Made by a program: the position numbers and the translations under genes. This document shows, piece after piece, positions 1-53,349 of a stretch of DNA of 53,349 nt. The DNA is from an uncultured archaeon (GTDB lineage Archaea > Iainarchaeota > Iainarchaeia > Iainarchaeales > GCA-2688035). The notes under the pieces are model-generated. The model was not told where the DNA came from, made no database searches, and saw only the letters and a program-made list of their open reading frames with translations. The DNA is taken from positions 1-53,349 of the forward strand of contig CAYHBD010000029.1 of assembly GCA_964354805.1 (NCBI GenBank), given 5' to 3'. How positions within the stretch are numbered: the stretch's first letter is position 1; every line of letters begins with the position of its first letter.

Positions 1-2
1 AT

Positions 3-404
3 TTTATACGAGATGGACTAAATGAGTTCTTTACCAAATTGGGTTATGAACATAGTTTAAGTGATAAACTTAATTCATTAAAGCAAAAAATTCAGATTGT
101 TGGAAAATACAAGACCTTAGATGAAATTAAAGATACCACCACCCAAGAAGAAATCAAACAATACATTTTGGATTTATCAAAACAAGAGCACCTTGTTGTT
201 TTAACGGGCGAATTGGAGAATTTTTATTCAGAAAAACCAAGATTTGATAAAGAAGGAGGCGTAATAGAAACAATTTCCAAAGCCATGGAAAATAGTAAAA
301 AAATTAGCGACTACGTTCGTATTAATGAGTATACTGCAGCTTTTAGAATTTTTATAAAAGATTGCTTGAAGCTAGACCTAGTCGAGGTTGATAAAAATGC
401 ATGA
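3..404 (+). CDS. 5'-truncated ORF; possibly the C-terminus of an OLD-family/TOPRIM ATP-dependent nuclease
   Basis: Frame is open from the window edge (FIRDGLNEFFTKLGYEH...). LVVLTGELENFY resembles the GxLExY motif seen late in OLD-type TOPRIM domains (weak). Confidence 0.35.
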   Translation, partial: FIRDGLNEFFTKLGYEHSLSDKLNSLKQKIQIVGKYKTLDEIKDTTTQEEIKQYILDLSKQEHLVVLTGELENFYSEKPRFDKEGGVIETISKAMENSKKISDYVRINEYTAAFRIFIKDCLKLDLVEVDKNA

Positions 405-505
405 AAGAATCATTAGGCCCTATGTTAAAACAAAATGGGCTTGTTTCCCAATTTCTTCCTTTTCGCCCATTCCATTTGAAATTAGTACCCCCGGAGATTT
501 GAACA

Positions 506-634
506 TTAAACCACCGCCCCAGCCTGCACTCCCACCAGAAACGCCAGCACGAGCTTTCCGTATTTGTAGGCTGCCTCGTTAAAGCCGTATGTCCACATCA
601 CAAAAATGGAGCCGACGAGAAGCCAGGAAAACAA
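506..634 (-). other. Short hydrophobic ORF or gene remnant (42 aa)
   Basis: TTG start, (M)FSWLLVGSIFVMWTYGFNEAAYKYGKLVLAFLVGVQAGAVV*. Two hydrophobic segments, no clear RBS. Confidence 0.25.
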
Positions 635-675
635 TTAAAAGCCTAGTAAAAAAAAGAAAGAAAAGCGGTTGTTTT

Positions 676-1302
676 TTAACCGCATCTAAAGCACTGTAGC
701 TGGATTTCTTCGCTAACGCTTGCAGGGTTACCCCTTGTTGCTATATAGTAATTCCACTTGCTTGGATTGGTTGAATCTGGTGCAGAACTCATCTCAAGAT
801 AGTACATGCTCATTGGTCCACCCCAAGTCCTTTGCAAATAGATTATGTTTACTGCGGTCCATCCGTCATCACAGTATAATTCTTTTGTTACGCTTGTGTC
901 ACTGTTTGGAGCTATGTACACATTAACTGCTGGCATCAACTTAAACCCACAGCTTGCATCGGAACCGGCTGGTCCCGGTAGCCCTTGTGACCCTTCTGGC
1001 CCTTGCAATCCCTGTTCTCCTTGTGGTCCAGGTGCCCCTTGTTCACCCAGCGGTCCTTCTGGCCCTGGTGGTCCAGGAATTAATTGAATGTTGTTAATTT
1101 GATTTTGCAGGCCAACGATTGCATTCCACAGCTTTGATACTTCAGCTTGTAGCTTCCAAATTGCCTTCCACAGCTGGTACCAAGGCGAGTACCCAGCTGA
1201 ATTACTCTGCGCACTAATTTGCGTACTGCTATTAGTAGCAAAAACCAAAGTGCTGCCAAGCAAAACGAAGCACAGCGTTAACGCTATCAGTTTTTTATTC
1301 AT
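676..1302 (-). CDS. Secreted collagen-like protein (signal peptide, coiled coil, Gly-X-Y repeats, Cys-containing C-terminal domain)
   Basis: N-terminal [22 protein letters not shown]; heptad-like [27 protein letters not shown]; about 13 GXY triplets ([18 protein letters not shown]...); RBS GAGGTGG. Confidence 0.85.
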
Positions 1303-1556
1303 AAATCCACCTCATTAAAAATTGCCCCGTTGCAAATTAAAAAAATATGTATTTATGTAGCAACGGCTCTTGGTGAACCGACTCTGCTTCAGCTCGCCAT
1401 CCTGCCCAACAACTCTTCGGCTTTCCTCATCATCTCATGCTGTTCTTCAATCGCGGTCATAAAGAATCAATGGAGCATTCAATGGTTTTTAAATCTGTTG
1501 CCGTTTTAGGCAATGAACGAAATAATAAAATAATGTTAGGACATAAAATAAATTGA

Positions 1557-3656
1557 ATGAAAGAAAACGATGAAGATATAATTACTGATTTTGAAAACTT
1601 TGAATTAGAGTTTCATGATGATACGGTAACATTGAGAGATAAAAAAGCCGAATTTTATGGGAAATACAGTGAATCATCAAACAAAGAGTATTTAGTTATT
1701 TACGAAGAAGGATACGAGGACGAATCAAGCGGAAAATTGGAAGAAATTTCAGGTCAAATCTACCTAATTTGGAACAGGAAAAAGATTCTTTGGAGAAAAT
1801 CAGTGCTCCGCCCAGACAATGTGCTTGTTACTAATGATGGATTAGTAATAGTCAATGTTGATGGAAAAATAGTGTTTTCTGACAAAGATGGAAAAAAGTC
1901 TTTTGAGTATACATTTTTATCCCTAATCGCGGCAATGAAACTATCCCCGAAACAGGAATTCCTAATTGTTACATTATGTTTCCCAGAAAACAAAATTTTT
2001 TGTTTTGACGTGAGGCGCAAAGAATTAATTTGGGCAGTTAAAAACCCTAGCACTTTCGTTCTATTGAAAATAAATGCTCATGAAAAAGGGATTACTTTTA
2101 AATGCAGAAGGGAAGATTATGAACGCGTTTTCACTTTCGATTATAATGGCAATCTTATAGAAGACGAAATGCCTCCTTATTACAAAGCTATTTCCTTATT
2201 TAAACAAAAACAGTTTGAAAAGGCCGAAGAGCTATTCAAATCCGCATTAGCTTCTGACTCTGAAAACTCAAGAATATTTAGGTATTTGGGCGAAATAAGG
2301 TATAATGACAAGGACTACAGGAAGGCATATGATTATTTCATGAAAGCCAAGAAAATTGATGATAATGAAGCAAATTATATCCCAAGGACATTATTGAAAA
2401 AAATAGAAATGTGTGAAATAAAATTAGGTCTGAAAGGAAGTGCTGAAATAGAAAAAGAGAAAATTAGGCTTTCATTCAACAACCCAAAATTTGCTGAAAT
2501 AAGGAAGGGGCATATAACTCAGATAGTTGGAAAAATAGGGGGCCATATTCTTTGTCTGGTTCCGCACCAGGGGAAGCTTTTACTGGTTAAGGAAAATTCG
2601 GATTTTGTTATGACCAGGAAATTTGACTCCCATATAACAAATATAAAAATAAGTGAAAGAGCGAAACATGTTTTAGTGTTCCACTATGCAACTGAGGGCT
2701 ACTCAGGGCCAAAAAAATTTGTTTTACTAAATGAGAAATTAGAAATAGCGGGTTCTGCAACGTTTGATAAATTGGGTTTTGATGCGCCACCAGTTAATTA
2801 TGTGCCAAGGTCTGGGATGGAAGTTTCCGAGTCATTAGGGGCAATTATCATTTCATATATGGCAACTATTAATTTTTACGATTTTGGGTTTAATCTTTTG
2901 TTTAGCTTGAAGAATATCTATCCACGCATGTTTAAGGTTGGGTGGGAATATTTTAAAGAATATGAGGATGTGATACAACAGATAATAAGTCAAATAGCGG
3001 GAGGCGTGAGCGTTAAAGATGTAGAAAAAGCTAAGCAGATCTTTGCCTTGGATAATTATGGAGTGTCTAAAATTAAATTAAGGTTCAAAGAACTTGTCAA
3101 AAAGTACCATCCTGATGTGAATAAATCAACAGATGCAAAAGAGAGGACTGTGGACATATTGTTGGCATACCAAACTTTGATGAAATGTAATGAAGAGAAT
3201 GGTTTGGAAGATGTTCACAAAATGGAGAAACTATCCCCTGACAGAATAGATTGGGTAAGCTGTGTTGAAGTTATAGATGGTACGCTATTTTTTGGGGGGT
3301 ACTCGGGGCGGGTAGTGGGCTTGGATATAAAAGAAATCAAACATAATATTGCAAAAAAAAGTATTGGGAAACATTGGACACCAAGGTCTAATCCCAAGTC
3401 CAGAGGAATGATAGCACAGATAGAAAGTTTTTTTCCAGCCCAAAATTTTTATTTTAAGAGTCCGAACAACGATCTCAATGTCGTATTTGATATTATATTT
3501 GATATTATAGATGACGACGACAGAATAATAATAAAGACTAGCTCAAACCCATTTGCGCTAAGTTACATGCTATTCACCCAAAATGATCGTGTAGCATATA
3601 AAGTGTCTAAACAAAAATTTCTTGAAGAACAATTGTTGAGATTGCCAATTAAATAA
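1557..3656 (+). CDS. Multidomain protein: beta-propeller-like repeats, TPR and J-domain
   Basis: PQQ/WD-like repeats (ILWRKS, IFCFDVRRKELIW); TPR (YYKAISLFKQKQFEKAEELFKSAL...YLGEIRYNDKDYRKAYDYFMKA); J-domain with HPD (KIKLRFKELVKKYHPDVNK...ILLAYQTL). Confidence 0.75.
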   Translation: MKENDEDIITDFENFELEFHDDTVTLRDKKAEFYGKYSESSNKEYLVIYEEGYEDESSGKLEEISGQIYLIWNRKKILWRKSVLRPDNVLVTNDGLVIVNVDGKIVFSDKDGKKSFEYTFLSLIAAMKLSPKQEFLIVTLCFPENKIFCFDVRRKELIWAVKNPSTFVLLKINAHEKGITFKCRREDYERVFTFDYNGNLIEDEMPPYYKAISLFKQKQFEKAEELFKSALASDSENSRIFRYLGEIRYNDKDYRKAYDYFMKAKKIDDNEANYIPRTLLKKIEMCEIKLGLKGSAEIEKEKIRLSFNNPKFAEIRKGHITQIVGKIGGHILCLVPHQGKLLLVKENSDFVMTRKFDSHITNIKISERAKHVLVFHYATEGYSGPKKFVLLNEKLEIAGSATFDKLGFDAPPVNYVPRSGMEVSESLGAIIISYMATINFYDFGFNLLFSLKNIYPRMFKVGWEYFKEYEDVIQQIISQIAGGVSVKDVEKAKQIFALDNYGVSKIKLRFKELVKKYHPDVNKSTDAKERTVDILLAYQTLMKCNEENGLEDVHKMEKLSPDRIDWVSCVEVIDGTLFFGGYSGRVVGLDIKEIKHNIAKKSIGKHWTPRSNPKSRGMIAQIESFFPAQNFYFKSPNNDLNVVFDIIFDIIDDDDRIIIKTSSNPFALSYMLFTQNDRVAYKVSKQKFLEEQLLRLPIK

Positions 3657-3689
3657 GTAAAAAATAATTTTTGTTTATACTTGAGCATT

Positions 3690-3854
3690 ATGGCAAAGCA
3701 ACCAACGTATCTGCCCTGCCCAAAACCCGATTGCAAAGGGAAAGTGAACTTAAAAACCGGGGTTTGCGGAAGTTGCCAAAACGAGATGAACGAAGAAGAT
3801 AAGCACAAAGCACTTACAAAATATATTAATAAAAAAGTGGCAAAAGCTTTATGA
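3690..3854 (+). CDS. Small zinc-ribbon protein (54 aa), not in the ORF track
   Basis: MAKQPTYLPCPKPDCKGKVNLKTGVCGSCQNEMNEEDKHKALTKYINKKVAKAL*, with CPxxxC...CxxC. Confidence 0.65.
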   Translation: MAKQPTYLPCPKPDCKGKVNLKTGVCGSCQNEMNEEDKHKALTKYINKKVAKAL

Positions 3855-3938
3855 CCATACCACATAGACTCAGTAGTGCTTATTTGCAGTACGCGCATTT
3901 TTTCTTTTTCCGGCGGCCTGTTTTGTTGTTTCGGAAGG

Positions 3939-5006
3939 TTATTTCTTCCTCGCTTCCTGCACTATCAGCGCATCAGCCAGCACCATTGCAACCATAGCCT
4001 CAGCCACTGGCACAATCCTTGGGCAGATGCATGGGTCGTGCATCCCCTCAATTTTGATTGTTGCATTTCTTCCTTTTACATCAACTGTTTTCTGGGGCAA
4101 TGCAATTGAAGAAGTTGGCTTTACTGCAATTCGCGCAATAATATCCTGGCCTGTTGAGATTCCGCCCAGAATCCCGCCCGCGTTATTGCTTTTGAACAAA
4201 ATTTTTCCCTTGCTTGAAAACATTTCGTCATTGCATTGCTTGCCAGTCATGCGCGCAACGGAAAAGCCAGCGCCGATTTCAACGCCCTTGACAGCACCAA
4301 TGCCCATCAGGGCTTTTGCAATCTCTGCATCCAGCTTTCCGAAAACAGGCTCACCCAAACCGACTGGAACGCCTGTTGCAATTATTTCAACAATGCCGCC
4401 AACACTATTGCCCTTTGCTTTTGCAGCAAGAATGGCTTTCTCCATCCGCTTTGCTGCAGCACTATCAGGGCATCTGACTGGATTTTTTTCAATCTCTTTT
4501 TCGGAAAAGGATTTTGCTTTAATGCCGGCAATCTCTTTTGAAAAAGCAATTACTTTAATTCCGTTTTTGGCAAGAATTTTTTTTGCGATTGCGCCTGCAG
4601 CAACCCTTGCAACTGTTTCCCTGCCACTGCTTCTCCCACCCCCCCTATAATCGCGAATGCCGAATTTTTTCAGGCAAGTGTAATCGGCCTGCCCCGGCCT
4701 GAATAAATCCTTTATTTTCTCGTACTTGCTTGAGTCCATGCCTTTGTTGAAAACAAGCATGCAGATTGGCGCGCCTGTTGTTTTTCCATCAAAAATTCCG
4801 CTCAAAATCTCTATTTTGTCCTCTTCTTTTCTTGCTGTTGTAACAGCGCTCTGCCCAGGCTTTCTCCTGTCGAGCTCGCGCTGGATTTCTTCTTCGCTTA
4901 TGGGCAAGCCCGGCTTTACACCGTCAATTACAACACCAACAGCCTTGCCATGGCTCTCTCCAAAAGTCATTATCTGGAATGCCTTTCCGAAAACGTTTCC
5001 GCTCAT
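3939..5006 (-). CDS. aroC: Chorismate synthase
   Basis: TFGESHG, RPGQAD, GGGRSSGRET and NNAGGILGGIS motifs; start at MSGNVFG. Confidence 0.97.
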   Translation of the reverse strand: MSGNVFGKAFQIMTFGESHGKAVGVVIDGVKPGLPISEEEIQRELDRRKPGQSAVTTARKEEDKIEILSGIFDGKTTGAPICMLVFNKGMDSSKYEKIKDLFRPGQADYTCLKKFGIRDYRGGGRSSGRETVARVAAGAIAKKILAKNGIKVIAFSKEIAGIKAKSFSEKEIEKNPVRCPDSAAAKRMEKAILAAKAKGNSVGGIVEIIATGVPVGLGEPVFGKLDAEIAKALMGIGAVKGVEIGAGFSVARMTGKQCNDEMFSSKGKILFKSNNAGGILGGISTGQDIIARIAVKPTSSIALPQKTVDVKGRNATIKIEGMHDPCICPRIVPVAEAMVAMVLADALIVQEARKK

Positions 5007-5043
5007 TTTTTTACACCAAATTTTCCTTTTCCGAAAAATCAAT

Positions 5044-5856
5044 TCATTTTGTTAATTCCTTTAACACGATTTCCCTCATTAACTCAATCGGCGCTTCTTT
5101 TCCTGTCCAGAGCCTGAATTGCTCTGCTCCCTGCGCCAAAAACATTTCAATTCCTGCGATTGTTTCGCAGCCTGCTTTTTTTGCTTCCCGCAAAAGCATT
5201 GTTTCAAGCGGGTTGTAAACTATATCAAAAACAAGCAAATCTTTTTTTAATAAGGTTTTTTCAACAGGCATTGCGTTCGCTTTAGGGCTCATGCCGACAG
5301 GGGTTGCATTAATCAGAATGTCAAAATCAAGCGAGTTCAGTTTTTCAAGCTGAGCGCAAGAGCAGCCGATTGCCGCTGCAAGATATTTCGCTTTCAAAAA
5401 ATCAATGTCTGAGATTGTTGTCTGCGCTTTTTCCTGCTGCAATGCAAAGGCAATAGCCCTTCCAGCGCCCCCAGCGCCGAGCAAAGCAACTCGTTTTCCA
5501 TTCAATTCTGTTTTTGCTTTGAGGGCATTGATTGCGGCAGGCGCATCGGTGTTGTATCCGACCAACAGGTTGTTTTCATTCACAACAGTGTTGACTGCCA
5601 TGATTTTTGCCGCAAGCGCATCAGTCCTGTCAAGGTGCTTTATTATTTTTTCCTTGAACGGAATTGTTACGCTATAGCCCCTGAAGTCAAGTTGCCGCAT
5701 TGCATCAACAGCCAGCTTGAGGTTTTTCACATCAAAGGCAAGGTATACATAGTTCAGGTTGAGGGCTTGGAAAGCTGCATTGTGCATTGCAGGGCTCATG
5801 CTGTGGGCAACAGGATGCCCGATCAGGGCAATCAGCCTTGTTTTTGCGTCAATCAT
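5044..5856 (-). CDS. aroE: Shikimate dehydrogenase
   Basis: GHPVAHSMSP, SVTIPFK, AVNT, GYNTD, GAGGAG and NATPVGM motifs. Confidence 0.96.
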   Translation of the reverse strand: MIDAKTRLIALIGHPVAHSMSPAMHNAAFQALNLNYVYLAFDVKNLKLAVDAMRQLDFRGYSVTIPFKEKIIKHLDRTDALAAKIMAVNTVVNENNLLVGYNTDAPAAINALKAKTELNGKRVALLGAGGAGRAIAFALQQEKAQTTISDIDFLKAKYLAAAIGCSCAQLEKLNSLDFDILINATPVGMSPKANAMPVEKTLLKKDLLVFDIVYNPLETMLLREAKKAGCETIAGIEMFLAQGAEQFRLWTGKEAPIELMREIVLKELTK

Positions 5857-5988
5857 TTTTGCTCAGCCCCAACAGCAATGCAATCAACTTTGTTTCAGCA
5901 TCAATCATTTTCCAACACCTTTTTAACTTTTGCAGGAATCATTTGCTCAGCTCCTTTTTCATTTCACCAGTACTTAATTTTGCCCCAA
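5857..5988 (-). repeat. Spacer made of diverged copies of the aroE start and aroD end
   Basis: From 5908 down, minus strand reads MIDAETKLIALLLG (aroE starts MIDAKTRLIALIG). 5939-5962 reads MKKELSK* (aroD ends MRKELSK*). Confidence 0.85.
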
Positions 5989-6651
5989 TCATTTGCTCAG
6001 CTCCTTTCGCATTTTATCAATGGGCAATTGGCCTGCTGCGCTTTCTTTTCCTTTTGCGAGAGAGGCGAATGTCAGCAGCGAGCCCATTTTAATGCACTGT
6101 ACTCTGCTTTTTTTGCCTTTTGGCCCCATGCAAAAGGCAATTATTTGTTTTCCGTATTTTTTTGCCACGGGAATTAATGCAAGGATTGTGTCATTGTCCT
6201 GCTCTGAGTTTGCAAAAGTGACAATCTTCACCACATGGCAGGGCAGGGAAAGCATTGCGCTCAGGGTTTGAATCAGTTCCGGCAGCGGGGGGGTTGCCTC
6301 GAAATCGTGGAAAGAGAGAATTATTCTGGCATTTTTCCTGTTTTTGGAAAACCCCGGCAAAAAGTCCTTGTCCTCGCCAAAATCAATGTCAATGTAGGAA
6401 GCGCCGAGCTCTGCTGCCTTGAAAAGCAAAAAGCGCCTTTCTGTCGGCTCAACAGAAGCCCCGAAGTTTTGCGCCATGAAAGTGACGATAACAGGCTTTT
6501 TGCACTGCTCAAGCAGCTCGGCAAGGATTGTTTCATTGACTTCCTTTAGAAAATCAAGGCGGAGCTCGATTGCATCAGCTTTTTCGTTGGCAATTTTAAT
6601 ATCGGCAATGGCCTGCTCTGCAGTGGCAGCTGTTATCGGAATTGCAATCAT
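5989..6651 (-). CDS. aroD: Type I 3-dehydroquinate dehydratase
   Basis: ADAIELRLD, ILSFHDF, VVKIV, AFCMG..G..SR and SAAGQ motifs. Confidence 0.93.
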   Translation of the reverse strand: MIAIPITAATAEQAIADIKIANEKADAIELRLDFLKEVNETILAELLEQCKKPVIVTFMAQNFGASVEPTERRFLLFKAAELGASYIDIDFGEDKDFLPGFSKNRKNARIILSFHDFEATPPLPELIQTLSAMLSLPCHVVKIVTFANSEQDNDTILALIPVAKKYGKQIIAFCMGPKGKKSRVQCIKMGSLLTFASLAKGKESAAGQLPIDKMRKELSK

Positions 6652-7169
6652 TGCAGCTCACTTAAAATTTTTTTAACTATTTTAGGCACTGTTGAATTGG
6701 TGCAGTCAATTATTATGTCGGCGGATTTTTCATAAATTAGCTCGCGCCTTGCAAGCTCTTTTTTCATTGAGCCCTCCAAATCGTTCTGGTCGAGGAAGGC
6801 CGGAACACCGGTCTTTTTTATTCTAACAAGCAATCTTTCAGGAGAATCGCGCAGGTAAATAAGCGTGCAGCAGCTTTTCAGCAAATCAACGCTGGCTGAA
6901 TAGGCAACTGTTCCTCCGCCAAGCGCAATTACGCAATCCTTTTTTTCAGGCAGCTGCTCAACCGCCCTTGCTTCAAGAGAGCGAAAGTAGTCTGCCCCAT
7001 ACTTTTTGTGGATTTCCCTGAAACCAAGCTTTTCCCCACTTCCATTTTCATGCAGTGCAGTAATCAAATCATCCAGTTCAACGAATTCCTTTTTCATTTT
7101 TTTGGCCAAAGCCTTTGCAACGCTGCTTTTTCCGCAGCACTTGAAGCCCATTATTGCAATGTTTTTCAT
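6648..7169 (-). CDS. aroK: Shikimate kinase, bacterial-type P-loop family
   Basis: GFKCCGKS Walker A, G..YFR.LE and VIALGGG motifs. Confidence 0.92.
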   Translation of the reverse strand: MKNIAIMGFKCCGKSSVAKALAKKMKKEFVELDDLITALHENGSGEKLGFREIHKKYGADYFRSLEARAVEQLPEKKDCVIALGGGTVAYSASVDLLKSCCTLIYLRDSPERLLVRIKKTGVPAFLDQNDLEGSMKKELARRELIYEKSADIIIDCTNSTVPKIVKKILSELQ

Positions 7170-8440
7170 TTTAACATCTCCATTTTTGCGCCAATCTTCC
7201 GCATATCGACAGCAAAGGAGGGATATGTTTTGTTCATGCCCTCGGCAGTGGAAATTTTTGTAATGCCATCCGCGTTCAGGCCGGCAATTGCAAGGGCCAT
7301 TATTGTCCTGTGGTCATTGTAGCCGTTTACATCAGCGCCATGCAGAGTGCTCTTTCTCACAATCAGGCCATTGGGCAATTCCTCAATATCAGCGCCCATT
7401 TTCCGCAGCTCTGCTGCCATTGCCCTTATCCTGTCTGTTTCCTTTATCCTCGCCTGCGCTACATTAACCAGGCGCGTTTCTCCGGAAGCAAAACAGCCTG
7501 CAACAGCAAGGGCCGGCAGGGCATCAGGGGTTGCATTCAAATCAAGCTCTTTTCCGGTTAGTTCGCTGCTGTTCACCAGAATGCCTTCTTTCTTTACAAT
7601 AATGTCTGCGCCCATTCTCTTGAGCATGTTCAAAACATCTTTGTCTCCCTGCAAATCATTCAGGTCAAGGCCCTTTAAAAGAACGCTTGAGCTGCCGGTT
7701 ATTGCTGCGGCGCATAAGGGGAAGCAGGCGCTTGACCAGTCGGCGGGAATTGCTTTCTCAAAAGAATTGAATTGCTGATTTCCTTCAATATTGAATTTTT
7801 CGAAATTTGAATTTGCCTTGCATTTCACCCCAAGCCCGCGCATCCAGTGCATTGTCATTTCAATGTAAGGGGTTTCACTTGGGGCAATAACATGCATCTC
7901 AGTATCCTGCTCTGCTATTGCCGCGCTGAGCAGCAGGCTTGAAACAGGCTGTGAGCTCAATCCATCAATCCCAGTGCTGCCGCCTTTAATGAAACCGCTG
8001 ATTTTCAAGGGCGGCTTTCCCCTGTTTTGAAAAGATTCGGCTTTTCCGCCCAAATCATTTATGCCCTTGCAGATTGGCTCAAAAGGCCTTGCTCTCAGTG
8101 ATTCTCCGCCGGTGATAATGATTGGGCCTTTTGCATGACCTGCAATGCCTGCAAGAAAATTTGTGCTGATGCCGCTGTTTGCCAGATCAACCTCTTTTGC
8201 AGGGGTTTTTGGCTTGCCTGCAAAGCCCTTTATTTCACAGTAGCCCTTTTCCTTTACCGATGCTCCGAATGCCCTGCAGCCTGCAAGGCAGGCGCTTGAA
8301 TCATCCGATTGCAATGGCAAAAGAATTTTCGAAATACCGCTTGCAAGCGATGCAATGACAAAAGCCCTGATTGTATGGCTCTTTGAACCGGGAATCTGAA
8401 TGGCACCTTGCAGAGAAGAGCGCTTTATAACTAACTGCAT
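7166..8440 (-). CDS. aroA: EPSP synthase
   Basis: PGSKSHTIR, SLRARP, SSQ, RIKETDRI and DHRTIMA motifs; start MQLVIK after GGGTGA. Confidence 0.96.
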   Translation of the reverse strand: MQLVIKRSSLQGAIQIPGSKSHTIRAFVIASLASGISKILLPLQSDDSSACLAGCRAFGASVKEKGYCEIKGFAGKPKTPAKEVDLANSGISTNFLAGIAGHAKGPIIITGGESLRARPFEPICKGINDLGGKAESFQNRGKPPLKISGFIKGGSTGIDGLSSQPVSSLLLSAAIAEQDTEMHVIAPSETPYIEMTMHWMRGLGVKCKANSNFEKFNIEGNQQFNSFEKAIPADWSSACFPLCAAAITGSSSVLLKGLDLNDLQGDKDVLNMLKRMGADIIVKKEGILVNSSELTGKELDLNATPDALPALAVAGCFASGETRLVNVAQARIKETDRIRAMAAELRKMGADIEELPNGLIVRKSTLHGADVNGYNDHRTIMALAIAGLNADGITKISTAEGMNKTYPSFAVDMRKIGAKMEMLK

Positions 8441-8483
8441 TTTGCATTTCACCCAAAAGCATTTACATCCGCATTACATTTGC

Positions 8484-9563
8484 TTACCAGCTTACCGACA
8501 CTTCTTCTGGATAGCTGCCCAAGATTTTTACGAAAAGGCACTGTTTTTCCAGCTCGGCAAGGGCTGCCTTCACCTGGACATCTTCCCTAAAGCCCTCGAA
8601 GTCAACGAAGAAAACCACTTCCCACAATTTTTTCTTTGCAGGCCTTGACTCAATCTTTGTCATGCTGATGTTGTGTTCGGCAAAGGCTTTCAGCGCATTG
8701 AACAAGGTGCCTGCCTTGTGCTGGACGCTGAACATTATGCTTGTCTTGTCCTTTCCTGTTGCGCTGTTCTGCTCTTTTCCTATCACAAGGAAGCGCGTTA
8801 CATTATAAGGCGAGTCCTCAATGCTTCTTGCAACAATATTCAGGCTGAATTCTGGCGCAGCCATCTCTGATGCAATGGCAGCGCTGTTTTTTGTTTTTGA
8901 TGCCTGCTCTGCCGCCTTTGCAGTGCTGCTTGCCTCAACCAATTCGGCTTTAGGCAGATTTTTCGCCAGCCATTTTCTGCACTGGGCAAAAGCCTGCGGG
9001 TGGGAGTAAACTGTTTTAATTTCTGAAAGGGAATTTTTTGATAGAAGGCAGTGCTTTATGTCAAGCATTATTTCTGCTGCAATGTTCAGGCTGCTGTCAA
9101 GGAACATGTCCAGGGTGTGGCTTACTGTTCCCTCAATGCTGTTCTCTACTGGAACAACACCGTAATCTGCTTCCTGTTTTTCAACCGAATTGAATACATC
9201 CGAAATGCTGGCATAATCAATCAGCTTTGCGCTTGAGCCGAATTTTTTTAGCGCGGCAGCATGCGTGAAAGTTGTTTTCGGGCCGAGGAATGCTACAGCC
9301 AAGGGCTTTTCAGCAGCCCTGCTCATTGCAATAATCTCCGAGAAAACGCTTTTCACTGATTCTGCTGGAACAGCACCCTTTTTTTTAAGCAGGGCGCGCA
9401 GTATCTCTGCTTCCCTTGAGGGAACGAAAACAGGCTCTCCCTTGCCAGCCTTTTCCTTTCCTGCTTCTTTTGCAAGCTGCAATCTTTCCTGCAGCAAAGA
9501 AAGGATTTTTTCATCAACAACATCAATTTTTTTCCGCGTTTCCTGCAAACCCATAAAATTCAT
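8484..9563 (-). CDS. pheA: Bifunctional chorismate mutase / prephenate dehydratase
   Basis: N-terminal AroQ domain (RKKID..D...REAEIL), GVVPVENS, SHPQAFAQC, NVTRF and ACT-domain KIESRP. Confidence 0.96.
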   Translation of the reverse strand: MNFMGLQETRKKIDVVDEKILSLLQERLQLAKEAGKEKAGKGEPVFVPSREAEILRALLKKKGAVPAESVKSVFSEIIAMSRAAEKPLAVAFLGPKTTFTHAAALKKFGSSAKLIDYASISDVFNSVEKQEADYGVVPVENSIEGTVSHTLDMFLDSSLNIAAEIMLDIKHCLLSKNSLSEIKTVYSHPQAFAQCRKWLAKNLPKAELVEASSTAKAAEQASKTKNSAAIASEMAAPEFSLNIVARSIEDSPYNVTRFLVIGKEQNSATGKDKTSIMFSVQHKAGTLFNALKAFAEHNISMTKIESRPAKKKLWEVVFFVDFEGFREDVQVKAALAELEKQCLFVKILGSYPEEVSVSW

Positions 9564-10564
9564 TTCTCCGTGATTTTTTCCTTTACTTTCATTCCAAAGT
9601 GCCTTCCTGCTTCTTCCACAAAGCCGAGCACTGCATCGCCTTTTTTCAGCTGCACTACTGAAACAGGGCTTCCATCCTGCTTGACCAAGCGAATTGTTTC
9701 AGCATTCTGCAGAACAAGCGAAACGCTTGAACCATTGCTGCTGCCTTCAACCAGAATCAATGGCCTTCTCTCAACCTTTGCCCTGCCGATCACTGCCTGT
9801 TCTGTATTGCCTTTTGAGTCAACAATCAAAACACTGTCGCCAGCTTTCAGTTCACTCAAATAATTTGTTTTTCCATCCAAATTCCTGATGTAAGCGTGAA
9901 CCGCGCCTGCATTCACCCTGAATGGCCTTGGCTCAACGTAAGGATTTTCAATGCTCTCGCTGTGGACAAGGAAAAACCCCGAGCTGCTGTTCCCTATAAG
10001 CATTCCCTGGCCCAAGCACATGTTGGTGCAGGTGTCAATGCAAACCCTGTCACCGCTGCTCAGCTGCTTTATGCTAGTGATTTCAATTTTTGCAAGCTGC
10101 AGCTTTTCGCTTTTGCCCTTTACCTCTTTTGCAGTGTCAATTATCTGCTGCACGTCTGTTGAATTGAGCAAAACTCCAGAAACACCCTTTTCCAAAACAC
10201 CCAAAGCTGTTTTTGCTTCGGCTGAATTGCTTACCTCTGCAATAATGCTGTCTGCCTGGGCAACAAGGTTCTCCAGCGGGATAATGCTCCAGTCACTTGT
10301 TTTCACAATGACTGTTTTTTTTCTTGCCAGCTTTGCCGCCCGCAATTCATCTTCCTTGCTGTTTATCTCCACTTCCATGACATCTCTTCCCAGGCGCATG
10401 GCATCGCTGTCCTCTGCAATAGTTGCAATAACTCCCAATTCCCTTATTTTTGCAGAAAGGCCTTTTGGCGCAACTATGGCGTCAGCTCCCTGCTCCAATG
10501 CGGTTGTAACAACCTTCTTGTTCCACTCGTTCAGCCTTACCCAGAATTTCTTCAATTTCAGCAC
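9560..10564 (-). CDS. aroB': 3-dehydroquinate synthase II (archaeal alternative pathway, MJ1249 family)
   Basis: WSIIPLENLVA, GDRVCIDTC, RPFRVNAGAVHAY, LQNAETIRL and GRHFG motifs. Confidence 0.95.
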   Translation of the reverse strand: MLKLKKFWVRLNEWNKKVVTTALEQGADAIVAPKGLSAKIRELGVIATIAEDSDAMRLGRDVMEVEINSKEDELRAAKLARKKTVIVKTSDWSIIPLENLVAQADSIIAEVSNSAEAKTALGVLEKGVSGVLLNSTDVQQIIDTAKEVKGKSEKLQLAKIEITSIKQLSSGDRVCIDTCTNMCLGQGMLIGNSSSGFFLVHSESIENPYVEPRPFRVNAGAVHAYIRNLDGKTNYLSELKAGDSVLIVDSKGNTEQAVIGRAKVERRPLILVEGSSNGSSVSLVLQNAETIRLVKQDGSPVSVVQLKKGDAVLGFVEEAGRHFGMKVKEKITEK

Positions 10565-10635
10565 CTTTTAATGAATTGATAGCAATTTAGTTATTTTAAC
10601 CATTTTGCTTTTCGCAATGCAAAGCCAATATTTGC

Positions 10636-10728
10636 TTATTTCAGCTCTTTTGCTGCCACAGGCGCATTTTTATTTATTTCAGCTCTTTGCTGCCCCCTGC
10701 ACTTGCTTATTTCAATTCTTTTGCCGCC
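10636..10728 (-). repeat. Three copies of the aroA' 3' end (AAKELK*)
   Basis: ttatttcagctcttttgctgcc (10636-10657), ttatttcagctctttgctgcc (10674-10694) and the genuine ttatttcaattcttttgccgcc (10707-10728). Confidence 0.85.
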
Positions 10729-11495
10729 TTTTCAGCGCTCTCTCCCTCGTGGACAACCTTGCACACTGCTCTTACGAAAGCCGCCGGGTTTTTGTGCTGG
10801 AAGCTGTTCCTGCCCATTGCAACTCCGCTGCCGCCGGCTTGAAGGCTTTCCTCAATCTTTTTGAGGCAATCCAATTCATTGCCTTTGCTTCCGCCTGCAA
10901 TAATCACAGGAACAGGGCAGCCTTTTACAACCTGCCTAAAGCTGTCAATACTGCCGGTGTAGTTTGTTTTGACAATGTCTGCGCCAAGTTCTGCTCCAAC
11001 GCGGGCAGCAAGCTTTACTGCTCCAACATCCTTGTCGTCCTTTACATTGGGGCCGCGGGGATACATCATGGCAAGCAGTGGAACGCCCCACTCATTGCAT
11101 GCTTTTGCTGTTTCACCCAAATCAGCCAGCATTTCTGCCTCTGTTACCGCCCCTATGTTGATGTGAACTGAAACAGCATCTGCACCGAGCTTTAGAGCTT
11201 CCTCTACAGTGCAGACATTTATTTTCCTGTTGGGATCCGGGCCAGCGCTTGTTGAAGCGTTTAAGTGCACTATCAGGCCAATGTCTCTGCCGCTTCCCCT
11301 GTGCCCGCTTGTTACAATGCCCTTGTGCAAAACAATTGCGTTTGCCCCTCCTTCTGCAACCTTTTCAATTGTTGAGGATATGCCCTCAAGGCCCAGTATT
11401 GGGCCATCTGTTATTCCGTGGTCCATTGGGATTATCACTGTTCTGCCGCTCTTTCTGTCCATAATCCTTTCCATCCTGATTTTCTTTCCAATCAT
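10707..11495 (-). CDS. aroA': 2-amino-3,7-dideoxy-D-threo-hept-6-ulosonate (ADH) synthase (DhnA-type aldolase, MJ0400 family)
   Basis: [24 protein letters not shown] and GVAMGRN motifs; adjacent to DHQ synthase II; RBS GGAGGTGA before MIGKK. Confidence 0.93.
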
Positions 11496-11496
11496 T

Positions 11497-11680
11497 TCAT
11501 TCACCTCCAATTTTTTCCTCCAAATTTTTTCTCTTTTTTCCCCCAAATTTTTTGTTTCGATTTTTGATTTTCTTTTTTCCTGCGAGTTTTTGTTTTTTCT
11601 TTTTTTCCCAAAAATTTTTTTCTTTTTTTTTCCTCCGAATTTTTTTTTGTTTTATATTTATGTGTCTCCTTTTTTGTGCC
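11497..11680 (-). repeat. A-rich spacer with about 5-6 degenerate AAAAAATT(T)GGAGG units between the leader and aroA'
   Basis: Sense strand: ...aaaaaaattcggaggaaaaaa...aaaaaatttgggggaaaaaa...aaaaaatttggaggaaaaaattggaggtga. Confidence 0.6.
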
Positions 11681-11725
11681 AGGCCCAAAAACTAAAAATA
11701 AACCCTTTTTTTAGCTTAGGGCCTA
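11681..11725 (-). promoter_or_regulatory. Hairpin beginning in the stop codon of the aromatic leader peptide; U-rich 3' arm
   Basis: Sense AGGCCCUAAGCUAAAAA pairs with UUUUUAGUUUUUGGGCCU, about 16 bp with one internal loop. Confidence 0.7.
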
Positions 11726-11818
11726 CTTAAAATAGAAAAACCAATATCCGAAAAATCCGCTGCTGGCTCGCAAAAAATCGCTTGAAAAGAAGTTACAGTA
11801 TGCATTTGCGAGCTTCAT
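11723..11818 (-). CDS. Putative aromatic-operon leader peptide (31 aa; 8 Phe, 3 Tyr, 1 Trp)
   Basis: MKLANAYCNFFSSDFLRASSGFFGYWFFYFK*. 8 of the last 10 residues are aromatic. Same strand as and directly upstream of the aro/phe operon. Confidence 0.85.
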   Translation of the reverse strand: MKLANAYCNFFSSDFLRASSGFFGYWFFYFK

Positions 11819-11843
11819 ATTGACAATAATTATGGGCTGACGA

Positions 11844-11853
11844 TTTTTAAAAA
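11844..11853 (-). promoter_or_regulatory. TATA box for the aro leader/operon
   Basis: TTTTTAAAAA preceded by purine-rich AAAAAGCAAGG, about 25 nt upstream of the leader ATG (leaderless-mRNA spacing). Confidence 0.6.
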
Positions 11854-11916
11854 CCTTGCTTTTTGGCAACAAAAAGGAATATTAAGCACCTTGGGGTTAA
11901 TTTTAAGCGAGAAACA

Positions 11917-12135
11917 ATGGCAATGAGGAAAAGGTATTCTGTAAGGAAAGGGCGCAGCGGGCATGAGTATGCCCTGGGCGATGTAAGGGAGCCAGGGAAC
12001 CCCAACTGGAGGCCTGAAAGAAGGGCACTGAGAGGGGCCGTGCACAAATCTGTTGAAAGCGGACATGTGGCAGTTGGGCACGCAAGAGACCTCTACCTTG
12101 GGCAAAGGGCAAAAAAAGGCGATAGAAGGCAATAG
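11917..12135 (+). CDS. Small Arg-rich hypothetical protein
   Basis: MAMRKRYSVRKGRSG...QRAKKGDRRQ; first ATG of track ORF 11863-12135. Confidence 0.55.
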   Translation: MAMRKRYSVRKGRSGHEYALGDVREPGNPNWRPERRALRGAVHKSVESGHVAVGHARDLYLGQRAKKGDRRQ

Positions 12136-12197
12136 CTACTAAAGTTCAAGCCGGTTGACGCGCTGAGATACGAGTAAAAAGGTTGGTTTTGGCTCGG

Positions 12198-13223
12198 CTA
12201 TTCCGGCAGCCTTGTCTTTCCAGTGTTTACAATCAGCATTTTTTTGTCTTTGGGAAGCTTTTCCTTCATTTGCAGCATGAGGGCAAGGCCAGCAATTCCT
12301 GATGCTTCACAATTTATTCCCTGCGATTCAGCAATTTCAACTGCCCTGTCCAGATAGCTTTCCCTCACAATGTGGACATTGGAGCCGGGGCCGCAGAACC
12401 CGGCTGACCTGTAAAGCCTGATCCACTGCTCATCGTAATGCACAAAGGGCAGGTGCGGTGAATAGAGCTTGTCTGCATTGCTTTTTGGGTTGTTTGTTGT
12501 TGCCCCAAGAAAATTGCATTTTCTCAGGGTTTCAACATTGCCCTTAAAGCGCGGGTCATGGTTCTCTGTTGAAACCTCTTTTTTGTTTATGTTCAGTATG
12601 TTTTCATAAAGATTGCCTGTTCCAAAAGGGATGAAACAATACTCCGGAGAGCTGTTTATTATCTCATAGCTCATCCAATCAAAAAACCTTGTTGTTGGGT
12701 CAAGAGCCTGGTTTGAGGTTATATCAAGGCCGTTTGGGTTCTCTGTAAGCAACAGTATTTCCTTCCACTCAAACGGCTTCTTGCTCAAATTTGTTTCGAA
12801 TATTTCACATCGCAGCTTCTTCATTGCATCCAGAATTTTGGGGTCAATGCTGAAATCAACCAAAACCTTCAAACCAGGCAAATGGTATTTTCTGAACATG
12901 GTTTGGATTGCAATCGCAGCAGAACCGGAAGAAATTATGGACATCTGGGGCAGCTGGCCTTTGAGCTGGCCATTCTTCTTTGCAAGCAAAAAGTCCCTGT
13001 AGGTAACAACCATTTCCCATGCCATTCTGTCCTTGTGCGTTCCAGTTGGATTAACGCTTTCATCCTTCAGCCAGACATTGGAAAAGCCTGGAACCTTAAT
13101 CTGGGAAGTTGGTGTTGCAGGAAATTTTGGATTGTCGGGGGGAAACTCCGGCCTTTTCGGATCGTTCTCAGAAGCGACAACAATCGAACGCAGTATCTTC
13201 TCTTCTTTACCTGACAAGGCCAT
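12198..13223 (-). CDS. PLP-dependent enzyme, fold type II (threonine synthase/TrpB superfamily), function unknown
   Basis: VWLKDESVNPTGTHKDR (PLP Lys), ISSGSAA, IPFGTGNL, CEASGIAGLA and LIVNTG motifs. Confidence 0.85.
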   Translation of the reverse strand: MALSGKEEKILRSIVVASENDPKRPEFPPDNPKFPATPTSQIKVPGFSNVWLKDESVNPTGTHKDRMAWEMVVTYRDFLLAKKNGQLKGQLPQMSIISSGSAAIAIQTMFRKYHLPGLKVLVDFSIDPKILDAMKKLRCEIFETNLSKKPFEWKEILLLTENPNGLDITSNQALDPTTRFFDWMSYEIINSSPEYCFIPFGTGNLYENILNINKKEVSTENHDPRFKGNVETLRKCNFLGATTNNPKSNADKLYSPHLPFVHYDEQWIRLYRSAGFCGPGSNVHIVRESYLDRAVEIAESQGINCEASGIAGLALMLQMKEKLPKDKKMLIVNTGKTRLPE

Positions 13224-13269
13224 ATAATCCCACTAATGCAAAAAGCAATTTAAAATGCTGCTTTTGGAA

Positions 13270-14634
13270 TTAGAGCGGGGCGTTGGTTTTATCATGTTGC
13301 TTTACTTTCTCTGAGTAGAATTGCCTGCACACTTCGTCTGCAAACAGTGTTCCGAGAAGAGAGAGCTTTATTTTTCCATTGGATTCAAGCAAGCCAAGCT
13401 TTTTTAGCTGCCTTATTTTGGCGCTGATTTCCTTATTATATTTTTTATTCTCAATAGAGTACTTTAAACCAAAAATCACTTTTCTGTGCTCTTTCTCTTT
13501 TTCATCCAGACTGAAGCCCCTTGAAATGGGTAGTTTCCCGCTTTCCAAGGCAGGCAGATATTGGTTTAAGTCAAAACAGTTATAGTACTGCCAGCCATTA
13601 AAGTAAGAATATGCGCATGTTCCAACACCCAAAAGGTCAGTGTTCTGAAACCATTTTTGCCTCTGCTGCTTGTAATCGTAGTCAGCCTTGAGGGCAAACC
13701 AATCCACCGGCTCTTGCTTATAGCCTAACTGCCCCATACCTTTTAGAAACATCAAATGCAGCAAAAGAGCTTTTTTCTCCCCTGGAAGAATTTCGGGATT
13801 TTCCGCATACTGCACCTTCAGGGCTGACTCTGGCTTAACTGAGAGGTGGTAGTTTGTTACAGAGGGTGGCATTAGTTTTTCGATTGCTTTTAAGTCTGAA
13901 TAAATTTTTTCCTCGGAATAATGCGGCAGGCCCCTAATCAAATCAATGTTGATGTTGCTAAAGCCCCTTTTCCTTGCGGTTTCAAACGCATCAATTGCCT
14001 GCCTTGAATCATGCCTCCTGTTTATTGCTTTCAGGGTATTGTCATCAAATGATTGAACGCCAATGCTCAGCCTGTTCACATTGTGCTTTAGCATTAAATC
14101 AATCTTCTCTTTGCTTAGGGTCTCGGGGCTTGACTCAACAGTAAATTCCAGCCCCTGAAGAGGAAATTTCTTGTTCAGAAAACACAACAGGCTTTCCAGC
14201 TGGCTTGTTGAAAGATAAGTTGGAGTGCCGCCCCCAATGTAAACAGATTTCAGGACTGAATCTTTCAACTCTCTTTTATCAAATAGGATGCCAAGCTCCT
14301 TTTTGAGAGCGTTTAGATAGCGGTCAACTGCACCAGCATCTTGGTTCGCATAGATTTTGAAACCGCAGTAAATGCACTTGCCAGTGCAAAAAGGCAGATT
14401 GATATAAAGCGATATTTCCCTTTTCAGGTTCTCCCTATCGGGAAATATCATTTTGCCTTCAACTTGAGGCAGGGCTTTGAGAGGAGGATAAGTAACATTT
14501 ATTGCAGAGGAAGCCTTCATCTCCCTGTCCTTAACAATGCCACTGGCACTGAGCTTGCGCAAAGGAAAAGAATCCAGCAATTCAACAGAATCACGGAGCA
14601 AATCCTGATAGGGGCTCAAACTAGCTCTGGGCAT
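13270..14634 (-). CDS. HemN/HemW-like radical SAM protein
   Basis: LYINLPFCTGKCIYCGF (CxxxCxxC), YIGGGTP, NRLSIGVQSF and NIDLIRGLP motifs. Confidence 0.88.
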   Translation of the reverse strand: MPRASLSPYQDLLRDSVELLDSFPLRKLSASGIVKDREMKASSAINVTYPPLKALPQVEGKMIFPDRENLKREISLYINLPFCTGKCIYCGFKIYANQDAGAVDRYLNALKKELGILFDKRELKDSVLKSVYIGGGTPTYLSTSQLESLLCFLNKKFPLQGLEFTVESSPETLSKEKIDLMLKHNVNRLSIGVQSFDDNTLKAINRRHDSRQAIDAFETARKRGFSNINIDLIRGLPHYSEEKIYSDLKAIEKLMPPSVTNYHLSVKPESALKVQYAENPEILPGEKKALLLHLMFLKGMGQLGYKQEPVDWFALKADYDYKQQRQKWFQNTDLLGVGTCAYSYFNGWQYYNCFDLNQYLPALESGKLPISRGFSLDEKEKEHRKVIFGLKYSIENKKYNKEISAKIRQLKKLGLLESNGKIKLSLLGTLFADEVCRQFYSEKVKQHDKTNAPL

Positions 14635-14737
14635 TGAATATACTTCTGTTTAAAAAGCTTAAATTACTTTCCTAAAGAGCATTAAAAACCAACAAGCAAT
14701 TTAAAACATTGCCCTGTTAATTCTACTGTGGATTGCT

Positions 14738-15763
14738 ATGGCTACTTACAGGGAAGCTGGCGTTGACATCCAGAAAGCGAAGAGGATAAAGGAGCGGATA
14801 AAGCAGCTTGTCAGCTCCACTTTCAACAAGAGTGTTTTGCTTGAAAGCGGGGCATTTGGGGGCGCTGTGGATGCAAGCGCGCTGAAAAAGTTCAGGCAGC
14901 CTGTTCTGGTTAGCAGCGTTGATGGAGTTGGAACAAAAACAAAGATTGCTGTTGCAATGAACAAGTTTGATTCGCTTGGCTTTGACATTGTGAACCACAG
15001 CGCGAATGATATTGTCTGCCTTGGCGCAAAGCCATTGTTCTTTTTTGATTACATTGCAGCAAGCGAACTGAAACAGGAAACAGTGCTTGCGATTGTAGGG
15101 GGAATGAGCAAGGCATGCAGGCAACTTGATATGCCCCTTGTTGCAGGAGAAACCGCAGAAATGCCTGGAGTGTATGAAAAAGGGGAAATTGACATTGCTG
15201 GCAGCATTGTTGGGGCAGTGGAAAAGAAAAAAATCGTGGACGGGAAAAAAATAAAAAAGGGCGATGTTCTAATAGGATTGCCGAGCAATGGATTGCACAC
15301 AAACGGCTATTCGCTTGCGAGAAAGGTTTTTTTTGAGGAAGCGGGAAAAAGCGTGAATGATTTTTTGCCTGAACTGAATGCAACAGTGGGAGAAGCGCTG
15401 CTTGTTCCGCACAAGAATTATTCAAAAATTGTTCTGCAATTGATGCAGAAATTTGATTTGCACGGAATAGCGCACATTACGGGCGGCAGCTTTTACAAAA
15501 ACATTGGCAGGCTGCTACCAGAAGGATTGGGAGGGGAAATAAGCAAAAGCGCTTGGAGCGTTCCGCCATTGTTCAAAGTAATGCAGAAACTTGGGAAAGT
15601 GCCTGAAGAGGACATGTACCACACTTTCAACATGGGCATTGGAATGGTTTTAATTGTTGCAAAAAAAGAAAAGGTAAAAATTCTGCAGGCATTGAAAAAA
15701 ATGGGCGAAAAGCCTATTGAAATAGGGGAAATTGTTGGGGGCGAAGGCGTTACTGTTTCTTAA
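14738..15763 (+). CDS. purM: Phosphoribosylformylglycinamidine cyclo-ligase (AIR synthetase)
   Basis: TYREAGVD, DGVGTK, GETAEMPG, SNGLHTNGYS, AHITGG and TFNMGIG motifs. Confidence 0.97.
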   Translation: MATYREAGVDIQKAKRIKERIKQLVSSTFNKSVLLESGAFGGAVDASALKKFRQPVLVSSVDGVGTKTKIAVAMNKFDSLGFDIVNHSANDIVCLGAKPLFFFDYIAASELKQETVLAIVGGMSKACRQLDMPLVAGETAEMPGVYEKGEIDIAGSIVGAVEKKKIVDGKKIKKGDVLIGLPSNGLHTNGYSLARKVFFEEAGKSVNDFLPELNATVGEALLVPHKNYSKIVLQLMQKFDLHGIAHITGGSFYKNIGRLLPEGLGGEISKSAWSVPPLFKVMQKLGKVPEEDMYHTFNMGIGMVLIVAKKEKVKILQALKKMGEKPIEIGEIVGGEGVTVS

Positions 15764-16829
15764 TCTCTTTCACAATCGCTTGCCCCAGTTCTTTTGTTCC
15801 AACAACAGTTTCGCCTTTTTTTGCGATGTCCGCTGTCCTAAAACCTTTTTCCAGAACAGAGTTAACTGCGGCAAAAATTGCGTCATGCTCTTTCTGCAGG
15901 CCGAAGCTGTACTTGCACATCATTGCTGCTGAAAGAATCTGCGCAATGGGATTTGCCTTGTTCTGCCCGGCAATATCCGGTGCGCTGCCGTGAATAGGCT
16001 CAAACAGGCCGAATTTTTTATCATTCAGGGATGCTGATGGCAGCATTCCAATGCTCCCGGTAATCATGGCTGCCTCATCGCTCAAAATATCGCCAAACAT
16101 GTTTCCTGCGAGAATGACATCAAATTGCTTTGGGTTTTTTACAAGCTGCATTGCAGCGTTGTCAACGTACATGTGCTGCAGTTCAACCTTTGGGTAATTT
16201 TTTGCAATTTCTGTTACAACATTGCGCCACAAAACAGAGGACTGCAAAACATTTGCCTTGTCAATGCTGCAAACCTTTTTGTTTCTTTTCATCGCAGCCT
16301 CGAAAGCAACGAGGGCAATCCTTTCAACCTCCGGTTTTTTGTAAACCATTGTGTCAATGCCCTCTGCTGCACTAAGGCTCTTCGGCTGCCCGAAATAAAC
16401 ATCACCAGTAAGCTCCCTCACAATCAAAATATCGAAGCCCTGTCCGATTATGTCTGAACGCAAAGGCGAGGCTGCTGCAAGCGGCTTGAAAACAATTGCA
16501 GGCCTTAAATTTGCGTACAAATCAAATATTTTTCTCAAAGGCAAAAGCGCTGCCCTTTCCGGTCTTTCATCAACAGGCAGCTTGTCAGCTTCAGGATGCC
16601 CGACAGCACCGAAAAGGATTGCATTGCTCTTTTTGCAAATTGAAAGCGTGGCATCAGGCAGGCAGGTTTTGTGCTTTTTATAAGCTTCAAATCCAACCTG
16701 CGCTTCAGTGAATTCAAAATCAACTGAAAATTTTTCGGCAACCACTTTAAGGACATTAACCGCTTGGGGCATTATCTCCAACCCAATTCCATCCCCCGGC
16801 AGAACAGCGATTTTGAATTTTTTGCTCAT
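15750..16829 (-). CDS. leuB: 3-isopropylmalate dehydrogenase
   Basis: LPGDGIG, VRELTG, IDKANVL, NMFGDILSD and EPIHGSAPDIAG motifs. Confidence 0.97.
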   Translation of the reverse strand: MSKKFKIAVLPGDGIGLEIMPQAVNVLKVVAEKFSVDFEFTEAQVGFEAYKKHKTCLPDATLSICKKSNAILFGAVGHPEADKLPVDERPERAALLPLRKIFDLYANLRPAIVFKPLAAASPLRSDIIGQGFDILIVRELTGDVYFGQPKSLSAAEGIDTMVYKKPEVERIALVAFEAAMKRNKKVCSIDKANVLQSSVLWRNVVTEIAKNYPKVELQHMYVDNAAMQLVKNPKQFDVILAGNMFGDILSDEAAMITGSIGMLPSASLNDKKFGLFEPIHGSAPDIAGQNKANPIAQILSAAMMCKYSFGLQKEHDAIFAAVNSVLEKGFRTADIAKKGETVVGTKELGQAIVKEIKKQ

Positions 16830-16873
16830 TTTTTTGCCACCTGCTTTTTGAATTATTCCGCAATTGAATTAAA

Positions 16874-17368
16874 TTATTTTTTTGCCTCTTGCTTCACATA
16901 TTCCATTAAGCCGCCTAACTTAATTATTTTTTGGATGAAAGGCGGCATTGGCACTGCCTTGAATGATTGCCCTGTTGAAATGTTTCTTATCTCGCCTGCA
17001 GCAGCATCCACTTCAATCTCATTGCCCTGCATTATTTTTTGGCTTGCTTCCTTGCTTTCAAAAATCGGCAGGCCTGTGTTGATTGCATTCCTGTAAAAAA
17101 TCCTGGCAAAGTTTTCGGCAATAACGCATGAGATGCCGGCGTGCTTTATCGCAATTGGCGCGTGCTCCCTGCTGCTTCCGCACCCAAAATTCTTGCCAGC
17201 GACAATAATGTCGCCTTTCGAAATCTTTTTGGTAAATTCGTGGTCAATGTCCTCCATGCAATGCTGGGCAAGAATTGCAGGGTCATCTGTATTCAAATAT
17301 CTGGCAGGAATAATTACATCAGTGTCAACATTGTCCTTGAAACGCCAGGCTTTTCCCTTGAACTGCAT
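16874..17368 (-). CDS. leuD: 3-isopropylmalate dehydratase small subunit
   Basis: DNVDTDVIIPARYL, NFGCGSSREHA and FARIFYRNAIN motifs; start MQFKG. Confidence 0.96.
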   Translation of the reverse strand: MQFKGKAWRFKDNVDTDVIIPARYLNTDDPAILAQHCMEDIDHEFTKKISKGDIIVAGKNFGCGSSREHAPIAIKHAGISCVIAENFARIFYRNAINTGLPIFESKEASQKIMQGNEIEVDAAAGEIRNISTGQSFKAVPMPPFIQKIIKLGGLMEYVKQEAKK

Positions 17369-17370
17369 TT

Positions 17371-18633
17371 TTACTTCAACTCCTTCGGGTGCGAGATTTT
17401 TCCAGCTATGGCAGAAGCCGCTGCAACAGCAGGATTGCTCAAGTACACTTCGCTTTTCGGATGCCCCATTCTGCCGACAAAGTTCCTGTTTGTTGTGCTG
17501 ATTGCCTTTTCGCCTTCGGCAAGAACGCCCATATGGCCTCCGAGGCATGGTCCGCAGGTCGGCGTGCTGAAGGAGCAGCCTGCCCTGACAAAAATTTCCG
17601 CAATTCCTTCCTTAATGCACTGCAGGTAAATCTGCTGCGAACCTGGCAAAATGACGCAGCGCACGTTCGGATGCAGGCTTTTGCCTTTCATTATTTCCGC
17701 TGCAGCCCGCATATCCTCCATTCTCCCATTGGTGCAGCTGCCGATTACCGCCTGGTCGATTTCAATGCCGGATGCTTCTCTTACAGGCACGCTGTTTTCA
17801 GGCAAAGAAGGCAATGCAACCTGGGGCTCGATTGCGCTTGCATCAAAATCGAATTTTTCAACATATTCCGCCCCCTTGTCGCTGCTGTAAGCCTTGAATG
17901 GCTTTTTGCTCACGCTTTTCACGTACTGCAGTGTTTTTGCATCTGGCGCAATTATGCCGTTTTTTCCGCCTGCCTCAATAGCCATATTGCACATTGAAAA
18001 GCGCGAATCCATTGAAAGCGCTTTGATTGTTTCCCCCTGGAATTCCATTGCATTGTATAGAGCGCCATCCACTCCGATCTGGCCGATTGTGTAAAGTATG
18101 AGGTCTTTTCCAAAAACATATGGCTGCATTTTCCCGCTGTAATTGAACAGCATGCTTTCAGGAACCTTGAACCAGAGCTTTCCTAATGCCATTGCAGCTG
18201 CAAGGTCTGTGCTGCCAACGCCTGTTGCAAAAGCGCCAAGCGCCCCAAAAGTGCAGGTGTGCGAATCCGCGCCCACAATTACAGCGCCAGGCAAAGCAAA
18301 TCCCTGCTCGTGGATGAAAACATGCTCTATGCCAACCCTTCCAACCTCAAAGTAATTTGGCAGGCCTTGCTCTCTCGCAAACTGTTTTGTTATCTTTGCC
18401 TGCTCAGCCGACTTTATGTCCTTGTTCGGGGTGAAGTGGTCTGGAAGCATTAAAACCTTTTCCTTGTCGAAAACTTTGGCAACGCCTGCCTGCCGCAATA
18501 CCTTAACCGCAAGCGGCGCTGTTACATCATTTGCAAAGCACAAATCCACTGACGCCTCAATAAGCTCTCCGGGATGCACTTCCTTTTTCCCGCAGTGGGC
18601 AGCAAGGATTTTCTCTGAAATTGTCTGTTGCAT
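17371..18633 (-). CDS. leuC: 3-isopropylmalate dehydratase large subunit
   Basis: GADSHTCT, IGSCTNGR, TCGPCLG and TTNRNF motifs. Confidence 0.96.
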   Translation of the reverse strand: MQQTISEKILAAHCGKKEVHPGELIEASVDLCFANDVTAPLAVKVLRQAGVAKVFDKEKVLMLPDHFTPNKDIKSAEQAKITKQFAREQGLPNYFEVGRVGIEHVFIHEQGFALPGAVIVGADSHTCTFGALGAFATGVGSTDLAAAMALGKLWFKVPESMLFNYSGKMQPYVFGKDLILYTIGQIGVDGALYNAMEFQGETIKALSMDSRFSMCNMAIEAGGKNGIIAPDAKTLQYVKSVSKKPFKAYSSDKGAEYVEKFDFDASAIEPQVALPSLPENSVPVREASGIEIDQAVIGSCTNGRMEDMRAAAEIMKGKSLHPNVRCVILPGSQQIYLQCIKEGIAEIFVRAGCSFSTPTCGPCLGGHMGVLAEGEKAISTTNRNFVGRMGHPKSEVYLSNPAVAAASAIAGKISHPKELK

Positions 18634-18639
18634 AAAAAA

Positions 18640-20271
18640 TCACTTTAAAAATCTCATTCTGTAATCGCGCAAAACCCCGCTTGGCAGTTCTTTTAATTTG
18701 AACTCTTTCTTCCATTTTGCTTTTCTTTTTTTAAGCTCTTTCTCGCTTGCGAGCAAATCAATTCTTTTTTTGTTCAAATCAATTTTTATTGTATCACCAT
18801 CTCGCACAAGAGCAATATTGCCGCCGAGAGCTGCTTCCGGCATTACATGGCCCATGCAGGCGCCCTTTGTCGCGCCTGAGAATCTTCCATCTGTAATCAG
18901 CGCAACGTCATTGTCAAGGCCAAGGCCTGAAATGCCTGCTGTTGGATACAACATTTCGCGCATTCCTGGGCCTCCAATAGGGCCCTCGTAGCGAATTACA
19001 ATAACGCTGGCTCGCTGCACTTTTCCTTTTGCAATGAAAGCGCTTGCCTCTTCCTCTGAATCAAACACAGCTGCCTTGCCCTCAAAAATATGCGGAAATT
19101 CTGCGCTGATTCCGCTTGTTTTTATTATAGCCCCCTTCTCCGCAAGGTTTCCATGCAATACTGCGATTCCGCCTGTTTTGCTGTAAGGATTTTCAATTGG
19201 CCTGATTACTTCCTTGTCCTTGATTTTTGCATTAAGCAGCCTGTCAAACAATTTTCCTTCAACTGTTGCTGTGTTATGTAGCAACCCCTTTAAGCGTAAT
19301 TCAGCCATAACAGCAGGGATACCGCCTGCTGCATGCAAATCATCCATAAAGAAATTTGATGCAGGATCCAAGCGCACCAGGTTTGGTGTGGAATCACTCA
19401 GCTTGTTTATTCTGTTCAAATCAAATTTCATGCCTGCCTCTGCAGCAATGTCTGGCACATGCAGAATTGTGTTAGTGCTTGCGCCGATTGCCATATCCAA
19501 GCGCAGGGCATTTTCAAATGCTTTTTCCGTCATAATATCACGAGCTTTGATTCCTTTTGCAGCTAATTGCACTGCAAGCTTTCCACTTTCAAACGCGATT
19601 TTTTCTTTTTCCGGATCGAGCGCTGCTGTTGTAGCGCACATTGGCAAGGAAAGGCCGAGCGCCTCTGTAACGCATGCCATGCTGTTTGCAGTGTACAACC
19701 CAGAGCAGGTTCCTGCACCAGGGCATGCAGAGCATACAATCTGCTCATACTCCTGCTGTGAGATTTTGCCTCTTTCAAGCCGGGCTTTTGCTTCAAAAGC
19801 TGCTTTTACTCCAATCTTTTTCCCTTTGTAATTGCCAGCCGCCATTGGGCCTGCTGAAACAAACACGCTTGGAAGGTTGAGTCTTGCTGCAGCTTTCAAA
19901 TGCCCTGGAATGTTCTTGTCACAGCCTGCAATGAAAACAATGCCTGAGAAAACGCCGTGCGCTTTGACCATTTCCTCAATGCTGTCAGCAACAGTTTCCC
20001 TGCTTGGAAGAGAGTATTTCATTCCTGCATGGCCCATTGCAATGCCATCGCATATTGCAATAGTGTGGAATCCAAATGGAATTGCGCCTGCTTCCCTGAT
20101 GCCTTTCTTTACTGCTTCACCAAGCTTGCTCAAATGGATGTGCCCTGGCGTTATCTCATTGAAGCTGTTGGCTATGGCAATGAACGGCTTTTGCATTTCC
20201 TCTTTGCTCAAGCCGTCAGCATGCAGCAATGCGGCTGCAGCAGGCAGCTTCTTTACTTCATCTGGTTTCAT
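18640..20271 (-). CDS. ilvD: Dihydroxy-acid dehydratase
   Basis: [37 protein letters not shown] and TDGRFSG motifs. Confidence 0.97.
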
Positions 20272-20280
20272 CAAAACGCC

Positions 20281-21261
20281 TTATTTCCTTTCAAAAAGCG
20301 CCCTTATTTCCCTTCCAACCAATTCAATCTGTTCCTTGCCGTGCTCTTCCCTGAGCTTTGTCAATGTCGGCAGGCCGTTTTTGAATTCGGCAACCCATTC
20401 TTTTGCGAATTTGCCTGATTCAACATCGGCAAGAAGCTTTTTCATTGCTTTCCTGCTTTCCTTTCCAACCACAAGCTTGCCTCTTGTCCTTCCGCCGTAC
20501 TCGGCTGTGTTCGAAACCCGCTTCCACATTAATTCAATTCCGCCCTCGTAAATCAAGTCAACTATTAACTTCAGTTCATTCAGGCACTCAAAGTATGCTA
20601 TCTCAGGAGGATAGCCTCCCTGCACCAGAGTTTCAAATCCTGCTTTGATCAATTCAGTAACACCGCCGCACAAAACGCTCTGCTCTCCAAACAGGTCCGA
20701 GTATGTTTCCTGCTGGAAAGTGCATTCAATCACTCCAGCCCTTGTGTAGCCCATTGCTTTTGCGTATGCAAGCGCGTAATCTTTTGCTTTTCCGCTCGGA
20801 TTCTGGTAAATTGCAATAAGGCCCGGAACTCCAAAGCCCCTTTCGTATTCCTTGCGCTCCTCGCTGCCAGGGCTTTTTGGCGCAACCATTATTACGTCAA
20901 CATCCTGAGGCGGGACAATCTGCTTGAATACAATGCTGAAGCCGTGCGAGCAGCACAAAATTTTTCCTGCTTTCACCTTGGGCGCAATCTCTTTTGCATA
21001 AACAATTCCCTGCACTTCATCAGGCAAAAGAATCTGAATCAAATCGGCTTTTGCCGCCGCATCGGCAATTGGCATTACCTCAAAGCCGTCTTCTGCTGCC
21101 CTGTCATAGCTTGCATCCTTTATTGAGCCGACAATTACATTAAGCCCTGAATCGCGCAAGCACAGCGCCTGTGGCCTGCCCTGGTTTCCATAGCCGATTA
21201 TTGCAATTGTTTTGCCCTTAAGCGGCTCAATTGTTGCATCGCTTTCATGATACAATTTCAT
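20281..21261 (-). CDS. ilvC: Ketol-acid reductoisomerase
   Basis: [30 protein letters not shown] and SNTAEYG motifs. Confidence 0.97.
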
Positions 21262-21303
21262 CCAATCGCCTCCGATTTTCTATTGATTTATGAAAATAAA
21301 ATG

Positions 21304-21440
21304 TTTTTATTCTAATGCAATTTCTTATTTCAATTTTTTAAACCGTTTAATCAGGGCTGCTGCTTAAAATATTTTTATTTCAATGCAATTTCATTTTTTT
21401 GCTTCAATTTTTTTAAACAATTTAATCAGGGCTGCTGCTT
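21304..21440. repeat. About 65-bp imperfect tandem duplication including the ilvH stop region
   Basis: 21304-21365 and 21372-21440 both end in tttaatcagggctgctgctt. Confidence 0.85.
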
Positions 21441-21956
21441 CTGGCCATTGCCGCCCCTTTGCATTGCATTAATGCCAGTCCTGCTTATCTCCTTGATGCC
21501 GTATTTTTTCATCAACTTAAGGAAATTGTCGATTTTTTCAGGGCCTCCGACAATCTCAACCACAACGCTATCTGTGCCCAAATCAAGCACGCTTGCCTTG
21601 TGCAGCTTTGCTATATTAACCAAATCAGCCCTGGTCTTTGGATTGCCTGCAACCTTCACAAGGCAGTGCTCTCTCACAACACTGTGCTTTGGGCTTAAAT
21701 CAATCACCTTAATTGTGTCAATCAATTTGTTCACCTGCTTCTCCAATTGCTCAAGTGTCCTCTCATCGCCAAAAAGGCTGATAACAATGTGCGAAACTCC
21801 GGGAATTGCTGTTTTCCCCACAATGATTGTGTCAATGTTGAAGCCCCTGCTGCTGAACATTCCGCTCAGCTTTGCAAGCACACCAGGCCTGTCCTCGACA
21901 AGTATTCCAATTATGTGCTTCCTTTCCTTTCCCTCAAGCTTTTTTCCCTCAATCAT
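21426..21956 (-). CDS. ilvH: Acetolactate synthase small (regulatory) subunit
   Basis: LVEDRPGVLAK.SGMFSSRGFNI, KQVNKLID and EISRTG motifs. Confidence 0.94.
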   Translation of the reverse strand: MIEGKKLEGKERKHIIGILVEDRPGVLAKLSGMFSSRGFNIDTIIVGKTAIPGVSHIVISLFGDERTLEQLEKQVNKLIDTIKVIDLSPKHSVVREHCLVKVAGNPKTRADLVNIAKLHKASVLDLGTDSVVVEIVGGPEKIDNFLKLMKKYGIKEISRTGINAMQRGGNGQKQQP

Positions 21957-22010
21957 ACGCAACTTCTCCTTTCATCGCCAATCCTAATTATTCCCACACA
22001 ACACAACCAA

Positions 22011-23708
22011 TCAAAAAAGCACTCCCTTGCTTTTAATGCATTGCCCGAACATTTCAGTGTTGCTTGCACCAGCGGCAAACATCGGCAGAATGTTGGCTTC
22101 CTCATTTACAATCACATCAACAACAACTGTTTCATCAGCCTTGCAGGCCTGGCGCAAAGCAGGGGCAATTTCGCTGTCCCTTTCAACTCTGATTCCCTGT
22201 AATCCATATGCATCGGCAACCTTTGCAAAGTCCGGAGTCCTTTTCAGGTGCACTGCGCTGTACCTTTTTCCGAAGAAAAGCTCCATCCACTGCCTCACCA
22301 TTCCAAGATAGGCATTGTTCATTATGACAGGAATTACCTTGATGTTCTCTTCCTTGCACGTTGCCAGCTCCTGAATGACCATTGCAAAACTGCCATCGCC
22401 ATCCAAATCAAAAACATGCGCATCAGGCTTTGCAACCTTTGCGCCTATTGCAGCAGGAAAGCCATAGCCCATTGTTCCTGCTCCGCCGCTTGAAATAAAG
22501 GTCCTTGGCCTTGTTCTTTTCACAAAATGCGCTGCAAACATCTGGTGCTGGCCAGTGCCAGTAACAAGAATGTCTTTATCACCAAGGGCTTTGCCTAATT
22601 CAAACATCAATTTCCTGGGGTCAATCGGATTGCCTGCAATATCAAAGCTGCAATCGCATTCCTTGATGAAGCGCCGCATTTTTTCGCTCCAGGCACTGCT
22701 CTTCTTTGCCTTTATTTTAATTGCGGCAATCAGCTGCAACAGAACAGTTTTTGCATCTCCCACAACAGGCAGGTCTGCCCTTACATTCTTTCCGATTTCA
22801 GCGCTGTCAATGTCAATGTGGATTATTTTCGCATTGCTTGCAAAAGTTTTCAGGTTTCCTGTTATTCTGTCGCTGAACCTGCAGCCGATTGCAATTATCA
22901 GGTCACTGTTTGCAATAGCGTAGTTTGCAACCTTCCTTCCGTGCATTCCAACAACCCCAAGGCAAAGCGGATGAGTTTCTGGAAAACAGCCCTTTCCCAT
23001 AAAGGTTGTTGCAACAGGCAGGTTCACTAACTCGGAAAGCTGCATTAATTCACCGCATGCATTTGCAATCAGGACACCTCCGCCTGCAAGCACAATAGGC
23101 CTTTCAGCTTCAACAACCATTTCAGCAGCCTTTTGAATCTGCTTTGGATGCCCCTGCAAAACAGGCTTGAAGCCTGCTATCCTTAAATCGTTTTCCTCTT
23201 TTGTCACTTCGTTGGATTGAATGTCCTTTGGCAAATCAACAAAAACAGGGCCTGGCCTGCCGTTCAGGGCAATAAGAAAAGCCTTTTTGATTGTGGAGCG
23301 GATTTTATTTGGGTCCCTTATCTGAAAATTGTGCTTTGTAATTGGCATTGTAATGCCCATCATGTCTGTTTCCTGGAAAGCATCGTTTCCAAGCAGCGAG
23401 GTTGGAACATTTCCGGCGAAAGCAACAACAGGAACACTGTCCATGTAAGCAGTCATTATTCCTGTGACCAGATTTGTTGCGCCTGGGCCTGATGTTGCAA
23501 GGCAGACTCCTGCCTTTCCGCTTGCCCTTGCATACCCATCAGCCGCATGCGCAGCCCCCTGCTCGTGCCTAACAAGAATGTGCCTCAAGTCCTTTCTGAA
23601 ATCAAGGAACTTGTCATACAAAGGCAGTACAGCGCCGCCTGGAAAGCCGAAAATGTTGTCAACTTTTTCTTCCAGCAATGCCCTGATTATTGCCTCGCTT
23701 CCATTCAT
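22011..23708 (-). CDS. ilvB: Acetolactate synthase large subunit
   Basis: FGFPGG, RHEQGA, TSGPGATN, GQHQM, TPP motif DGDGSF...NN and LGMVRQW. Confidence 0.97.
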   Translation of the reverse strand: MNGSEAIIRALLEEKVDNIFGFPGGAVLPLYDKFLDFRKDLRHILVRHEQGAAHAADGYARASGKAGVCLATSGPGATNLVTGIMTAYMDSVPVVAFAGNVPTSLLGNDAFQETDMMGITMPITKHNFQIRDPNKIRSTIKKAFLIALNGRPGPVFVDLPKDIQSNEVTKEENDLRIAGFKPVLQGHPKQIQKAAEMVVEAERPIVLAGGGVLIANACGELMQLSELVNLPVATTFMGKGCFPETHPLCLGVVGMHGRKVANYAIANSDLIIAIGCRFSDRITGNLKTFASNAKIIHIDIDSAEIGKNVRADLPVVGDAKTVLLQLIAAIKIKAKKSSAWSEKMRRFIKECDCSFDIAGNPIDPRKLMFELGKALGDKDILVTGTGQHQMFAAHFVKRTRPRTFISSGGAGTMGYGFPAAIGAKVAKPDAHVFDLDGDGSFAMVIQELATCKEENIKVIPVIMNNAYLGMVRQWMELFFGKRYSAVHLKRTPDFAKVADAYGLQGIRVERDSEIAPALRQACKADETVVVDVIVNEEANILPMFAAGASNTEMFGQCIKSKGVLF

Positions 23709-23714
23709 GCAAAA

Positions 23715-23847
23715 TCACGCCTTAATCTTGTTCTGCCTCTTTTTGTTGCCAAAAAACTCATGCCTTTAATTTCCTGCTTTTCTTTGCGGCAAGCGCCCTG
23801 CCAATTCACCCTTTGATCTTACGCTCCTTTTTTGCTGCAAGCGCCTT
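23715..23847 (-). repeat. Three diverged copies of the leuA 3' end
   Basis: Genuine [13 protein letters not shown] (23806-23847); RALAAKKSRKLKA* (23758-23799); LATKR../NKIKA* (23715-23752). Confidence 0.8.
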
Positions 23848-25350
23848 GTTTATTCCCTTAACCAAAGCGTTGGCGCTTGCCATTATCACGTCCTCGTTTA
23901 TTGCCTCGGAATCAAACATGTTTCCTTTTCCGTTCTCAACCCTTACAACAACATCGGCAAGGGCATCAGTGCCGCCGGTGATTGCTTTCAGGTGATACTC
24001 CCGCAAAATAACCCTCTGCGGCAGCATTGACTGGATTGCGTTTGCAACAGCATCAACAGGGCCAACGCCTGCAGCGCTTGCTGTTTTCTTCTTTCCGTCA
24101 ATTTCAAGCGTTACTGTTGCAGTCGGCTTGATTTTGTTGCCTGTGTTAACCCTGACTTCATCAAGCTTTACTCTCTGCTTTTCCTGCACAAGCTGGCCTG
24201 TTACATCTGATGCAATTGCAATAATGTCCTCCTCCAAAACTGTTTTCTGCTTGTCAGCAAGCTGCTTTATTTTTGCATTAACCTGCTGCAGCTGGGCTTC
24301 GCTCAGCCTGAAGCCCAAAGAAGCCAGAACTTGTTTTGCAGCATGCTTTCCGGAATGCTTTCCCAAAACAAGCCTGCTTTTCTTTCCAATTATCTCTGGA
24401 TTCATTATTTCATATGTTTTGCTTGCTGCAATCAATCCGTGCTGGTGAATGCCAGCTTCGTGCGCAAAGGCATTCTCTCCAACAATTGCCTTGTTTCTCT
24501 GCACGGCAATTCCGGTGAAATTTGCAACCATCTGGGAAGCGGGATAAATCTGGCGCAGGTCAATGCCAGTGCTGCAATTGAACAGGTTCTTTCTTACAAA
24601 AATGTTCATTGCAATTTCCTCAAGGGAAGCATTGCCTGCCCTCTCGCCCAATCCATTTATTGTGCACTCAACCTGCCTTGCGCCATTCCTGACAGCCTCA
24701 AGGCTGTTGGCAACAGCAAGGCCAAGGTCATTGTGGCAGTGAACGCTTATTACAACATTGGCAATGCCGGGAACATTTTCTTTCACGCTCTTAATCAGCG
24801 CGCCGAATTCGCTTGGCTGGGCATACCCAACTGTATCAGGAATGTTGATTGTTGTTGCGCCTGCTTCAATCACAGCCCTAACCATTTCAAAAAGGAATTT
24901 TGGCTCTGTCCTGCTTGCATCCATTGCGCTGAATTCAACATCCTTGCAGTAAGAGCAAGCCCTCTTTACTGCTTCAATGCTCATTTTCAATGCTTCTTTT
25001 CTTGAAACCTTAAACTGGTGCTTTAGTTGAATATCGCTGCTTGACATAAAGGTGTGGATTCTGGGCTTTTTTGCATTTTGGATGGCATTCCATGCAACAT
25101 CAATGTCTTTTGGCAATGCCCTTGCAAGAGCGCAGATTGTTGGCCCTTGAACTGTTTCAGCAATCTCTTTCACTGCCTTGAAATCGTCTTCGCTTGCAAC
25201 AGGAAAGCCTGCTTCAATTATATCAACCTTGAGCCTTGCAAGCTGCCGGGCAATGAGGATCTTCTCCCTGTGGGTCAGGGTAGCGCCGGGGCTCTGCTCC
25301 CCGTCGCGCAGGGTTGTGTCGAAAATCGTGACTTTTTCAGCTTTCGCCAT
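23806..25350 (-). CDS. leuA: 2-isopropylmalate synthase
   Basis: [37 protein letters not shown] and LGKHSG motifs; C-terminal regulatory domain GVGPVDA. Confidence 0.96.
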
Positions 25351-25441
25351 TTTTTTCACCTTTGCAAAAAATTATTCACTTTTTCTTCTTTTCCCCTTTT
25401 TTTCACCTTTTTTTTAGCGCCGTGGCTCAACTCATCATTTT

Positions 25442-25477
25442 GCACTCCCAAAATTTGTTCCTTAAAGCCAGGAGTGC
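25442..25477 (-). promoter_or_regulatory. Hairpin 2 nt after the leu/ilv leader stop codon
   Basis: Sense GCACUCCU pairs with GGGAGUGC (8 bp including one G.U). Confidence 0.7.
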
Positions 25478-25479
25478 TT

Positions 25480-25560
25480 TTATCCCAGCAGCAATAGAAC
25501 CAGGACAAGCAAGGCTAAAAGAATCAAGGAATTTTTTGCCAAAAAACTTGCTTTGCTCAT
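25480..25560 (-). CDS. Putative leu/ilv operon leader peptide (26 aa; 11 Leu, 2 Val, 1 Ile)
   Basis: MSKASFLAKNSLILLALLVLVLLLLG*. 13 of the last 15 residues are L/I/V. Directly upstream of leuA on the same strand. Confidence 0.8.
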   Translation of the reverse strand: MSKASFLAKNSLILLALLVLVLLLLG

Positions 25561-25611
25561 CTGGTTCACTGCGAATTCAATTAAAATATATTACAAATTA
25601 TGCATTAAAAG

Positions 25612-25619
25612 TATTTAAA
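25612..25619 (-). promoter_or_regulatory. TATA box for the leu/ilv leader/operon
   Basis: Sense AGAAAGAA-TTTAAATA (BRE plus TATA) about 50 nt upstream of the leader ATG. Confidence 0.5.
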
Positions 25620-25646
25620 TTCTTTCTGTTTAAGAGAGTCCAGTGC

Positions 25647-26639
25647 CTAGAAGAATAAGCCAAGAACATTTGCAAAAAGAAATCCCAATAAAATTGTCAC
25701 AGGCAATGTTAGGACCCATGAAACGCCAATGTCAACAGCAAGCCCCCATCTTACGCTTGAAAAACGCTTTGCAACCCCTGCCCCGAAAATCGAGGCTGTT
25801 ATTGTCTGGGTTGTGGAAACAGGTATTGCGGCAACCGATGCAAGCTGCAGCACAATGCCGGCGCTTGTTTCAGCCGCAAAGCCCTGTTCCGGGCCGAGCT
25901 TTGTAACCCTTAATCCAAGTGTTTTAATTATTCTCCAGCCGCCATAGGCAACCCCAGCGCCTGCAACAAAGCCCATTGAAATAATAACCCAGACTGGAAC
26001 GCTTGGATTCTGCCAACCGTAATAAATTGCCAAAGCCATTACAAGAATGCCCATTGGCTTTTGGGCATCGTTCCTGCCGTGGCTGAAGGCCATGAACACA
26101 GTGGAAAAACGCTGGAGGTTTTTGAAAAGAGCATTCATTCTCCTTGCGCCCCTATAGTGGCTGCAAAAGTGGACTATTTTCATCAAAACAAAGCCGCCTG
26201 CAAATCCAAGCAAAGGAGACACGATTATTGCAGCCAAAACAGCAATCAAGCCAAACCAAAGTATTGCGCCACTACCTGCTGTTGCAACTGCTGCGCCAAC
26301 AATCCCCCCAATAAGGCCGTGGGTTTCGCTTACCGGAATTCCAAAATAATAGGTTAGCATGCTCCAGCTCATTGTTGCCAGCAATGCGGCAAGCACTGTT
26401 GAAAGAGGGATGGCATTGAATGCAACAACACCTGTTCCAATTGTCAGGGCAACAGCTGTTCCGGTCATTGCGCCTGCTATTTCAAACAGGCAGGCAATAA
26501 AAATAGCCAAACTCGGGGAAATGGACCTACTGCCAACTGCTGTTGCAACAGCATTGGCAGCATCAGTGAAGCCGCCTACAAAAGCGTAAATGTAAGAAAA
26601 AACTACTGTTAAAAGCAGCAGCAACAAAAGCGGCTCCAT
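25647..26639 (-). CDS. pit: Inorganic phosphate transporter, PiT family
   Basis: GFTDAANAVATAVGS, GIPVSETH, HGRNDAQK and PVSTTQ motifs. Confidence 0.93.
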   Translation of the reverse strand: MEPLLLLLLLTVVFSYIYAFVGGFTDAANAVATAVGSRSISPSLAIFIACLFEIAGAMTGTAVALTIGTGVVAFNAIPLSTVLAALLATMSWSMLTYYFGIPVSETHGLIGGIVGAAVATAGSGAILWFGLIAVLAAIIVSPLLGFAGGFVLMKIVHFCSHYRGARRMNALFKNLQRFSTVFMAFSHGRNDAQKPMGILVMALAIYYGWQNPSVPVWVIISMGFVAGAGVAYGGWRIIKTLGLRVTKLGPEQGFAAETSAGIVLQLASVAAIPVSTTQTITASIFGAGVAKRFSSVRWGLAVDIGVSWVLTLPVTILLGFLFANVLGLFF

Positions 26640-26644
26640 CTTGA

Positions 26645-27280
26645 TTACCTGTACTTGAGCCTGAGGTTTTCGAAAAGGATTGCAATGTCCTCGCAGACAT
26701 CAAGAGTGTCCTCCAGCAGGCCAACAATCTCCTTCAGCTTGATTGCAAACAAAATGTCTTCAACACAGGCATTTTTTGCTTTCTTTCCCATAATGCTTTC
26801 CAAAGCCTTCCTGTACACCTTGTCACCGTCACTTTCAAGGTCATGCAGCTTTTTGTAGCATGAAACAAAATCGCTTGAGTTGAGCTTGCGCTCCTTAACC
26901 ATCACCATGCCCCTGTGGATATTCCTCACTGCCTCAAGCACAAGATCTGAAAAAGCCCCAATGATTTCATTTGAAGGCGGAACAGCATAGATGCTGAGCA
27001 TTATGGCCGCGTCCTCAAGGTTGTCAACAACATCATCAAGGTTATGCGTTAATTCAACAATGTCCTCCTTGTCAAGCGGCAGAATGAATGTTTTTTCCAC
27101 CTCTGTCTGTATTTCATGCACAAAGACATCGCCCTCTTTTTCAAGGGTTCCAAGGCTGCTGCACAGCTTGTCAATTTGGTTGGATTTGGCTTCATTGTGG
27201 AATGCCTGGGCTGCCTGCAGAATCAGCGCAGACTGGGCAGTAAGCTTCTCAAAAATTTTTGATTTCTTTGAAAGAAACAT
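26645..27280 (-). CDS. DUF47 / PhoU-like phosphate transport regulator
   Basis: LEKEGD...TFILPLDKEDI and LESDGD motifs; directly upstream of pit. Confidence 0.9.
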   Translation of the reverse strand: MFLSKKSKIFEKLTAQSALILQAAQAFHNEAKSNQIDKLCSSLGTLEKEGDVFVHEIQTEVEKTFILPLDKEDIVELTHNLDDVVDNLEDAAIMLSIYAVPPSNEIIGAFSDLVLEAVRNIHRGMVMVKERKLNSSDFVSCYKKLHDLESDGDKVYRKALESIMGKKAKNACVEDILFAIKLKEIVGLLEDTLDVCEDIAILFENLRLKYR

Positions 27281-27419
27281 ACTAATTCAATAAATAAATA
27301 GCCTTTAGGTTTTTTATACCTCTCGCAGCATCCAGCCGAAATAATATGCATTGCATGCCTGCAAACAAGGTTTTAAAAGCAGTTTGTGGGAGGTATTTTT
27401 CAATTCGGGGTGTGAGAAA

Positions 27420-27662
27420 ATGGACCAAATTAGTATTGAAACAAACAGGATAAGGAATGACATTACAAGGGTTCAGGCTGAAATAAGGAACATCAACAAG
27501 GTGCTTGAAAGGAAAAAAAAGAACCGCTCATTGGGGCCGGAAGAAGAAGAGGAACTAAAGCACGACATTGACTTAAAGCACGGGAAAATCAGCGATTTGG
27601 AAGCGGAAATCAGAAAAATCGAGAACACAGTGCTGAGGGCAAAAAACCTGGGGCAGAGATGA
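27420..27662 (+). CDS. Small coiled-coil hypothetical protein
   Basis: MDQISIETNRIRNDITRVQAEIRNINKVLE...; GGGGTGTGA RBS. Confidence 0.65.
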   Translation: MDQISIETNRIRNDITRVQAEIRNINKVLERKKKNRSLGPEEEEELKHDIDLKHGKISDLEAEIRKIENTVLRAKNLGQR

Positions 27663-27739
27663 AACAGGCGCAGAAAAAATTTTTTTAATTCAATTTTTTT
27701 GTTTGAGGCATTTGCCGATTATCTGCAGGTCTTCCCCAA

Positions 27740-28798
27740 TTACTTTTCCAAATATTTTCCGATTCTTTGCAGGCCTTCCTCTATTTTTTCCACATCAAGG
27801 GCATAGCTCAGCCTTATTCTCTGGGCATCGCCAAACCATTCGCCCAAATATGTTATTACTTTGTGCTTTTTGAACAAATCCCAAACAGTTTTCCTCGGGT
27901 TTGGCATTGATGGAAAAACATAAAATGCACCCTCCGGCTTCCACAGCTCAAGGCCTAAATCCAAAAGGCCCTCATAAATAAGGTCTCTTCTCTGCTTCCA
28001 GATTCGCACCTGCTTTTTCACATAGCTTTTCGGCGCCTTTGTCGCCTCAAAAGCCATTTCCTGCCCAATGATGCTTGTGTTCATGCTTGTGTGGGTTTTT
28101 ATTTCAACAACTTTGTCAACAATGCTCTTGTCATTGCTGTACAAGTAGCCCACCCTGAAACCGCACATTGCAAATGTTTTGCTAAAACTGTTAATTGTAA
28201 CAACATGCCTGCCGTGCAGAGCATAGTTCTCCCTTTCGTAAATCAGGTCCTTGTAAACCTCGTCGCTTATTATTATCTTGTCCTCCTCCAGGCAGATTTT
28301 TTCAATCTCCTTCAGGGTTTCGATTTCCTGAATTCTGCCAGTGGGATTGCTCGGGCTGTTAATCAGCACTGCCCTGCAACCAGCAATCTTTTGCTGGAAA
28401 TCACCAATGTCTATTTTGCCTTCAACAGTATCAGTGAAAACAGGCTCAATAAAATTTTTCCTCAAAAGATATGGATAAGAGTAATAGTGCGGCCTGTGCA
28501 ACAAAACCTTATCGCCAGGCTTGCATATTGCCCTAAAGGCAAGGTCCAATGCCTCTGATGCGCCGTTTGTTATAACAAAATTGCTTTCATCGCTGCCACT
28601 GAACTGTTTTGCAAGAGCCTGCCTTAAATTCAGCTGGCCCTGAACCAGGCCATACTTGAACTGCCTGTAGTTAGGCAAAATCTTGAAAACGCTCTCGGGC
28701 GGCGGCAAATCTGGCTGCCCTGACCCAAAAGAAATAAGCCCTTTGCCCTGCAGCCCAATGAAAATGGATGGGTTTCGCAAATTATCTTCCTCTGCCAT
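27740..28798 (-). CDS. Class I/II PLP aminotransferase (AspC-like)
   Basis: GQPD, TNGASEAL, NSPSNPTG, SDEVY and SFSKTFAMCGFRVGY motifs; start MAEED. Confidence 0.92.
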   Translation of the reverse strand: MAEEDNLRNPSIFIGLQGKGLISFGSGQPDLPPPESVFKILPNYRQFKYGLVQGQLNLRQALAKQFSGSDESNFVITNGASEALDLAFRAICKPGDKVLLHRPHYYSYPYLLRKNFIEPVFTDTVEGKIDIGDFQQKIAGCRAVLINSPSNPTGRIQEIETLKEIEKICLEEDKIIISDEVYKDLIYERENYALHGRHVVTINSFSKTFAMCGFRVGYLYSNDKSIVDKVVEIKTHTSMNTSIIGQEMAFEATKAPKSYVKKQVRIWKQRRDLIYEGLLDLGLELWKPEGAFYVFPSMPNPRKTVWDLFKKHKVITYLGEWFGDAQRIRLSYALDVEKIEEGLQRIGKYLEK

Positions 28799-28858
28799 AA
28801 AAATCGCTTTCTTTATTTCACAAAAACCAGTGCAGGCATCTTGCACCCTTTCCAATTA

Positions 28859-29773
28859 TTACTTCACAAAATCAAGCCAGTGCAGGTATTTTTTGTCTTT
28901 GCCTTTAATCACTTCATAGAATTTTGCCTGCAGCTTTTTTGTAACAGGCCCCGGCTTGCCCTCCCCAATCTGCTTTCCATCCACTTCTCGGATTGGAGTG
29001 ATCTCTGCAGCCGTTCCTGTGAGGAAAGCTTCATCGGCAGCATACAATTCCTTTTTCTTGAAAAGCTTTTCCTGCACTTTAATTCCAAAATCCTTTGCTA
29101 TTTGAATTATTGAATACCTTGTAATGCCCCGCAGGGTGTTGTCAGTCGGCGGAGTGATTAGAACCTTGTTTTTCACAATGAACAAATTTTCGCCGCTGCA
29201 TTCTGCAACATTTCCCTTAATGTCCAAAAGAATCGCTTCCTCAAAGCCTGTGTTGATTGCCTCAACCTTTGCAAGAATGCTGTTAACATAATTGCCTGCC
29301 ACCTTTGCATTTGTAGGCATTACATTTGTCGGAGGCCTGATCCAGCTGCTGATTCGCATCCTGATTCCTTTCTCAAGCCCTTCTTTTCCAAGATAAGCGC
29401 CCCATGGCCAGGCAGCAATGCCGAAATCAACTTTTGCTCCAATCGGGTTCAAGCCCATTTGCCCGTATCCATAGAAAGCAATTGGCCTGATGTAGCATTC
29501 TCGCAGCTTGTTTGCCTTAATTGTCTGCAGAACAGCGGAGCAAACCTCTGCCTCAGTGTAAGGAATCTGCATTCCAAAAACATCCGCGCTGTAGAACAAG
29601 CGCTTTATGTGGTCTTTCAACCTGAAAACAGCAGGAGCTTTTCCGGTATCATAGCACCTGATGCCTTCAAATACAGCGCTTCCATAATGCAGGGCATGCG
29701 TTAGGAAATGCACTTTCGCCTTTTCCCATGGCACAAAGGAACCGTTCAACCAGATGAATTTAACCTTTTGCAT
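28859..29773 (-). CDS. ilvE: Branched-chain amino acid aminotransferase
   Basis: HALHYGSAVFEG, AKVAGNY.NS, ECSGENLF, LRGITR and EAFLTGTAAEITP motifs. Confidence 0.96.
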   Translation of the reverse strand: MQKVKFIWLNGSFVPWEKAKVHFLTHALHYGSAVFEGIRCYDTGKAPAVFRLKDHIKRLFYSADVFGMQIPYTEAEVCSAVLQTIKANKLRECYIRPIAFYGYGQMGLNPIGAKVDFGIAAWPWGAYLGKEGLEKGIRMRISSWIRPPTNVMPTNAKVAGNYVNSILAKVEAINTGFEEAILLDIKGNVAECSGENLFIVKNKVLITPPTDNTLRGITRYSIIQIAKDFGIKVQEKLFKKKELYAADEAFLTGTAAEITPIREVDGKQIGEGKPGPVTKKLQAKFYEVIKGKDKKYLHWLDFVK

Positions 29774-30071
29774 TAAAACCACCCCTAAAGTTTCTTCTCC
29801 TGCGCCCTGATACAGGGGAAGGTACTACAACACCTTTGCCATGGCCGTATTTTTTCCCATCTCTTCCTAATCTCATGAGCGCGTTGTGAACTGATTCATT
29901 TGGTTTAAGCCACACTTTTGCCCCAGGCAAAGCAGGGGAAGTATGGGGTAGCGTTGTTGACACTCTATGCCTGACCATTGCCTCTGGAACCCCGCTATGC
30001 GGCATTTGGTGTGATTTTGCATAACTTTTAATGAATCTGGACACAGCAGCCACACCATGCCTTCGCCCCAT
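29760..30071 (-). CDS. Basic hypothetical protein between ogt and ilvE
   Basis: ATG with GAGGTG RBS; Arg/Lys/His-rich; fills the gap. Confidence 0.5.
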   Translation of the reverse strand: MGRRHGVAAVSRFIKSYAKSHQMPHSGVPEAMVRHRVSTTLPHTSPALPGAKVWLKPNESVHNALMRLGRDGKKYGHGKGVVVPSPVSGRRRRNFRGGFNAKG

Positions 30072-30080
30072 TCAAACACC

Positions 30081-30386
30081 TCAAAATTCAAACAATTGCT
30101 TACTAAAGAGAAGGGCTTTATTGTTTTTAATCCTGACGCCCTCTGCTTTGAGCAAGGCAACCTTTCTCTTCACGCCCTTTGCATAGCCGCCAATGCTTCC
30201 ATCACTGCGCACAACCCTGTGGCATGGAACATGCGGCGCATTCGGATTCCTGTTGCACGCGTTTCCAACAGCCCTGCTCGCATTCGGCTTGCCAAGCGCA
30301 ATCGCAATATGCTTGTAGGTTGTTATCTTCCCTTTAGGGATTCTGCACAGCAGTAGCCAAACGCTTTCATCAAATTTTGTCTGCAA
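30081..30386 (-). CDS. ogt: Methylated-DNA--protein-cysteine methyltransferase
   Basis: IPKGKITTY, RAVGNA and VPCHRVV (active-site Cys) motifs. Confidence 0.92.
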   Translation of the reverse strand: MQTKFDESVWLLLCRIPKGKITTYKHIAIALGKPNASRAVGNACNRNPNAPHVPCHRVVRSDGSIGGYAKGVKRKVALLKAEGVRIKNNKALLFSKQLFEF

Positions 30387-30393
30387 TTAGAAT

Positions 30394-30981
30394 TCACTTA
30401 TTATTTTTGTACAAATTATTCTCTTTAATATAGCGCAAAACCCTTTCATCAATAAGGCCTGCAACATTCGCTCCCTTAACAAGCTTGCTCCTCACAGCAG
30501 TGCTGTTCAAATCAACTCTGGGGGCATCCCACAAAACAATGCAGTTGCCTTTCTGCTCTGAAAGCAATTTGCTCTGCATTTTTTGAAAGCCAGGCTCTGG
30601 AACAATCACAACCTTTGCCCCGCGCAGAATCTGCCTTGCATCTTTCCAAGAATCAAACTCCTGAACTAAATCCGATCCAATGACCCAAATATACTCATGC
30701 TCAGGATGCACCTTCTTCGCTTTTTGGATTGTTTCAATAGTGTAAGTAGGGTTTTCATTGAAATCAACCAGGCGCATCTTGCCCTTGCCCTCAATGGCGA
30801 TTTCAATCATCTTCTTCCTGTGCAGAATATCGCTCACTTTTTCCATTGGCTTGAGGGAATGCCAGTAAACAGGAATAAACCAGACTTCGCTGCAATCAGT
30901 GAATTGCAAAACGCTCTGGGCTGCCTTAACATGCCCATTGTGCACAGGGTCGAATGTTCCGCCGAAAAGAGCCACCTTCAT
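30394..30981 (-). CDS. nadD: Nicotinate-nucleotide adenylyltransferase (bacterial-type)
   Basis: GGTFDPVHNGH, YTIET, WVIGSD...SW, NST.VR and V.RYIKENNLY motifs. Confidence 0.9.
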   Translation of the reverse strand: MKVALFGGTFDPVHNGHVKAAQSVLQFTDCSEVWFIPVYWHSLKPMEKVSDILHRKKMIEIAIEGKGKMRLVDFNENPTYTIETIQKAKKVHPEHEYIWVIGSDLVQEFDSWKDARQILRGAKVVIVPEPGFQKMQSKLLSEQKGNCIVLWDAPRVDLNSTAVRSKLVKGANVAGLIDERVLRYIKENNLYKNNK

Positions 30982-31044
30982 TGAAAATCACTTTGCAGTA
31001 AATTCAGTTAACCACTTTCAAAAAATTAACAACTTTCCAAAAAG

Positions 31045-31869
31045 TCACTTTTTAATTTGCAGGCTGAAGTCGCGCCAGCGCGTTGAATAAGTAAGGCAGC
31101 CCATTGAAATAATGTCAGGCTTTGCTTTAACAAACTGGTGCAAATTTTCTAAATTAACTCCGCCGCTCAACTCAATCTTTCCCTTGAAAACAGTTCTCAG
31201 CTTTTTCACAACAGCCGCTGCCTTTTTTGCAGGCAAATTATCCAACATTATTATATTCGGCTTTGCCTTTGCTGCATTCAACGCCTGCTGCAGATTCTCA
31301 ACCTCGATTTCAATCCGCATTTTTTTGCCGTATTTCTTTCTCGCTGCAATAACTGCTTCAAAGGGAGAATCAAAAAAAGGCAGGTGGTTGTCCTTAAGCA
31401 GAACAAAGCTGTTCAGGTTTATTCTATGGCTCCAGACACCTGCAAGCAAAGCAGCTTTTTTGTCAAACAAATTCACGCCAGGCATTGTTTTTCTTGTAAG
31501 CGCAATTGTCACGCCTTTACCAGCAATTCGTTTCGCTGCGCTGCAGGTTGTTGCAACCTCGCTCATCCTGCCCAAAACATTCAAAGCAATTCGCTCTGTT
31601 GAAAGAATCTTTCTGTTAGTGCCATGCAAGCGCAGGATTGTTGCGCCCTTCCTTACGCTGCAGCCATCCCTCACAGGAGCTTTTGCTTTAACGCCCATGT
31701 GGCTGAAAAGGAATTTCGCTTCTTCCAAACCGGCAACAATGCAGGCTTCCTTTGCAAAAATCTTGGCACTGCACTCAGCAGACGGCAGCACAGCGCTTGT
31801 AACATCCCCCTTTCCAATGTCATCGCGCAGGAACTGCAGCAACTTTTTCCGCATTTCAATTGAAAGCAT
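31045..31869 (-). CDS. nadC: Quinolinate phosphoribosyltransferase
   Basis: DIGKGDVTS, TRKTMPG, HR.NL, LKDNH, IEIEV, IMLDN and ELSGGV motifs. Confidence 0.95.
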   Translation of the reverse strand: MLSIEMRKKLLQFLRDDIGKGDVTSAVLPSAECSAKIFAKEACIVAGLEEAKFLFSHMGVKAKAPVRDGCSVRKGATILRLHGTNRKILSTERIALNVLGRMSEVATTCSAAKRIAGKGVTIALTRKTMPGVNLFDKKAALLAGVWSHRINLNSFVLLKDNHLPFFDSPFEAVIAARKKYGKKMRIEIEVENLQQALNAAKAKPNIIMLDNLPAKKAAAVVKKLRTVFKGKIELSGGVNLENLHQFVKAKPDIISMGCLTYSTRWRDFSLQIKK

Positions 31870-32103
31870 AGAAACTATTAGAAAAAGAAAACATTAATTA
31901 AAGCAACCATTGCCCGTTTTTGCCGTTACCTCAAGCAAATACTCAAATCAGCCCATTGGCGCAATTGCGCTTTTCCCCAACAATTTTTTCGCTATTTTCT
32001 CCTGATTTTTATTTTTGGCAACACTGTTATTTTGCTCGTGTCGAGGAAAAGCTTTCCGCCGATTTTCAGCAAACCATACGTTTTTGCTTTTCCCATAACA
32101 AAA

Positions 32104-32319
32104 TCACCTGACACTTTTATTCACCGCCAGATTTTTTCCCAAAACATGCGCCTTAATCAAATGGCATTCATCCGATTCCCTTGCCCAACCATTTCCCTTA
32201 ACCATATCACAAAAGATCAAGCCCTTGGCCCTTGCACAGCACCTGTCCGCAGAATGCGGCTCCGAGAACAATGAACCACACAAAATGCACCTATACCCTG
32301 ATTCACCGTTCAGCCCCAT
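32104..32319 (-). CDS. Small Cys-rich (C2H2-like zinc finger) protein
   Basis: YRCILCGSLF...CC; strong RBS GGAGGTGG. Confidence 0.55.
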   Translation of the reverse strand: MGLNGESGYRCILCGSLFSEPHSADRCCARAKGLIFCDMVKGNGWARESDECHLIKAHVLGKNLAVNKSVR

Positions 32320-32340
32320 TTAACCACCTCCACCACATCA

Positions 32341-32382
32341 ATTATCAATATTGATAATCAATGCCGTTATACAATAACGGCA
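32341..32382. promoter_or_regulatory. Two adjacent palindromes, candidate operators in a divergent promoter
   Basis: ATTATCAATATTGATAAT (perfect 18 bp, 32341-32358) and TGCCGTTAT-aca-ATAACGGCA (32362-32382). Confidence 0.65.
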
Positions 32383-32439
32383 ACCGTTATTTAAATATAT
32401 TGATTGACAATTTGGTAATCTGTTGGGCTTGGGTTTGCG

Positions 32440-32997
32440 ATGCTTGAAAAGGAAACGGAGAAAAAGATATTCGGCTTTATAGCTAATGCAAAAGAGCCTA
32501 TTCACAGCACTGATATAGCCAATGCTTTGGGCATTAACAGGGTTACTGTTGCTAAATACCTGAGTGTGCTGCATTCAAAGGGAATGGTTAATTTCAAGAG
32601 CCTTGGGATGGCAAAGGCCTGGTTTCCTGTTGAGAGCCCTTTGCTGCACGCGTTTGAAATAAATGACGAGCATGACACTACTTTGCATGCGCTCAATTCA
32701 CTGCATGACGGGGTTTCCGTTCTTGACAGGGAAATGCGGATTGTGTGGCTTAACAACGTAATGGAGAAAAGGCACGGCAAGGTGGCGAAGCTGAAGGGCA
32801 GGCTCTGCTTTGATGCTTTCCAAGGGAAAAATGACGTCTGCGAAAACTGCCCCAGCAAGAGGACTTTGGACTCAGGGAAAACAGGCAAATCTTTGATTAA
32901 ATGGAAAGGCATATTGACGGAAATAACCACTTCTCCAATAAAGGACCCAAAAGGAAAAACTGTTGCGGTAATTGAAATTGTCAGGGTCATCAAATAG
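32440..32997 (+). CDS. Winged-HTH plus PAS-domain transcriptional regulator
   Basis: STDIANALGINRVTVAKYLSVL HTH; DGVSVLDREMRIVWLN...C....C..CP...SPIKD..G PAS fold. Confidence 0.88.
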   Translation: MLEKETEKKIFGFIANAKEPIHSTDIANALGINRVTVAKYLSVLHSKGMVNFKSLGMAKAWFPVESPLLHAFEINDEHDTTLHALNSLHDGVSVLDREMRIVWLNNVMEKRHGKVAKLKGRLCFDAFQGKNDVCENCPSKRTLDSGKTGKSLIKWKGILTEITTSPIKDPKGKTVAVIEIVRVIK

Positions 32998-33111
32998 GGA
33001 AAGGCAAGGTTTGAATTGCGAGAATTGCCAAATAGGGAAAGGCAATGGTTGGAATAAGCGATTTTTGCCTTTTGTATATAATTAAAATGATGTTGAAGCA
33101 GGGTGAATGCT

Positions 33112-33867
33112 ATGGGATTGTTTAGGCACGCGGTAAATGCGGCAAAAGAGGCCGACATTGTCCTTGAGATTCTGGACGCGCGGTTTCCTGAGCAAACGCG
33201 CAACATGGACATTGAACGGAAAATACTGCGGAGGAAAAAAACGCTGGTTTTTGTTTTGAACAAAAGCGATTTGGTCGGCACAAAAAAAGCGATGAAAACA
33301 AAAAAAGAACTGTCAAAAACCGCGCCCTGCTTTTTTGTCGCGGCGCAGAAGCGCCTTGGCATAAAGCGCCTGCGAGAGGAATTGCTTGAGATGGCGCGGG
33401 AAAAACAGGTGAAGGTTGCAATCATTGGATACCCAAACACCGGCAAATCCAGCCTGCTCAACGCCCTTGCCGGGCGCAAGGCGGCAAAAACCTCGGCACA
33501 GGCAGGATTCACGAGGGGCGTGCAATTCGTGCGGATTGCGGAAAACGTTTTGTTAATAGACAGCCCTGGAATTATTCCTTTTGAACAGCGAAACGAATTC
33601 GAATTAATGCTTGTTGCGGCAAAAAGCCCAAACCAACTGCGGGACATTGAAGGAGCTGCACTGCAGCTGGTTGAATGGCTGCAAAAACAGGGCACCGGAA
33701 CGCTGAAAAAAGAATTCGGAATTGACGAGCATGAAACAGACACTGAAAAAATCCTGGGGCAGATTGCATTGAAAAGAAAGCGGCTGTCCCACGGCGGAAA
33801 ACCGGACACAAACGCTGCTGCAATGCTGCTGATAAAAGAATGGCAGGAAGGCAAAATAAAAATCTGA
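33112..33867 (+). CDS. Circularly permuted ribosome-biogenesis GTPase (RbgA/YlqF-like)
   Basis: LDAR, NKSD (G4) before GYPNTGKSS (G1), GFTRG and DSPG. Confidence 0.93.
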   Translation: MGLFRHAVNAAKEADIVLEILDARFPEQTRNMDIERKILRRKKTLVFVLNKSDLVGTKKAMKTKKELSKTAPCFFVAAQKRLGIKRLREELLEMAREKQVKVAIIGYPNTGKSSLLNALAGRKAAKTSAQAGFTRGVQFVRIAENVLLIDSPGIIPFEQRNEFELMLVAAKSPNQLRDIEGAALQLVEWLQKQGTGTLKKEFGIDEHETDTEKILGQIALKRKRLSHGGKPDTNAAAMLLIKEWQEGKIKI

Positions 33868-33876
33868 TTTTCGAGA

Positions 33877-34015
33877 GCAAAACGCCCCCCTGCTTCAGCA
33901 GGGGGCGTTGGTTAAACCCAAAAGACAATGCAAGGATACAACGATGCAATTGCAGCCATTCATCACGCCCTTGAAAGAGCATGCGTTTTGGCTGCAGCGT
34001 TGTAAAAGAAAAAGG
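33877..34015 (-). ncRNA. Candidate structured RNA
   Basis: Nested stems TACAACG/CGTTGTA and TGCAGCCA/TGGCTGCA; inner CAUGCUCU/AGGGCGUG pairs fully only on the minus strand; ends in a GC-rich 12-bp hairpin (33881-33909). Confidence 0.4.
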
Positions 34016-34070
34016 CGGCAGCCTCAAGCGGGGTTAGGTTTAAATAACTCAACAGCATTATTCTATTTCT

Positions 34071-34655
34071 ATGATTATTACAATCAGCGGCTTGCCTGGA
34101 AGCGGTAAAAGCACTCTTGCGAAGGATTTGGCAAAAGAGCTGCGGCTGCAGCACTATGGCGCCGGAGATTTGCTGCGCGAAATTGCAAGGGACAAAGGCA
34201 TGACCTTGATGCAGATCCATGAGAAAATGCAGCGCAACAGGGAATTTGATGATTTGCTCGACCAGAGAACTGAAAAACTTGGCAGGGAGAGGGATAATTT
34301 TGTCATTGACGGCAGGGTTGCATGGCACTTCATTCCGAGAAGCATCAAAATCATTGTTACAATTGATTTGCGGACAGCTGCTGAAAGGGTTTTCAAGGAC
34401 ATGAGGCCTGATGAAAAAGAAAACAGCAGCATTGAGGCAACAATGCGGAACATGCGCAGGAGAACTGAAATGAACAGGGTGAGGTACAAAAAACTGTACG
34501 GGATTGATTACATGGACAAGAAGAATTATGACATAATAATTGACACAACAAAAATCGGCATTCAGGAAATGACTGAAAAGGCATTGCAGGAAATAACAAA
34601 GCTGGCGCTAAAAAGGGAAAAAGACAAAAAAAGAGAAATGGCTGAAAAACAGTGA
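34071..34655 (+). CDS. cmk: Cytidylate kinase (archaeal type)
   Basis: ITISGLPGSGKST, AGDLLREIA, VIDGR and RY..LYGID motifs. Confidence 0.93.
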   Translation: MIITISGLPGSGKSTLAKDLAKELRLQHYGAGDLLREIARDKGMTLMQIHEKMQRNREFDDLLDQRTEKLGRERDNFVIDGRVAWHFIPRSIKIIVTIDLRTAAERVFKDMRPDEKENSSIEATMRNMRRRTEMNRVRYKKLYGIDYMDKKNYDIIIDTTKIGIQEMTEKALQEITKLALKREKDKKREMAEKQ

Positions 34656-34777
34656 AGGGAATTAAAAAATTGTACTTGAAAAAAACAGGGGAAGCAGCAA
34701 AGAAAGATTAAAAAAGCTGGTGATCCTGCAAGGGAGAGGGCTCGCAAAAGTCTGCTTGCCGAATTGTGTGGTTTTTT

Positions 34778-35470
34778 ATGGGCGGCACAGGGAAACCATG
34801 GCATGGAAGCAAACGAAACTCTAGGCGATTAATCGGTTTGCAGGTGAAGGAAAGAGGAGCAAAGCTTCTTGCAAGATCTGTTGAGACCAAGCAATTGGTA
34901 AGGGAAAAAAAGGGCCTGTTTTTGAAAACATACGGATTGATTGAGAAAAATTTTGAAGATTTTCGGAATGGTGCAGAGTTCAATGACAAAGAAGGCGGCT
35001 TGCATATCAAAAAAGCCAACACTGGGAGTAGAAAAGGCAGTCACAACCAGATGACTCTAAAAGTGAGCGCGCAGGGCAGGGAGTTTTTCATAAAAATTTT
35101 TGAACTGAAAGACTATTTGAATGTTTTAAAAGGCATAAGGACTGTGGAAGACTATTTGAGGAGAAGGAATTACAAGATAGAAAATGTCACAATCAGGGTT
35201 ATAAAACCGCATCTGCTGTATGAGAACAGGGCAACAGGCAGGGGCTACCTTGTAACAGATTTTTTTAACGAAAGCGAAGTAATTCTTGTCCACGACATGC
35301 CAAAAAAGAGCGAAGAACGCAAAAGAATAATAAACGCCATTGAAGTGCTCAGGAAGCCGCTTGAATACAAACATGATGTAATTGAAATCCAACCATTCAA
35401 CGCGTTCTATTGCCAAAAAACAGACACTGTGCTGCTGTTTGATTTGCAGCACTTTAATGCAAACCAATAA
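34778..35470 (+). CDS. Basic orphan with a protein-kinase-like fold
   Basis: FFIK (beta3 Lys), LVTDF (hinge), EIQPFNAFY (catalytic-loop-like) and LLFDL (DFG-like) occur in kinase order. Confidence 0.55.
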   Translation: MGGTGKPWHGSKRNSRRLIGLQVKERGAKLLARSVETKQLVREKKGLFLKTYGLIEKNFEDFRNGAEFNDKEGGLHIKKANTGSRKGSHNQMTLKVSAQGREFFIKIFELKDYLNVLKGIRTVEDYLRRRNYKIENVTIRVIKPHLLYENRATGRGYLVTDFFNESEVILVHDMPKKSEERKRIINAIEVLRKPLEYKHDVIEIQPFNAFYCQKTDTVLLFDLQHFNANQ

Positions 35471-35565
35471 TACTTGCTTTAAAAAGAAAAAAACTGCCAA
35501 ATGAAAACATTTATAAAAAACAAAGGCATATTCTTATTCAATTAAAAAGGAAAAAGGCGGTTTAA

Positions 35566-36270
35566 TTGGAGAGAGTTAAAACAGGGATAAGCGGCCTGGA
35601 TGAGCTGATTGAGGGGGGCATTCCGAAAGGAAGCGCTGTCCTGGTAAGCGGCGGCACTGGAACATGCAAAACCATTTTCAGCATGCAGTTTGCATACAAC
35701 GGCGCGCTGCTGTACAACGAGCCTGCCTTGTTTGTTTCAATTGAAAACAACCCGAAAAACGTTTCTTGGAATGTGGAAAGCTTTGGATGGGATATCCAAA
35801 AACTGATGGCTGCAAAAAAACTGAGCATTTACAGGCTCCCGATTGGAAGCAAACGCAGCTTTGCCGACCAGCTAAACGACCAGCTTGAAACAATAACAAG
35901 CATGGTAAAGCAATTGAAAGCAACGCGCCTGGTTATTGATTCAACAACAGCTTTGGCTTCGTTGATTGGAGAGCCTGCTGCAGTAAGAAGCCTTTTGTTC
36001 AAATTCACAGACGGCTTAAAAGAACTGGACTGCACAACAATCCTTACTGCCGAAACAAAAAACCTGAAAACAGAGTTCAGCGCATTCGGAGTAGAGGAAT
36101 TCGTTGCAGATGCGGTAATAGCGCTCTACTTCACTCCGCCAAACAGAAGCATCTTCATCAGAAAAATGAGGGGCACAAACCACAGCAAAACAGTTCACCC
36201 ATTTGAAATAACAGGTGAAGGAATTGTTGTAAAGCCAAAAGAGCAGGTGCTCTGGGAAGCGATTAAATAG
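35566..36270 (+). CDS. Single-domain KaiC/RAD55-like ATPase
   Basis: RVKTGISGLDELIEGGIP, GGTGTCKT, RLVIDS and KMRGTNH motifs. Confidence 0.92.
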   Translation: MERVKTGISGLDELIEGGIPKGSAVLVSGGTGTCKTIFSMQFAYNGALLYNEPALFVSIENNPKNVSWNVESFGWDIQKLMAAKKLSIYRLPIGSKRSFADQLNDQLETITSMVKQLKATRLVIDSTTALASLIGEPAAVRSLLFKFTDGLKELDCTTILTAETKNLKTEFSAFGVEEFVADAVIALYFTPPNRSIFIRKMRGTNHSKTVHPFEITGEGIVVKPKEQVLWEAIK

Positions 36271-36291
36271 TAAATGTAACCTAATTATGTT

Positions 36292-36844
36292 ATGCAGAAT
36301 AAAAGAATTGCAAGAAAAAAATTAAATCCTGCTGTAAAAAAGCATCTCGGTGAAGTAGTGGCTTTATTAGACAGACGTGTACAAGCGCCTTTGGGGCCCA
36401 GCACAATTTGCGCTGAAGCAAATCATTTGTACAAATTATATCCTTTCAAATATAAAGGGCTTAATAGCCTTCCCCTTAAAGCCAGGGATGGAATGACACA
36501 TTTTTTAATCGTTAAAGGTGCGCAAAAGGCTGGCTTTTCTGCATCAGAGCTATCCCAGCTTGCAAGGATTATCAATTTGCATAAGCAGGATTATAAAAGT
36601 ATGTTGAGGGAGATGGACAAAATAGGTAAAGAGACTTGGGAAAAATGCTTAAAAAATTGATGCCCTGAGAGACGAAGTGCACCCTAACAGGATAGCGGAC
36701 CCCCACTACTTTGCGGGTCAGTCTTCAGGAGATGAACTGTATCACATAACAAAATTTGGCAGTCAGTACGCACTAAACCTTGTTGATCAAATTAGGGCAG
36801 AAATTGAAAAACATTTTGGGTGGAAGGCAGGATCTGGAAAATAA
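36292..36844 (+). pseudogene. Hypothetical gene split by a +1 frameshift in an A6 run
   Basis: ORF 36292-36660 continues in the +1 frame at 36656-36844 (IDALRDEVHPNRIADPHYF...GWKAGSGK*). Removing one A from ttaaaaaatt fuses them. Confidence 0.55.
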
Positions 36845-36852
36845 CCAGCCTT

Positions 36853-37074
36853 CTACAAAAACAGCATCTTGATTTTTGTTAGTATGGGCACTGGGATTTC
36901 ACTTCTAACCTCTTGGACTTTCTTTAATGTGCTGTCATAGGCCTTTTCGTCAAAATATGTTTCACCGCATTTTTCACATTTTAGCGCAGCTATGTCTTCC
37001 ACTACAATGTTGCCGTAGAATATCTTGTTTGTATTTATTCTTTCCAATTTTGCAAGGCATTTCGGGCAATTCAT
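36853..37074 (-). CDS. YgiT-type zinc finger protein
   Basis: MNCPKC...IVVEDIAALKCEKCGETYF. Confidence 0.85.
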   Translation of the reverse strand: MNCPKCLAKLERINTNKIFYGNIVVEDIAALKCEKCGETYFDEKAYDSTLKKVQEVRSEIPVPILTKIKMLFL

Positions 37075-37115
37075 TTAACCAACCCTAAAAGTAAAAAAAG
37101 AAAATTACAACAATT

Positions 37116-37325
37116 TTAAGGCATGCTCTTTACAGCAAGCCGTATATCCTCTGCTGTAATGGTTTTTCTTTTCGCGTGCTTGCTGAATTCGGTTGCCTTT
37201 TGGGCAATCTTTATGCCGTTTTCTTCAAGCACTTCGCTCAAGGCAGCTGCAGCATCCTCGCTTACCCTGCCGCCGCCTGCTTTTCTTATGATTCTGTCAA
37301 CAGCAGCCAAAGGCAATTCAGCCAA
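37116..37325 (-). CDS. Archaeal histone
   Basis: [22 protein letters not shown]...[14 protein letters not shown]; TTG start after GAGGTG. Confidence 0.96.
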
Positions 37326-37502
37326 AACAAAACACCTCAAAACAATTTAAGCCCATAAAAGGTTATTTGGGGGCAATGTTTAAATCTTTATCCTTTTTTT
37401 AAGAAAAAGGGCAATATAAAAGCTTTTTAGCTTTTTAAAGAATTTTAAAAAATAATTAATGAAATAAAAAGGGTTTAAAATCGTTCCAAACCTATTTCGT
37501 TC

Positions 37503-39971
37503 ATGGCATCCGAAAACGCGTTTGTTGAAAACCCCTTCATCAAAAAGAACAGGATTGAGCAAAGGGCATACCAGGTGAACCTTGCTGAATCAGTTCTCAA
37601 GGGAGGAAACAGCCTTGTTGTTGCGCCAACAGCACTTGGAAAAACAATTGTTGCAGTGCTGGTTGCAGCTGCCGTGCTTGAAAGGGAAAAAGAGAAAAAA
37701 ATCCTTTTCCTCGCGCCAACAAAGCCATTGTGCCAGCAGCACCAGAAAACAATGCAGGAATTGATGCAACTGGAAAAAGAGCAGATAATACTGCTCACTG
37801 GCTCGATTGCCGCAAAGAAAAGGGCAAAGCAGTGGGAGCAGGCATTAATTGTTACTGCAACACCCCAAACCATTGAAAACGATGTCAGAAATGCAAGGAT
37901 CTCGCTGCAGAATGTTTCACTGATTATTTTTGACGAAGCACACAGGGCAGTAGGCGATTACGCTTACGTTTACATTGCAAAAAAATTCACCCAGCAGAAC
38001 CAGAAAGCCCTTATTTTGGGCCTGACTGCATCCCCAGGAGCAGAACAAGAGCACATTAACGAGGTGTGCGGCAGCCTTTTCATCAAAAACATTGAAATAA
38101 AGAGCCTGGGGGACGAGGACGTTAAACCATACACGCACGAAATCAAAATAGAGTGGAGAACAGTTGAACTGCCAATGCAATTCAGGGAAATAAAAAGCCT
38201 GCTGCAGCAATTCATGCAAAAGCAAATTGCTGTTTTGAACAAATTCGGCCTGAGCAGGGCAAAAAGCCCTTCAGGCTTCAACCAAAGGCGCCTGCTTGAA
38301 ATGCAGGAAAAAATAAGGCAGGGAATCAAAAGATATGGATTCAGGCAGCCAAGCCTTTTTTCCGCTGCAACGGCAATAGCAGCATTGATGAAAGCAAACC
38401 ATGCAGCACTGCTGTTGGAAACACAGGGCATTGCAGCACTGAATAGCTTCCTTGAGAGAACAGTGGAAAAAAGCAATGAGCCGAAAGCAAGCAGGGCACT
38501 GAGGCAGTTCCTTGCCAGCGCTGAAATAAAGCAGGCAATAGACCTTACAAAGCAGTTGAATGAAAAAGGAGTAAGGCACCCAAAGCAGCACATTCTGGAA
38601 GAAATACTGAAACAGCAGTTTGAATTGTTCCCGGAAAGCAGGGTAATTGTATTCAACCATTACAGGGATTCAATCAAAAGGCTTGCTGAAGAACTGAACA
38701 AAGTGCCTGGCATCAGAGCGGAAAGGTTTGTAGGGCAGGCAACAAAAGGAAAAGACATTGGAATGAGCCAGAAAGACCAGGCTGAAAAAATAAGCAAGCT
38801 GAGAAGCGGTGAAATAAACTGCATTGTTGCATCCTCGGTGGCCGAAGAAGGTCTGGACATTCCAAGCGTTGACCTTGTGATTTTCTTTGAGCCTGTTCCA
38901 AGCGAAATCAGGTATATCCAGAGAAGGGGAAGGACAGGCAGGCTTGCAGCAGGCAGGGCAATAATCCTGATGGCAAAAGGGACAAGGGACGAGGCATTCT
39001 ACTGGGTGAGCATAAAAAAAGAAAAAAGAATGCACAGAATATTGCATAGGATGAAAGCTGAAAAAGCAGGCGCTGCTGAAAAGGAAATTAAAGAGGGAAA
39101 AGCAGGCGATGCTGAAAAGGAATCACTGGCTTTTGCAGAAAATGAAATTGAAGAAGAAAAAGCAGAACACCCTGCAGCGGAAAAGCATGGAAAAAAACAA
39201 GCAGAAGGCGTTGCAGTAGAAAAGGAAAAGCAGAAACACGCAGCCGCTACAGGCAAAAAGGAAAAGCAAACAACATTGCACAGCTTCGTTGACTGCGCAG
39301 CAGCAGACAGCAAAATAGTTGTTTTTGCTGACACCAGGGAGAAAGACAGCCCTGTGATTCAGATGCTGCAGGAGCTGGACTGCAGTGTTTTGTTCAAGCA
39401 GCTCGAGGTCGGGGATTACATTCCTGCAAAAGACATTGCAATTGAAAGAAAAACCGTTTCTGATTTCCTTTCAAGCATTGTGGATGGAAGGCTGCCCAAG
39501 CAGCTGATGAGCTTAACAGAATCATACGAAAGGCCGATTGTTCTTGTGGAGGGGGATGTGAACGAATTGTTCGAAAGCAGGAACATCCACAGGAATGCGG
39601 TTATCGGAATGCTTACCTCGATTGCATTGAATTACAGGGTGCCCTTGCTGTTCACTGACAGTGCTAGGGAGACAGCACAGTACATTTATGTTATTGCAAA
39701 AAGGGAGCAGCTTGGAAAAGGCGCTGATTTGAGGCTCAGGATTGGAAGAAAGGGGCTGACTTTGCAGGAACAGCAGCGCTTTGTTGTGGAATCACTGCCC
39801 TTGATCGGGCCAATGACTGCAAAAAATCTGCTGCAGCACTTTGGCAGCATTAAGGCAATATTCAATGCTGAGGAAAAGGAACTGCAGCAGGTTGACAACC
39901 TTGGCAAAGAGAAAGCAAAGAGAGTCAAAAGGCTGCTGGAAGCGAAGTGGGGGGAAAATGGGAGAAAATAA
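37503..39971 (+). CDS. hef: Hef helicase-nuclease (FANCM-like SF2 plus XPF/ERCC4 nuclease and HhH)
   Basis: PTALGKT, DEAH, TASPG and QRRGRTGR motifs; GDY...ERKT..D nuclease; C-terminal HhH2. Confidence 0.94.
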   Translation: MASENAFVENPFIKKNRIEQRAYQVNLAESVLKGGNSLVVAPTALGKTIVAVLVAAAVLEREKEKKILFLAPTKPLCQQHQKTMQELMQLEKEQIILLTGSIAAKKRAKQWEQALIVTATPQTIENDVRNARISLQNVSLIIFDEAHRAVGDYAYVYIAKKFTQQNQKALILGLTASPGAEQEHINEVCGSLFIKNIEIKSLGDEDVKPYTHEIKIEWRTVELPMQFREIKSLLQQFMQKQIAVLNKFGLSRAKSPSGFNQRRLLEMQEKIRQGIKRYGFRQPSLFSAATAIAALMKANHAALLLETQGIAALNSFLERTVEKSNEPKASRALRQFLASAEIKQAIDLTKQLNEKGVRHPKQHILEEILKQQFELFPESRVIVFNHYRDSIKRLAEELNKVPGIRAERFVGQATKGKDIGMSQKDQAEKISKLRSGEINCIVASSVAEEGLDIPSVDLVIFFEPVPSEIRYIQRRGRTGRLAAGRAIILMAKGTRDEAFYWVSIKKEKRMHRILHRMKAEKAGAAEKEIKEGKAGDAEKESLAFAENEIEEEKAEHPAAEKHGKKQAEGVAVEKEKQKHAAATGKKEKQTTLHSFVDCAAADSKIVVFADTREKDSPVIQMLQELDCSVLFKQLEVGDYIPAKDIAIERKTVSDFLSSIVDGRLPKQLMSLTESYERPIVLVEGDVNELFESRNIHRNAVIGMLTSIALNYRVPLLFTDSARETAQYIYVIAKREQLGKGADLRLRIGRKGLTLQEQQRFVVESLPLIGPMTAKNLLQHFGSIKAIFNAEEKELQQVDNLGKEKAKRVKRLLEAKWGENGRK

Positions 39972-39994
39972 GCTAAAACCAATAAGGAGTAGGA

Positions 39995-40705
39995 ATGGGG
40001 GCACTTGAAATGATACGCGCAGAGGATAGTAAAAAACTTGCAGATCTTTGGACAATTTTTCCCGGGGTTAAAGACCCTGTTTCAATCTTTGGAAGAAATG
40101 TAAATGAACTTGTTATTAACCCGGATTTTAGAAAAAAGTTTAGTAATCTTAGATCATTGTGCCAAGACTTGGCGAACAAAAAAGAGACTATCCAAGAAGG
40201 CTATTCGATTCGTTTTGAACCAGAATTTGAGGTGAAGGGAGAACGGACCTTTGAAGGAGCCCACTTGGTTCTTAGGAATAAATACAGGGATATTGTTGGA
40301 ATTCTCGTTTTCTTTGTTGGCTTCCCGATGCAAATAAGGTTTGTTCAAGCAATAGAAAAGGAAAAAGGCAGAGCCAAGGAATTTTACGAAAAAACAGGAA
40401 AATTTTTCTGGGAAGCATTGATTGACAGATTCATTTCCCTTGCTCACAAAAATTTTCCAGAAAAAGAGTACACAAAGCAACCAAAACCAAGAGTGGCTTT
40501 TATTTTTAGGGATGAAATGAACGAAAGGCTTAAACGAGTAATTTTGGAAAAATACTGTCCACGCGAAGCAATTTTAGTGATTTCAGGAACCAAAGCTTTT
40601 AACCCAAAAAGGATGTATGTCAAGGAAAGGTTCTTTGGCAGGCTGAGAAGAGGCTTGCCATTGGATAGAAAGCCAAGGCCTCTCCCCAAAAAGAAGCCTT
40701 TTTAA
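39995..40705 (+). CDS. Hypothetical protein with a basic C-terminal tail
   Basis: 236-aa ORF with AAGGAG RBS; ends RLRRGLPLDRKPRPLPKKKPF. Confidence 0.7.
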   Translation: MGALEMIRAEDSKKLADLWTIFPGVKDPVSIFGRNVNELVINPDFRKKFSNLRSLCQDLANKKETIQEGYSIRFEPEFEVKGERTFEGAHLVLRNKYRDIVGILVFFVGFPMQIRFVQAIEKEKGRAKEFYEKTGKFFWEALIDRFISLAHKNFPEKEYTKQPKPRVAFIFRDEMNERLKRVILEKYCPREAILVISGTKAFNPKRMYVKERFFGRLRRGLPLDRKPRPLPKKKPF

Positions 40706-41474
40706 TTATTCAATGCTGAATAAAAGAAACAATTAAATTCTCTTGACAACGAGGTATTTATAATATGCCAAACCCCATTAGAAGAAAGCCTTTAGTTCGA
40801 ATAGGAAATCTTCCAAAAGCCGAAATGTTGGGCTTAATTGAAAGAGGCGGTTTTCAGGTTGACAGGCTTACTTTTGAGAGGGTAATGGGAAAATCAGATT
40901 TTGATATGAGGGTGCATGGGGAGATAGTTCCATTTAGTAGTATTGTAGCACAAATTGGCGCAGACAAACATCTGCATTACATTGCGGGCAATTTGAGAAG
41001 ATTTAGAGTAGGAAACTGGGTGTATGTTACAGCAGCAGAGGCAAATCGCTTTCAGGGGGATTTAATAAACAGGAAACGGCAGTTGGGACTTGAAAAAAAA
41101 AGGCGAAGAGATAGAGAAAGAAGACAGGTTATAAGAGCTGGGAGGGCAAGTTTTGAAAAAAGACCGGTTGCGGAACGAGCGAGGAAAACAAAGGCTAAAC
41201 AAGCAGATGAAACAAAAGCAGCAGAGAGGAAGCAAGGTGCTGAAACCAAAAGACTCATAGATGCTTGGATGAAGAAAGCTTCAAAAATGAAACCTGGCAG
41301 AAGAAGACTCATGGAGAGCGTACTTTCAAGAAGTGCGAATCTTTCGCCAAAAGAGTTCAGAGAACATGTTCTCCCATCCCTTGCTAAGCTTATGGAAAGA
41401 TATTAGGAGAGCGGAACCTCTTTTTAACGATTTAGAGAAAGGCAGACCAAAAAAAGAAGCCTTTTTAATTATTC
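40688..41474. repeat. 24-bp perfect direct repeats flanking orphan gene 40765-41406
   Basis: AAAAAGAAGCCTTTTTAATTATTC at 40688-40711 and 41451-41474. Confidence 0.85.
40765..41406 (+). CDS. Arg/Lys-rich hypothetical protein
   Basis: 213-aa ORF starting MPNPIRRKP, with GAGGT upstream. Confidence 0.7.
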   Translation: MPNPIRRKPLVRIGNLPKAEMLGLIERGGFQVDRLTFERVMGKSDFDMRVHGEIVPFSSIVAQIGADKHLHYIAGNLRRFRVGNWVYVTAAEANRFQGDLINRKRQLGLEKKRRRDRERRQVIRAGRASFEKRPVAERARKTKAKQADETKAAERKQGAETKRLIDAWMKKASKMKPGRRRLMESVLSRSANLSPKEFREHVLPSLAKLMERY

Positions 41475-41528
41475 TCCATTCAATTAATTAGTATTCGTTA
41501 ACCGAATTTTTCGTTTTTTGGTGTTTTA

Positions 41529-41948
41529 ATGACTCAGTGGCATTTGAAGGGAAAGAGGAAGCCAAGCGGCGGCATTAGGAAAACCAGAAGGAGAAGGGAC
41601 AAAATCCTTGCCCAAAAAGGCAGCGAGCCAACGCTTACAATTGTAAAGCAGGATGCAAAAGAAGAAAAGAGGAAAGTGCAGAAAGGCCTGGGCAATGAAG
41701 AAAAGGTTAAGCTGCTTGCAACAAAACAGGCTGCTGTAACAATGCAGAAAGAAAAAAAGACAGTGAAAGCTGAGATTTTAAGCGTTACAGAGAACAAGGC
41801 AAACAGGCTTTACACAAGAAGGAACATTGTTACAAAAGGCTGCACAATAAAAGTCAAAATTGATGGAAAAGAGCATCTTGCGAAAGTAACCTCAAGGCCA
41901 GGGCAGCACGGAGTGGTTCAGGCAGTGCTGCTGGAAGAAAAGCAGTAA
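41529..41948 (+). CDS. rps8e: 30S ribosomal protein S8e
   Basis: RKPSGG, ENKAN..YTRRNIVTKG and AKVTSRPGQHGVV motifs. Confidence 0.95.
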   Translation: MTQWHLKGKRKPSGGIRKTRRRRDKILAQKGSEPTLTIVKQDAKEEKRKVQKGLGNEEKVKLLATKQAAVTMQKEKKTVKAEILSVTENKANRLYTRRNIVTKGCTIKVKIDGKEHLAKVTSRPGQHGVVQAVLLEEKQ

Positions 41949-42179
41949 AAGCCAGCGCATTGGTTTGAAAACCGAATTTTATGCCTGTTGCTGCTGAACA
42001 GGGCTAAAAGGAAAGGTTTATAAATAACGCAGGCAGCAGATTATTATATATAATATAGGCGGGCTGTTTCTGGGCTTGGATTGGCGCAACTTAATTCTTG
42101 AAGTCAGAACTGGCTTTGCTGTTTTAAAAAATCTCATTACAGGGTTAAGGAAGTCGTTTGAAAGGAAAAGGTGGTTTTT

Positions 42180-43085
42180 TTGGCGGATAAATGTCCTGAA
42201 TGCGGAAGCACTAAGATTAGGAGAGATATGGACAAAGGAGAGCTAATTTGCCAGCAGTGCGGCCTTATTTTAAGCGAAGACTCAATTGATTACGGCAAGG
42301 AATGGCGCAGCTTTGATTCAGACCAGTTCGAGAAAAGGGCCAGAACAGGAAGCCCTATGAAGTATGTTAAATTGAACAAGGGCCTTGTAACAATGATTGA
42401 CAGGCGCGGAACTGACTTGAGGGGAAACAAGCTTTCAAGCAAATCAAGGGCCCAGATGTACAGGCTGATTAAATGGCATAAGAGAGCCAGCATAAGCAGC
42501 AGCATGCAGCGCAATCTTTCAATTGCCTTAACTGAATTGAGGAGAGTTGCTTCTTATTTGAACATTCCGGAATCACTGGTTGAAGCAGCTGCATTGCTTT
42601 ACAGGAAAACAGTCAAAAAAGGGCTTATCAGGGGAAGATTGATTGAAGCAGTTGTTGCAGCTGTATTGTACACTGTCTGCAGGACATACCATGTTCCAAG
42701 GACATTGAACGAAATGGCTGAAGCCTCGGGATTGACAAAAAAAGAGATTGGAAGAACATACCGCTTCCTGGTTAGAGAGCTGAAACTGGATGTTCCTTTA
42801 ACAAACCCAATCCATTACATCCCGCGCTTTGCATCAGAGCTGAATCTGAGCGGAGAAGTCCAGGAAGAAGGCAGGAAAATCCTCGAGGAAGCAATTGACA
42901 AAGGCCTTATCTCAGGAAGAGGCCCTACAGGAGTTGCGGCAGCAGCAGTATACATTGCAGGCCTTTTGAAGGGAGAAAGGCGAACACAGAAAGAGGTTGC
43001 AAACGTTGCAGGCGTAACAGAAGTGACAATCAGGAACAGGTACCGTGAACTGAAGAAACGCTTGGATATTGATGTGGCAGCGTAA
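42180..43085 (+). CDS. tfb: Transcription initiation factor IIB
   Basis: CPECGS...C..CG zinc ribbon, EWRSF, two cyclin repeats and VTEVTIRNRY. TTG start assumed; GTG at 42171 is an alternative. Confidence 0.97.
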   Translation: MADKCPECGSTKIRRDMDKGELICQQCGLILSEDSIDYGKEWRSFDSDQFEKRARTGSPMKYVKLNKGLVTMIDRRGTDLRGNKLSSKSRAQMYRLIKWHKRASISSSMQRNLSIALTELRRVASYLNIPESLVEAAALLYRKTVKKGLIRGRLIEAVVAAVLYTVCRTYHVPRTLNEMAEASGLTKKEIGRTYRFLVRELKLDVPLTNPIHYIPRFASELNLSGEVQEEGRKILEEAIDKGLISGRGPTGVAAAAVYIAGLLKGERRTQKEVANVAGVTEVTIRNRYRELKKRLDIDVAA

Positions 43086-43234
43086 AACGCTGCTTCTTTT
43101 TCTTTTCTTTTTTTTCTGATTTTTTTATTTTTCACACGCAGCCGTAAGAATAGCCGGGCTTTTTTTGAACAGAACTCTTTTTTATTCCCTTTCACTTTAT
43201 ATTTATTGGAAAACTAATTGGTTTAGGGAGAAGC

Positions 43235-43894
43235 ATGATTATCGCAGGCATTGACGAGGCTGGAAGGGGGCCTGCTTTGGGCCCGATGGTTCTTGCTGTT
43301 GCGTGCATTGAAAAGGAAAAAGAGGAAGCCCTGCTGAAAATCGGTGTCAGGGACAGCAAGCAGCTTAGCCCGCAACAAAGGGAGCAACAGGACAAGCAGC
43401 TGCGGAAAACGCTTTTTGAGTTCGGCAGCATTCACATTGAGGCAGCTGAACTTGATGGCCTAATGGACTGGAAAAGCCTGAACGAAATCGAAGCAATGAG
43501 GATTGGAATGCTGTTGAACAGGCTAAAGCAAAAGCCTGATGTTGTTTACGTTGATGCACCTGACCCGATTGCAAGGAATTTTGGCCAGAGGATAAAAAAA
43601 TACATTTCTTTTAACACAGTAATAAAATCAGAGCACAAGGCAGATGTGAATTACCCCATTGTAAGTGCGGCATCCATTATTGCAAAGGTTGAAAGGGACG
43701 CGGCAATAAAAGAGCTGTGCAAGCAATACGGAGACCTTGGCAGCGGCTATCCGCATGACCCGAAAACAATTTCCTTCTTGTGCAATTTCATCAAGAGAAA
43801 CAAGAAGCTGCCGGCAATTGCAAGGAAAAGCTGGGAAACAAACAAAAACATTTCAAATGAATTTTTCCAGAAAAAATTAAGCAAGTGGAAGTGA
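43235..43894 (+). CDS. rnhB: Ribonuclease HII
   Basis: AGIDEAGRGP, VRDSK, SEHKAD, VSAASIIAK and GSGYP.DP motifs. Confidence 0.97.
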   Translation: MIIAGIDEAGRGPALGPMVLAVACIEKEKEEALLKIGVRDSKQLSPQQREQQDKQLRKTLFEFGSIHIEAAELDGLMDWKSLNEIEAMRIGMLLNRLKQKPDVVYVDAPDPIARNFGQRIKKYISFNTVIKSEHKADVNYPIVSAASIIAKVERDAAIKELCKQYGDLGSGYPHDPKTISFLCNFIKRNKKLPAIARKSWETNKNISNEFFQKKLSKWK

Positions 43895-43900
43895 GTTCGT

Positions 43901-44389
43901 TTGGCAGAGCAACCATGTGAAAAGCGGCGCAATCCTGATTTCGTTTTTGATTTGCGAAACTTTAACCAGCTGTTCAACGACTTGGTGCGCGAATTCGAGG
44001 CAAGCGAAAAGCAGGGCAGGCCGCTTGTAATGGGATTCAACATAAAAATCAGCCCGCAGGGTCAGCCGTTGATCGAAAGGTTTGGGAACATTCAGGCAGA
44101 GCAAGGCAAGCCAGGGGTTGTTGCTGCCAGGGAGCCGCTGGTTGATGTAACAGGGAGCGAAAAAGAGCTGACAATCACTGCAGAGCTGCCTGGCGTGGAA
44201 GAAAAAGACATCGCAGTTAATTGCCCTGACAATAAAACAGTTGAAATAAAGGTGCAGGGAGAAAAGCAATTCTATAAAAGAATTGAATTAAGCGAAGCAA
44301 TAAAGCATGGCAACCCCAAAACAAAATTCAAAAACGGGGTGCTGGAAGTCGGGTTTGAAAAAGAAATAGCGGCAGAATGCAAAAAGTGA
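43901..44389 (+). CDS. Archaeal small heat-shock protein (Hsp20)
   Basis: REPLVDV, AELPGVEEKDI and FKNGVLEV motifs. Confidence 0.92.
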   Translation: MAEQPCEKRRNPDFVFDLRNFNQLFNDLVREFEASEKQGRPLVMGFNIKISPQGQPLIERFGNIQAEQGKPGVVAAREPLVDVTGSEKELTITAELPGVEEKDIAVNCPDNKTVEIKVQGEKQFYKRIELSEAIKHGNPKTKFKNGVLEVGFEKEIAAECKK

Positions 44390-44396
44390 ATAAAGT

Positions 44397-44927
44397 ATGA
44401 AGGATAATGGTGTTGATAAATTTATCAAGTATTTTAGCTTACTGTTTATCATCATAGTGACTGTATATTTAGCGCAAGAAACTTTACATGACCCAAACTA
44501 TGTTTTTAAGCAGTTTGAGGGCATATTTTTCTTTTATGCCCTTTTTATAGCAGCTTTTGCCTCAACCAGTAAAAAATTATTGTTTATACGCGACTTATTC
44601 ATTGGGGGAATTTTAACAGAAGAAGAAAAGAAATCCCTTAAACCGTTTGACATTACCCTTATTTTTTGGGGAAAATACATTATGATATTTTTAATCAGCA
44701 CCATACTGCAATTTATTCTTAGCAAAAAAATCCCTTCAATAGGAATTCTTCTGCCTATTTTGTCGCTTGTTGGTGTAATTATTTTTTTCAACGCGATAGA
44801 CAGAATAGTCAATAAGCTATTCCCAAAGAGTACGCCAATAAGCAGGGGCGTGATTGAAATTGCAATAGCTTTCCTTTTGATCATTTTGTTTGCATTCTTT
44901 TTGGATTTTTTTAAGGTTTTGCAATAA
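44397..44927 (+). CDS. Hypothetical membrane protein (about 5 TM helices)
   Basis: Alternating hydrophobic segments; AT-rich sequence. Confidence 0.7.
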   Translation: MKDNGVDKFIKYFSLLFIIIVTVYLAQETLHDPNYVFKQFEGIFFFYALFIAAFASTSKKLLFIRDLFIGGILTEEEKKSLKPFDITLIFWGKYIMIFLISTILQFILSKKIPSIGILLPILSLVGVIIFFNAIDRIVNKLFPKSTPISRGVIEIAIAFLLIILFAFFLDFFKVLQ

Positions 44928-44967
44928 AACGAGATAAAAAGTAAACTACTATTTTTAGGGTAAGCAC

Positions 44968-45444
44968 TTACTGCTTCTTCCCCATTTCTTCCGGCTTGCC
45001 GAAGTATTCCAGAAACTTTTTTGTTGTCCGCAGGGTAAAGGAGCGCCCTTTCGCTTCCCTTGCAATGAAGCCCTCTTCAACCAGCCTGTGAATGTGGTCG
45101 TATGCCTTGTTGTTCCTGTACTTTATTACAGTGCTCTGGGAAATCGGCTGCTTGAATGAGATCAGGGCAAGGGTCTTCATTATTCCGGGGTGGAAAATCG
45201 CTTTTGCCGCAAGGTGCTGCACTTTTGCTTCAAACTCAGGCCTCAAGCGCATTTGAAAAGAGTCCTCAATCTGTATAACCTGCAGCGCGCTGTCCCTGCT
45301 ATTGAATTCCTGCATGAAACCAAAAGCAACCCGCTTTGCAGCAGTATAGTCTGCTTCGCCGATTACCTGCATCAGCTGCTGCAGATTCAAAGCAGCTGGA
45401 GCCATGAACAAGGCTGCCTCAATAGCTTTCTCTTTTTCGCCCAT
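44968..45444 (-). CDS. scpB: SMC-Scp complex subunit ScpB
   Basis: IEAALF, TLALISFKQPI and TTKKFLEYFG motifs; start MGEKEK. Confidence 0.92.
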   Translation of the reverse strand: MGEKEKAIEAALFMAPAALNLQQLMQVIGEADYTAAKRVAFGFMQEFNSRDSALQVIQIEDSFQMRLRPEFEAKVQHLAAKAIFHPGIMKTLALISFKQPISQSTVIKYRNNKAYDHIHRLVEEGFIAREAKGRSFTLRTTKKFLEYFGKPEEMGKKQ

Positions 45445-45493
45445 TTCAGTAATAGATAAATTGGTTAGGTTAATAATTCTTTTCCATCGAGGG

Positions 45494-45838
45494 TTAGGGC
45501 AGCAATAAGAAAATTGCTGATCCAATAGTTGCCGATAGGAAATTCATTGCAAACGCTGCTTTGAATGAATCCTTTAAGTTTTGTTTTAAAGCAATTTTTA
45601 TTAGCCCTGTCTCAGCGGCTATTGCAAACACTTCAAGCAGTACAGTTGCGGCAGCATAATAGTTATAGAATACCCGCGAAGCCACCCATACAATCGGGAG
45701 CGTTATCGCATTTATTAAGACAAGGGCAACAGCTTTTTCTTTAAGTGGCTTTTTTACTAACAGGATGAGCGGAAAAAACTCAATAAAATTTGTCAGCAGA
45801 AAAGCAACAAAGAAACAGAAAAGGAAGTAGTAATCCAT
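45494..45838 (-). CDS. Hypothetical membrane protein (about 4 TM helices)
   Basis: LLTNFIE, LINAITLP, AIAAE and AMNFLS segments. Confidence 0.75.
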   Translation of the reverse strand: MDYYFLFCFFVAFLLTNFIEFFPLILLVKKPLKEKAVALVLINAITLPIVWVASRVFYNYYAAATVLLEVFAIAAETGLIKIALKQNLKDSFKAAFAMNFLSATIGSAIFLLLP

Positions 45839-45847
45839 TTTATTGCC

Positions 45848-46354
45848 CTATTTGCGCAAAAACTTGACTGCAAACAAAACCACAGCAATTGCAACAATGG
45901 CAATCAAAACCCAAATCTCGGCAGGAAATTGGCAGCAATAAGGCTGCGGTTGAGGCCCTGGAGAGCCATCCACAAGGGCAAACTCAATTGTCTTGTTTTC
46001 AGCGTCAAAAGAGGTTATTCTCCAAGATGTCTGGCCTGACTGGAGTGAAATAGTCCCCCTAACTGCATTCTGGGACGGTACGTCACTTTCAGGCGTTCCC
46101 TTTGGAACAGCATAAATATGGAACGACCCTGCACTCGGAGGAGCATTGGGAGATGGAACGCTTCCGCCATAATATGAGTAATAGAAGTCATAATTGCCAT
46201 AATCAGAAGCATTGATTATTGTGAACTTGTAATCTCCCTCTTGCCCTGTAAAAGATGGAGCTGGCAACAGCTGTGGCGGCATTATTATGTCAGCGCCCGC
46301 AATCGGCAAAGCCAGAATCAGCAAAGCAAGCAAAAACGCGCTCTTTGAAATCAT
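45848..46354 (-). CDS. Secreted protein with a C-terminal membrane anchor
   Basis: Signal peptide MISKSAFLLALLILALPIAGA; C-terminal TM helix followed by KFLRK. Confidence 0.75.
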   Translation of the reverse strand: MISKSAFLLALLILALPIAGADIIMPPQLLPAPSFTGQEGDYKFTIINASDYGNYDFYYSYYGGSVPSPNAPPSAGSFHIYAVPKGTPESDVPSQNAVRGTISLQSGQTSWRITSFDAENKTIEFALVDGSPGPQPQPYCCQFPAEIWVLIAIVAIAVVLFAVKFLRK

Positions 46355-46597
46355 AGGTAAAATATAGCACAAAGTCCAATATAAAGTTTTTGCTTTAGCA
46401 AGGTCGATGCCTAAGCCGGCAAGCCAGCAAAAGAATGCTGTTTCACCATCTTAATAATTCTTTTCCCGCTGCTGCAATTCGGCAGAGGGAATTTTTTGCT
46501 GCCCTTCCGAAACCTTAAAATAGTGGTTTGAACTATAAAGAATGTAGTTGCCCTCTTTTTTTGGGCATCGTTTCTTTTTTGAGCGGAGGCAATTTAA

Positions 46598-46870
46598 ATG
46601 GTCAAGCAGAAGCTGCCAAAAGTTTTGGATGAATTGAACAAGGCAAAGCCAGAGATGGTCAGGCGGAAGCTATCGAAAGTGCTGGATGAATTGAACAAGG
46701 GAAAGCCAGAGAACTACTGGTACGCGAGGCTGCTTGAAATGCAGCTGCTGCTTAAGGAAAGGAAGTACAGCGCCCTGGAGCGGAGGATTCAGGATCTGCT
46801 TGAAAGCGACAGGGCAACAGGCAGGGTAAAGCCGCCGAAATCAGAGGCTTACAAAAACAGGAACGAGTGA
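46598..46870 (+). CDS. Small hypothetical protein with an in-frame 19-aa N-terminal duplication
   Basis: MVKQKLPKVLDELNKAKPE / MVRRKLSKVLDELNKGKPE; GGAGG RBS. Confidence 0.7.
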   Translation: MVKQKLPKVLDELNKAKPEMVRRKLSKVLDELNKGKPENYWYARLLEMQLLLKERKYSALERRIQDLLESDRATGRVKPPKSEAYKNRNE

Positions 46871-47010
46871 AAGCCACTGCACGCGTTGGGCAGGCAGCAA
46901 CCTGCTCTGTGGAACTCCTGCTGAAAAAACAGGTAATGCAGAATTTGATTCGATTTTTATCCAAAAAAATCAAACATCTGTATATAACCTGTTCCAAGCA
47001 TTAATATCCT

Positions 47011-47193
47011 ATGAAAAGCGACAAAAATGAAAGCAATTCAAAGACCACCCCTACCAAAGCCATGTGCAATCTGACTGAATTGTTCGAGCTGCAGAGCAAG
47101 CGCATTAGCATAATAGAGCAGCAGTTCCTTACCCTGTCCGCGCGAGTGAGCGGCATTGAGGGACCAAATGGCCAGGTCAGACATTCCAGATAA
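47011..47193 (+). CDS. Small hypothetical protein (coiled-coil-like)
   Basis: 60-aa ORF with TATA-like TATATAA about 25 nt upstream. Confidence 0.45.
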   Translation: MKSDKNESNSKTTPTKAMCNLTELFELQSKRISIIEQQFLTLSARVSGIEGPNGQVRHSR

Positions 47194-47371
47194 CAGGCTT
47201 TGCCAATCCTGTGGAAATAGCTTATAACAGGGGATTTTTGCCTTCAAAAAATTCTTCCCTTAGCCAAACGGCTGCAGAATGTGCGCCTGCAGTTCAAAGA
47301 AGAAAAAGAATTTAAGCATTTCGCATTTTTTTCAATTTAGATAAATCCAAATAACAAAGGAGGCTGTTACC

Positions 47372-47416
47372 ATGTGCGGATCCTGCGGTTGCGGAAGCAA
47401 AAAGAAAAAGAAATAG
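47372..47416 (+). CDS. 14-aa Cys-rich micropeptide MCGSCGCGSKKKKK
   Basis: Strong AAAGGAGG RBS 8 nt upstream; T-tract terminator downstream. Confidence 0.6.
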   Translation: MCGSCGCGSKKKKK

Positions 47417-47553
47417 GCCCTGGCTTAATTTGTTTTTTCTTTTTTTTGCCTGTTTTATTTTCAGGCGTTTTATTTAGCGCAATGGAAAAAAAATTTAGCG
47501 TTTGCTTTTTCAGGCTGGATTAGATTTAATGCTATCAGCTTATTTTTTGGCAT

Positions 47554-47931
47554 TCACGCCTGCTGAATTTGTTGTCTTGCCATTAAGCTGATTACGTCTC
47601 CTTTTTTCACGTCATCCAGCTGGATGCCGCTTACGCAAAGGCCGACGTTCATTCCCTGCTTTCCGGCGTTGCCTATTTTGCTTTCCACTTCGTCAATGCA
47701 GAATTGCTTGCCGTTGCAGCTGCCGACCATCTGTTCTTTTACAACGCCGCTGACTATCTGACCGACTATGTAAACAAAGCTGGCTTTGAAGAAAGTGCAG
47801 GCTTTCAGCACCTCAATCTTGTTTTCAGCGCTGTTGTCAATTTTTATTCTCCGCACTGGAGAATCGATTTCAATCTCACTGCAGCTTGGGGCTTCTTTTC
47901 CCCTGCCGAACGTAAGAGAAATAAGGCTCAT
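47554..47931 (-). CDS. Stand-alone translation-factor (EF-Tu domain II-like) beta-barrel protein
   Basis: IVGQIVSGVVK...AGKQGMNVGLCV....VKKGDVI; GGTGA RBS. Confidence 0.7.
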   Translation of the reverse strand: MSLISLTFGRGKEAPSCSEIEIDSPVRRIKIDNSAENKIEVLKACTFFKASFVYIVGQIVSGVVKEQMVGSCNGKQFCIDEVESKIGNAGKQGMNVGLCVSGIQLDDVKKGDVISLMARQQIQQA

Positions 47932-48120
47932 TGAATCACCACCCTCTGAAGGCAAAAAAAAATTTTTTAATTAAAAAATTAATTAAAAAAATTCTCAATT
48001 AATAGAAAGAGCAATGTTGAATAAAAAAATTCATTATTAACAAAGCAAACCATTGAGCGCGCAAAAATTCGGGTTTCAAACAAAAAAGGCTTTTTTTCGC
48101 TATTTTGGGCAGATTTGCCG

Positions 48121-50727
48121 TCAGAGTTCTTCTTTCCCACTGATTTTTCTCTGTACTTTCTCGTGCATTCTCCTGATGAACTGCAGCCTGCCCTCCATTT
48201 TCATAATATCACTATAGCCCTGGGCGTACAAATTGAAAGCAAAGGGGCTTGGAACAGAAACATTTTTTTCGGCAATCTTTATTTTTCCCAGCTGGATCCA
48301 CTGAATGACCTGCTCTGCTCCCTGAACATCCATCAGGTCCTCAAGAATCTCGCGCCTTGTTTCCTTAAGGATTGGGAAATCGTTGCCAATGCGCTTTACA
48401 GCGCTGAGCAGCAGCCTGCTGCTCATCTGCTGCCTTCCAACGCTCTTCTCCCTGCCCTTGTAATTGCGCAAAATCATCAAAGCGCGCGTTGCACAGTGCC
48501 TGAAGCGCCTGCTTAAAACCTCGCTTCTATCTAGGGAAAGCTCGGCAATATCCCTAACCTTATTTTTTTTGAATAAATTAAATGCCTGCTGCACAGGCAG
48601 CTTTTCCGAGCTGAGAATGAAGCCATTGTCGCTCAAAGTGATTTCAACATCCTTGTGCGTAAGTCTCCCCATAAGGTAGGCAAGCACCCTGCTCAAGGCG
48701 TCATTCGTTCTTCTCCCATAAAGAGAGTGAAAAATTGCAAAGCGCTTTCCTTCTTCATCTGCAAAGTATTCAATCAGCAAATTGCCTTCGTGTGGAATCC
48801 CAACAAACAAATGTTGCTCCCTGAAGAAATTATAGAGCGCGTTTGCGGCGTTCTTGTCCAGATACAGGTAAGAATTGATGAATTCAATTATTTCTTGTTT
48901 GGTTTTTTTTGCATTGAATTTTTCATCCATCAGGGAGCGGAATTTTTGAATTTCAAGCGCCAGATCAAAAGAAAGCGGCAACATCTCCGAGAACCAGCTT
49001 GGGACAGTGGGAGGCCGTTTCATTGCAGGGGCAACCTGCACAGTGTTTCCCCTGCTGTACTTGAAGACATAGCTCTGCCCAGCAAGGACAAAAACATCGC
49101 CTGGCCTCAATCTCTCCAAAAAGATTTCGTCAATTGTTCCAATATCATGCGTTCCGATTTTGACTTTAATGCGCGCCTCATCAGGAATTGTCCCGACATT
49201 TGTCATGTAAATAACACGCGCCATTTTTCCCCTTCTCCCAATCATCCCTGTTTGCTCATCAAACCAGATTTTTGCGTACACATGCCTGGTTTCAAGCGAG
49301 CTGTAGTAGCCAGCAAGGTATTTTATTACCTCATCAAAATCAGCCTTGCTCAGTTCGCTGAAGCAATAGCTGCCCCTCACCAAATTGAATAAATCTTTTT
49401 CATGAATCTTGTTTGCGATTGCGATTCCGTAAATCTGCTGCGCCAAAACATCAAGGCAGTTGCGCGGGATTCTCACCCTGTCAATGCGGTGTTCCAGCGC
49501 ATCTTTCAGCAAAACAGCGCATTCAACAAGGTCATCCCTGTCAAGGACAATTATTCTGCCCTTAATCGTGTCATGCAACTGATGGCCTGCCCTGCCCATT
49601 CTCTGCAAGGCTCTAGCAACGCTTTTGGGGCTGCCCAGCAATACAACAAGGTCAATGAAGCCAATGTCTATGCCTAATTCAAGCGAAGTGCTGCTTACAA
49701 CGCAGCGCAGCTTTCCCTCCTTCAGCCTCTGTTCCACGTTCAATCTTTTCTCCCTGCTAACGCTGCTGTGGTGGGCATCAAGGTTTCCCTGGTGGTAGAA
49801 TGCTGGGAATTTGTCCTTCAAATTGTGGACAACCCTTTCAGTTGCACTCCTCGTGTTGGTGAAAACAAGCGTTGTCTTATGCTGTTGAATCAGTTCATGC
49901 AATAAGGTGTAAAGCTTTTCCTGAATTTGGTCTGCGGTTACATTGATTAAATCAGGCAGCGGCGAAACGACATGCAAATCAAGCTTTTTTAGTTGCTGGA
50001 CATCAACAATTTTGCAATCACGCGGCTCTTTCTCGCTGCGCATTCCGACAAGGAATTTTGCTTCTTCCTCCAGGGGAGCAATGGTCGCGGATAAACCTAT
50101 TCTGCAAAAGTTTGGATTTAATGCACGTAGCCTTTCAAGGCTTAAGCTAAGGTGAACGCCCCTCTTGTTCTCAGCAAGGCTGTGGATTTCATCAATGATT
50201 ACCCATTTTATTTCTTTCATTCTCTCAATGAAGCGCGGGCTGTTCAAAAGGATTGCAAAGCTTTCGGGTGTTGTAATGAGAATGTGCGGAGGCTGCCTCA
50301 ATTGCCTGCTTCTCTCGCTTGTTGGCGTGTCACCTGTCCTTACAGCAATCCTGAAATCTATTTTCTTATTGATTTTCGCAGCCGCTTTTTTTATTTCCTG
50401 CAATGGCTGCTGCAGGTTGCGCTCTATGTCATTTGAGAGCGCCCTAAGCGGGGAAATGTAAAGGCAGTAAATCCTGTCCTCTAACTTTCCTGCTTCTGAA
50501 AGTGAAATCAGTTCATTCAGGACAGAGCTGAAGCCAGCCAATGTTTTTCCTGTTCCTGTAGGGGCAGTAATCAAGGTATTCTGCAAGCAGTGGATGTTCA
50601 GTATTGCATAGCGCTGCGGCTCGGTAAAACTACCGAAGCGCCATTTGAACCAAGCGCCGAGCAAGGGATGCAGCGCCCTGAATATCTCTGCATCGCTGTG
50701 CTTTTCAGTCTGCCATTCAACGCCCAA
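48121..50727 (-). CDS. lhr: Lhr-family ATP-dependent helicase
   Basis: APTGTGKT, SPLRALSND, TTPES, DEIH, GLSAT, SLELGID and QRMGRAGH motifs. TTG start inferred from the CAGGTGG RBS. Confidence 0.95.
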   Translation of the reverse strand: MGVEWQTEKHSDAEIFRALHPLLGAWFKWRFGSFTEPQRYAILNIHCLQNTLITAPTGTGKTLAGFSSVLNELISLSEAGKLEDRIYCLYISPLRALSNDIERNLQQPLQEIKKAAAKINKKIDFRIAVRTGDTPTSERSRQLRQPPHILITTPESFAILLNSPRFIERMKEIKWVIIDEIHSLAENKRGVHLSLSLERLRALNPNFCRIGLSATIAPLEEEAKFLVGMRSEKEPRDCKIVDVQQLKKLDLHVVSPLPDLINVTADQIQEKLYTLLHELIQQHKTTLVFTNTRSATERVVHNLKDKFPAFYHQGNLDAHHSSVSREKRLNVEQRLKEGKLRCVVSSTSLELGIDIGFIDLVVLLGSPKSVARALQRMGRAGHQLHDTIKGRIIVLDRDDLVECAVLLKDALEHRIDRVRIPRNCLDVLAQQIYGIAIANKIHEKDLFNLVRGSYCFSELSKADFDEVIKYLAGYYSSLETRHVYAKIWFDEQTGMIGRRGKMARVIYMTNVGTIPDEARIKVKIGTHDIGTIDEIFLERLRPGDVFVLAGQSYVFKYSRGNTVQVAPAMKRPPTVPSWFSEMLPLSFDLALEIQKFRSLMDEKFNAKKTKQEIIEFINSYLYLDKNAANALYNFFREQHLFVGIPHEGNLLIEYFADEEGKRFAIFHSLYGRRTNDALSRVLAYLMGRLTHKDVEITLSDNGFILSSEKLPVQQAFNLFKKNKVRDIAELSLDRSEVLSRRFRHCATRALMILRNYKGREKSVGRQQMSSRLLLSAVKRIGNDFPILKETRREILEDLMDVQGAEQVIQWIQLGKIKIAEKNVSVPSPFAFNLYAQGYSDIMKMEGRLQFIRRMHEKVQRKISGKEEL

Positions 50728-50917
50728 ACAAACCACCTGTCTTCTACATAACTGAGTGGGATTAATTAAGGAATACAATAAGTTAAGCAGGAAGAAATTA
50801 AAAAACGGTTTGGCAAAAGATGGTTTTGCTTTTTTAATTTAACCATCACTAGAGCAAAGCCTGCAAAGATTATTTGCTGCATTTTTCCGCACGGGTGATT
50901 AGAAGGAGTTCAAAAAT

Positions 50918-51030
50918 GGAGATGGTTCGTTTGCAGCTGAAAACAATTTATAACTCGTTAAGCCGAGTGAGCTTTTTCAGCTGACTTTTTTTTTAAATTG
51001 ATGCCTTTTTACAATTATTAAACCATCTCC
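50918..51030 (-). ncRNA. Candidate structured small RNA (about 113 nt)
   Basis: Terminal GGAGATGGTT/AACCATCTCC 10 bp; internal CAGCTGAAAA/TTTTCAGCTG 10 bp; apical ACTCG/CGAGT. Minus-strand TATA at 51051-51058 and U5 after the stem. Confidence 0.5.
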
Positions 51031-51102
51031 GTTGCATATAAGGAATCTGTTATTTAAAAACTTTTCGGGCACTGTTGCTAGTGAAAAAGTGAAGGAAAAA
51101 AA

Positions 51103-51267
51103 TCAGCGTTTGACGAACATCACTATGGCAATTAACAGAAAAACAAACCCCATGAAAGGCATGTAAGGATTTAATGCTGCAGCAGGCGCAGGCAGATCCC
51201 TTGGAATAAAGCTGCCAATAGCCATCCCAAGCAACAACATTGCAACCATCTGGTTTCCCTCAGGCAT
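51103..51267 (-). CDS. Small 2-TM membrane protein (54 aa), not in the ORF track
   Basis: MPEGNQMVAMLLLGMAIGSFIPRDLPAPAAALNPYMPFMGFVFLLIAIVMFVKR*. Confidence 0.6.
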   Translation of the reverse strand: MPEGNQMVAMLLLGMAIGSFIPRDLPAPAAALNPYMPFMGFVFLLIAIVMFVKR

Positions 51268-51305
51268 AAGCAAAAAACCGAATATTAGTAAGGACGAACC
51301 CCTTT

Positions 51306-51671
51306 TTATTGTTTTGGTAATGCCCTCTTTCTTATTTTCCCAAACAAGAATACTGCTAAACAGGGCAACAAGTAGAAATAGAAAAGGTTTATTACAAAAA
51401 AAACCATTCTTACCGTTGGGGCATACGCTGGATCAGATTCGCCAAGCACTGTAGGAGGTATTAATAGGTTTCCTAAAGCAAAAGGCCACATAAAAAATAT
51501 TACAATAATTTGCAGCAAATATAATAAAGGAGAGACGCCCCCCATAACTCCACAACATGAGAAAGCTATCGGGAAAATAAACAGAAAGACAAATAAAATA
51601 ATTATTATGGTTACTGCAATCTTTATCGCAGTTGGCCAAAAAAGTTCTTTCAATAATTGATTTTTGGCCAT
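51306..51671 (-). CDS. Hypothetical membrane protein (3 TM helices)
   Basis: LKELFWPTAIKI N-terminus and three hydrophobic helices. Confidence 0.7.
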   Translation of the reverse strand: MAKNQLLKELFWPTAIKIAVTIIIILFVFLFIFPIAFSCCGVMGGVSPLLYLLQIIVIFFMWPFALGNLLIPPTVLGESDPAYAPTVRMVFFVINLFYFYLLPCLAVFLFGKIRKRALPKQ

Positions 51672-51768
51672 ACAAACAAAACCAAGTACAATAACATCAA
51701 ACTTATATAAAAACCTGCAAGTTCAAGCTATTTCTTTTCAACCACAATTGCATGCTCTGTTTTCAAAA

Positions 51769-52179
51769 TTATTTTTTTTCAATTACCATAAAGCTTTCTG
51801 TTTCTGTTACACCGGCAATTTCCCTTATCTTGTCAATTTTTTTGTTCAGTTCTCTCGCTGTGGGAGCGCTGAGAATGCAGAAAACATCAAAGCGCCCTGT
51901 TACCTCAAAGAGCGGCGCAATTTTATCCAGCTCCTGCACTTTTCTTGAAACCATTTTCGTTGCCTTTGGCCTGCATTTTATTGCAACAATGCTTTCAAAG
52001 GCAAGCCTCCTGTCCAGATTGATTGTAAAGCCCTTAATTATGCCAGTTGCGTGCAGCTTTTTCACCCTTTTCCTGACCATGCTCTCGCTCACATGCAATC
52101 TCTTTGCAATTGCGAGAAAGGGCATTCTGCTGTTTTCCTTTAAAAATTCAAGTATGTGCAAATCAGCCTGGTCAAGCAT
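51769..52179 (-). CDS. Lrp/AsnC family regulator (LysM-like)
   Basis: LDQADLHIL..L.ENSR.PF..IAK.L.VSES.VRKRVKKL HTH and VTGRFD; next to argG. Confidence 0.93.
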   Translation of the reverse strand: MLDQADLHILEFLKENSRMPFLAIAKRLHVSESMVRKRVKKLHATGIIKGFTINLDRRLAFESIVAIKCRPKATKMVSRKVQELDKIAPLFEVTGRFDVFCILSAPTARELNKKIDKIREIAGVTETESFMVIEKK

Positions 52180-52204
52180 GAAAACAAGTAAAACGAAAAG
52201 CATT

Positions 52205-52269
52205 AAAAAAAGAATTGCAGGGAGCGAAATTCGTTACCGGCTGCCAAGGGCAGCAACAATCGCCCCTGC
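52205..52269 (-). terminator. Long hairpin plus U7 tract between argG and lrp
   Basis: GCAGGGGCGA/UCGCUCCCUGC outer stem, GCUGCC-CUU-GGCAGC inner stem, then AAUUCUUUUUUU. Confidence 0.5.
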
Positions 52270-52335
52270 CGAAAGTTTTGTCCAACAATTTGTGTGTTTT
52301 TGTGTGTTGTTTTCTGCACCTGTTTTTTAGTAAAA

Positions 52336-53349
52336 TTATTTCTTTTCACCCTTGGCTTTTCTTTGGGCCTCTTCGCTGGCTACAATTGTGGCAATCCTTT
52401 GTTGTAAGCTGAAGATTTTGATGAACGCTTCTGCTTCCTCGCCTTTCCAGCTTGCTCTCTGGGCGTACTCTGCAATATCCTTTCGAACAAGAACAAAAGG
52501 CGAGTAAACACCAACTGGAAACGCGTTTTTGTTGTGCAATTTCATCCTTACTGTTCCGCTGACAAACTGTTGGCTTGAATCAACAAATGCCTTAATGTCA
52601 CGCATTACAGGCTCATACAACATGCCCCTGTAAACCAGATCAGCCTCCAAGATTTCAAGCGGCGCTTTTGTGATTTGCTGCCTGCGTGTCATTACTGCCC
52701 GCTCCAATGCCCTGTGCGCCTCAATTAACAATAAAAGGCCTGGGGCTTCAAACGCTTGGATGCCCTTAATTCCAATGGTTTCGTCTTCAAAGTAAAGCCC
52801 TCTGCCATAGCCATGGGCTCCGGCTTCTTTGTTCAATTTTTTCAGTATGTCTGCGCCGTGCATTTTTTCTTTGTTTAATGCAACTGGTATGCCTTTGTTG
52901 AATTCGATTTCAAAGTATTCTGGTTGTTGTTTTGTTATTTTTGTCAATTCCCACGCTTCCTCGCTTGGCTCTTTATTTTCATCTATTTCGCTGCCTGAAA
53001 CTGTTCTTCCAAAAACGTTTTCATTTATTGTATATCTCTTTGTTTTCTTCGGCACTTGAAAACCTTTTTCTTCCAGGTATTTTATTTCCTCTGGCCTTGT
53101 AATGCCCAATTCCCTGATTGGCGCAATCATTTTTAGTTTCGGGTTCAGGCAAGCGCAAGTGATGTCAAACCTTACCTGGTCGTTACCTGCTCCGGTTGAA
53201 CCGTGCGAAACAAGCAGTGTCTTCTCTTCTTCTGCAATTCTTACCAAGTGCTTTGCAATCGTGTACCTGTCAGCGCACATGTTTGGGTAAACGCCTTGGT
53301 ATAAGCCGTTTGCCTTTATTAGATTGGATATTATTTCATCAAAGATTTC
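52336..53349 (-). CDS. argG: Argininosuccinate synthase (5'-truncated by the window edge)
   Basis: IKANGLYQGVYP, HGSTGAGNDQVRF, APIRE, NENVFGR, IGIKG and FEAPG motifs; frame open to the edge. Confidence 0.95.
   Translation of the reverse strand, partial: EIFDEIISNLIKANGLYQGVYPNMCADRYTIAKHLVRIAEEEKTLLVSHGSTGAGNDQVRFDITCACLNPKLKMIAPIRELGITRPEEIKYLEEKGFQVPKKTKRYTINENVFGRTVSGSEIDENKEPSEEAWELTKITKQQPEYFEIEFNKGIPVALNKEKMHGADILKKLNKEAGAHGYGRGLYFEDETIGIKGIQAFEAPGLLLLIEAHRALERAVMTRRQQITKAPLEILEADLVYRGMLYEPVMRDIKAFVDSSQQFVSGTVRMKLHNKNAFPVGVYSPFVLVRKDIAEYAQRASWKGEEAEAFIKIFSLQQRIATIVASEEAQRKAKGEKK

Follow-up and report, generated by a model that had tools for sequence, protein, structure and literature searches.

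Introduction

Bacteria provide the textbook cases of ribosome-mediated attenuation. The enterobacterial representatives (pheL-pheA, leuL, ilvL/ivbL, trpL and hisL) share a small ORF at the 5′ end in which codons for the end products of the pathway abound, RNA helices around the stop codon of that ORF, and a position ahead of an amino acid operon; in pheL and hisL, the control codons lie 1–2 codons from the stop. The RF2 gene (prfB) has a geometry of its own, with an SD-like motif 3 nt ahead of the CUU codon in the P site. In archaea, DNA-binding factors are the established regulators of amino acid operons. Two elements may represent partial prior art for what is described below: the Met-Trp minigene that Xie and Reeve reportedly proposed in 2005 5′ of trpY in Methanothermobacter, and the “leuA-Halobacteria” candidate RNA motif.

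In mycobacteria, polycysteine leaderless sORFs coordinate several operons through ribosome pausing, with the release of an occluded RBS as output (“Cys ribulon,” 10.1101/834739). No example of a starvation-specific productive frameshift was known to a 2016 review (PMC5009743), and a single PRF case, a −1 shift, had been described in archaeal cellular genes by 2021 (PMC8211752). The same pathways are regulated in other archaea by proteins that bind DNA and act at initiation, namely TrpY, Tar (TK0271) and the Lrp/AsnC family (PMC6737238). A literature search covering mostly open-access text returned no description of attenuation by leader peptides in archaea, nor of frameshifts that sense amino acids.

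Here we describe two tiny genes without annotation, ahead of the aromatic (aro) and leucine/valine (leu) operons of an uncultured DPANN archaeon of Iainarchaeales/Diapherotrites-like affinity; they lie in a contig stretch of 53,349 nucleotides, hereafter the window. Relatives across the order keep both ORFs, which are confirmed as real, order-wide conserved genes, and through them the ribosome very probably acts as the sensor of amino acid shortage.

Two Conserved Leader ORFs

The initial annotation of the window had proposed a common layout (TATA box, short ORF, stop-adjacent hairpin, A-rich spacer, first gene) for both operons, and this layout was recovered at each of them, on the minus strand and at unchanged positions (Table 1). 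TATA-like boxes, recognized by sequence only, occur 27–59 nt 5′ of the ATG in most leaders. The spacing found in the aro leader points to a near-leaderless transcript, and the leu leader is preceded by a short 5′ UTR containing an SD; a TATA 27–35 nt ahead of the ATG and the lack of an SD place the aro leader and many leu leaders among putatively leaderless sORFs that finish on a run of cognate codons.

Table 1. Positions of the leader elements and operons in the window.
Feature	Position	Strand	Observations
TATA-like box, aro leader	11845..11853	-	From sequence; ~33–35 nt 5′ of ATG; comparable spacing in homologues
aro leader ORF, 31 codons	11723..11818	-	Phe/Tyr/Trp cluster ends one codon ahead of stop; 25 distinct leaders at homologous position
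9-bp stem within aro leader ORF (11805-11813 with 11766-11774)	11766..11813	-	Folds in G000, G012, G009 and G001 despite sequence changes (comparison within these)
aro hairpin, from the stop codon onward	11680..11725	-	Two U5 tracts in 3′ arm; z −4.1 vs shuffles
A-rich low-complexity spacer, aro operon	11496..11679	-	113/184 A; SD GGAGGTG at 11502-11508
aro operon: ADH synthase, DHQ synthase II, pheA, aroA, aroK, aroD, aroE, aroC	3939..11495	-	NCBIfam; first gene (ADH synthase) begins at 11495; order aroA′-aroB′-pheA-aroA-aroK-aroD-aroE-aroC
leuA-ilvB-ilvN-ilvC-ilvD-leuC-leuD-leuB operon	15750..25350	-	NCBIfam; leuA begins at 25350
A-rich spacer, leu operon	25351..25441	-	47/91 A; ends in SD GGTGA
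leu hairpin, starting 2 nt past the stop	25442..25477	-	U4 tract at loop 3′ end; 7/8 pairs compensatory
Alternative 7-bp helix: ORF end (25483-25489) with hairpin 5′ arm (25467-25473)	25467..25489	-	Significant in 12/32 leaders, mainly family f1; one compensatory case (L015)
leu leader ORF, 26 codons	25480..25560	-	Leu/Val cluster ends one codon ahead of stop; 32 genomes
SD-like GTGA, leu leader	25566-25569	-	From sequence
TATA-like box, leu leader	25612..25619	-	59 nt 5′ of ATG

The match between each ORF and its operon is pronounced. Twelve codons of the aro leader specify Phe, Tyr or Trp, eight of them within the last 12, which ranks it first for these residues (8/12) among the 683 upstream sORFs of the genome. 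The leu leader did not appear in that list; a manual count gives Leu or Val at 10 of its last 12 codons, above the list maximum of 9 for Leu/Ile/Val. The earlier argument that two matched ORFs are unlikely by chance was thus borne out. The surveyed genomes are related to one another, so the following leader counts are not independent. Distinct aro leaders in relatives number 25 and precede four non-homologous first genes (ADH synthase, DAHP synthase, transaldolase and pheA); Phe, Tyr and Trp make up 177 of their 250 terminal codons (F101, Y57, W19), with two Leu. Leaders ahead of leuA occur in 32 genomes, with Leu/Val at 258 of 320 terminal codons (L199, V59, A24, I8, F0, W0). The end-product codons first proposed, F/Y/W for aro and L/I/V for leu, therefore hold except for Ile, which is marginal (8/320), and the leu leader is taken as a sensor of Leu/Val. 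T occupies the second codon position at 83% in the leu leaders and all six Leu codons are in use, while the N-termini vary in sequence and length (ORFs of 21–40 codons). The leader ORF is absent where the gene sits inside an operon (L014, L018), and a search for related loci returned only bacterial leuA loci, none with such a leader.

Hairpins, U-tracts and Folding

In nearly all leaders the control codons end 0–1 codon ahead of the stop and the hairpin starts 0–7 nt past it. The aro hairpin folds with a median z of −2.1 across the 25 leaders (below −1 in 21), and covariation of the leu stem, a check raised by the initial annotation together with conservation in orthologous loci, is strong (91.6% paired, 7/8 pairs compensatory, 0/500 shuffles). 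Among the leu helices the main stem is general, the 1:2 helix is significant in 12/32 leaders, and a downstream helix in 5/32; a general 3:4 or pseudoknot helix was dropped on this last count.

A U-tract directly after the hairpin, noted from the beginning as missing, is indeed absent in both window leaders and in most aro homologues, but about 10/32 leu homologues have U4–8 right after the stem. An intrinsic terminator (GC-rich hairpin with adjoining U-tract) is not conserved among the aro and leu leaders. U4 tracts located 10–40 nt past the stop are found in 23/32 leu (72%) and 15/25 aro leaders (60%), a modest excess over the 45% seen after ordinary stops. In equilibrium folding with simulated ribosome footprints, the U-tract did not become systematically more or less accessible (0.35 vs. 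0.32), and an Rfam scan of nine loci, including leader families, T-box and riboswitch models, gave no relevant match at E ≤ 1.

Compared with the enterobacterial attenuators, the archaeal leaders have the same short end-product-rich ORF, helices around its stop and position, but differ by their TATA promoter, their often leaderless start and a long A-rich spacer, and the aro leader combines three aromatic amino acids in one ORF. As they also have neither a conserved 3:4 hairpin with U-tract nor an Rfam match, they would work like bacterial attenuators without being members of those families. The “Cys ribulon” sORFs (10.1101/834739) resemble them in being leaderless and ending in a cognate codon run, and in the coordination of several operons via ribosome pausing, which is predicted in the archaeon; poly-Cys leaders also precede cysK in five relatives. 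Unlike in mycobacteria, no SD-occluding helix is conserved.

Putative Frameshift Sites at Other Operons

Outside the window, the his, trp, cysK and cimA leaders of this genome and its relatives carry an RF2-like site, in which an SD-like motif is followed by 3 nt, a P-site codon (usually CUU) and one cognate codon. At the his, trp and cysK sites the zero frame terminates while the +1 frame is productive: it is that of trpE in 7 loci and of hisG, hisF or hisD in many, and it completes hisA in 3 genomes. The A-site codon at these sites is the cognate sense codon, not a stop codon read by a release factor. Both the anti-SD of the 16S rRNA and tRNA-Leu(GAG) are present in the genome. Some sites are chained, several trp leaders have a +1 ORF that closes with a Trp cluster of its own, and ahead of cysK a poly-Cys leader (five relatives) and a single-Cys shift site replace each other. 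In the leaders of cimA and cysK, the +1 frame terminates at the following start codon or close to it. The cimA site has a strong frame pattern and an Ile cognate codon; its P-site CGG or CAA re-pairs poorly in +1, which makes it less secure. GTG re-initiation in the +1 frame was discarded as an explanation of the his sites, since it fits AGT-GAT but neither AGG-GAT nor the internal hisA site, and leaves the cognate codon unexplained.

The his, trp and cys sites share with RF2 (prfB), Ty1 CUU-AGG and laboratory “hungry codon” shifts the SD-like motif 3 nt 5′ of CUU, a putatively slow A-site codon and a productive +1 frame. They differ from these in their archaeal host, in being chained, and in an A-site sense codon for the product of the operon (His, Trp, Cys; Ile at cimA, with its CGG/CAA P site); the likeness does not cover the two window leaders. 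A related switch, in which the reading frame slips at one starved codon, seems to govern the His, Trp, Cys and Ile genes of the genome. The expectation of sensors at further operons was borne out at his, trp, cysK and cimA, which use a different module, but not at the others screened: no Arg-rich or shift-site leader lies directly ahead of argG in 25 loci, where argG is often not the first gene, and none was found ahead of lysC/dapB in this genome.

From these data we infer a ribosome-based amino acid regulon with two sensor modules, stall leaders and frameshift sites. It is probable that Iainarchaeales possess a multi-operon, ribosome-read regulon in which both modules are interchangeable and natural “hungry codon” frameshifting serves as a regulatory ON switch. 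In this proposal the stall module, with its stop-adjacent hairpin, would comprise the Leu/Val, Phe/Tyr/Trp and poly-Cys leaders. The frameshift module would respond to a single starved codon for His, Trp, Cys and probably Ile; some of its sites are chained or lie within an enzyme gene (hisA). If true, these sites would put starvation-induced +1 frameshifting to productive use in nature, and hisA, hisG, hisF and trpE would be mis-annotated in these genomes as truncated or broken. Three Lrp-type genes are present as well; TrpY, Tar and Lrp/AsnC bind DNA at initiation, whereas the leader elements are cis-acting and presumably ribosome-read.

Mechanism and Alternatives

Conservation, reciprocal amino acid bias and stem covariation strongly support the attenuator-like core of the original claim, and it is very likely that the sensing step consists of translated ORFs on whose control codons the ribosome would be held when the tRNAs are uncharged. 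With a probability of roughly 0.5, the best explanation extends the observed ORFs, amino acid match, stems and frames to a chain of translation, stalling, conditional termination and FttA action. Uncharged Leu/Val or Phe/Tyr/Trp tRNAs would make the ribosome linger on the control codons just 5′ of the stop; with charged tRNAs, it would complete the leader and depart, and this choice would decide operon expression. The likeliest output is that transcription ends prematurely and conditionally, in the archaeal manner. RNA polymerase would pass the U-tract 10–40 nt beyond the leader stop: with the ribosome gone, aCPSF1/FttA or U-tract release would terminate the transcript, and with the ribosome still held, termination would be blocked, the hairpin would close over the U-tract, and the polymerase would transcribe the A-rich spacer and the operon behind it. 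The same result would be reached at his, trp, cysK and cimA when starvation at one cognate codon makes the ribosome slip +1 into the frame carrying it onward. aCPSF1 binds U4 tracts (PMC13675443), and exclusion between ribosome and FttA is a published hypothesis (PMC11616081, PMC8116511), for which the leaders would be small natural test substrates, transferable to Thermococcus, Haloferax and Methanococcus reporters. The gating of U-tract access by ribosome position, suggested in the initial annotation, is plausible and FttA is encoded in the genome, but the U4 excess is modest and folding reveals no accessibility switch.

The hairpin may be an ON or an OFF structure, since the sequence fits either. 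In the second case, which we consider unlikely, sensing would be the same, and the hairpin itself would be a terminator-enhancing OFF signal that forms after the ribosome terminates and leaves, a stalled ribosome covering its 5′ arm. The tight placement of control codons and stem around the stop, the U4–8 following some leu stems, and the enhancement of archaeal termination by hairpins favor this possibility; A-rich sequence, not U, follows the stem in the window and most aro leaders, however, and the alternative helix of 12/32 leu leaders would compete with the stem when the ribosome is absent.

An output at the level of translation or mRNA stability, in which ribosome position sets initiation or re-initiation at the first gene, or RNase access, is similarly doubtful. 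The +1 frames ending at the next start in the cimA and cysK leaders point to translational coupling in the lineage, the mycobacterial poly-Cys leaders offer a precedent (10.1101/834739), and some leu leaders of family f23 show pairing between the loop and an element further downstream (5/32 significant). Nonetheless, the SD is ~70–260 nt distant, beyond an A-rich spacer whose length varies, and the predicted accessibility of the SD in 32 leu leaders is alike whether the ribosome is stalled or terminating (0.54 vs. 0.52, equilibrium folding only), with no RBS-sequestering helix.

It is very improbable that the window leaders act by frameshifting into a frame bridging the spacer. Putative +1 sites are used elsewhere in the genome, and the +1 frame of this genome's leu leader is open as far as the leuA SD, but in 15/32 leu leaders that frame stops 5 nt ahead of the leader's own stop, +2 stops are scattered, both alternative frames of this genome's aro leader close at once, and the SD-NNN-CUU motif is not seen in either window leader; the frame survey, with no conserved shift site leading to a productive +1 frame, led us to reject it. 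Equally remote is an origin of the ORFs as chance products of T-rich DNA, signal-peptide relics or small membrane peptides that serve a function of their own: the codons for Phe and Leu are rich in T, the leu peptide is superficially signal-peptide-like and a few unrelated Leu-rich sORFs exist elsewhere in the genome, but the hydrophobic run spans just ~8–15 residues and ends at the stop, synonymous codons are spread, Phe is missing from leu leaders and Leu almost so from aro leaders, where Tyr and Trp abound, and the position ahead of the cognate operon is fixed even where a non-homologue replaces the first gene.

Leader ORFs of the Aromatic and leu-ilv Operons

Both large amino acid operons of the window show the 5' layout proposed in the initial annotation, with a TATA-like box 5' of a small ORF, a hairpin directly 3' of it and then an A-rich spacer. 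The cognate end-product codons were also recovered: F/Y/W account for 8 of the last 12 codons of the aro leader, the top value among 683 upstream small ORFs (sORFs) of the genome, and L/V for 10 of the last 12 in the leu leader (counted by hand; the maximum in the 683-sORF list is 9). The genome from which the window contig (C29) derives, referred to as G000, measures 1.38 Mb and is 88.5% complete; the nearest named homologues of the ADH synthase of the window belong to Candidatus Diapherotrites archaea, on which basis the lineage is assigned to Iainarchaeales (DPANN).

Leaders, operons and putative +1 shift sites in G000
Feature	Contig	Position	Strand	Remarks
Aromatic operon, 8 genes	C29	11495 (start)	minus	
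leu-ilv operon, 8 genes	C29	25350 (start)	minus	
aro leader ORF, 31 codons	C29	11723-11818	minus	
leu leader ORF, 26 codons	C29	25480-25560	minus	
Trp leader with single-Trp shift site	C2	29593-29732	plus	then tRNA-Trp, start of trpE
Trp site	C2	29615		before tRNA-Trp and trpE
Four His-codon +1 shift sites	C32	13203, 12785, 12713, 11594	minus	locus L079; one inside hisA
His site, one of the four above	C32	13203		
Cys shift site before cysK	C28	54196-54424	plus	loci L194, L184, L207, L201
Cys site	C28	54217		before cysK
Leaderless 11-codon ORF, one conserved Ile codon	C22	17201-17237	minus	before citramalate synthase
Ile site	C22	17216		before citramalate synthase

The aro spacer (11496-11680) consists of degenerate A-rich repeats, and its length ranges from ~80 to 230 nt among relatives. 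An ilvE-like aminotransferase gene (28859-29773, minus strand) is located away from the leu-ilv operon, and no leader ORF was seen for it; several relatives have this gene immediately upstream of the leu leader. A Lrp/AsnC-family regulator (51769-52203, minus strand) is located directly 3' of argG, at the window end.

Conservation of the Leaders

The initial annotation made its reading depend on conservation of the sORFs and of their codon bias, and asked for a covariation test of the stems; the relatives bear out the former for both leaders and the latter for the leu stem. A leu-type leader precedes leuA in 32 genomes, which represent about ten families of the order. It keeps its Leu/Val bias and is missing wherever leuA is an operon-internal gene. 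Its N-terminus is freely variable (total length, 21-40 codons), and the ten codons preceding the last one comprise 199 Leu, 59 Val, 24 Ala and 8 Ile; of the L/I/V signature first proposed, Leu and Val stand and Ile is scarce. Codon meaning, rather than T content or hydrophobicity in general, is shown to be the target of selection by the lack of any Phe or Trp, and by the presence of T at 83% of second codon positions while all six Leu codons are nonetheless used. The post-stop stem has a median z of -2.1 against dinucleotide shuffles; in a 21-sequence alignment, 7 of its 8 pairs show two-sided changes and 91.6% of cells pair, a result equalled by 0/500 shuffles (not to be read as a probability, since the structure was picked from the same related sequences) and above that of slid controls. 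Significance was reached in 12/32 leaders by an alternative helix between the last leader codons and the 5' arm of the stem, and in 5/32 by pairing of the loop with a downstream element. Two variant leu leaders, L157 (G064:C46, before leuA) and L016, have no ATG start that we could find, and the hairpin of L157 starts ahead of the stop codon.

Twenty-five distinct aro leaders were found at the start of aromatic operons. The gene in first place differs among these operons (ADH synthase, bacterial-type DAHP synthase, transaldolase or pheA), yet the leader remains associated with the pathway. The last ten codons of these leaders (250 in total) include 101 Phe, 57 Tyr, 19 Trp and only 2 Leu, a tally partly by construction, as the leaders were selected by their aromatic tail; what is informative is that they hold a fixed place at the head of operons, contain Tyr and Trp, and virtually lack Leu. 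A stem beginning at the stop (z below -1) is present in 21/25. The window leaders are real and conserved, and very probably regulatory.

Possible Outputs of the Leaders

We estimate a probability of about 0.9 that the window leaders sense amino acids through ribosome stalling on their codons. For the whole chain, in which stalling would be coupled to conditional premature termination and the ribosome would shield a U-tract, the odds seem even. This reading is preferred because no conserved bacterial terminator occurs among the leu and aro leaders, because of the facts on U4 tracts and aCPSF1/FttA, and because frameshifting was rejected as the mechanism of both window leaders. Among the leu leaders 23/32, and among the aro leaders 15/25, have a U4 tract starting 10-40 nt past the stop (controls: 45% after ordinary stops, 23% within genes), mainly in the hairpin loop or 3' arm. 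The gene for aCPSF1/FttA, which recognises U4 tracts (PMC13675443), is present in the genome; mutual exclusion between FttA and a coupled ribosome is an untested hypothesis (PMC11616081, PMC8116511).

The hairpin itself could be the terminator, as U4-8 directly follows the stem in ~10/32 leu leaders, but both window stems lead into A-rich sequence, in line with the initial remark that they lack the bacterial hairpin-then-U-tract. A translational output is the other rival; both seem less likely than the preferred chain. When leaders were folded with simulated ribosome footprints, neither the SD nor the U-tract changed consistently in accessibility.

Putative Single-Codon +1 Shift Sites

Besides stall leaders with a stop-adjacent hairpin, the same genome appears to hold a second module, a +1 shift site formed by an SD-like motif, 3 nt, a P-site codon (usually CUU) and one cognate codon. 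A search of G000 for short leaders in which three bases separate an SD-like motif from a slip-prone codon, the next codon being left free, gave 14 matches; four (the Trp, His, Cys and Ile sites of the table) precede amino acid genes, with the cognate codon next in 4/4. Since the his, trp and cimA sites were already known when the motif was drawn up, only the Cys match is an independent prediction. Sensors at other operons, as initially predicted, are thus suggested at his, trp, cysK and cimA, although of a different, single-codon design. The SD-like motif is complementary to the 16S 3' end of G000, its 3-nt distance falls at the short edge of SD spacing in this genome (mode 4-5 nt), and the genome encodes tRNA-Leu(GAG). 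These sites match the geometry of the RF2 frameshift site, with a sense codon where RF2 has UGA.

Trp sites were found at 19/30 trpE loci of relatives, several of the remainder being without upstream DNA. Their +1 frame is trpE itself in 7 and otherwise 30-69 codons long, and the +2 frame is closed within 11 codons; in several trp leaders, that of G000 included, a Trp cluster closes the +1 ORF, which thereby resembles the window leaders. Contig C2 of G000 probably joins C7, which has the remainder of trpE. His sites occur at 19/21 operon starts, often as chains of two to four, and the G000 chain extends across tRNA-His into hisF. In G000 and two relatives (G009, G001), one extra base splits hisA exactly at the shift site, and the +1 product aligns residue-for-residue with intact homologues. 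At the trp and his loci (L100-L136), leader and first enzyme gene are often separated by the gene for the cognate tRNA (tRNA-Trp, tRNA-His), which therefore may be under the same control.

Before cimA, the +1 frame of 16/16 genomes is open to -5 to +20 nt from the start codon, against 5.3 expected from shuffles and 4/16 for the +2 frame; the leader ORF is absent in G049 and G066. A single-Cys site precedes cysK in four genomes, in three of which the +1 frame codes for a protein of 66-72 residues whose resemblance to winged-helix domains scores below or close to the Pfam cut-offs; that of G000 is without ATG at its beginning, and the encoded protein ends on the cysK start. Five relatives (loci L178-L182) carry a poly-Cys leader instead. 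That one module can stand in for the other ahead of the same gene is the best indirect argument for shift sites and stall leaders both acting as amino acid sensors, and the window leaders would belong to a wider ribosome-read regulon, its functions being read from sequence.

Relation to Known Systems

The window leaders would work like the pheL/leuL attenuators but are not classed with them, since they have neither the conserved terminator nor a relevant Rfam match. In archaea, control of the same pathways by TrpY and Tar is known (PMC6737238). No starvation-specific productive frameshift was known according to PMC5009743, and one case of PRF in archaeal cellular genes is listed in PMC8211752. 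Our literature search found no paper on stall leaders or the shift-site module in archaea. Partial precedents may exist in a Met-Trp minigene reportedly proposed 5' of trpY in Methanothermobacter and in a candidate RNA motif named leuA-Halobacteria.

Other Candidate Control Elements

The aspartate/lysine pathway may be under a DNA-binding regulator rather than a leader ORF, as suggested by a ~20 bp box shared by lysC-asd and dapB-dapA just 5' of their TATA boxes (G000 C8:71784, C30:12540). The strongest post-stop hairpin of the sORF scan (-24 kcal/mol) follows a 17-codon ORF that contains three codons each for Thr and Cys (G000 C7:15244-15298, minus strand); the gene behind it encodes 417 aa and looks FolC-like by eye.

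Follow-up and report, generated by a model that had tools for sequence, protein, structure and literature searches.

The closest described counterparts of the arrangement reported here are the enterobacterial attenuators pheL-pheA, pheM-pheST and trpL, in which a short ORF containing codons for the end product lies directly upstream of the biosynthetic operon and RNA structure beside the stop codon lends itself to readout by the position of the ribosome. In pheL the Phe cluster extends to the second-last codon. Enterobacterial attenuators switch between alternative 1:2, 2:3 and 3:4 pairings. In mycobacteria, polycysteine leaderless short ORFs have been described (Canestrari et al., bioRxiv 10.1101/834739); each is a leaderless sensory ORF forming the first cistron of an amino-acid operon, together they constitute a ribosome-read regulon, and a stalled ribosome uncovers the next gene's ribosome-binding site. 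For archaea, a passage in PMC8448881 names promoter recruitment as the only known target of transcription regulation, and direct evidence for functional transcription-translation coupling is scarce (PMC13681488). According to passages in PMC13675443, the KH domains of the archaeal termination factor aCPSF1 bind terminator U-tracts (citing PMC8716108) and the factor acts downstream of these tracts (citing PMC8716108 and PMC7515710). FttA is thought to act on ribosome-free RNA (PMC8716108 and PMC7103508, as related in passages of PMC13675443 and PMC13681488). The known cases of aCPSF1/FttA action are constitutive gene-end terminators and polarity. In the full-text literature searched we found neither an archaeal leader-peptide attenuator nor a ribosome-gated, amino-acid-specific use of aCPSF1/FttA upstream of an operon.

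The window, that is the whole stretch of DNA analysed, comprises 53,349 nt and is contig 29 of a genome of 1.38 Mb (88.5% complete) from an uncultured Iainarchaeota-type DPANN archaeon. Its minus strand carries an aro operon of the order aroA'-aroB'-pheA-aroA-aroK-aroD-aroE-aroC, starting at 11495, which encodes ADH synthase (ADHS), DHQ synthase II, chorismate mutase-prephenate dehydratase, EPSP synthase, shikimate kinase, dehydroquinase, shikimate dehydrogenase and chorismate synthase. The closest public operon is labelled Candidatus Iainarchaeum (81% ADHS identity). An earlier note on this DNA had described a Phe/Tyr/Trp-rich leader peptide upstream of the operon. Every item it listed is present in the sequence as given there: the ORF yields the 31-residue peptide with 12 aromatic residues, and a conserved, aromatic-rich and translated-looking ORF indeed lies ahead of aroA'...aroC (Table 1). 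On balance, we favour the interpretation that this leader, at the head of the aro operon, is a sensor of aromatic aminoacyl-tRNA supply which acts in cis, is read by the ribosome and works by gating termination. That it is a ribosome-read sensor by any cis mechanism, we regard as likely. Leader-peptide control by ribosome sensing of amino-acid shortage, so far established only in bacteria, most likely applies here.

Table 1. Features of the leader region and the aro operon (positions in the window).
Feature	Coordinates	Strand	Remarks
Putative promoter P1, purine-rich BRE-like bases and TATA-like box T5A5 (11853-11844)	11844..11859	(-)	Promoter function presumed
Leader ORF P0001	11723..11818	(-)	31 codons and UAG (96 nt); 12 aromatic codons
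5' domain closed by 9-bp stem 11813-11805 / 11774-11766	11766..11813	(-)	Starts 5 nt after the 5' AUG
C-terminal cluster Y-W-F-F-Y-F, then one non-aromatic codon and stop	11729..11746	(-)	Presumed regulatory
Stop-codon hairpin, basal 7 bp, 1-nt bulge, upper 10 bp	11680..11725	(-)	Starts at the U of UAG
Oligo-U signal U3-A-U5-AG-U5	11687..11702	(-)	Inside hairpin; adjoins the G/C clamp of the 3' arm on its 5' side
Post-hairpin block ending in TATA-like heptamer (11656-11650)	11650..11679	(-)	Conserved; possible second promoter or RNA element
A-rich purine spacer with repeated Shine-Dalgarno-like motifs	11509..11649	(-)	A content 0.62
aroA' Shine-Dalgarno, 8 bases	11501..11508	(-)	5 nt before the ATG at 11495
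aro operon, eight genes	3939..11495	(-)	All eight products match a named Pfam family above cut-off

Aromatic residues (Phe, Tyr or Trp) occupy 12 of the 31 positions of the leader peptide and six of the final eight. Hence, as in the enterobacterial attenuators, a short upstream ORF is enriched in codons for the end products, and as in pheL the cluster runs to the second-last codon. The ORF frame contains 12 aromatic codons, compared with 4 and 6 in the other two frames. This number was reached in 1 of 20,000 dinucleotide-preserving shuffles and in none of 20,000 while the frame stayed open, and the binomial P of the composition, measured against the proteome (9.2% aromatic), is 1e-5. The genome contains 10,907 ATG-ORFs of 12-60 codons, of which the leader is the sole one with six aromatic residues in its terminal eight. 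Mere T-richness of the strand, which had been named beforehand as the circumstance that could explain the aromatic codons away, is excluded by the shuffles, the ORF ranking and the conservation of the frame in relatives. Such leader mini-genes are missing from gene calls, which is of relevance for annotation.

The TATA-like box has its first base 35 nt and its last base 25 nt from the leader ATG. In four family members its first 8 bases are identical, and the first base lies 31-35 nt from the ATG. TATA-like motifs peak genome-wide at 26-35 nt upstream of start codons; consequently, leaderless mRNAs are common in this genome. The predicted TATA-to-ATG distance of 31-35 nt falls within this leaderless peak, as would be expected for a leaderless first cistron of the mycobacterial Cys type. 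Judged by this spacing, the leader mRNA is very probably leaderless, in agreement with the gap of about 25 nt and the leaderless transcript proposed before. Divergent from the leader lies a G+C-rich (53%) stretch (11863-12135, plus strand) with a 90-codon ORF for a basic protein, for which a Pfam search gave no match; a 73%-identical counterpart is located about 800 nt upstream of the leader in the related genome G001. A structured RNA in this stretch was considered and rejected (no tRNA, no Rfam family, z = +0.7).

An ADHS-type aro operon is present in 3 of 22 other genomes of the window's family (G001, G009 and G012), and the leader precedes it in all three. The four leader ORFs measure 96, 90, 90 and 135 nt and differ by multiples of 3, their stop codons are TAG, TGA, TAA and TAG, and TTT and TTC are exchanged synonymously. 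The C-terminus W-[F/Y]-F-(F)-Y-F, followed by one variable residue and the stop, is found in 4/4 members. That the frame is kept while the stops vary and the Phe codons are exchanged synonymously points to selection for translation in this frame and for the identity of its codons rather than for the nucleotide sequence. When 215 genomes of the phylum were searched at the protein level, the operon was located also in a sister family (f11), where an analogous leader was found at 11/11 loci (L236-L246). These leaders have a TATA box about 31 nt upstream, 21-31 codons, and an F/Y/W cluster with one Glu codon at the end. The common layout of TATA box, leaderless ORF, terminal aromatic cluster plus one other codon, and hairpin at the stop codon therefore heads 15/15 assessable ADHS-type aro operons (4/4 in the window's family, 11/11 in f11), a count that leaves aside G026, whose ADHS gene sits within an operon running off the contig. 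Thus the synteny upstream of aroA', which the earlier note had named as a check, holds: in all assessable relatives the leader stands in frame upstream of the operon. A covariance model of the 3' module, run on 151 genomes of the order, returned only the known members and two false matches; the latter, both in G015, are antisense to coding DNA. A DNA-pattern scan for the leader motif in metagenome contigs gave at least 120 matches; among the matches listed all are chance, and none of them has a hairpin. In f11, a T-run with GTTAGAG/GTTAGTG before the leader TATA box recurs in degenerate form after the hairpin in about half of the loci.

The aromatic leader is not the only one in this genome. 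A Leu/Val-rich leader, a 26-codon leaderless ORF at 25560..25480 (-) that ends in a run of Leu/Val codons, precedes, together with a purine-rich spacer, a leuA-ilvB-ilvC-ilvD-leuCDB operon. Its 7-bp hairpin (25477-25471 / 25448-25442) begins 2 nt past the stop codon, and U4 adjoins the 3' arm. G012 and G009 share this layout, which matches that of the aromatic leader. A third, Trp-rich ORF (G000 contig C2:29628-29732 (+), locus L225) ends W-F-W-W-W-Q-K-P and lies upstream of tRNA-Trp(CCA) (L225 492-564) and trpE (from L225 667). A weaker homolog in G009 contains two Trp codons. In G001 and G012 long hairpin-rich inserts are present in the tRNA-Trp gene, and a Trp-rich ORF was not seen within the sequence examined. 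With three mini-genes in one genome, each matched to its operon, an explanation other than sensors is hard to find. Like the mycobacterial ORFs, the aro, the leu/ilv and probably the trp leaders would form a ribosome-read regulon. Aromatic-tailed ORFs are also located ahead of aroA' or tkt-aroA' in Methanoculleus, Methanolinea and Methanospirillum and in two further archaeal genomes of small size (L019, L020); upstream of bacterial aroA' such an ORF was found at about 1/42 loci. Leaders of this type may also be useful as flags for those reduced DPANN genomes which still regulate amino-acid synthesis.

Two structured elements had been proposed for the leader RNA. The first, the 9-bp stem 11766-11774/11805-11813, belongs to the minimum-energy fold of all four family sequences (z -1.0, -2.5, -2.8 and -2.7) and is retained in them with G-U and compensatory changes. 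In each of the four, the domain it closes extends from nt 3-6 to about nt 55, and a 45-nt insertion in G001 is accommodated inside the loop with the closing stem intact. The second, a hairpin starting inside the UAG, likewise exists (7 + 10 pairs) and is kept in the relatives, with -19.4 kcal/mol (z = -2.6) in the host genome and -17.4 to -21.9 kcal/mol (z -1.9 to -2.9) in the three others. The RNAalifold consensus contains 17 pairs, 13 of them within the stop-codon hairpin, and shows compensatory changes at 3 hairpin pairs. In f11 the hairpin has 12 pairs, includes the last sense (Glu) codon and the stop, and is unlike that of the window's family in sequence; 92% of its cells are paired, compared with 19-60% when the partners are slid. 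Covariation was judged on 4 + 11 sequences, the loci of the closest ADHS relatives (P0002, 95%; P0003, 89%; P0005, P0007 and P0009) being left out.

The transcript of the host genome contains two U5 runs, and at the matching place the relatives show 6, 7 and 9 consecutive U. In the four sequences the runs end 29-38 nt past the first base of the stop codon. Thus, an oligo-U run of the kind used as a termination signal in archaea is present in each of them, and it presumably acts in termination. The earlier note placed the U-tract within the 3' arm of the hairpin. This is correct for the host genome but not for the three relatives, in which only about 1-3 of the 6-9 U's are paired and the rest lie in the loop; burial of the run is therefore unconserved and was dismissed as a general feature. 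In f11 the U-run follows the hairpin instead of lying inside it. The genome also encodes the factor, since an aCPSF1/FttA ortholog was identified (TIGR03675 match, G000:C47:35937-37820, 855 bits with a cut-off of 580). Oligo-U signal and factor gene are the features shared with archaeal U-tract termination (PMC8716108 and PMC7103508, as related in PMC13675443 and PMC13681488); the proposed use here, amino-acid-specific and upstream of an operon, differs from the known constitutive cases.

In several respects the locus departs from the enterobacterial attenuators. The host is an archaeon and the mRNA would be leaderless, starting from a TATA box. A G+C-rich hairpin directly followed by a U-tail is absent, as the U-run lies between the hairpin arms, and in place of mutually exclusive terminator and antiterminator pairings of segments 1-4 there is a single conserved hairpin after the stop. 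A partner for a 3:4 helix was not seen by eye at the locus, and a candidate 3:4-type helix in f11 was discarded, its pairing being inconsistent by eye over the 11 sequences. The same applies to a mini-hairpin right before the U-run that could have formed a bacterial-style terminator; by eye, it is weak in three sequences and absent in G009. A scan for bacterial-type promoters and terminators gave 0 terminator-like sites in 11400-12300, and an Rfam scan of 11300-12300 gave nothing relevant at E up to 10. Termination would be carried out here by archaeal RNA polymerase and aCPSF1/FttA.

The effect of ribosome position was evaluated by folding with a 30-nt ribosome footprint masked, where the argument on the hairpin is drawn from the rows of the host genome and G001, with G012 and G009 left out. 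With the A site on the Trp codon or two codons later, the stop-codon hairpin is predicted to be intact. With the A site on the last Phe codon the basal stem is opened, and with the stop codon covered the hairpin is lost altogether. Across the ribosome states the unpaired probability of the U-run ranges from 0.41 to 0.59 in the host genome and from 0.38 to 0.55 in G001. Of the idea put forward previously, that a terminating ribosome would melt the stem and thereby expose the U-tract, the first part is reproduced by these folds, but the pairing of the U-run changes little.

We propose the following sequence of events. Transcription would start at or a few bases from the AUG and give a leaderless mRNA, on which the ribosome would read 31 codons, 12 of them for Phe, Tyr or Trp. 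With plenty of these amino acids, it would reach the stop codon in the base of the 17-bp hairpin and hold the 5' arm open. The oligo-U between the arms would then stay linear and exposed, and transcription would end there, via the intrinsic U-tract signal, via U-tract-binding aCPSF1/FttA, or both. In case of a shortage of Phe, Tyr or Trp the ribosome would stall upstream, the hairpin would close around the U-run behind the polymerase, and transcription would run through the purine-rich spacer into aroA'. As aromatic codons are distributed along the entire ORF, what would distinguish plenty from shortage is the arrival of the ribosome at the stop codon, and hence at the hairpin, close behind the polymerase. 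Because this arrival is the robust difference, we favour a gate in which the hairpin is kept open by arrival and closes on stalling. The termination-gating mechanism itself is plausible; according to the predicted folds its logic would fit the geometry and give the right regulatory sign. That leader and operon are co-transcribed, that regulation has this sign and that termination takes part in it are our inferences.

Timing places a constraint on this mechanism. As the U-run is transcribed before the 3' arm exists, immediate intrinsic termination at this run is beyond the reach of the hairpin. Consequently, only the slower, factor-dependent step could be gated, and this step leaves time for the 3' arm to emerge because aCPSF1 acts downstream of the U-tract. 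Several points speak against gating. In the three relatives the U-run would lie mostly in the loop, and its predicted unpaired probability hardly shifts. The U-run of f11 follows the hairpin, the conserved TATA-like heptamer after the hairpin complicates the model, and a stall on the last two aromatic codons would, by the masked folds, open the stem base. We advance only tentatively, as something that may well turn out otherwise, the wider proposal of an archaeal ribosome-mediated transcription attenuation of a build unlike the bacterial one, in which a leaderless sensory ORF and a single stop-codon hairpin would gate how the termination machinery (U-tract plus aCPSF1/FttA) reaches the nascent RNA, with a lineage set of aromatic, Leu/Val and Trp leaders, each ahead of its own operon. 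An operon-matched leader with a stop-codon hairpin and a U-run offers an easily mutated test of ribosome-controlled archaeal termination.

The heptamer leads to the alternative that survives best. A TATA-like heptamer is found 25-28 nt after the hairpin in all four sequences, in degenerate form in G001, and in G009 it stands 43 nt before the aroA' start, an ordinary distance for genes of this genome that are led by a Shine-Dalgarno (SD) sequence. Accordingly, the aro operon may have a second promoter of its own after the hairpin, as far as the motif and its spacing can tell. The mini-gene could then be a separate transcription unit which ends at the U-run, with the aro operon transcribed from the post-hairpin element, and the peptide or the short RNA would act otherwise, or the cassette would be what is left of a duplicated promoter. 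T-runs of 6-9, being strong stop signals in archaea, would suit such a unit. In L020 and f11, moreover, the sequence after the leader echoes the region around the leader's own promoter, and this repetition suggests that the cassette arose by, or still carries, a promoter duplication. A separate unit, however, would leave unexplained why end-product codons are packed into the leader in 15/15 operons and why the Leu/Val leader and the Trp ORF stand before matching operons. In addition, TATA-like words arise easily in A-rich sequence, and the spacer resembles the purine-rich spacers that are typical within operons of this genome, e.g. the ribosomal-protein operons on contig C9. Its A content (0.62) is the highest among 88 SD-led genes with long upstream gaps in the genome. 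We consider a separate unit unlikely. The distance from the leader stop to the aroA' start is 227 nt here and ranges from 108 to 227 nt among the four family members, a range that looks like growth by local duplication.

Still somewhat less probable is a gate of opposite polarity on the same sensor. The closed hairpin would then be the OFF state, through termination, processing or a roadblock, and a ribosome stalled on the last aromatic codons would hold it open and turn the operon ON. Stalled ribosomes act in this manner at erm leaders, and likewise in the mycobacterial Cys leaders. The position of the aromatic cluster argues for such a gate, as it sits without exception at the very 3' end of the ORF, one codon short of the stop, while in L019, L020 and the Methanoculleus loci it abuts the stop. 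Furthermore, the basal stem opens in the folds when the footprint covers the last Phe codon, and in f11 the hairpin takes in the last sense codon, with a U-run after it. Aromatic codons, however, occur throughout the ORF, so that starvation would stall the ribosome far upstream with the hairpin still closed. In the window's family, moreover, no U-run comes after the hairpin, and a closed hairpin thus has no obvious terminator to complete.

Translational attenuation of the mycobacterial Cys type, in which the U-rich codon tract would be paired to the purine-rich ribosome-binding site of aroA' until this site is freed by ribosome stalling, is highly improbable. In composition, the U-rich leader and the A/G-rich spacer complement each other, and they do pair in minimum-energy folds. 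Nevertheless, in five sequences masked with footprints on the Trp codon, one codon or two past it, or on the stop, the predicted accessibility of the aroA' SD-AUG region did not change with the position of the leader ribosome in any case. The unpaired probabilities at the ribosome positions were 0.74/0.74/0.73 in the host genome and 0.54/0.53/0.54, 0.77/0.74/0.75 and 0.41/0.38/0.41 elsewhere. Sequestration of the SD sequence is disfavoured, and was rejected, on this independence of ribosome position in the five sequences; the variable leader stop-aroA' distance (108 to 227 nt) also speaks against it. The unmasking of the next ribosome-binding site known from mycobacteria is thus unsupported for the archaeal leader. 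Finally, the strand is T-rich at the leader and Phe codons are T-rich, but a chance ORF within T-rich intergenic DNA is already refuted by the conservation of the leader, with frame and motif kept in 15 operons of two families, as well as by the ORF ranking, the shuffles and the binomial P, and has practically no probability left.

A related arrangement was noticed in methanogens. In Methanoculleus (L050, L063, L071, L081, L086, L088 and L095) and Methanolinea (L070, L072 and L080), an ORF with an aromatic end stops 45-51 nt before aroA'. At the five Methanoculleus loci examined (L050, L063, L071, L081 and L086), a hairpin right after the stop holds the aroA' Shine-Dalgarno sequence in its 3' arm. 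Judged from this arrangement, the Methanoculleus leaders look like a translational version of the same idea. Since species of Methanoculleus are cultured, the idea could be tested at the bench. The Methanoculleus loci also share a strongly conserved 5' segment, which could represent an RNA element in its own right.

The host genome encodes a second ADHS, a paralog with 61% identity, at C10:39178-39960 (-) (locus L013). It has no leader ORF and follows a methyltransferase-like gene after a short gap. An aromatic-tailed small ORF located after this paralog overlaps a Maf-like gene in another frame and was discarded as chance. Most archaea use a GHMP-type shikimate kinase. The shikimate kinase of the present operon (6648-7169 (-)) matches the Pfam SKI family, while the operon as such is of the archaeal type (ADHS / DHQS-II). 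Given this SKI-type kinase in an ADHS / DHQS-II operon, the operon would be a mosaic.

Follow-up and report, generated by a model that had tools for sequence, protein, structure and literature searches.

The leu-ilv operon of an uncultured archaeon of the Iainarchaeota (Diapherotrites, DPANN) is headed by a small leader open reading frame (ORF), the features of which point to a cis-acting sensor, read by the ribosome, through which the levels of charged tRNA-Leu and tRNA-Val would control the operon. Judging from the sequence comparisons described below, we put the probability of this reading at roughly 85%. The window (the whole stretch of DNA analyzed, 53,349 nt) comes from a genome of 1.38 Mb that is 88.5% complete. 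The operon has the order leuA-ilvBHC-ilvD-leuCDB on the minus strand, and the leader occupies the gap between leuA and an unrelated transporter-like gene ending at 25647 on the same strand. The features of the locus are as follows:

25612–25619, minus strand: probable TATA box, TTTAAATA, preceded by A-rich sequence that resembles a BRE
25566–25569, minus strand: Shine-Dalgarno (SD)-like GUGA of the leader ORF, in which GTG is also an in-frame alternative start
25480–25560, minus strand: leader ORF, 26 codons plus UAA, with a homologous ORF at 47 of 50 Iainarchaeota leuA loci
25483–25527, minus strand: control codons, i.e., the last 15 codons of the leader ORF (10 Leu, 2 Val, and 1 Ile)
25362–25441, minus strand: A-rich untranslated spacer from helix B (see below) to the leuA SD, very variable in length among relatives
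25360–25356, minus strand: leuA SD, GGUGA
23806–25350, minus strand: leuA, a bacterial-type 2-isopropylmalate synthase (TIGR00973, above cut-off) with a GTG start codon
15750–23708, minus strand: the remainder of the operon (ilvB, ilvH, ilvC, ilvD, leuC, leuD, and leuB), above NCBIfam cut-offs except leuD, which was outside the profile scan and is named by motif and position

Given the position of the TATA box, the leader mRNA would carry a 5′ UTR of about 30 nt. The 3′ end of the 16S rRNA in the source genome bears the anti-SD CACCUCC. In most family relatives, TTTAAA lies 46–59 nt 5′ of the ATG, and in most other lineages (about half of the relatives) the TATA-to-ATG spacing is 26–31 nt, as expected of leaderless transcripts. 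Matches to LeuA at E ≤ 1e-100 were obtained in 48 of the 215 genomes of the phylum Iainarchaeota, which, together with one partial locus and one metagenome contig, provided 50 leuA upstream regions. A short ORF (~21–40 codons) with a Leu-rich terminal run was present in 47 of these. Two of the three exceptions have leuA directly behind ilvE, and the third contains a Leu-rich frame without the usual start codon. The N-terminal halves of the leaders are unrelated among loci; the stop codon is conserved, and the third-last residue is Leu in 47/47 leuA leaders. All six Leu and all four Val codons are used across the leaders, and the conserved alignment columns are those with T at codon position 2, recurring with a period of three. 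A previous reading of this DNA from its letters alone (hereafter, the sequence-only reading) had noted that 13 of the last 15 residues are Leu, Ile, or Val and that five different Leu codons (TTG, CTT, TTA, CTG, and CTA) occur; both observations hold for the ORF at 25560–25480 (minus strand), with only one of the 13 residues being Ile. This count of 13/15 is the genome maximum among short intergenic ATG-ORFs (2,295 unique ORFs scanned, of which ~1,470 had sufficient length for scoring), the runner-up reaching 11.

A covariance model of the element yielded one match per genome in 22 of 151 genomes, and none of the matches across the 151 genomes lay away from leuA or ilvB. Three matches were outside the training set, two 5′ of leuA and one 5′ of ilvB, and the last of these, also held out, is likewise Val-rich. 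The leader ORF is, in short, a real conserved regulatory element. We could not extend the element beyond the Iainarchaeota, as 12 of the 13 Micrarchaeota leuA loci checked showed no clear leader. The sole leader-like ORF among those 13 loci is a weak candidate (L137, in the Micrarchaeota-phylum genome G251) of 35 codons, ~200 nt 5′ of leuA, with a Leu-rich middle and an Ile-Ile-Ile end. By eye, two leuA matches from Veillonellaceae showed a T-box-like motif upstream in place of a leader ORF.

The codon content of the leaders follows the gene content of the operons. Val is found in the last seven codons in 25 of 25 operons with ilvB and in 0 of 21 leu-only loci, a window length picked post hoc, after the data had been seen. 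Over the last 10 codons, the mean is 2.5 Val in ilvB-containing operons (n = 25) versus 0.19 in leuA loci without ilvB (n = 21), where four leaders have one Val. Val in the tail and ilvB in the operon agree at 46/46 loci, and each trait changes five times on the LeuA tree; only three of the contrasts are independent and well supported (five on all branches), with a sign test p of 0.25. Each of the seven stand-alone ilvB operons examined had its own Val-rich leader (on average 3.4 Val in 10 codons). Six of these leaders have Val in the penultimate position, and six of the seven genomes carry a leuA leader that lacks Val in the final seven codons. Of 540 tail codons, 7 encode Ile. In the comparison with the genome's membrane segments, Ile occurs at 15 of 540 positions versus ~76 expected and Phe at 1 versus ~63, and Phe, Ile, Met, and Trp together account for 17 positions versus ~156 expected for membrane helices; these counts are drawn from related sequences and hence are not independent. 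From these patterns, the leader very probably reads Leu and Val. The sequence-only reading had proposed an ilvL/leuL analogue sensing all three branched-chain amino acids; its core stands, in that a conserved leader ORF behaves as a codon-run sensor, but sensing of all three is unsupported because Ile is depleted in the tails, and Ile sensing by the leuA leader was accordingly rejected.

The same counts bear on the idea that the ORF encodes a small membrane protein or signal peptide that lies 5′ of leuA fortuitously. Such a peptide would fit the basic N-terminus and the 15-residue hydrophobic stretch, yet the near absence of Phe (1/540) leads us to reject it, as the comparison of relatives' leuA upstream regions suggested in the sequence-only reading found tails that keep Leu and Val and shun Phe, Ile, Met, and Trp. 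In addition, charged residues fall within the run in 8 leaders, some runs are just 5–6 residues long, the composition switches with operon content, and leuA lies in a random frame relative to the ORF. The conserved stop codon indicates that the leader is not a signal peptide, and the RNA model matches only 5′ of leuA or ilvB, so neither of the objections anticipated by that reading (a signal peptide of a longer protein, or homologs off the operon) was borne out. We regard a membrane peptide as scarcely credible.

Ile is probably read elsewhere, at a separate upstream ORF (uORF) of cimA, as far as codon content can indicate. In the source genome (G000), a cimA-type paralogue has its own 11-codon ORF (contig C22, 17202–17237, minus strand) with one Ile codon. 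This Ile is part of a conserved R-I-L motif, a D-x-R-I-L-like end is common to relatives, and a U8 tract follows directly. Similar ORFs, which form a candidate Ile sensor, occur in L020, L023, L024, L027, L028, and L030. No threonine dehydratase was found at the family cut-off in the source genome at its 88.5% completeness. Separately, two stand-alone ilvB loci from two families (L107 in G040 and L109 in G037) have Leu/Val-rich leader frames without an ATG. Both show, exactly 154 nt 5′ of the leader stop, an SD-like AGGTG and then ATCGTAC, and a +1 shift at CTT-CTN would join the frame of ATCGTAC to the Leu/Val run. An AUC start combined with a frameshift at Leu codons is possible in these two genomes only.

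The RNA around the control codons and stop codon is predicted to form several helices:

25442–25477, minus strand: helix B, a stem of 8–10 bp beginning 2 nt 3′ of the stop codon (arms 25477–25468 and 25451–25442)
25450–25453, minus strand: U4 tract at the top of helix B, with a UU that is (nearly) invariant in 31 aligned leaders
25491–25572, minus strand: helix H0, the SD/start region of the leader (25572–25547) with control codons (25513–25491), from the minimum free energy (MFE) fold
25467–25489, minus strand: helix A, the last two codons (25489–25483) with 25473–25467, which excludes helix B; a family-level feature
25423–25470, minus strand: UGGCUU/GAGCCA alternative helix (25470–25465 with 25428–25423), predicted solely in the source genome

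Helix B, which the sequence-only reading had described as an 8-bp stem starting 2 nt after the UAA, was recovered with the arms listed above. Its 5′ arm begins 0–3 nt 3′ of the stop codon in 52 of 54 leaders, while plain MFE folding gives 45 of 54. When arms were swapped with those of the nearest relative, the native combination paired better in 34 cases and the swapped one in 10. Six of seven pairs have changed on both sides, in a model-fitted alignment that leans towards structure. The fold of the whole leader is no more stable than shuffled sequences (z of −0.12), and only the local helices are. Archaeal ribosome footprints end ~11 nt from the A-site position (PMC7261190), and we set the ribosome to mask 9 nt past the A-site codon to match this footprint. 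When the third-last codon occupies the A site, helix B is predicted to form (P > 0.5) in 51 of 54 leaders, falling to 35/54 at the second-last codon, 6/54 at the last codon, and 0/54 at the stop codon, where the zero follows from the masking itself. The invariant Leu would thus mark the last stall position that spares helix B. In these models, helix B behaves as a universal conserved element that reads ribosome position, and it takes the position of an antiterminator, with terminator geometry absent.

The closeness of this stem to the control codons also suits a different reading, in which the ribosome would pass from the leader on to the leuA start by frameshifting or readthrough at hungry codons, comparable to a His +1 shift seen at another site of the source genome. 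The stem stands 6–9 nt after the last control codon, like the spacing of shift stimulators, and in the source genome the +1 frame is open (25356–25508, minus strand) to a TGA that overlaps the leuA SD/GTG. In many relatives, however, the +1 frame closes at once, the ends of the −1 frame are scattered, and the frame of leuA with respect to the leader takes all three values, which makes this reading very improbable.

Support for the competitors of helix B (A, C, and H0) is confined to particular lineages. Pairing of the start region with the control codons, as the sequence-only reading had it, is present in the MFE fold as H0, which in the source genome has a z of −3.5 (0/200 shuffles as stable) and beats synonymous recodings (p = 0.025), as it does in 9 of 11 family members and in few leaders outside the family. 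Helix A was compared with synonymous recodings in the same manner, giving p ≤ 0.05 in 8 of 11 family members and p = 0.06 in the source genome; as a universal element it was rejected, showing no covariation across the full alignment. Helix C is strong in one clade and degenerate in the source genome, and it overlaps the 3′ arm of helix B, by several nucleotides in most members. A universal pseudoknot was discarded, given that helix C is strong in that clade only and usually overlaps helix B. The UGGCUU/GAGCCA pairing from the sequence-only reading does appear in the predicted fold of the naked RNA of the source genome, at nearly equal energy (−56.1 vs. −55.3 kcal/mol), but it was dropped as a family element, with a shuffle p of ~0.07 here and only 2 of 11 members at p ≤ 0.1.

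Leader-like ORFs are not confined to the branched-chain operons. An F/Y/W-rich leader of 31 codons lies at 11683–11818 (minus strand) in the window, 5′ of an archaeal-type aroA′-aroB′-pheA-aro operon, and its stem (11722–11683) begins at its stop codon and buries long U-tracts. A cognate tail with a stem at the stop codon was found at 15 of 17 aroA′ loci (L134 and L135 lack it), with sequences unrelated to the leuA leaders, and in one clade the aromatic leaders show a competing hairpin followed by U4-5. A Trp-rich ORF on contig C2 of the source genome (29628–29732, plus strand) is followed by U-rich hairpins and tRNA-Trp. In the genome-wide scan of short ORFs, the top rank for F/W/Y content went to the ORF at the aromatic operon, and that for Trp to the ORF at tRNA-Trp.

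We propose that the lead ribosome would translate the mini-ORF while the RNA is still being made. Under a shortage of Leu or Val, it would stall in the codon run, at least three codons before the stop codon, and helix B, just outside the footprint, would be free to fold, a state that would correspond to the operon being ON. When both Leu and Val are ample, the ribosome would proceed to the stop codon and cover the 5′ arm of helix B, which would be blocked. After release, helix B would be replaced by helix A (in the source family), helix C (in other lineages), or the UGGCUU/GAGCCA helix (in the source genome).

The output of such a sensor can only be inferred, because the locus has no bacterial-type terminator and the competing helices differ from one lineage to another. 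A bacterial terminator scan returned no intrinsic terminator (G+C stem plus U-run) between the leader and leuA in the source genome. Given the sensor, we lean towards premature termination at U-tracts in or after helix B via FttA (aCPSF1), with control of leuA translation plus polarity considerably less probable and mRNA decay and other routes less probable still; this ranking is the least certain part of the model. A U4 tract follows helix B in 8 of 11 family members. No U-tract follows it in the source genome, where the U4 is predicted to be base-paired in either state as soon as downstream RNA has been made. Overall, U4 is present in or ≤25 nt after helix B in 46 of 54 leaders versus 39 in dinucleotide and 17 in mononucleotide shuffles, an excess over the former that is only modest. 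FttA/aCPSF1 and Spt5 are both encoded in the genome. Nascent RNA is threaded through FttA over positions −1 to −36, where the factor favors U at −23 and between −30 and −36 (PMC11616081); a hairpin forming as the 3′ arm of helix B emerges could thus block FttA.

The same sensor could instead act on translation, with the control codons or an arm released from helix B blocking the leuA ribosome binding site (RBS) and polarity acting downstream, on the pattern of mycobacterial poly-Cys leaders or the actinobacterial LEU element. This is a variant inside the sensor model, not additional to the probability given for the sensor, and on balance we find it rather unlikely. In the L054/L076 clade, the predicted fold with the ribosome at the stop codon does pair the freed arm of helix B with the leuA SD region, and stalling is predicted to make the RBS more accessible at 9 loci and less accessible at 2. 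Pairing between control codons and the RBS, however, beats synonymous recodings in only 3 of 47 cases (p ≤ 0.05), the accessibility of the RBS in the source genome is 0.58 in both states, and the leader stop codon and leuA start are mostly 76–220 nt apart with an A-rich spacer between them. The genome's Trp-rich leader, moreover, precedes a tRNA gene, which is not translationally controllable, and so argues for an RNA-level output in the source genome. A role of the 5′ arm of helix B as an anti-SD was rejected, with no enrichment seen. A local U6/A-rich hairpin (25352–25371, minus strand) is predicted over the leuA SD whichever of the two ribosome states is modeled, and weak hairpins of this kind are visible in some family members.

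Regulation by Lrp-family proteins is the usual archaeal mode, and the genome encodes three Lrp/AsnC domains. An Lrp/AsnC-type DNA-binding regulator might act at the promoter, with the ORF and hairpin being vestigial or serving as 5′-end stabilizers. We consider this improbable as a full account, since it leaves unexplained a conserved open frame with synonymous variation, the gain and loss of Val in step with ilvB, and the fixed distance from stop codon to stem in two unrelated leader families. Lrp-type control could nonetheless operate in addition to the leader. One of the three domain genes, with an Lrp/AsnC ligand-binding domain, is found at 51778–51987 (minus strand) in the window and could add promoter-level control.

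Taking the termination output together with the other leaders, we tentatively suggest, at somewhat less than even odds, that the Iainarchaeota use ribosome-read attenuation as a family-wide strategy (Leu/Val, aromatic amino acids, and probably Trp and Ile), in which a hairpin abutting the stop codon would gate the access of FttA/aCPSF1 to a U-tract; this would amount to functional evidence of coupling in DPANN archaea. Transcription-translation coupling is not an established feature of DPANN archaea, and the archaeal evidence for it has been called scarce (PMC13681488). If our reading is true, an archaeal ribosome can steer a downstream operon co-transcriptionally, which bears on the coupling question. 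Attenuation would have been rebuilt on the archaeal termination machinery, supposedly host-dependent DPANN archaea would retain fine control of amino-acid synthesis, and the codon content of leaders would be re-tuned upon operon rearrangement. The 130-nt cassette is testable in Thermococcus or Methanococcus.

Leader-peptide attenuation is a textbook bacterial mechanism, and the two-codon Met-Trp ORF 5′ of trpY in Methanothermobacter is a partial archaeal precedent. No archaeal leader-peptide attenuator was found in the literature searched, the coverage of which left out most subscription journals. In E. coli trpL, the antiterminator lies where a helix begins right after the leader stop codon, as helix B does here, and the Leu and Val content of the Iainarchaeota leader recalls ivbL of ilvBN. 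The likeness to leuL, ilvL, and ivbL (Rfam Leu_leader, RF00512) lies in a short initial ORF that contains a run of cognate codons (for the principle, see 10.1101/834739). The Iainarchaeota differ from these in that their promoter and polymerase are archaeal, the source genome lacks a terminator made of a G+C hairpin and U7-8, the control codons extend up to the stop codon, and the competing helices are lineage-specific; ilvL, furthermore, codes for Leu, Val, and Ile, whereas the tails of the Iainarchaeota leaders have Leu and Val codons but few for Ile. Neither Rfam Leu_leader nor other leader families gave a relevant match at gathering or E-value thresholds.

The actinobacterial LEU element 5′ of leuA (PMC1262725) is similar in its Leu-run ORF without an obvious terminator, and the geometry of helices B and C in one Iainarchaeota clade would permit a pseudoknot. 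The pairing between Leu codons and the leuA SD that defines the LEU element (PMC1262725), however, is not enriched in the Iainarchaeota, whose leader tracks Val as well and whose helix C is degenerate in the source genome. In the poly-Cys sORF attenuators of mycobacteria (Ms5788A; 10.1101/834739), the control codons likewise occupy the very 3′ end of the first ORF, which is often leaderless, but their codon tract pairs with a downstream SD (10.1101/834739), and that of the Iainarchaeota does not. The poly-Cys sORFs are also leaderless, as the TATA-to-ATG spacing would suggest for about half of the Iainarchaeota relatives, but the leader of the source genome seems to carry an SD in a short 5′ UTR. 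In the Rho-dependent attenuation of E. coli tnaC, a ribosome near the leader stop codon gates the access of a termination factor to the RNA. With FttA (PMC11616081) as the factor, ribosome position near the stop codon would similarly gate access to U-rich RNA in the Iainarchaeota; in contrast to tnaC, their leaders have no conserved arrest-peptide residues, stalling is predicted to come from tRNA shortage, and FttA is the presumed factor. Set beside these systems, the Iainarchaeota leader is very probably, with an output that we infer, an archaeal variant of the bacterial leader-peptide principle.
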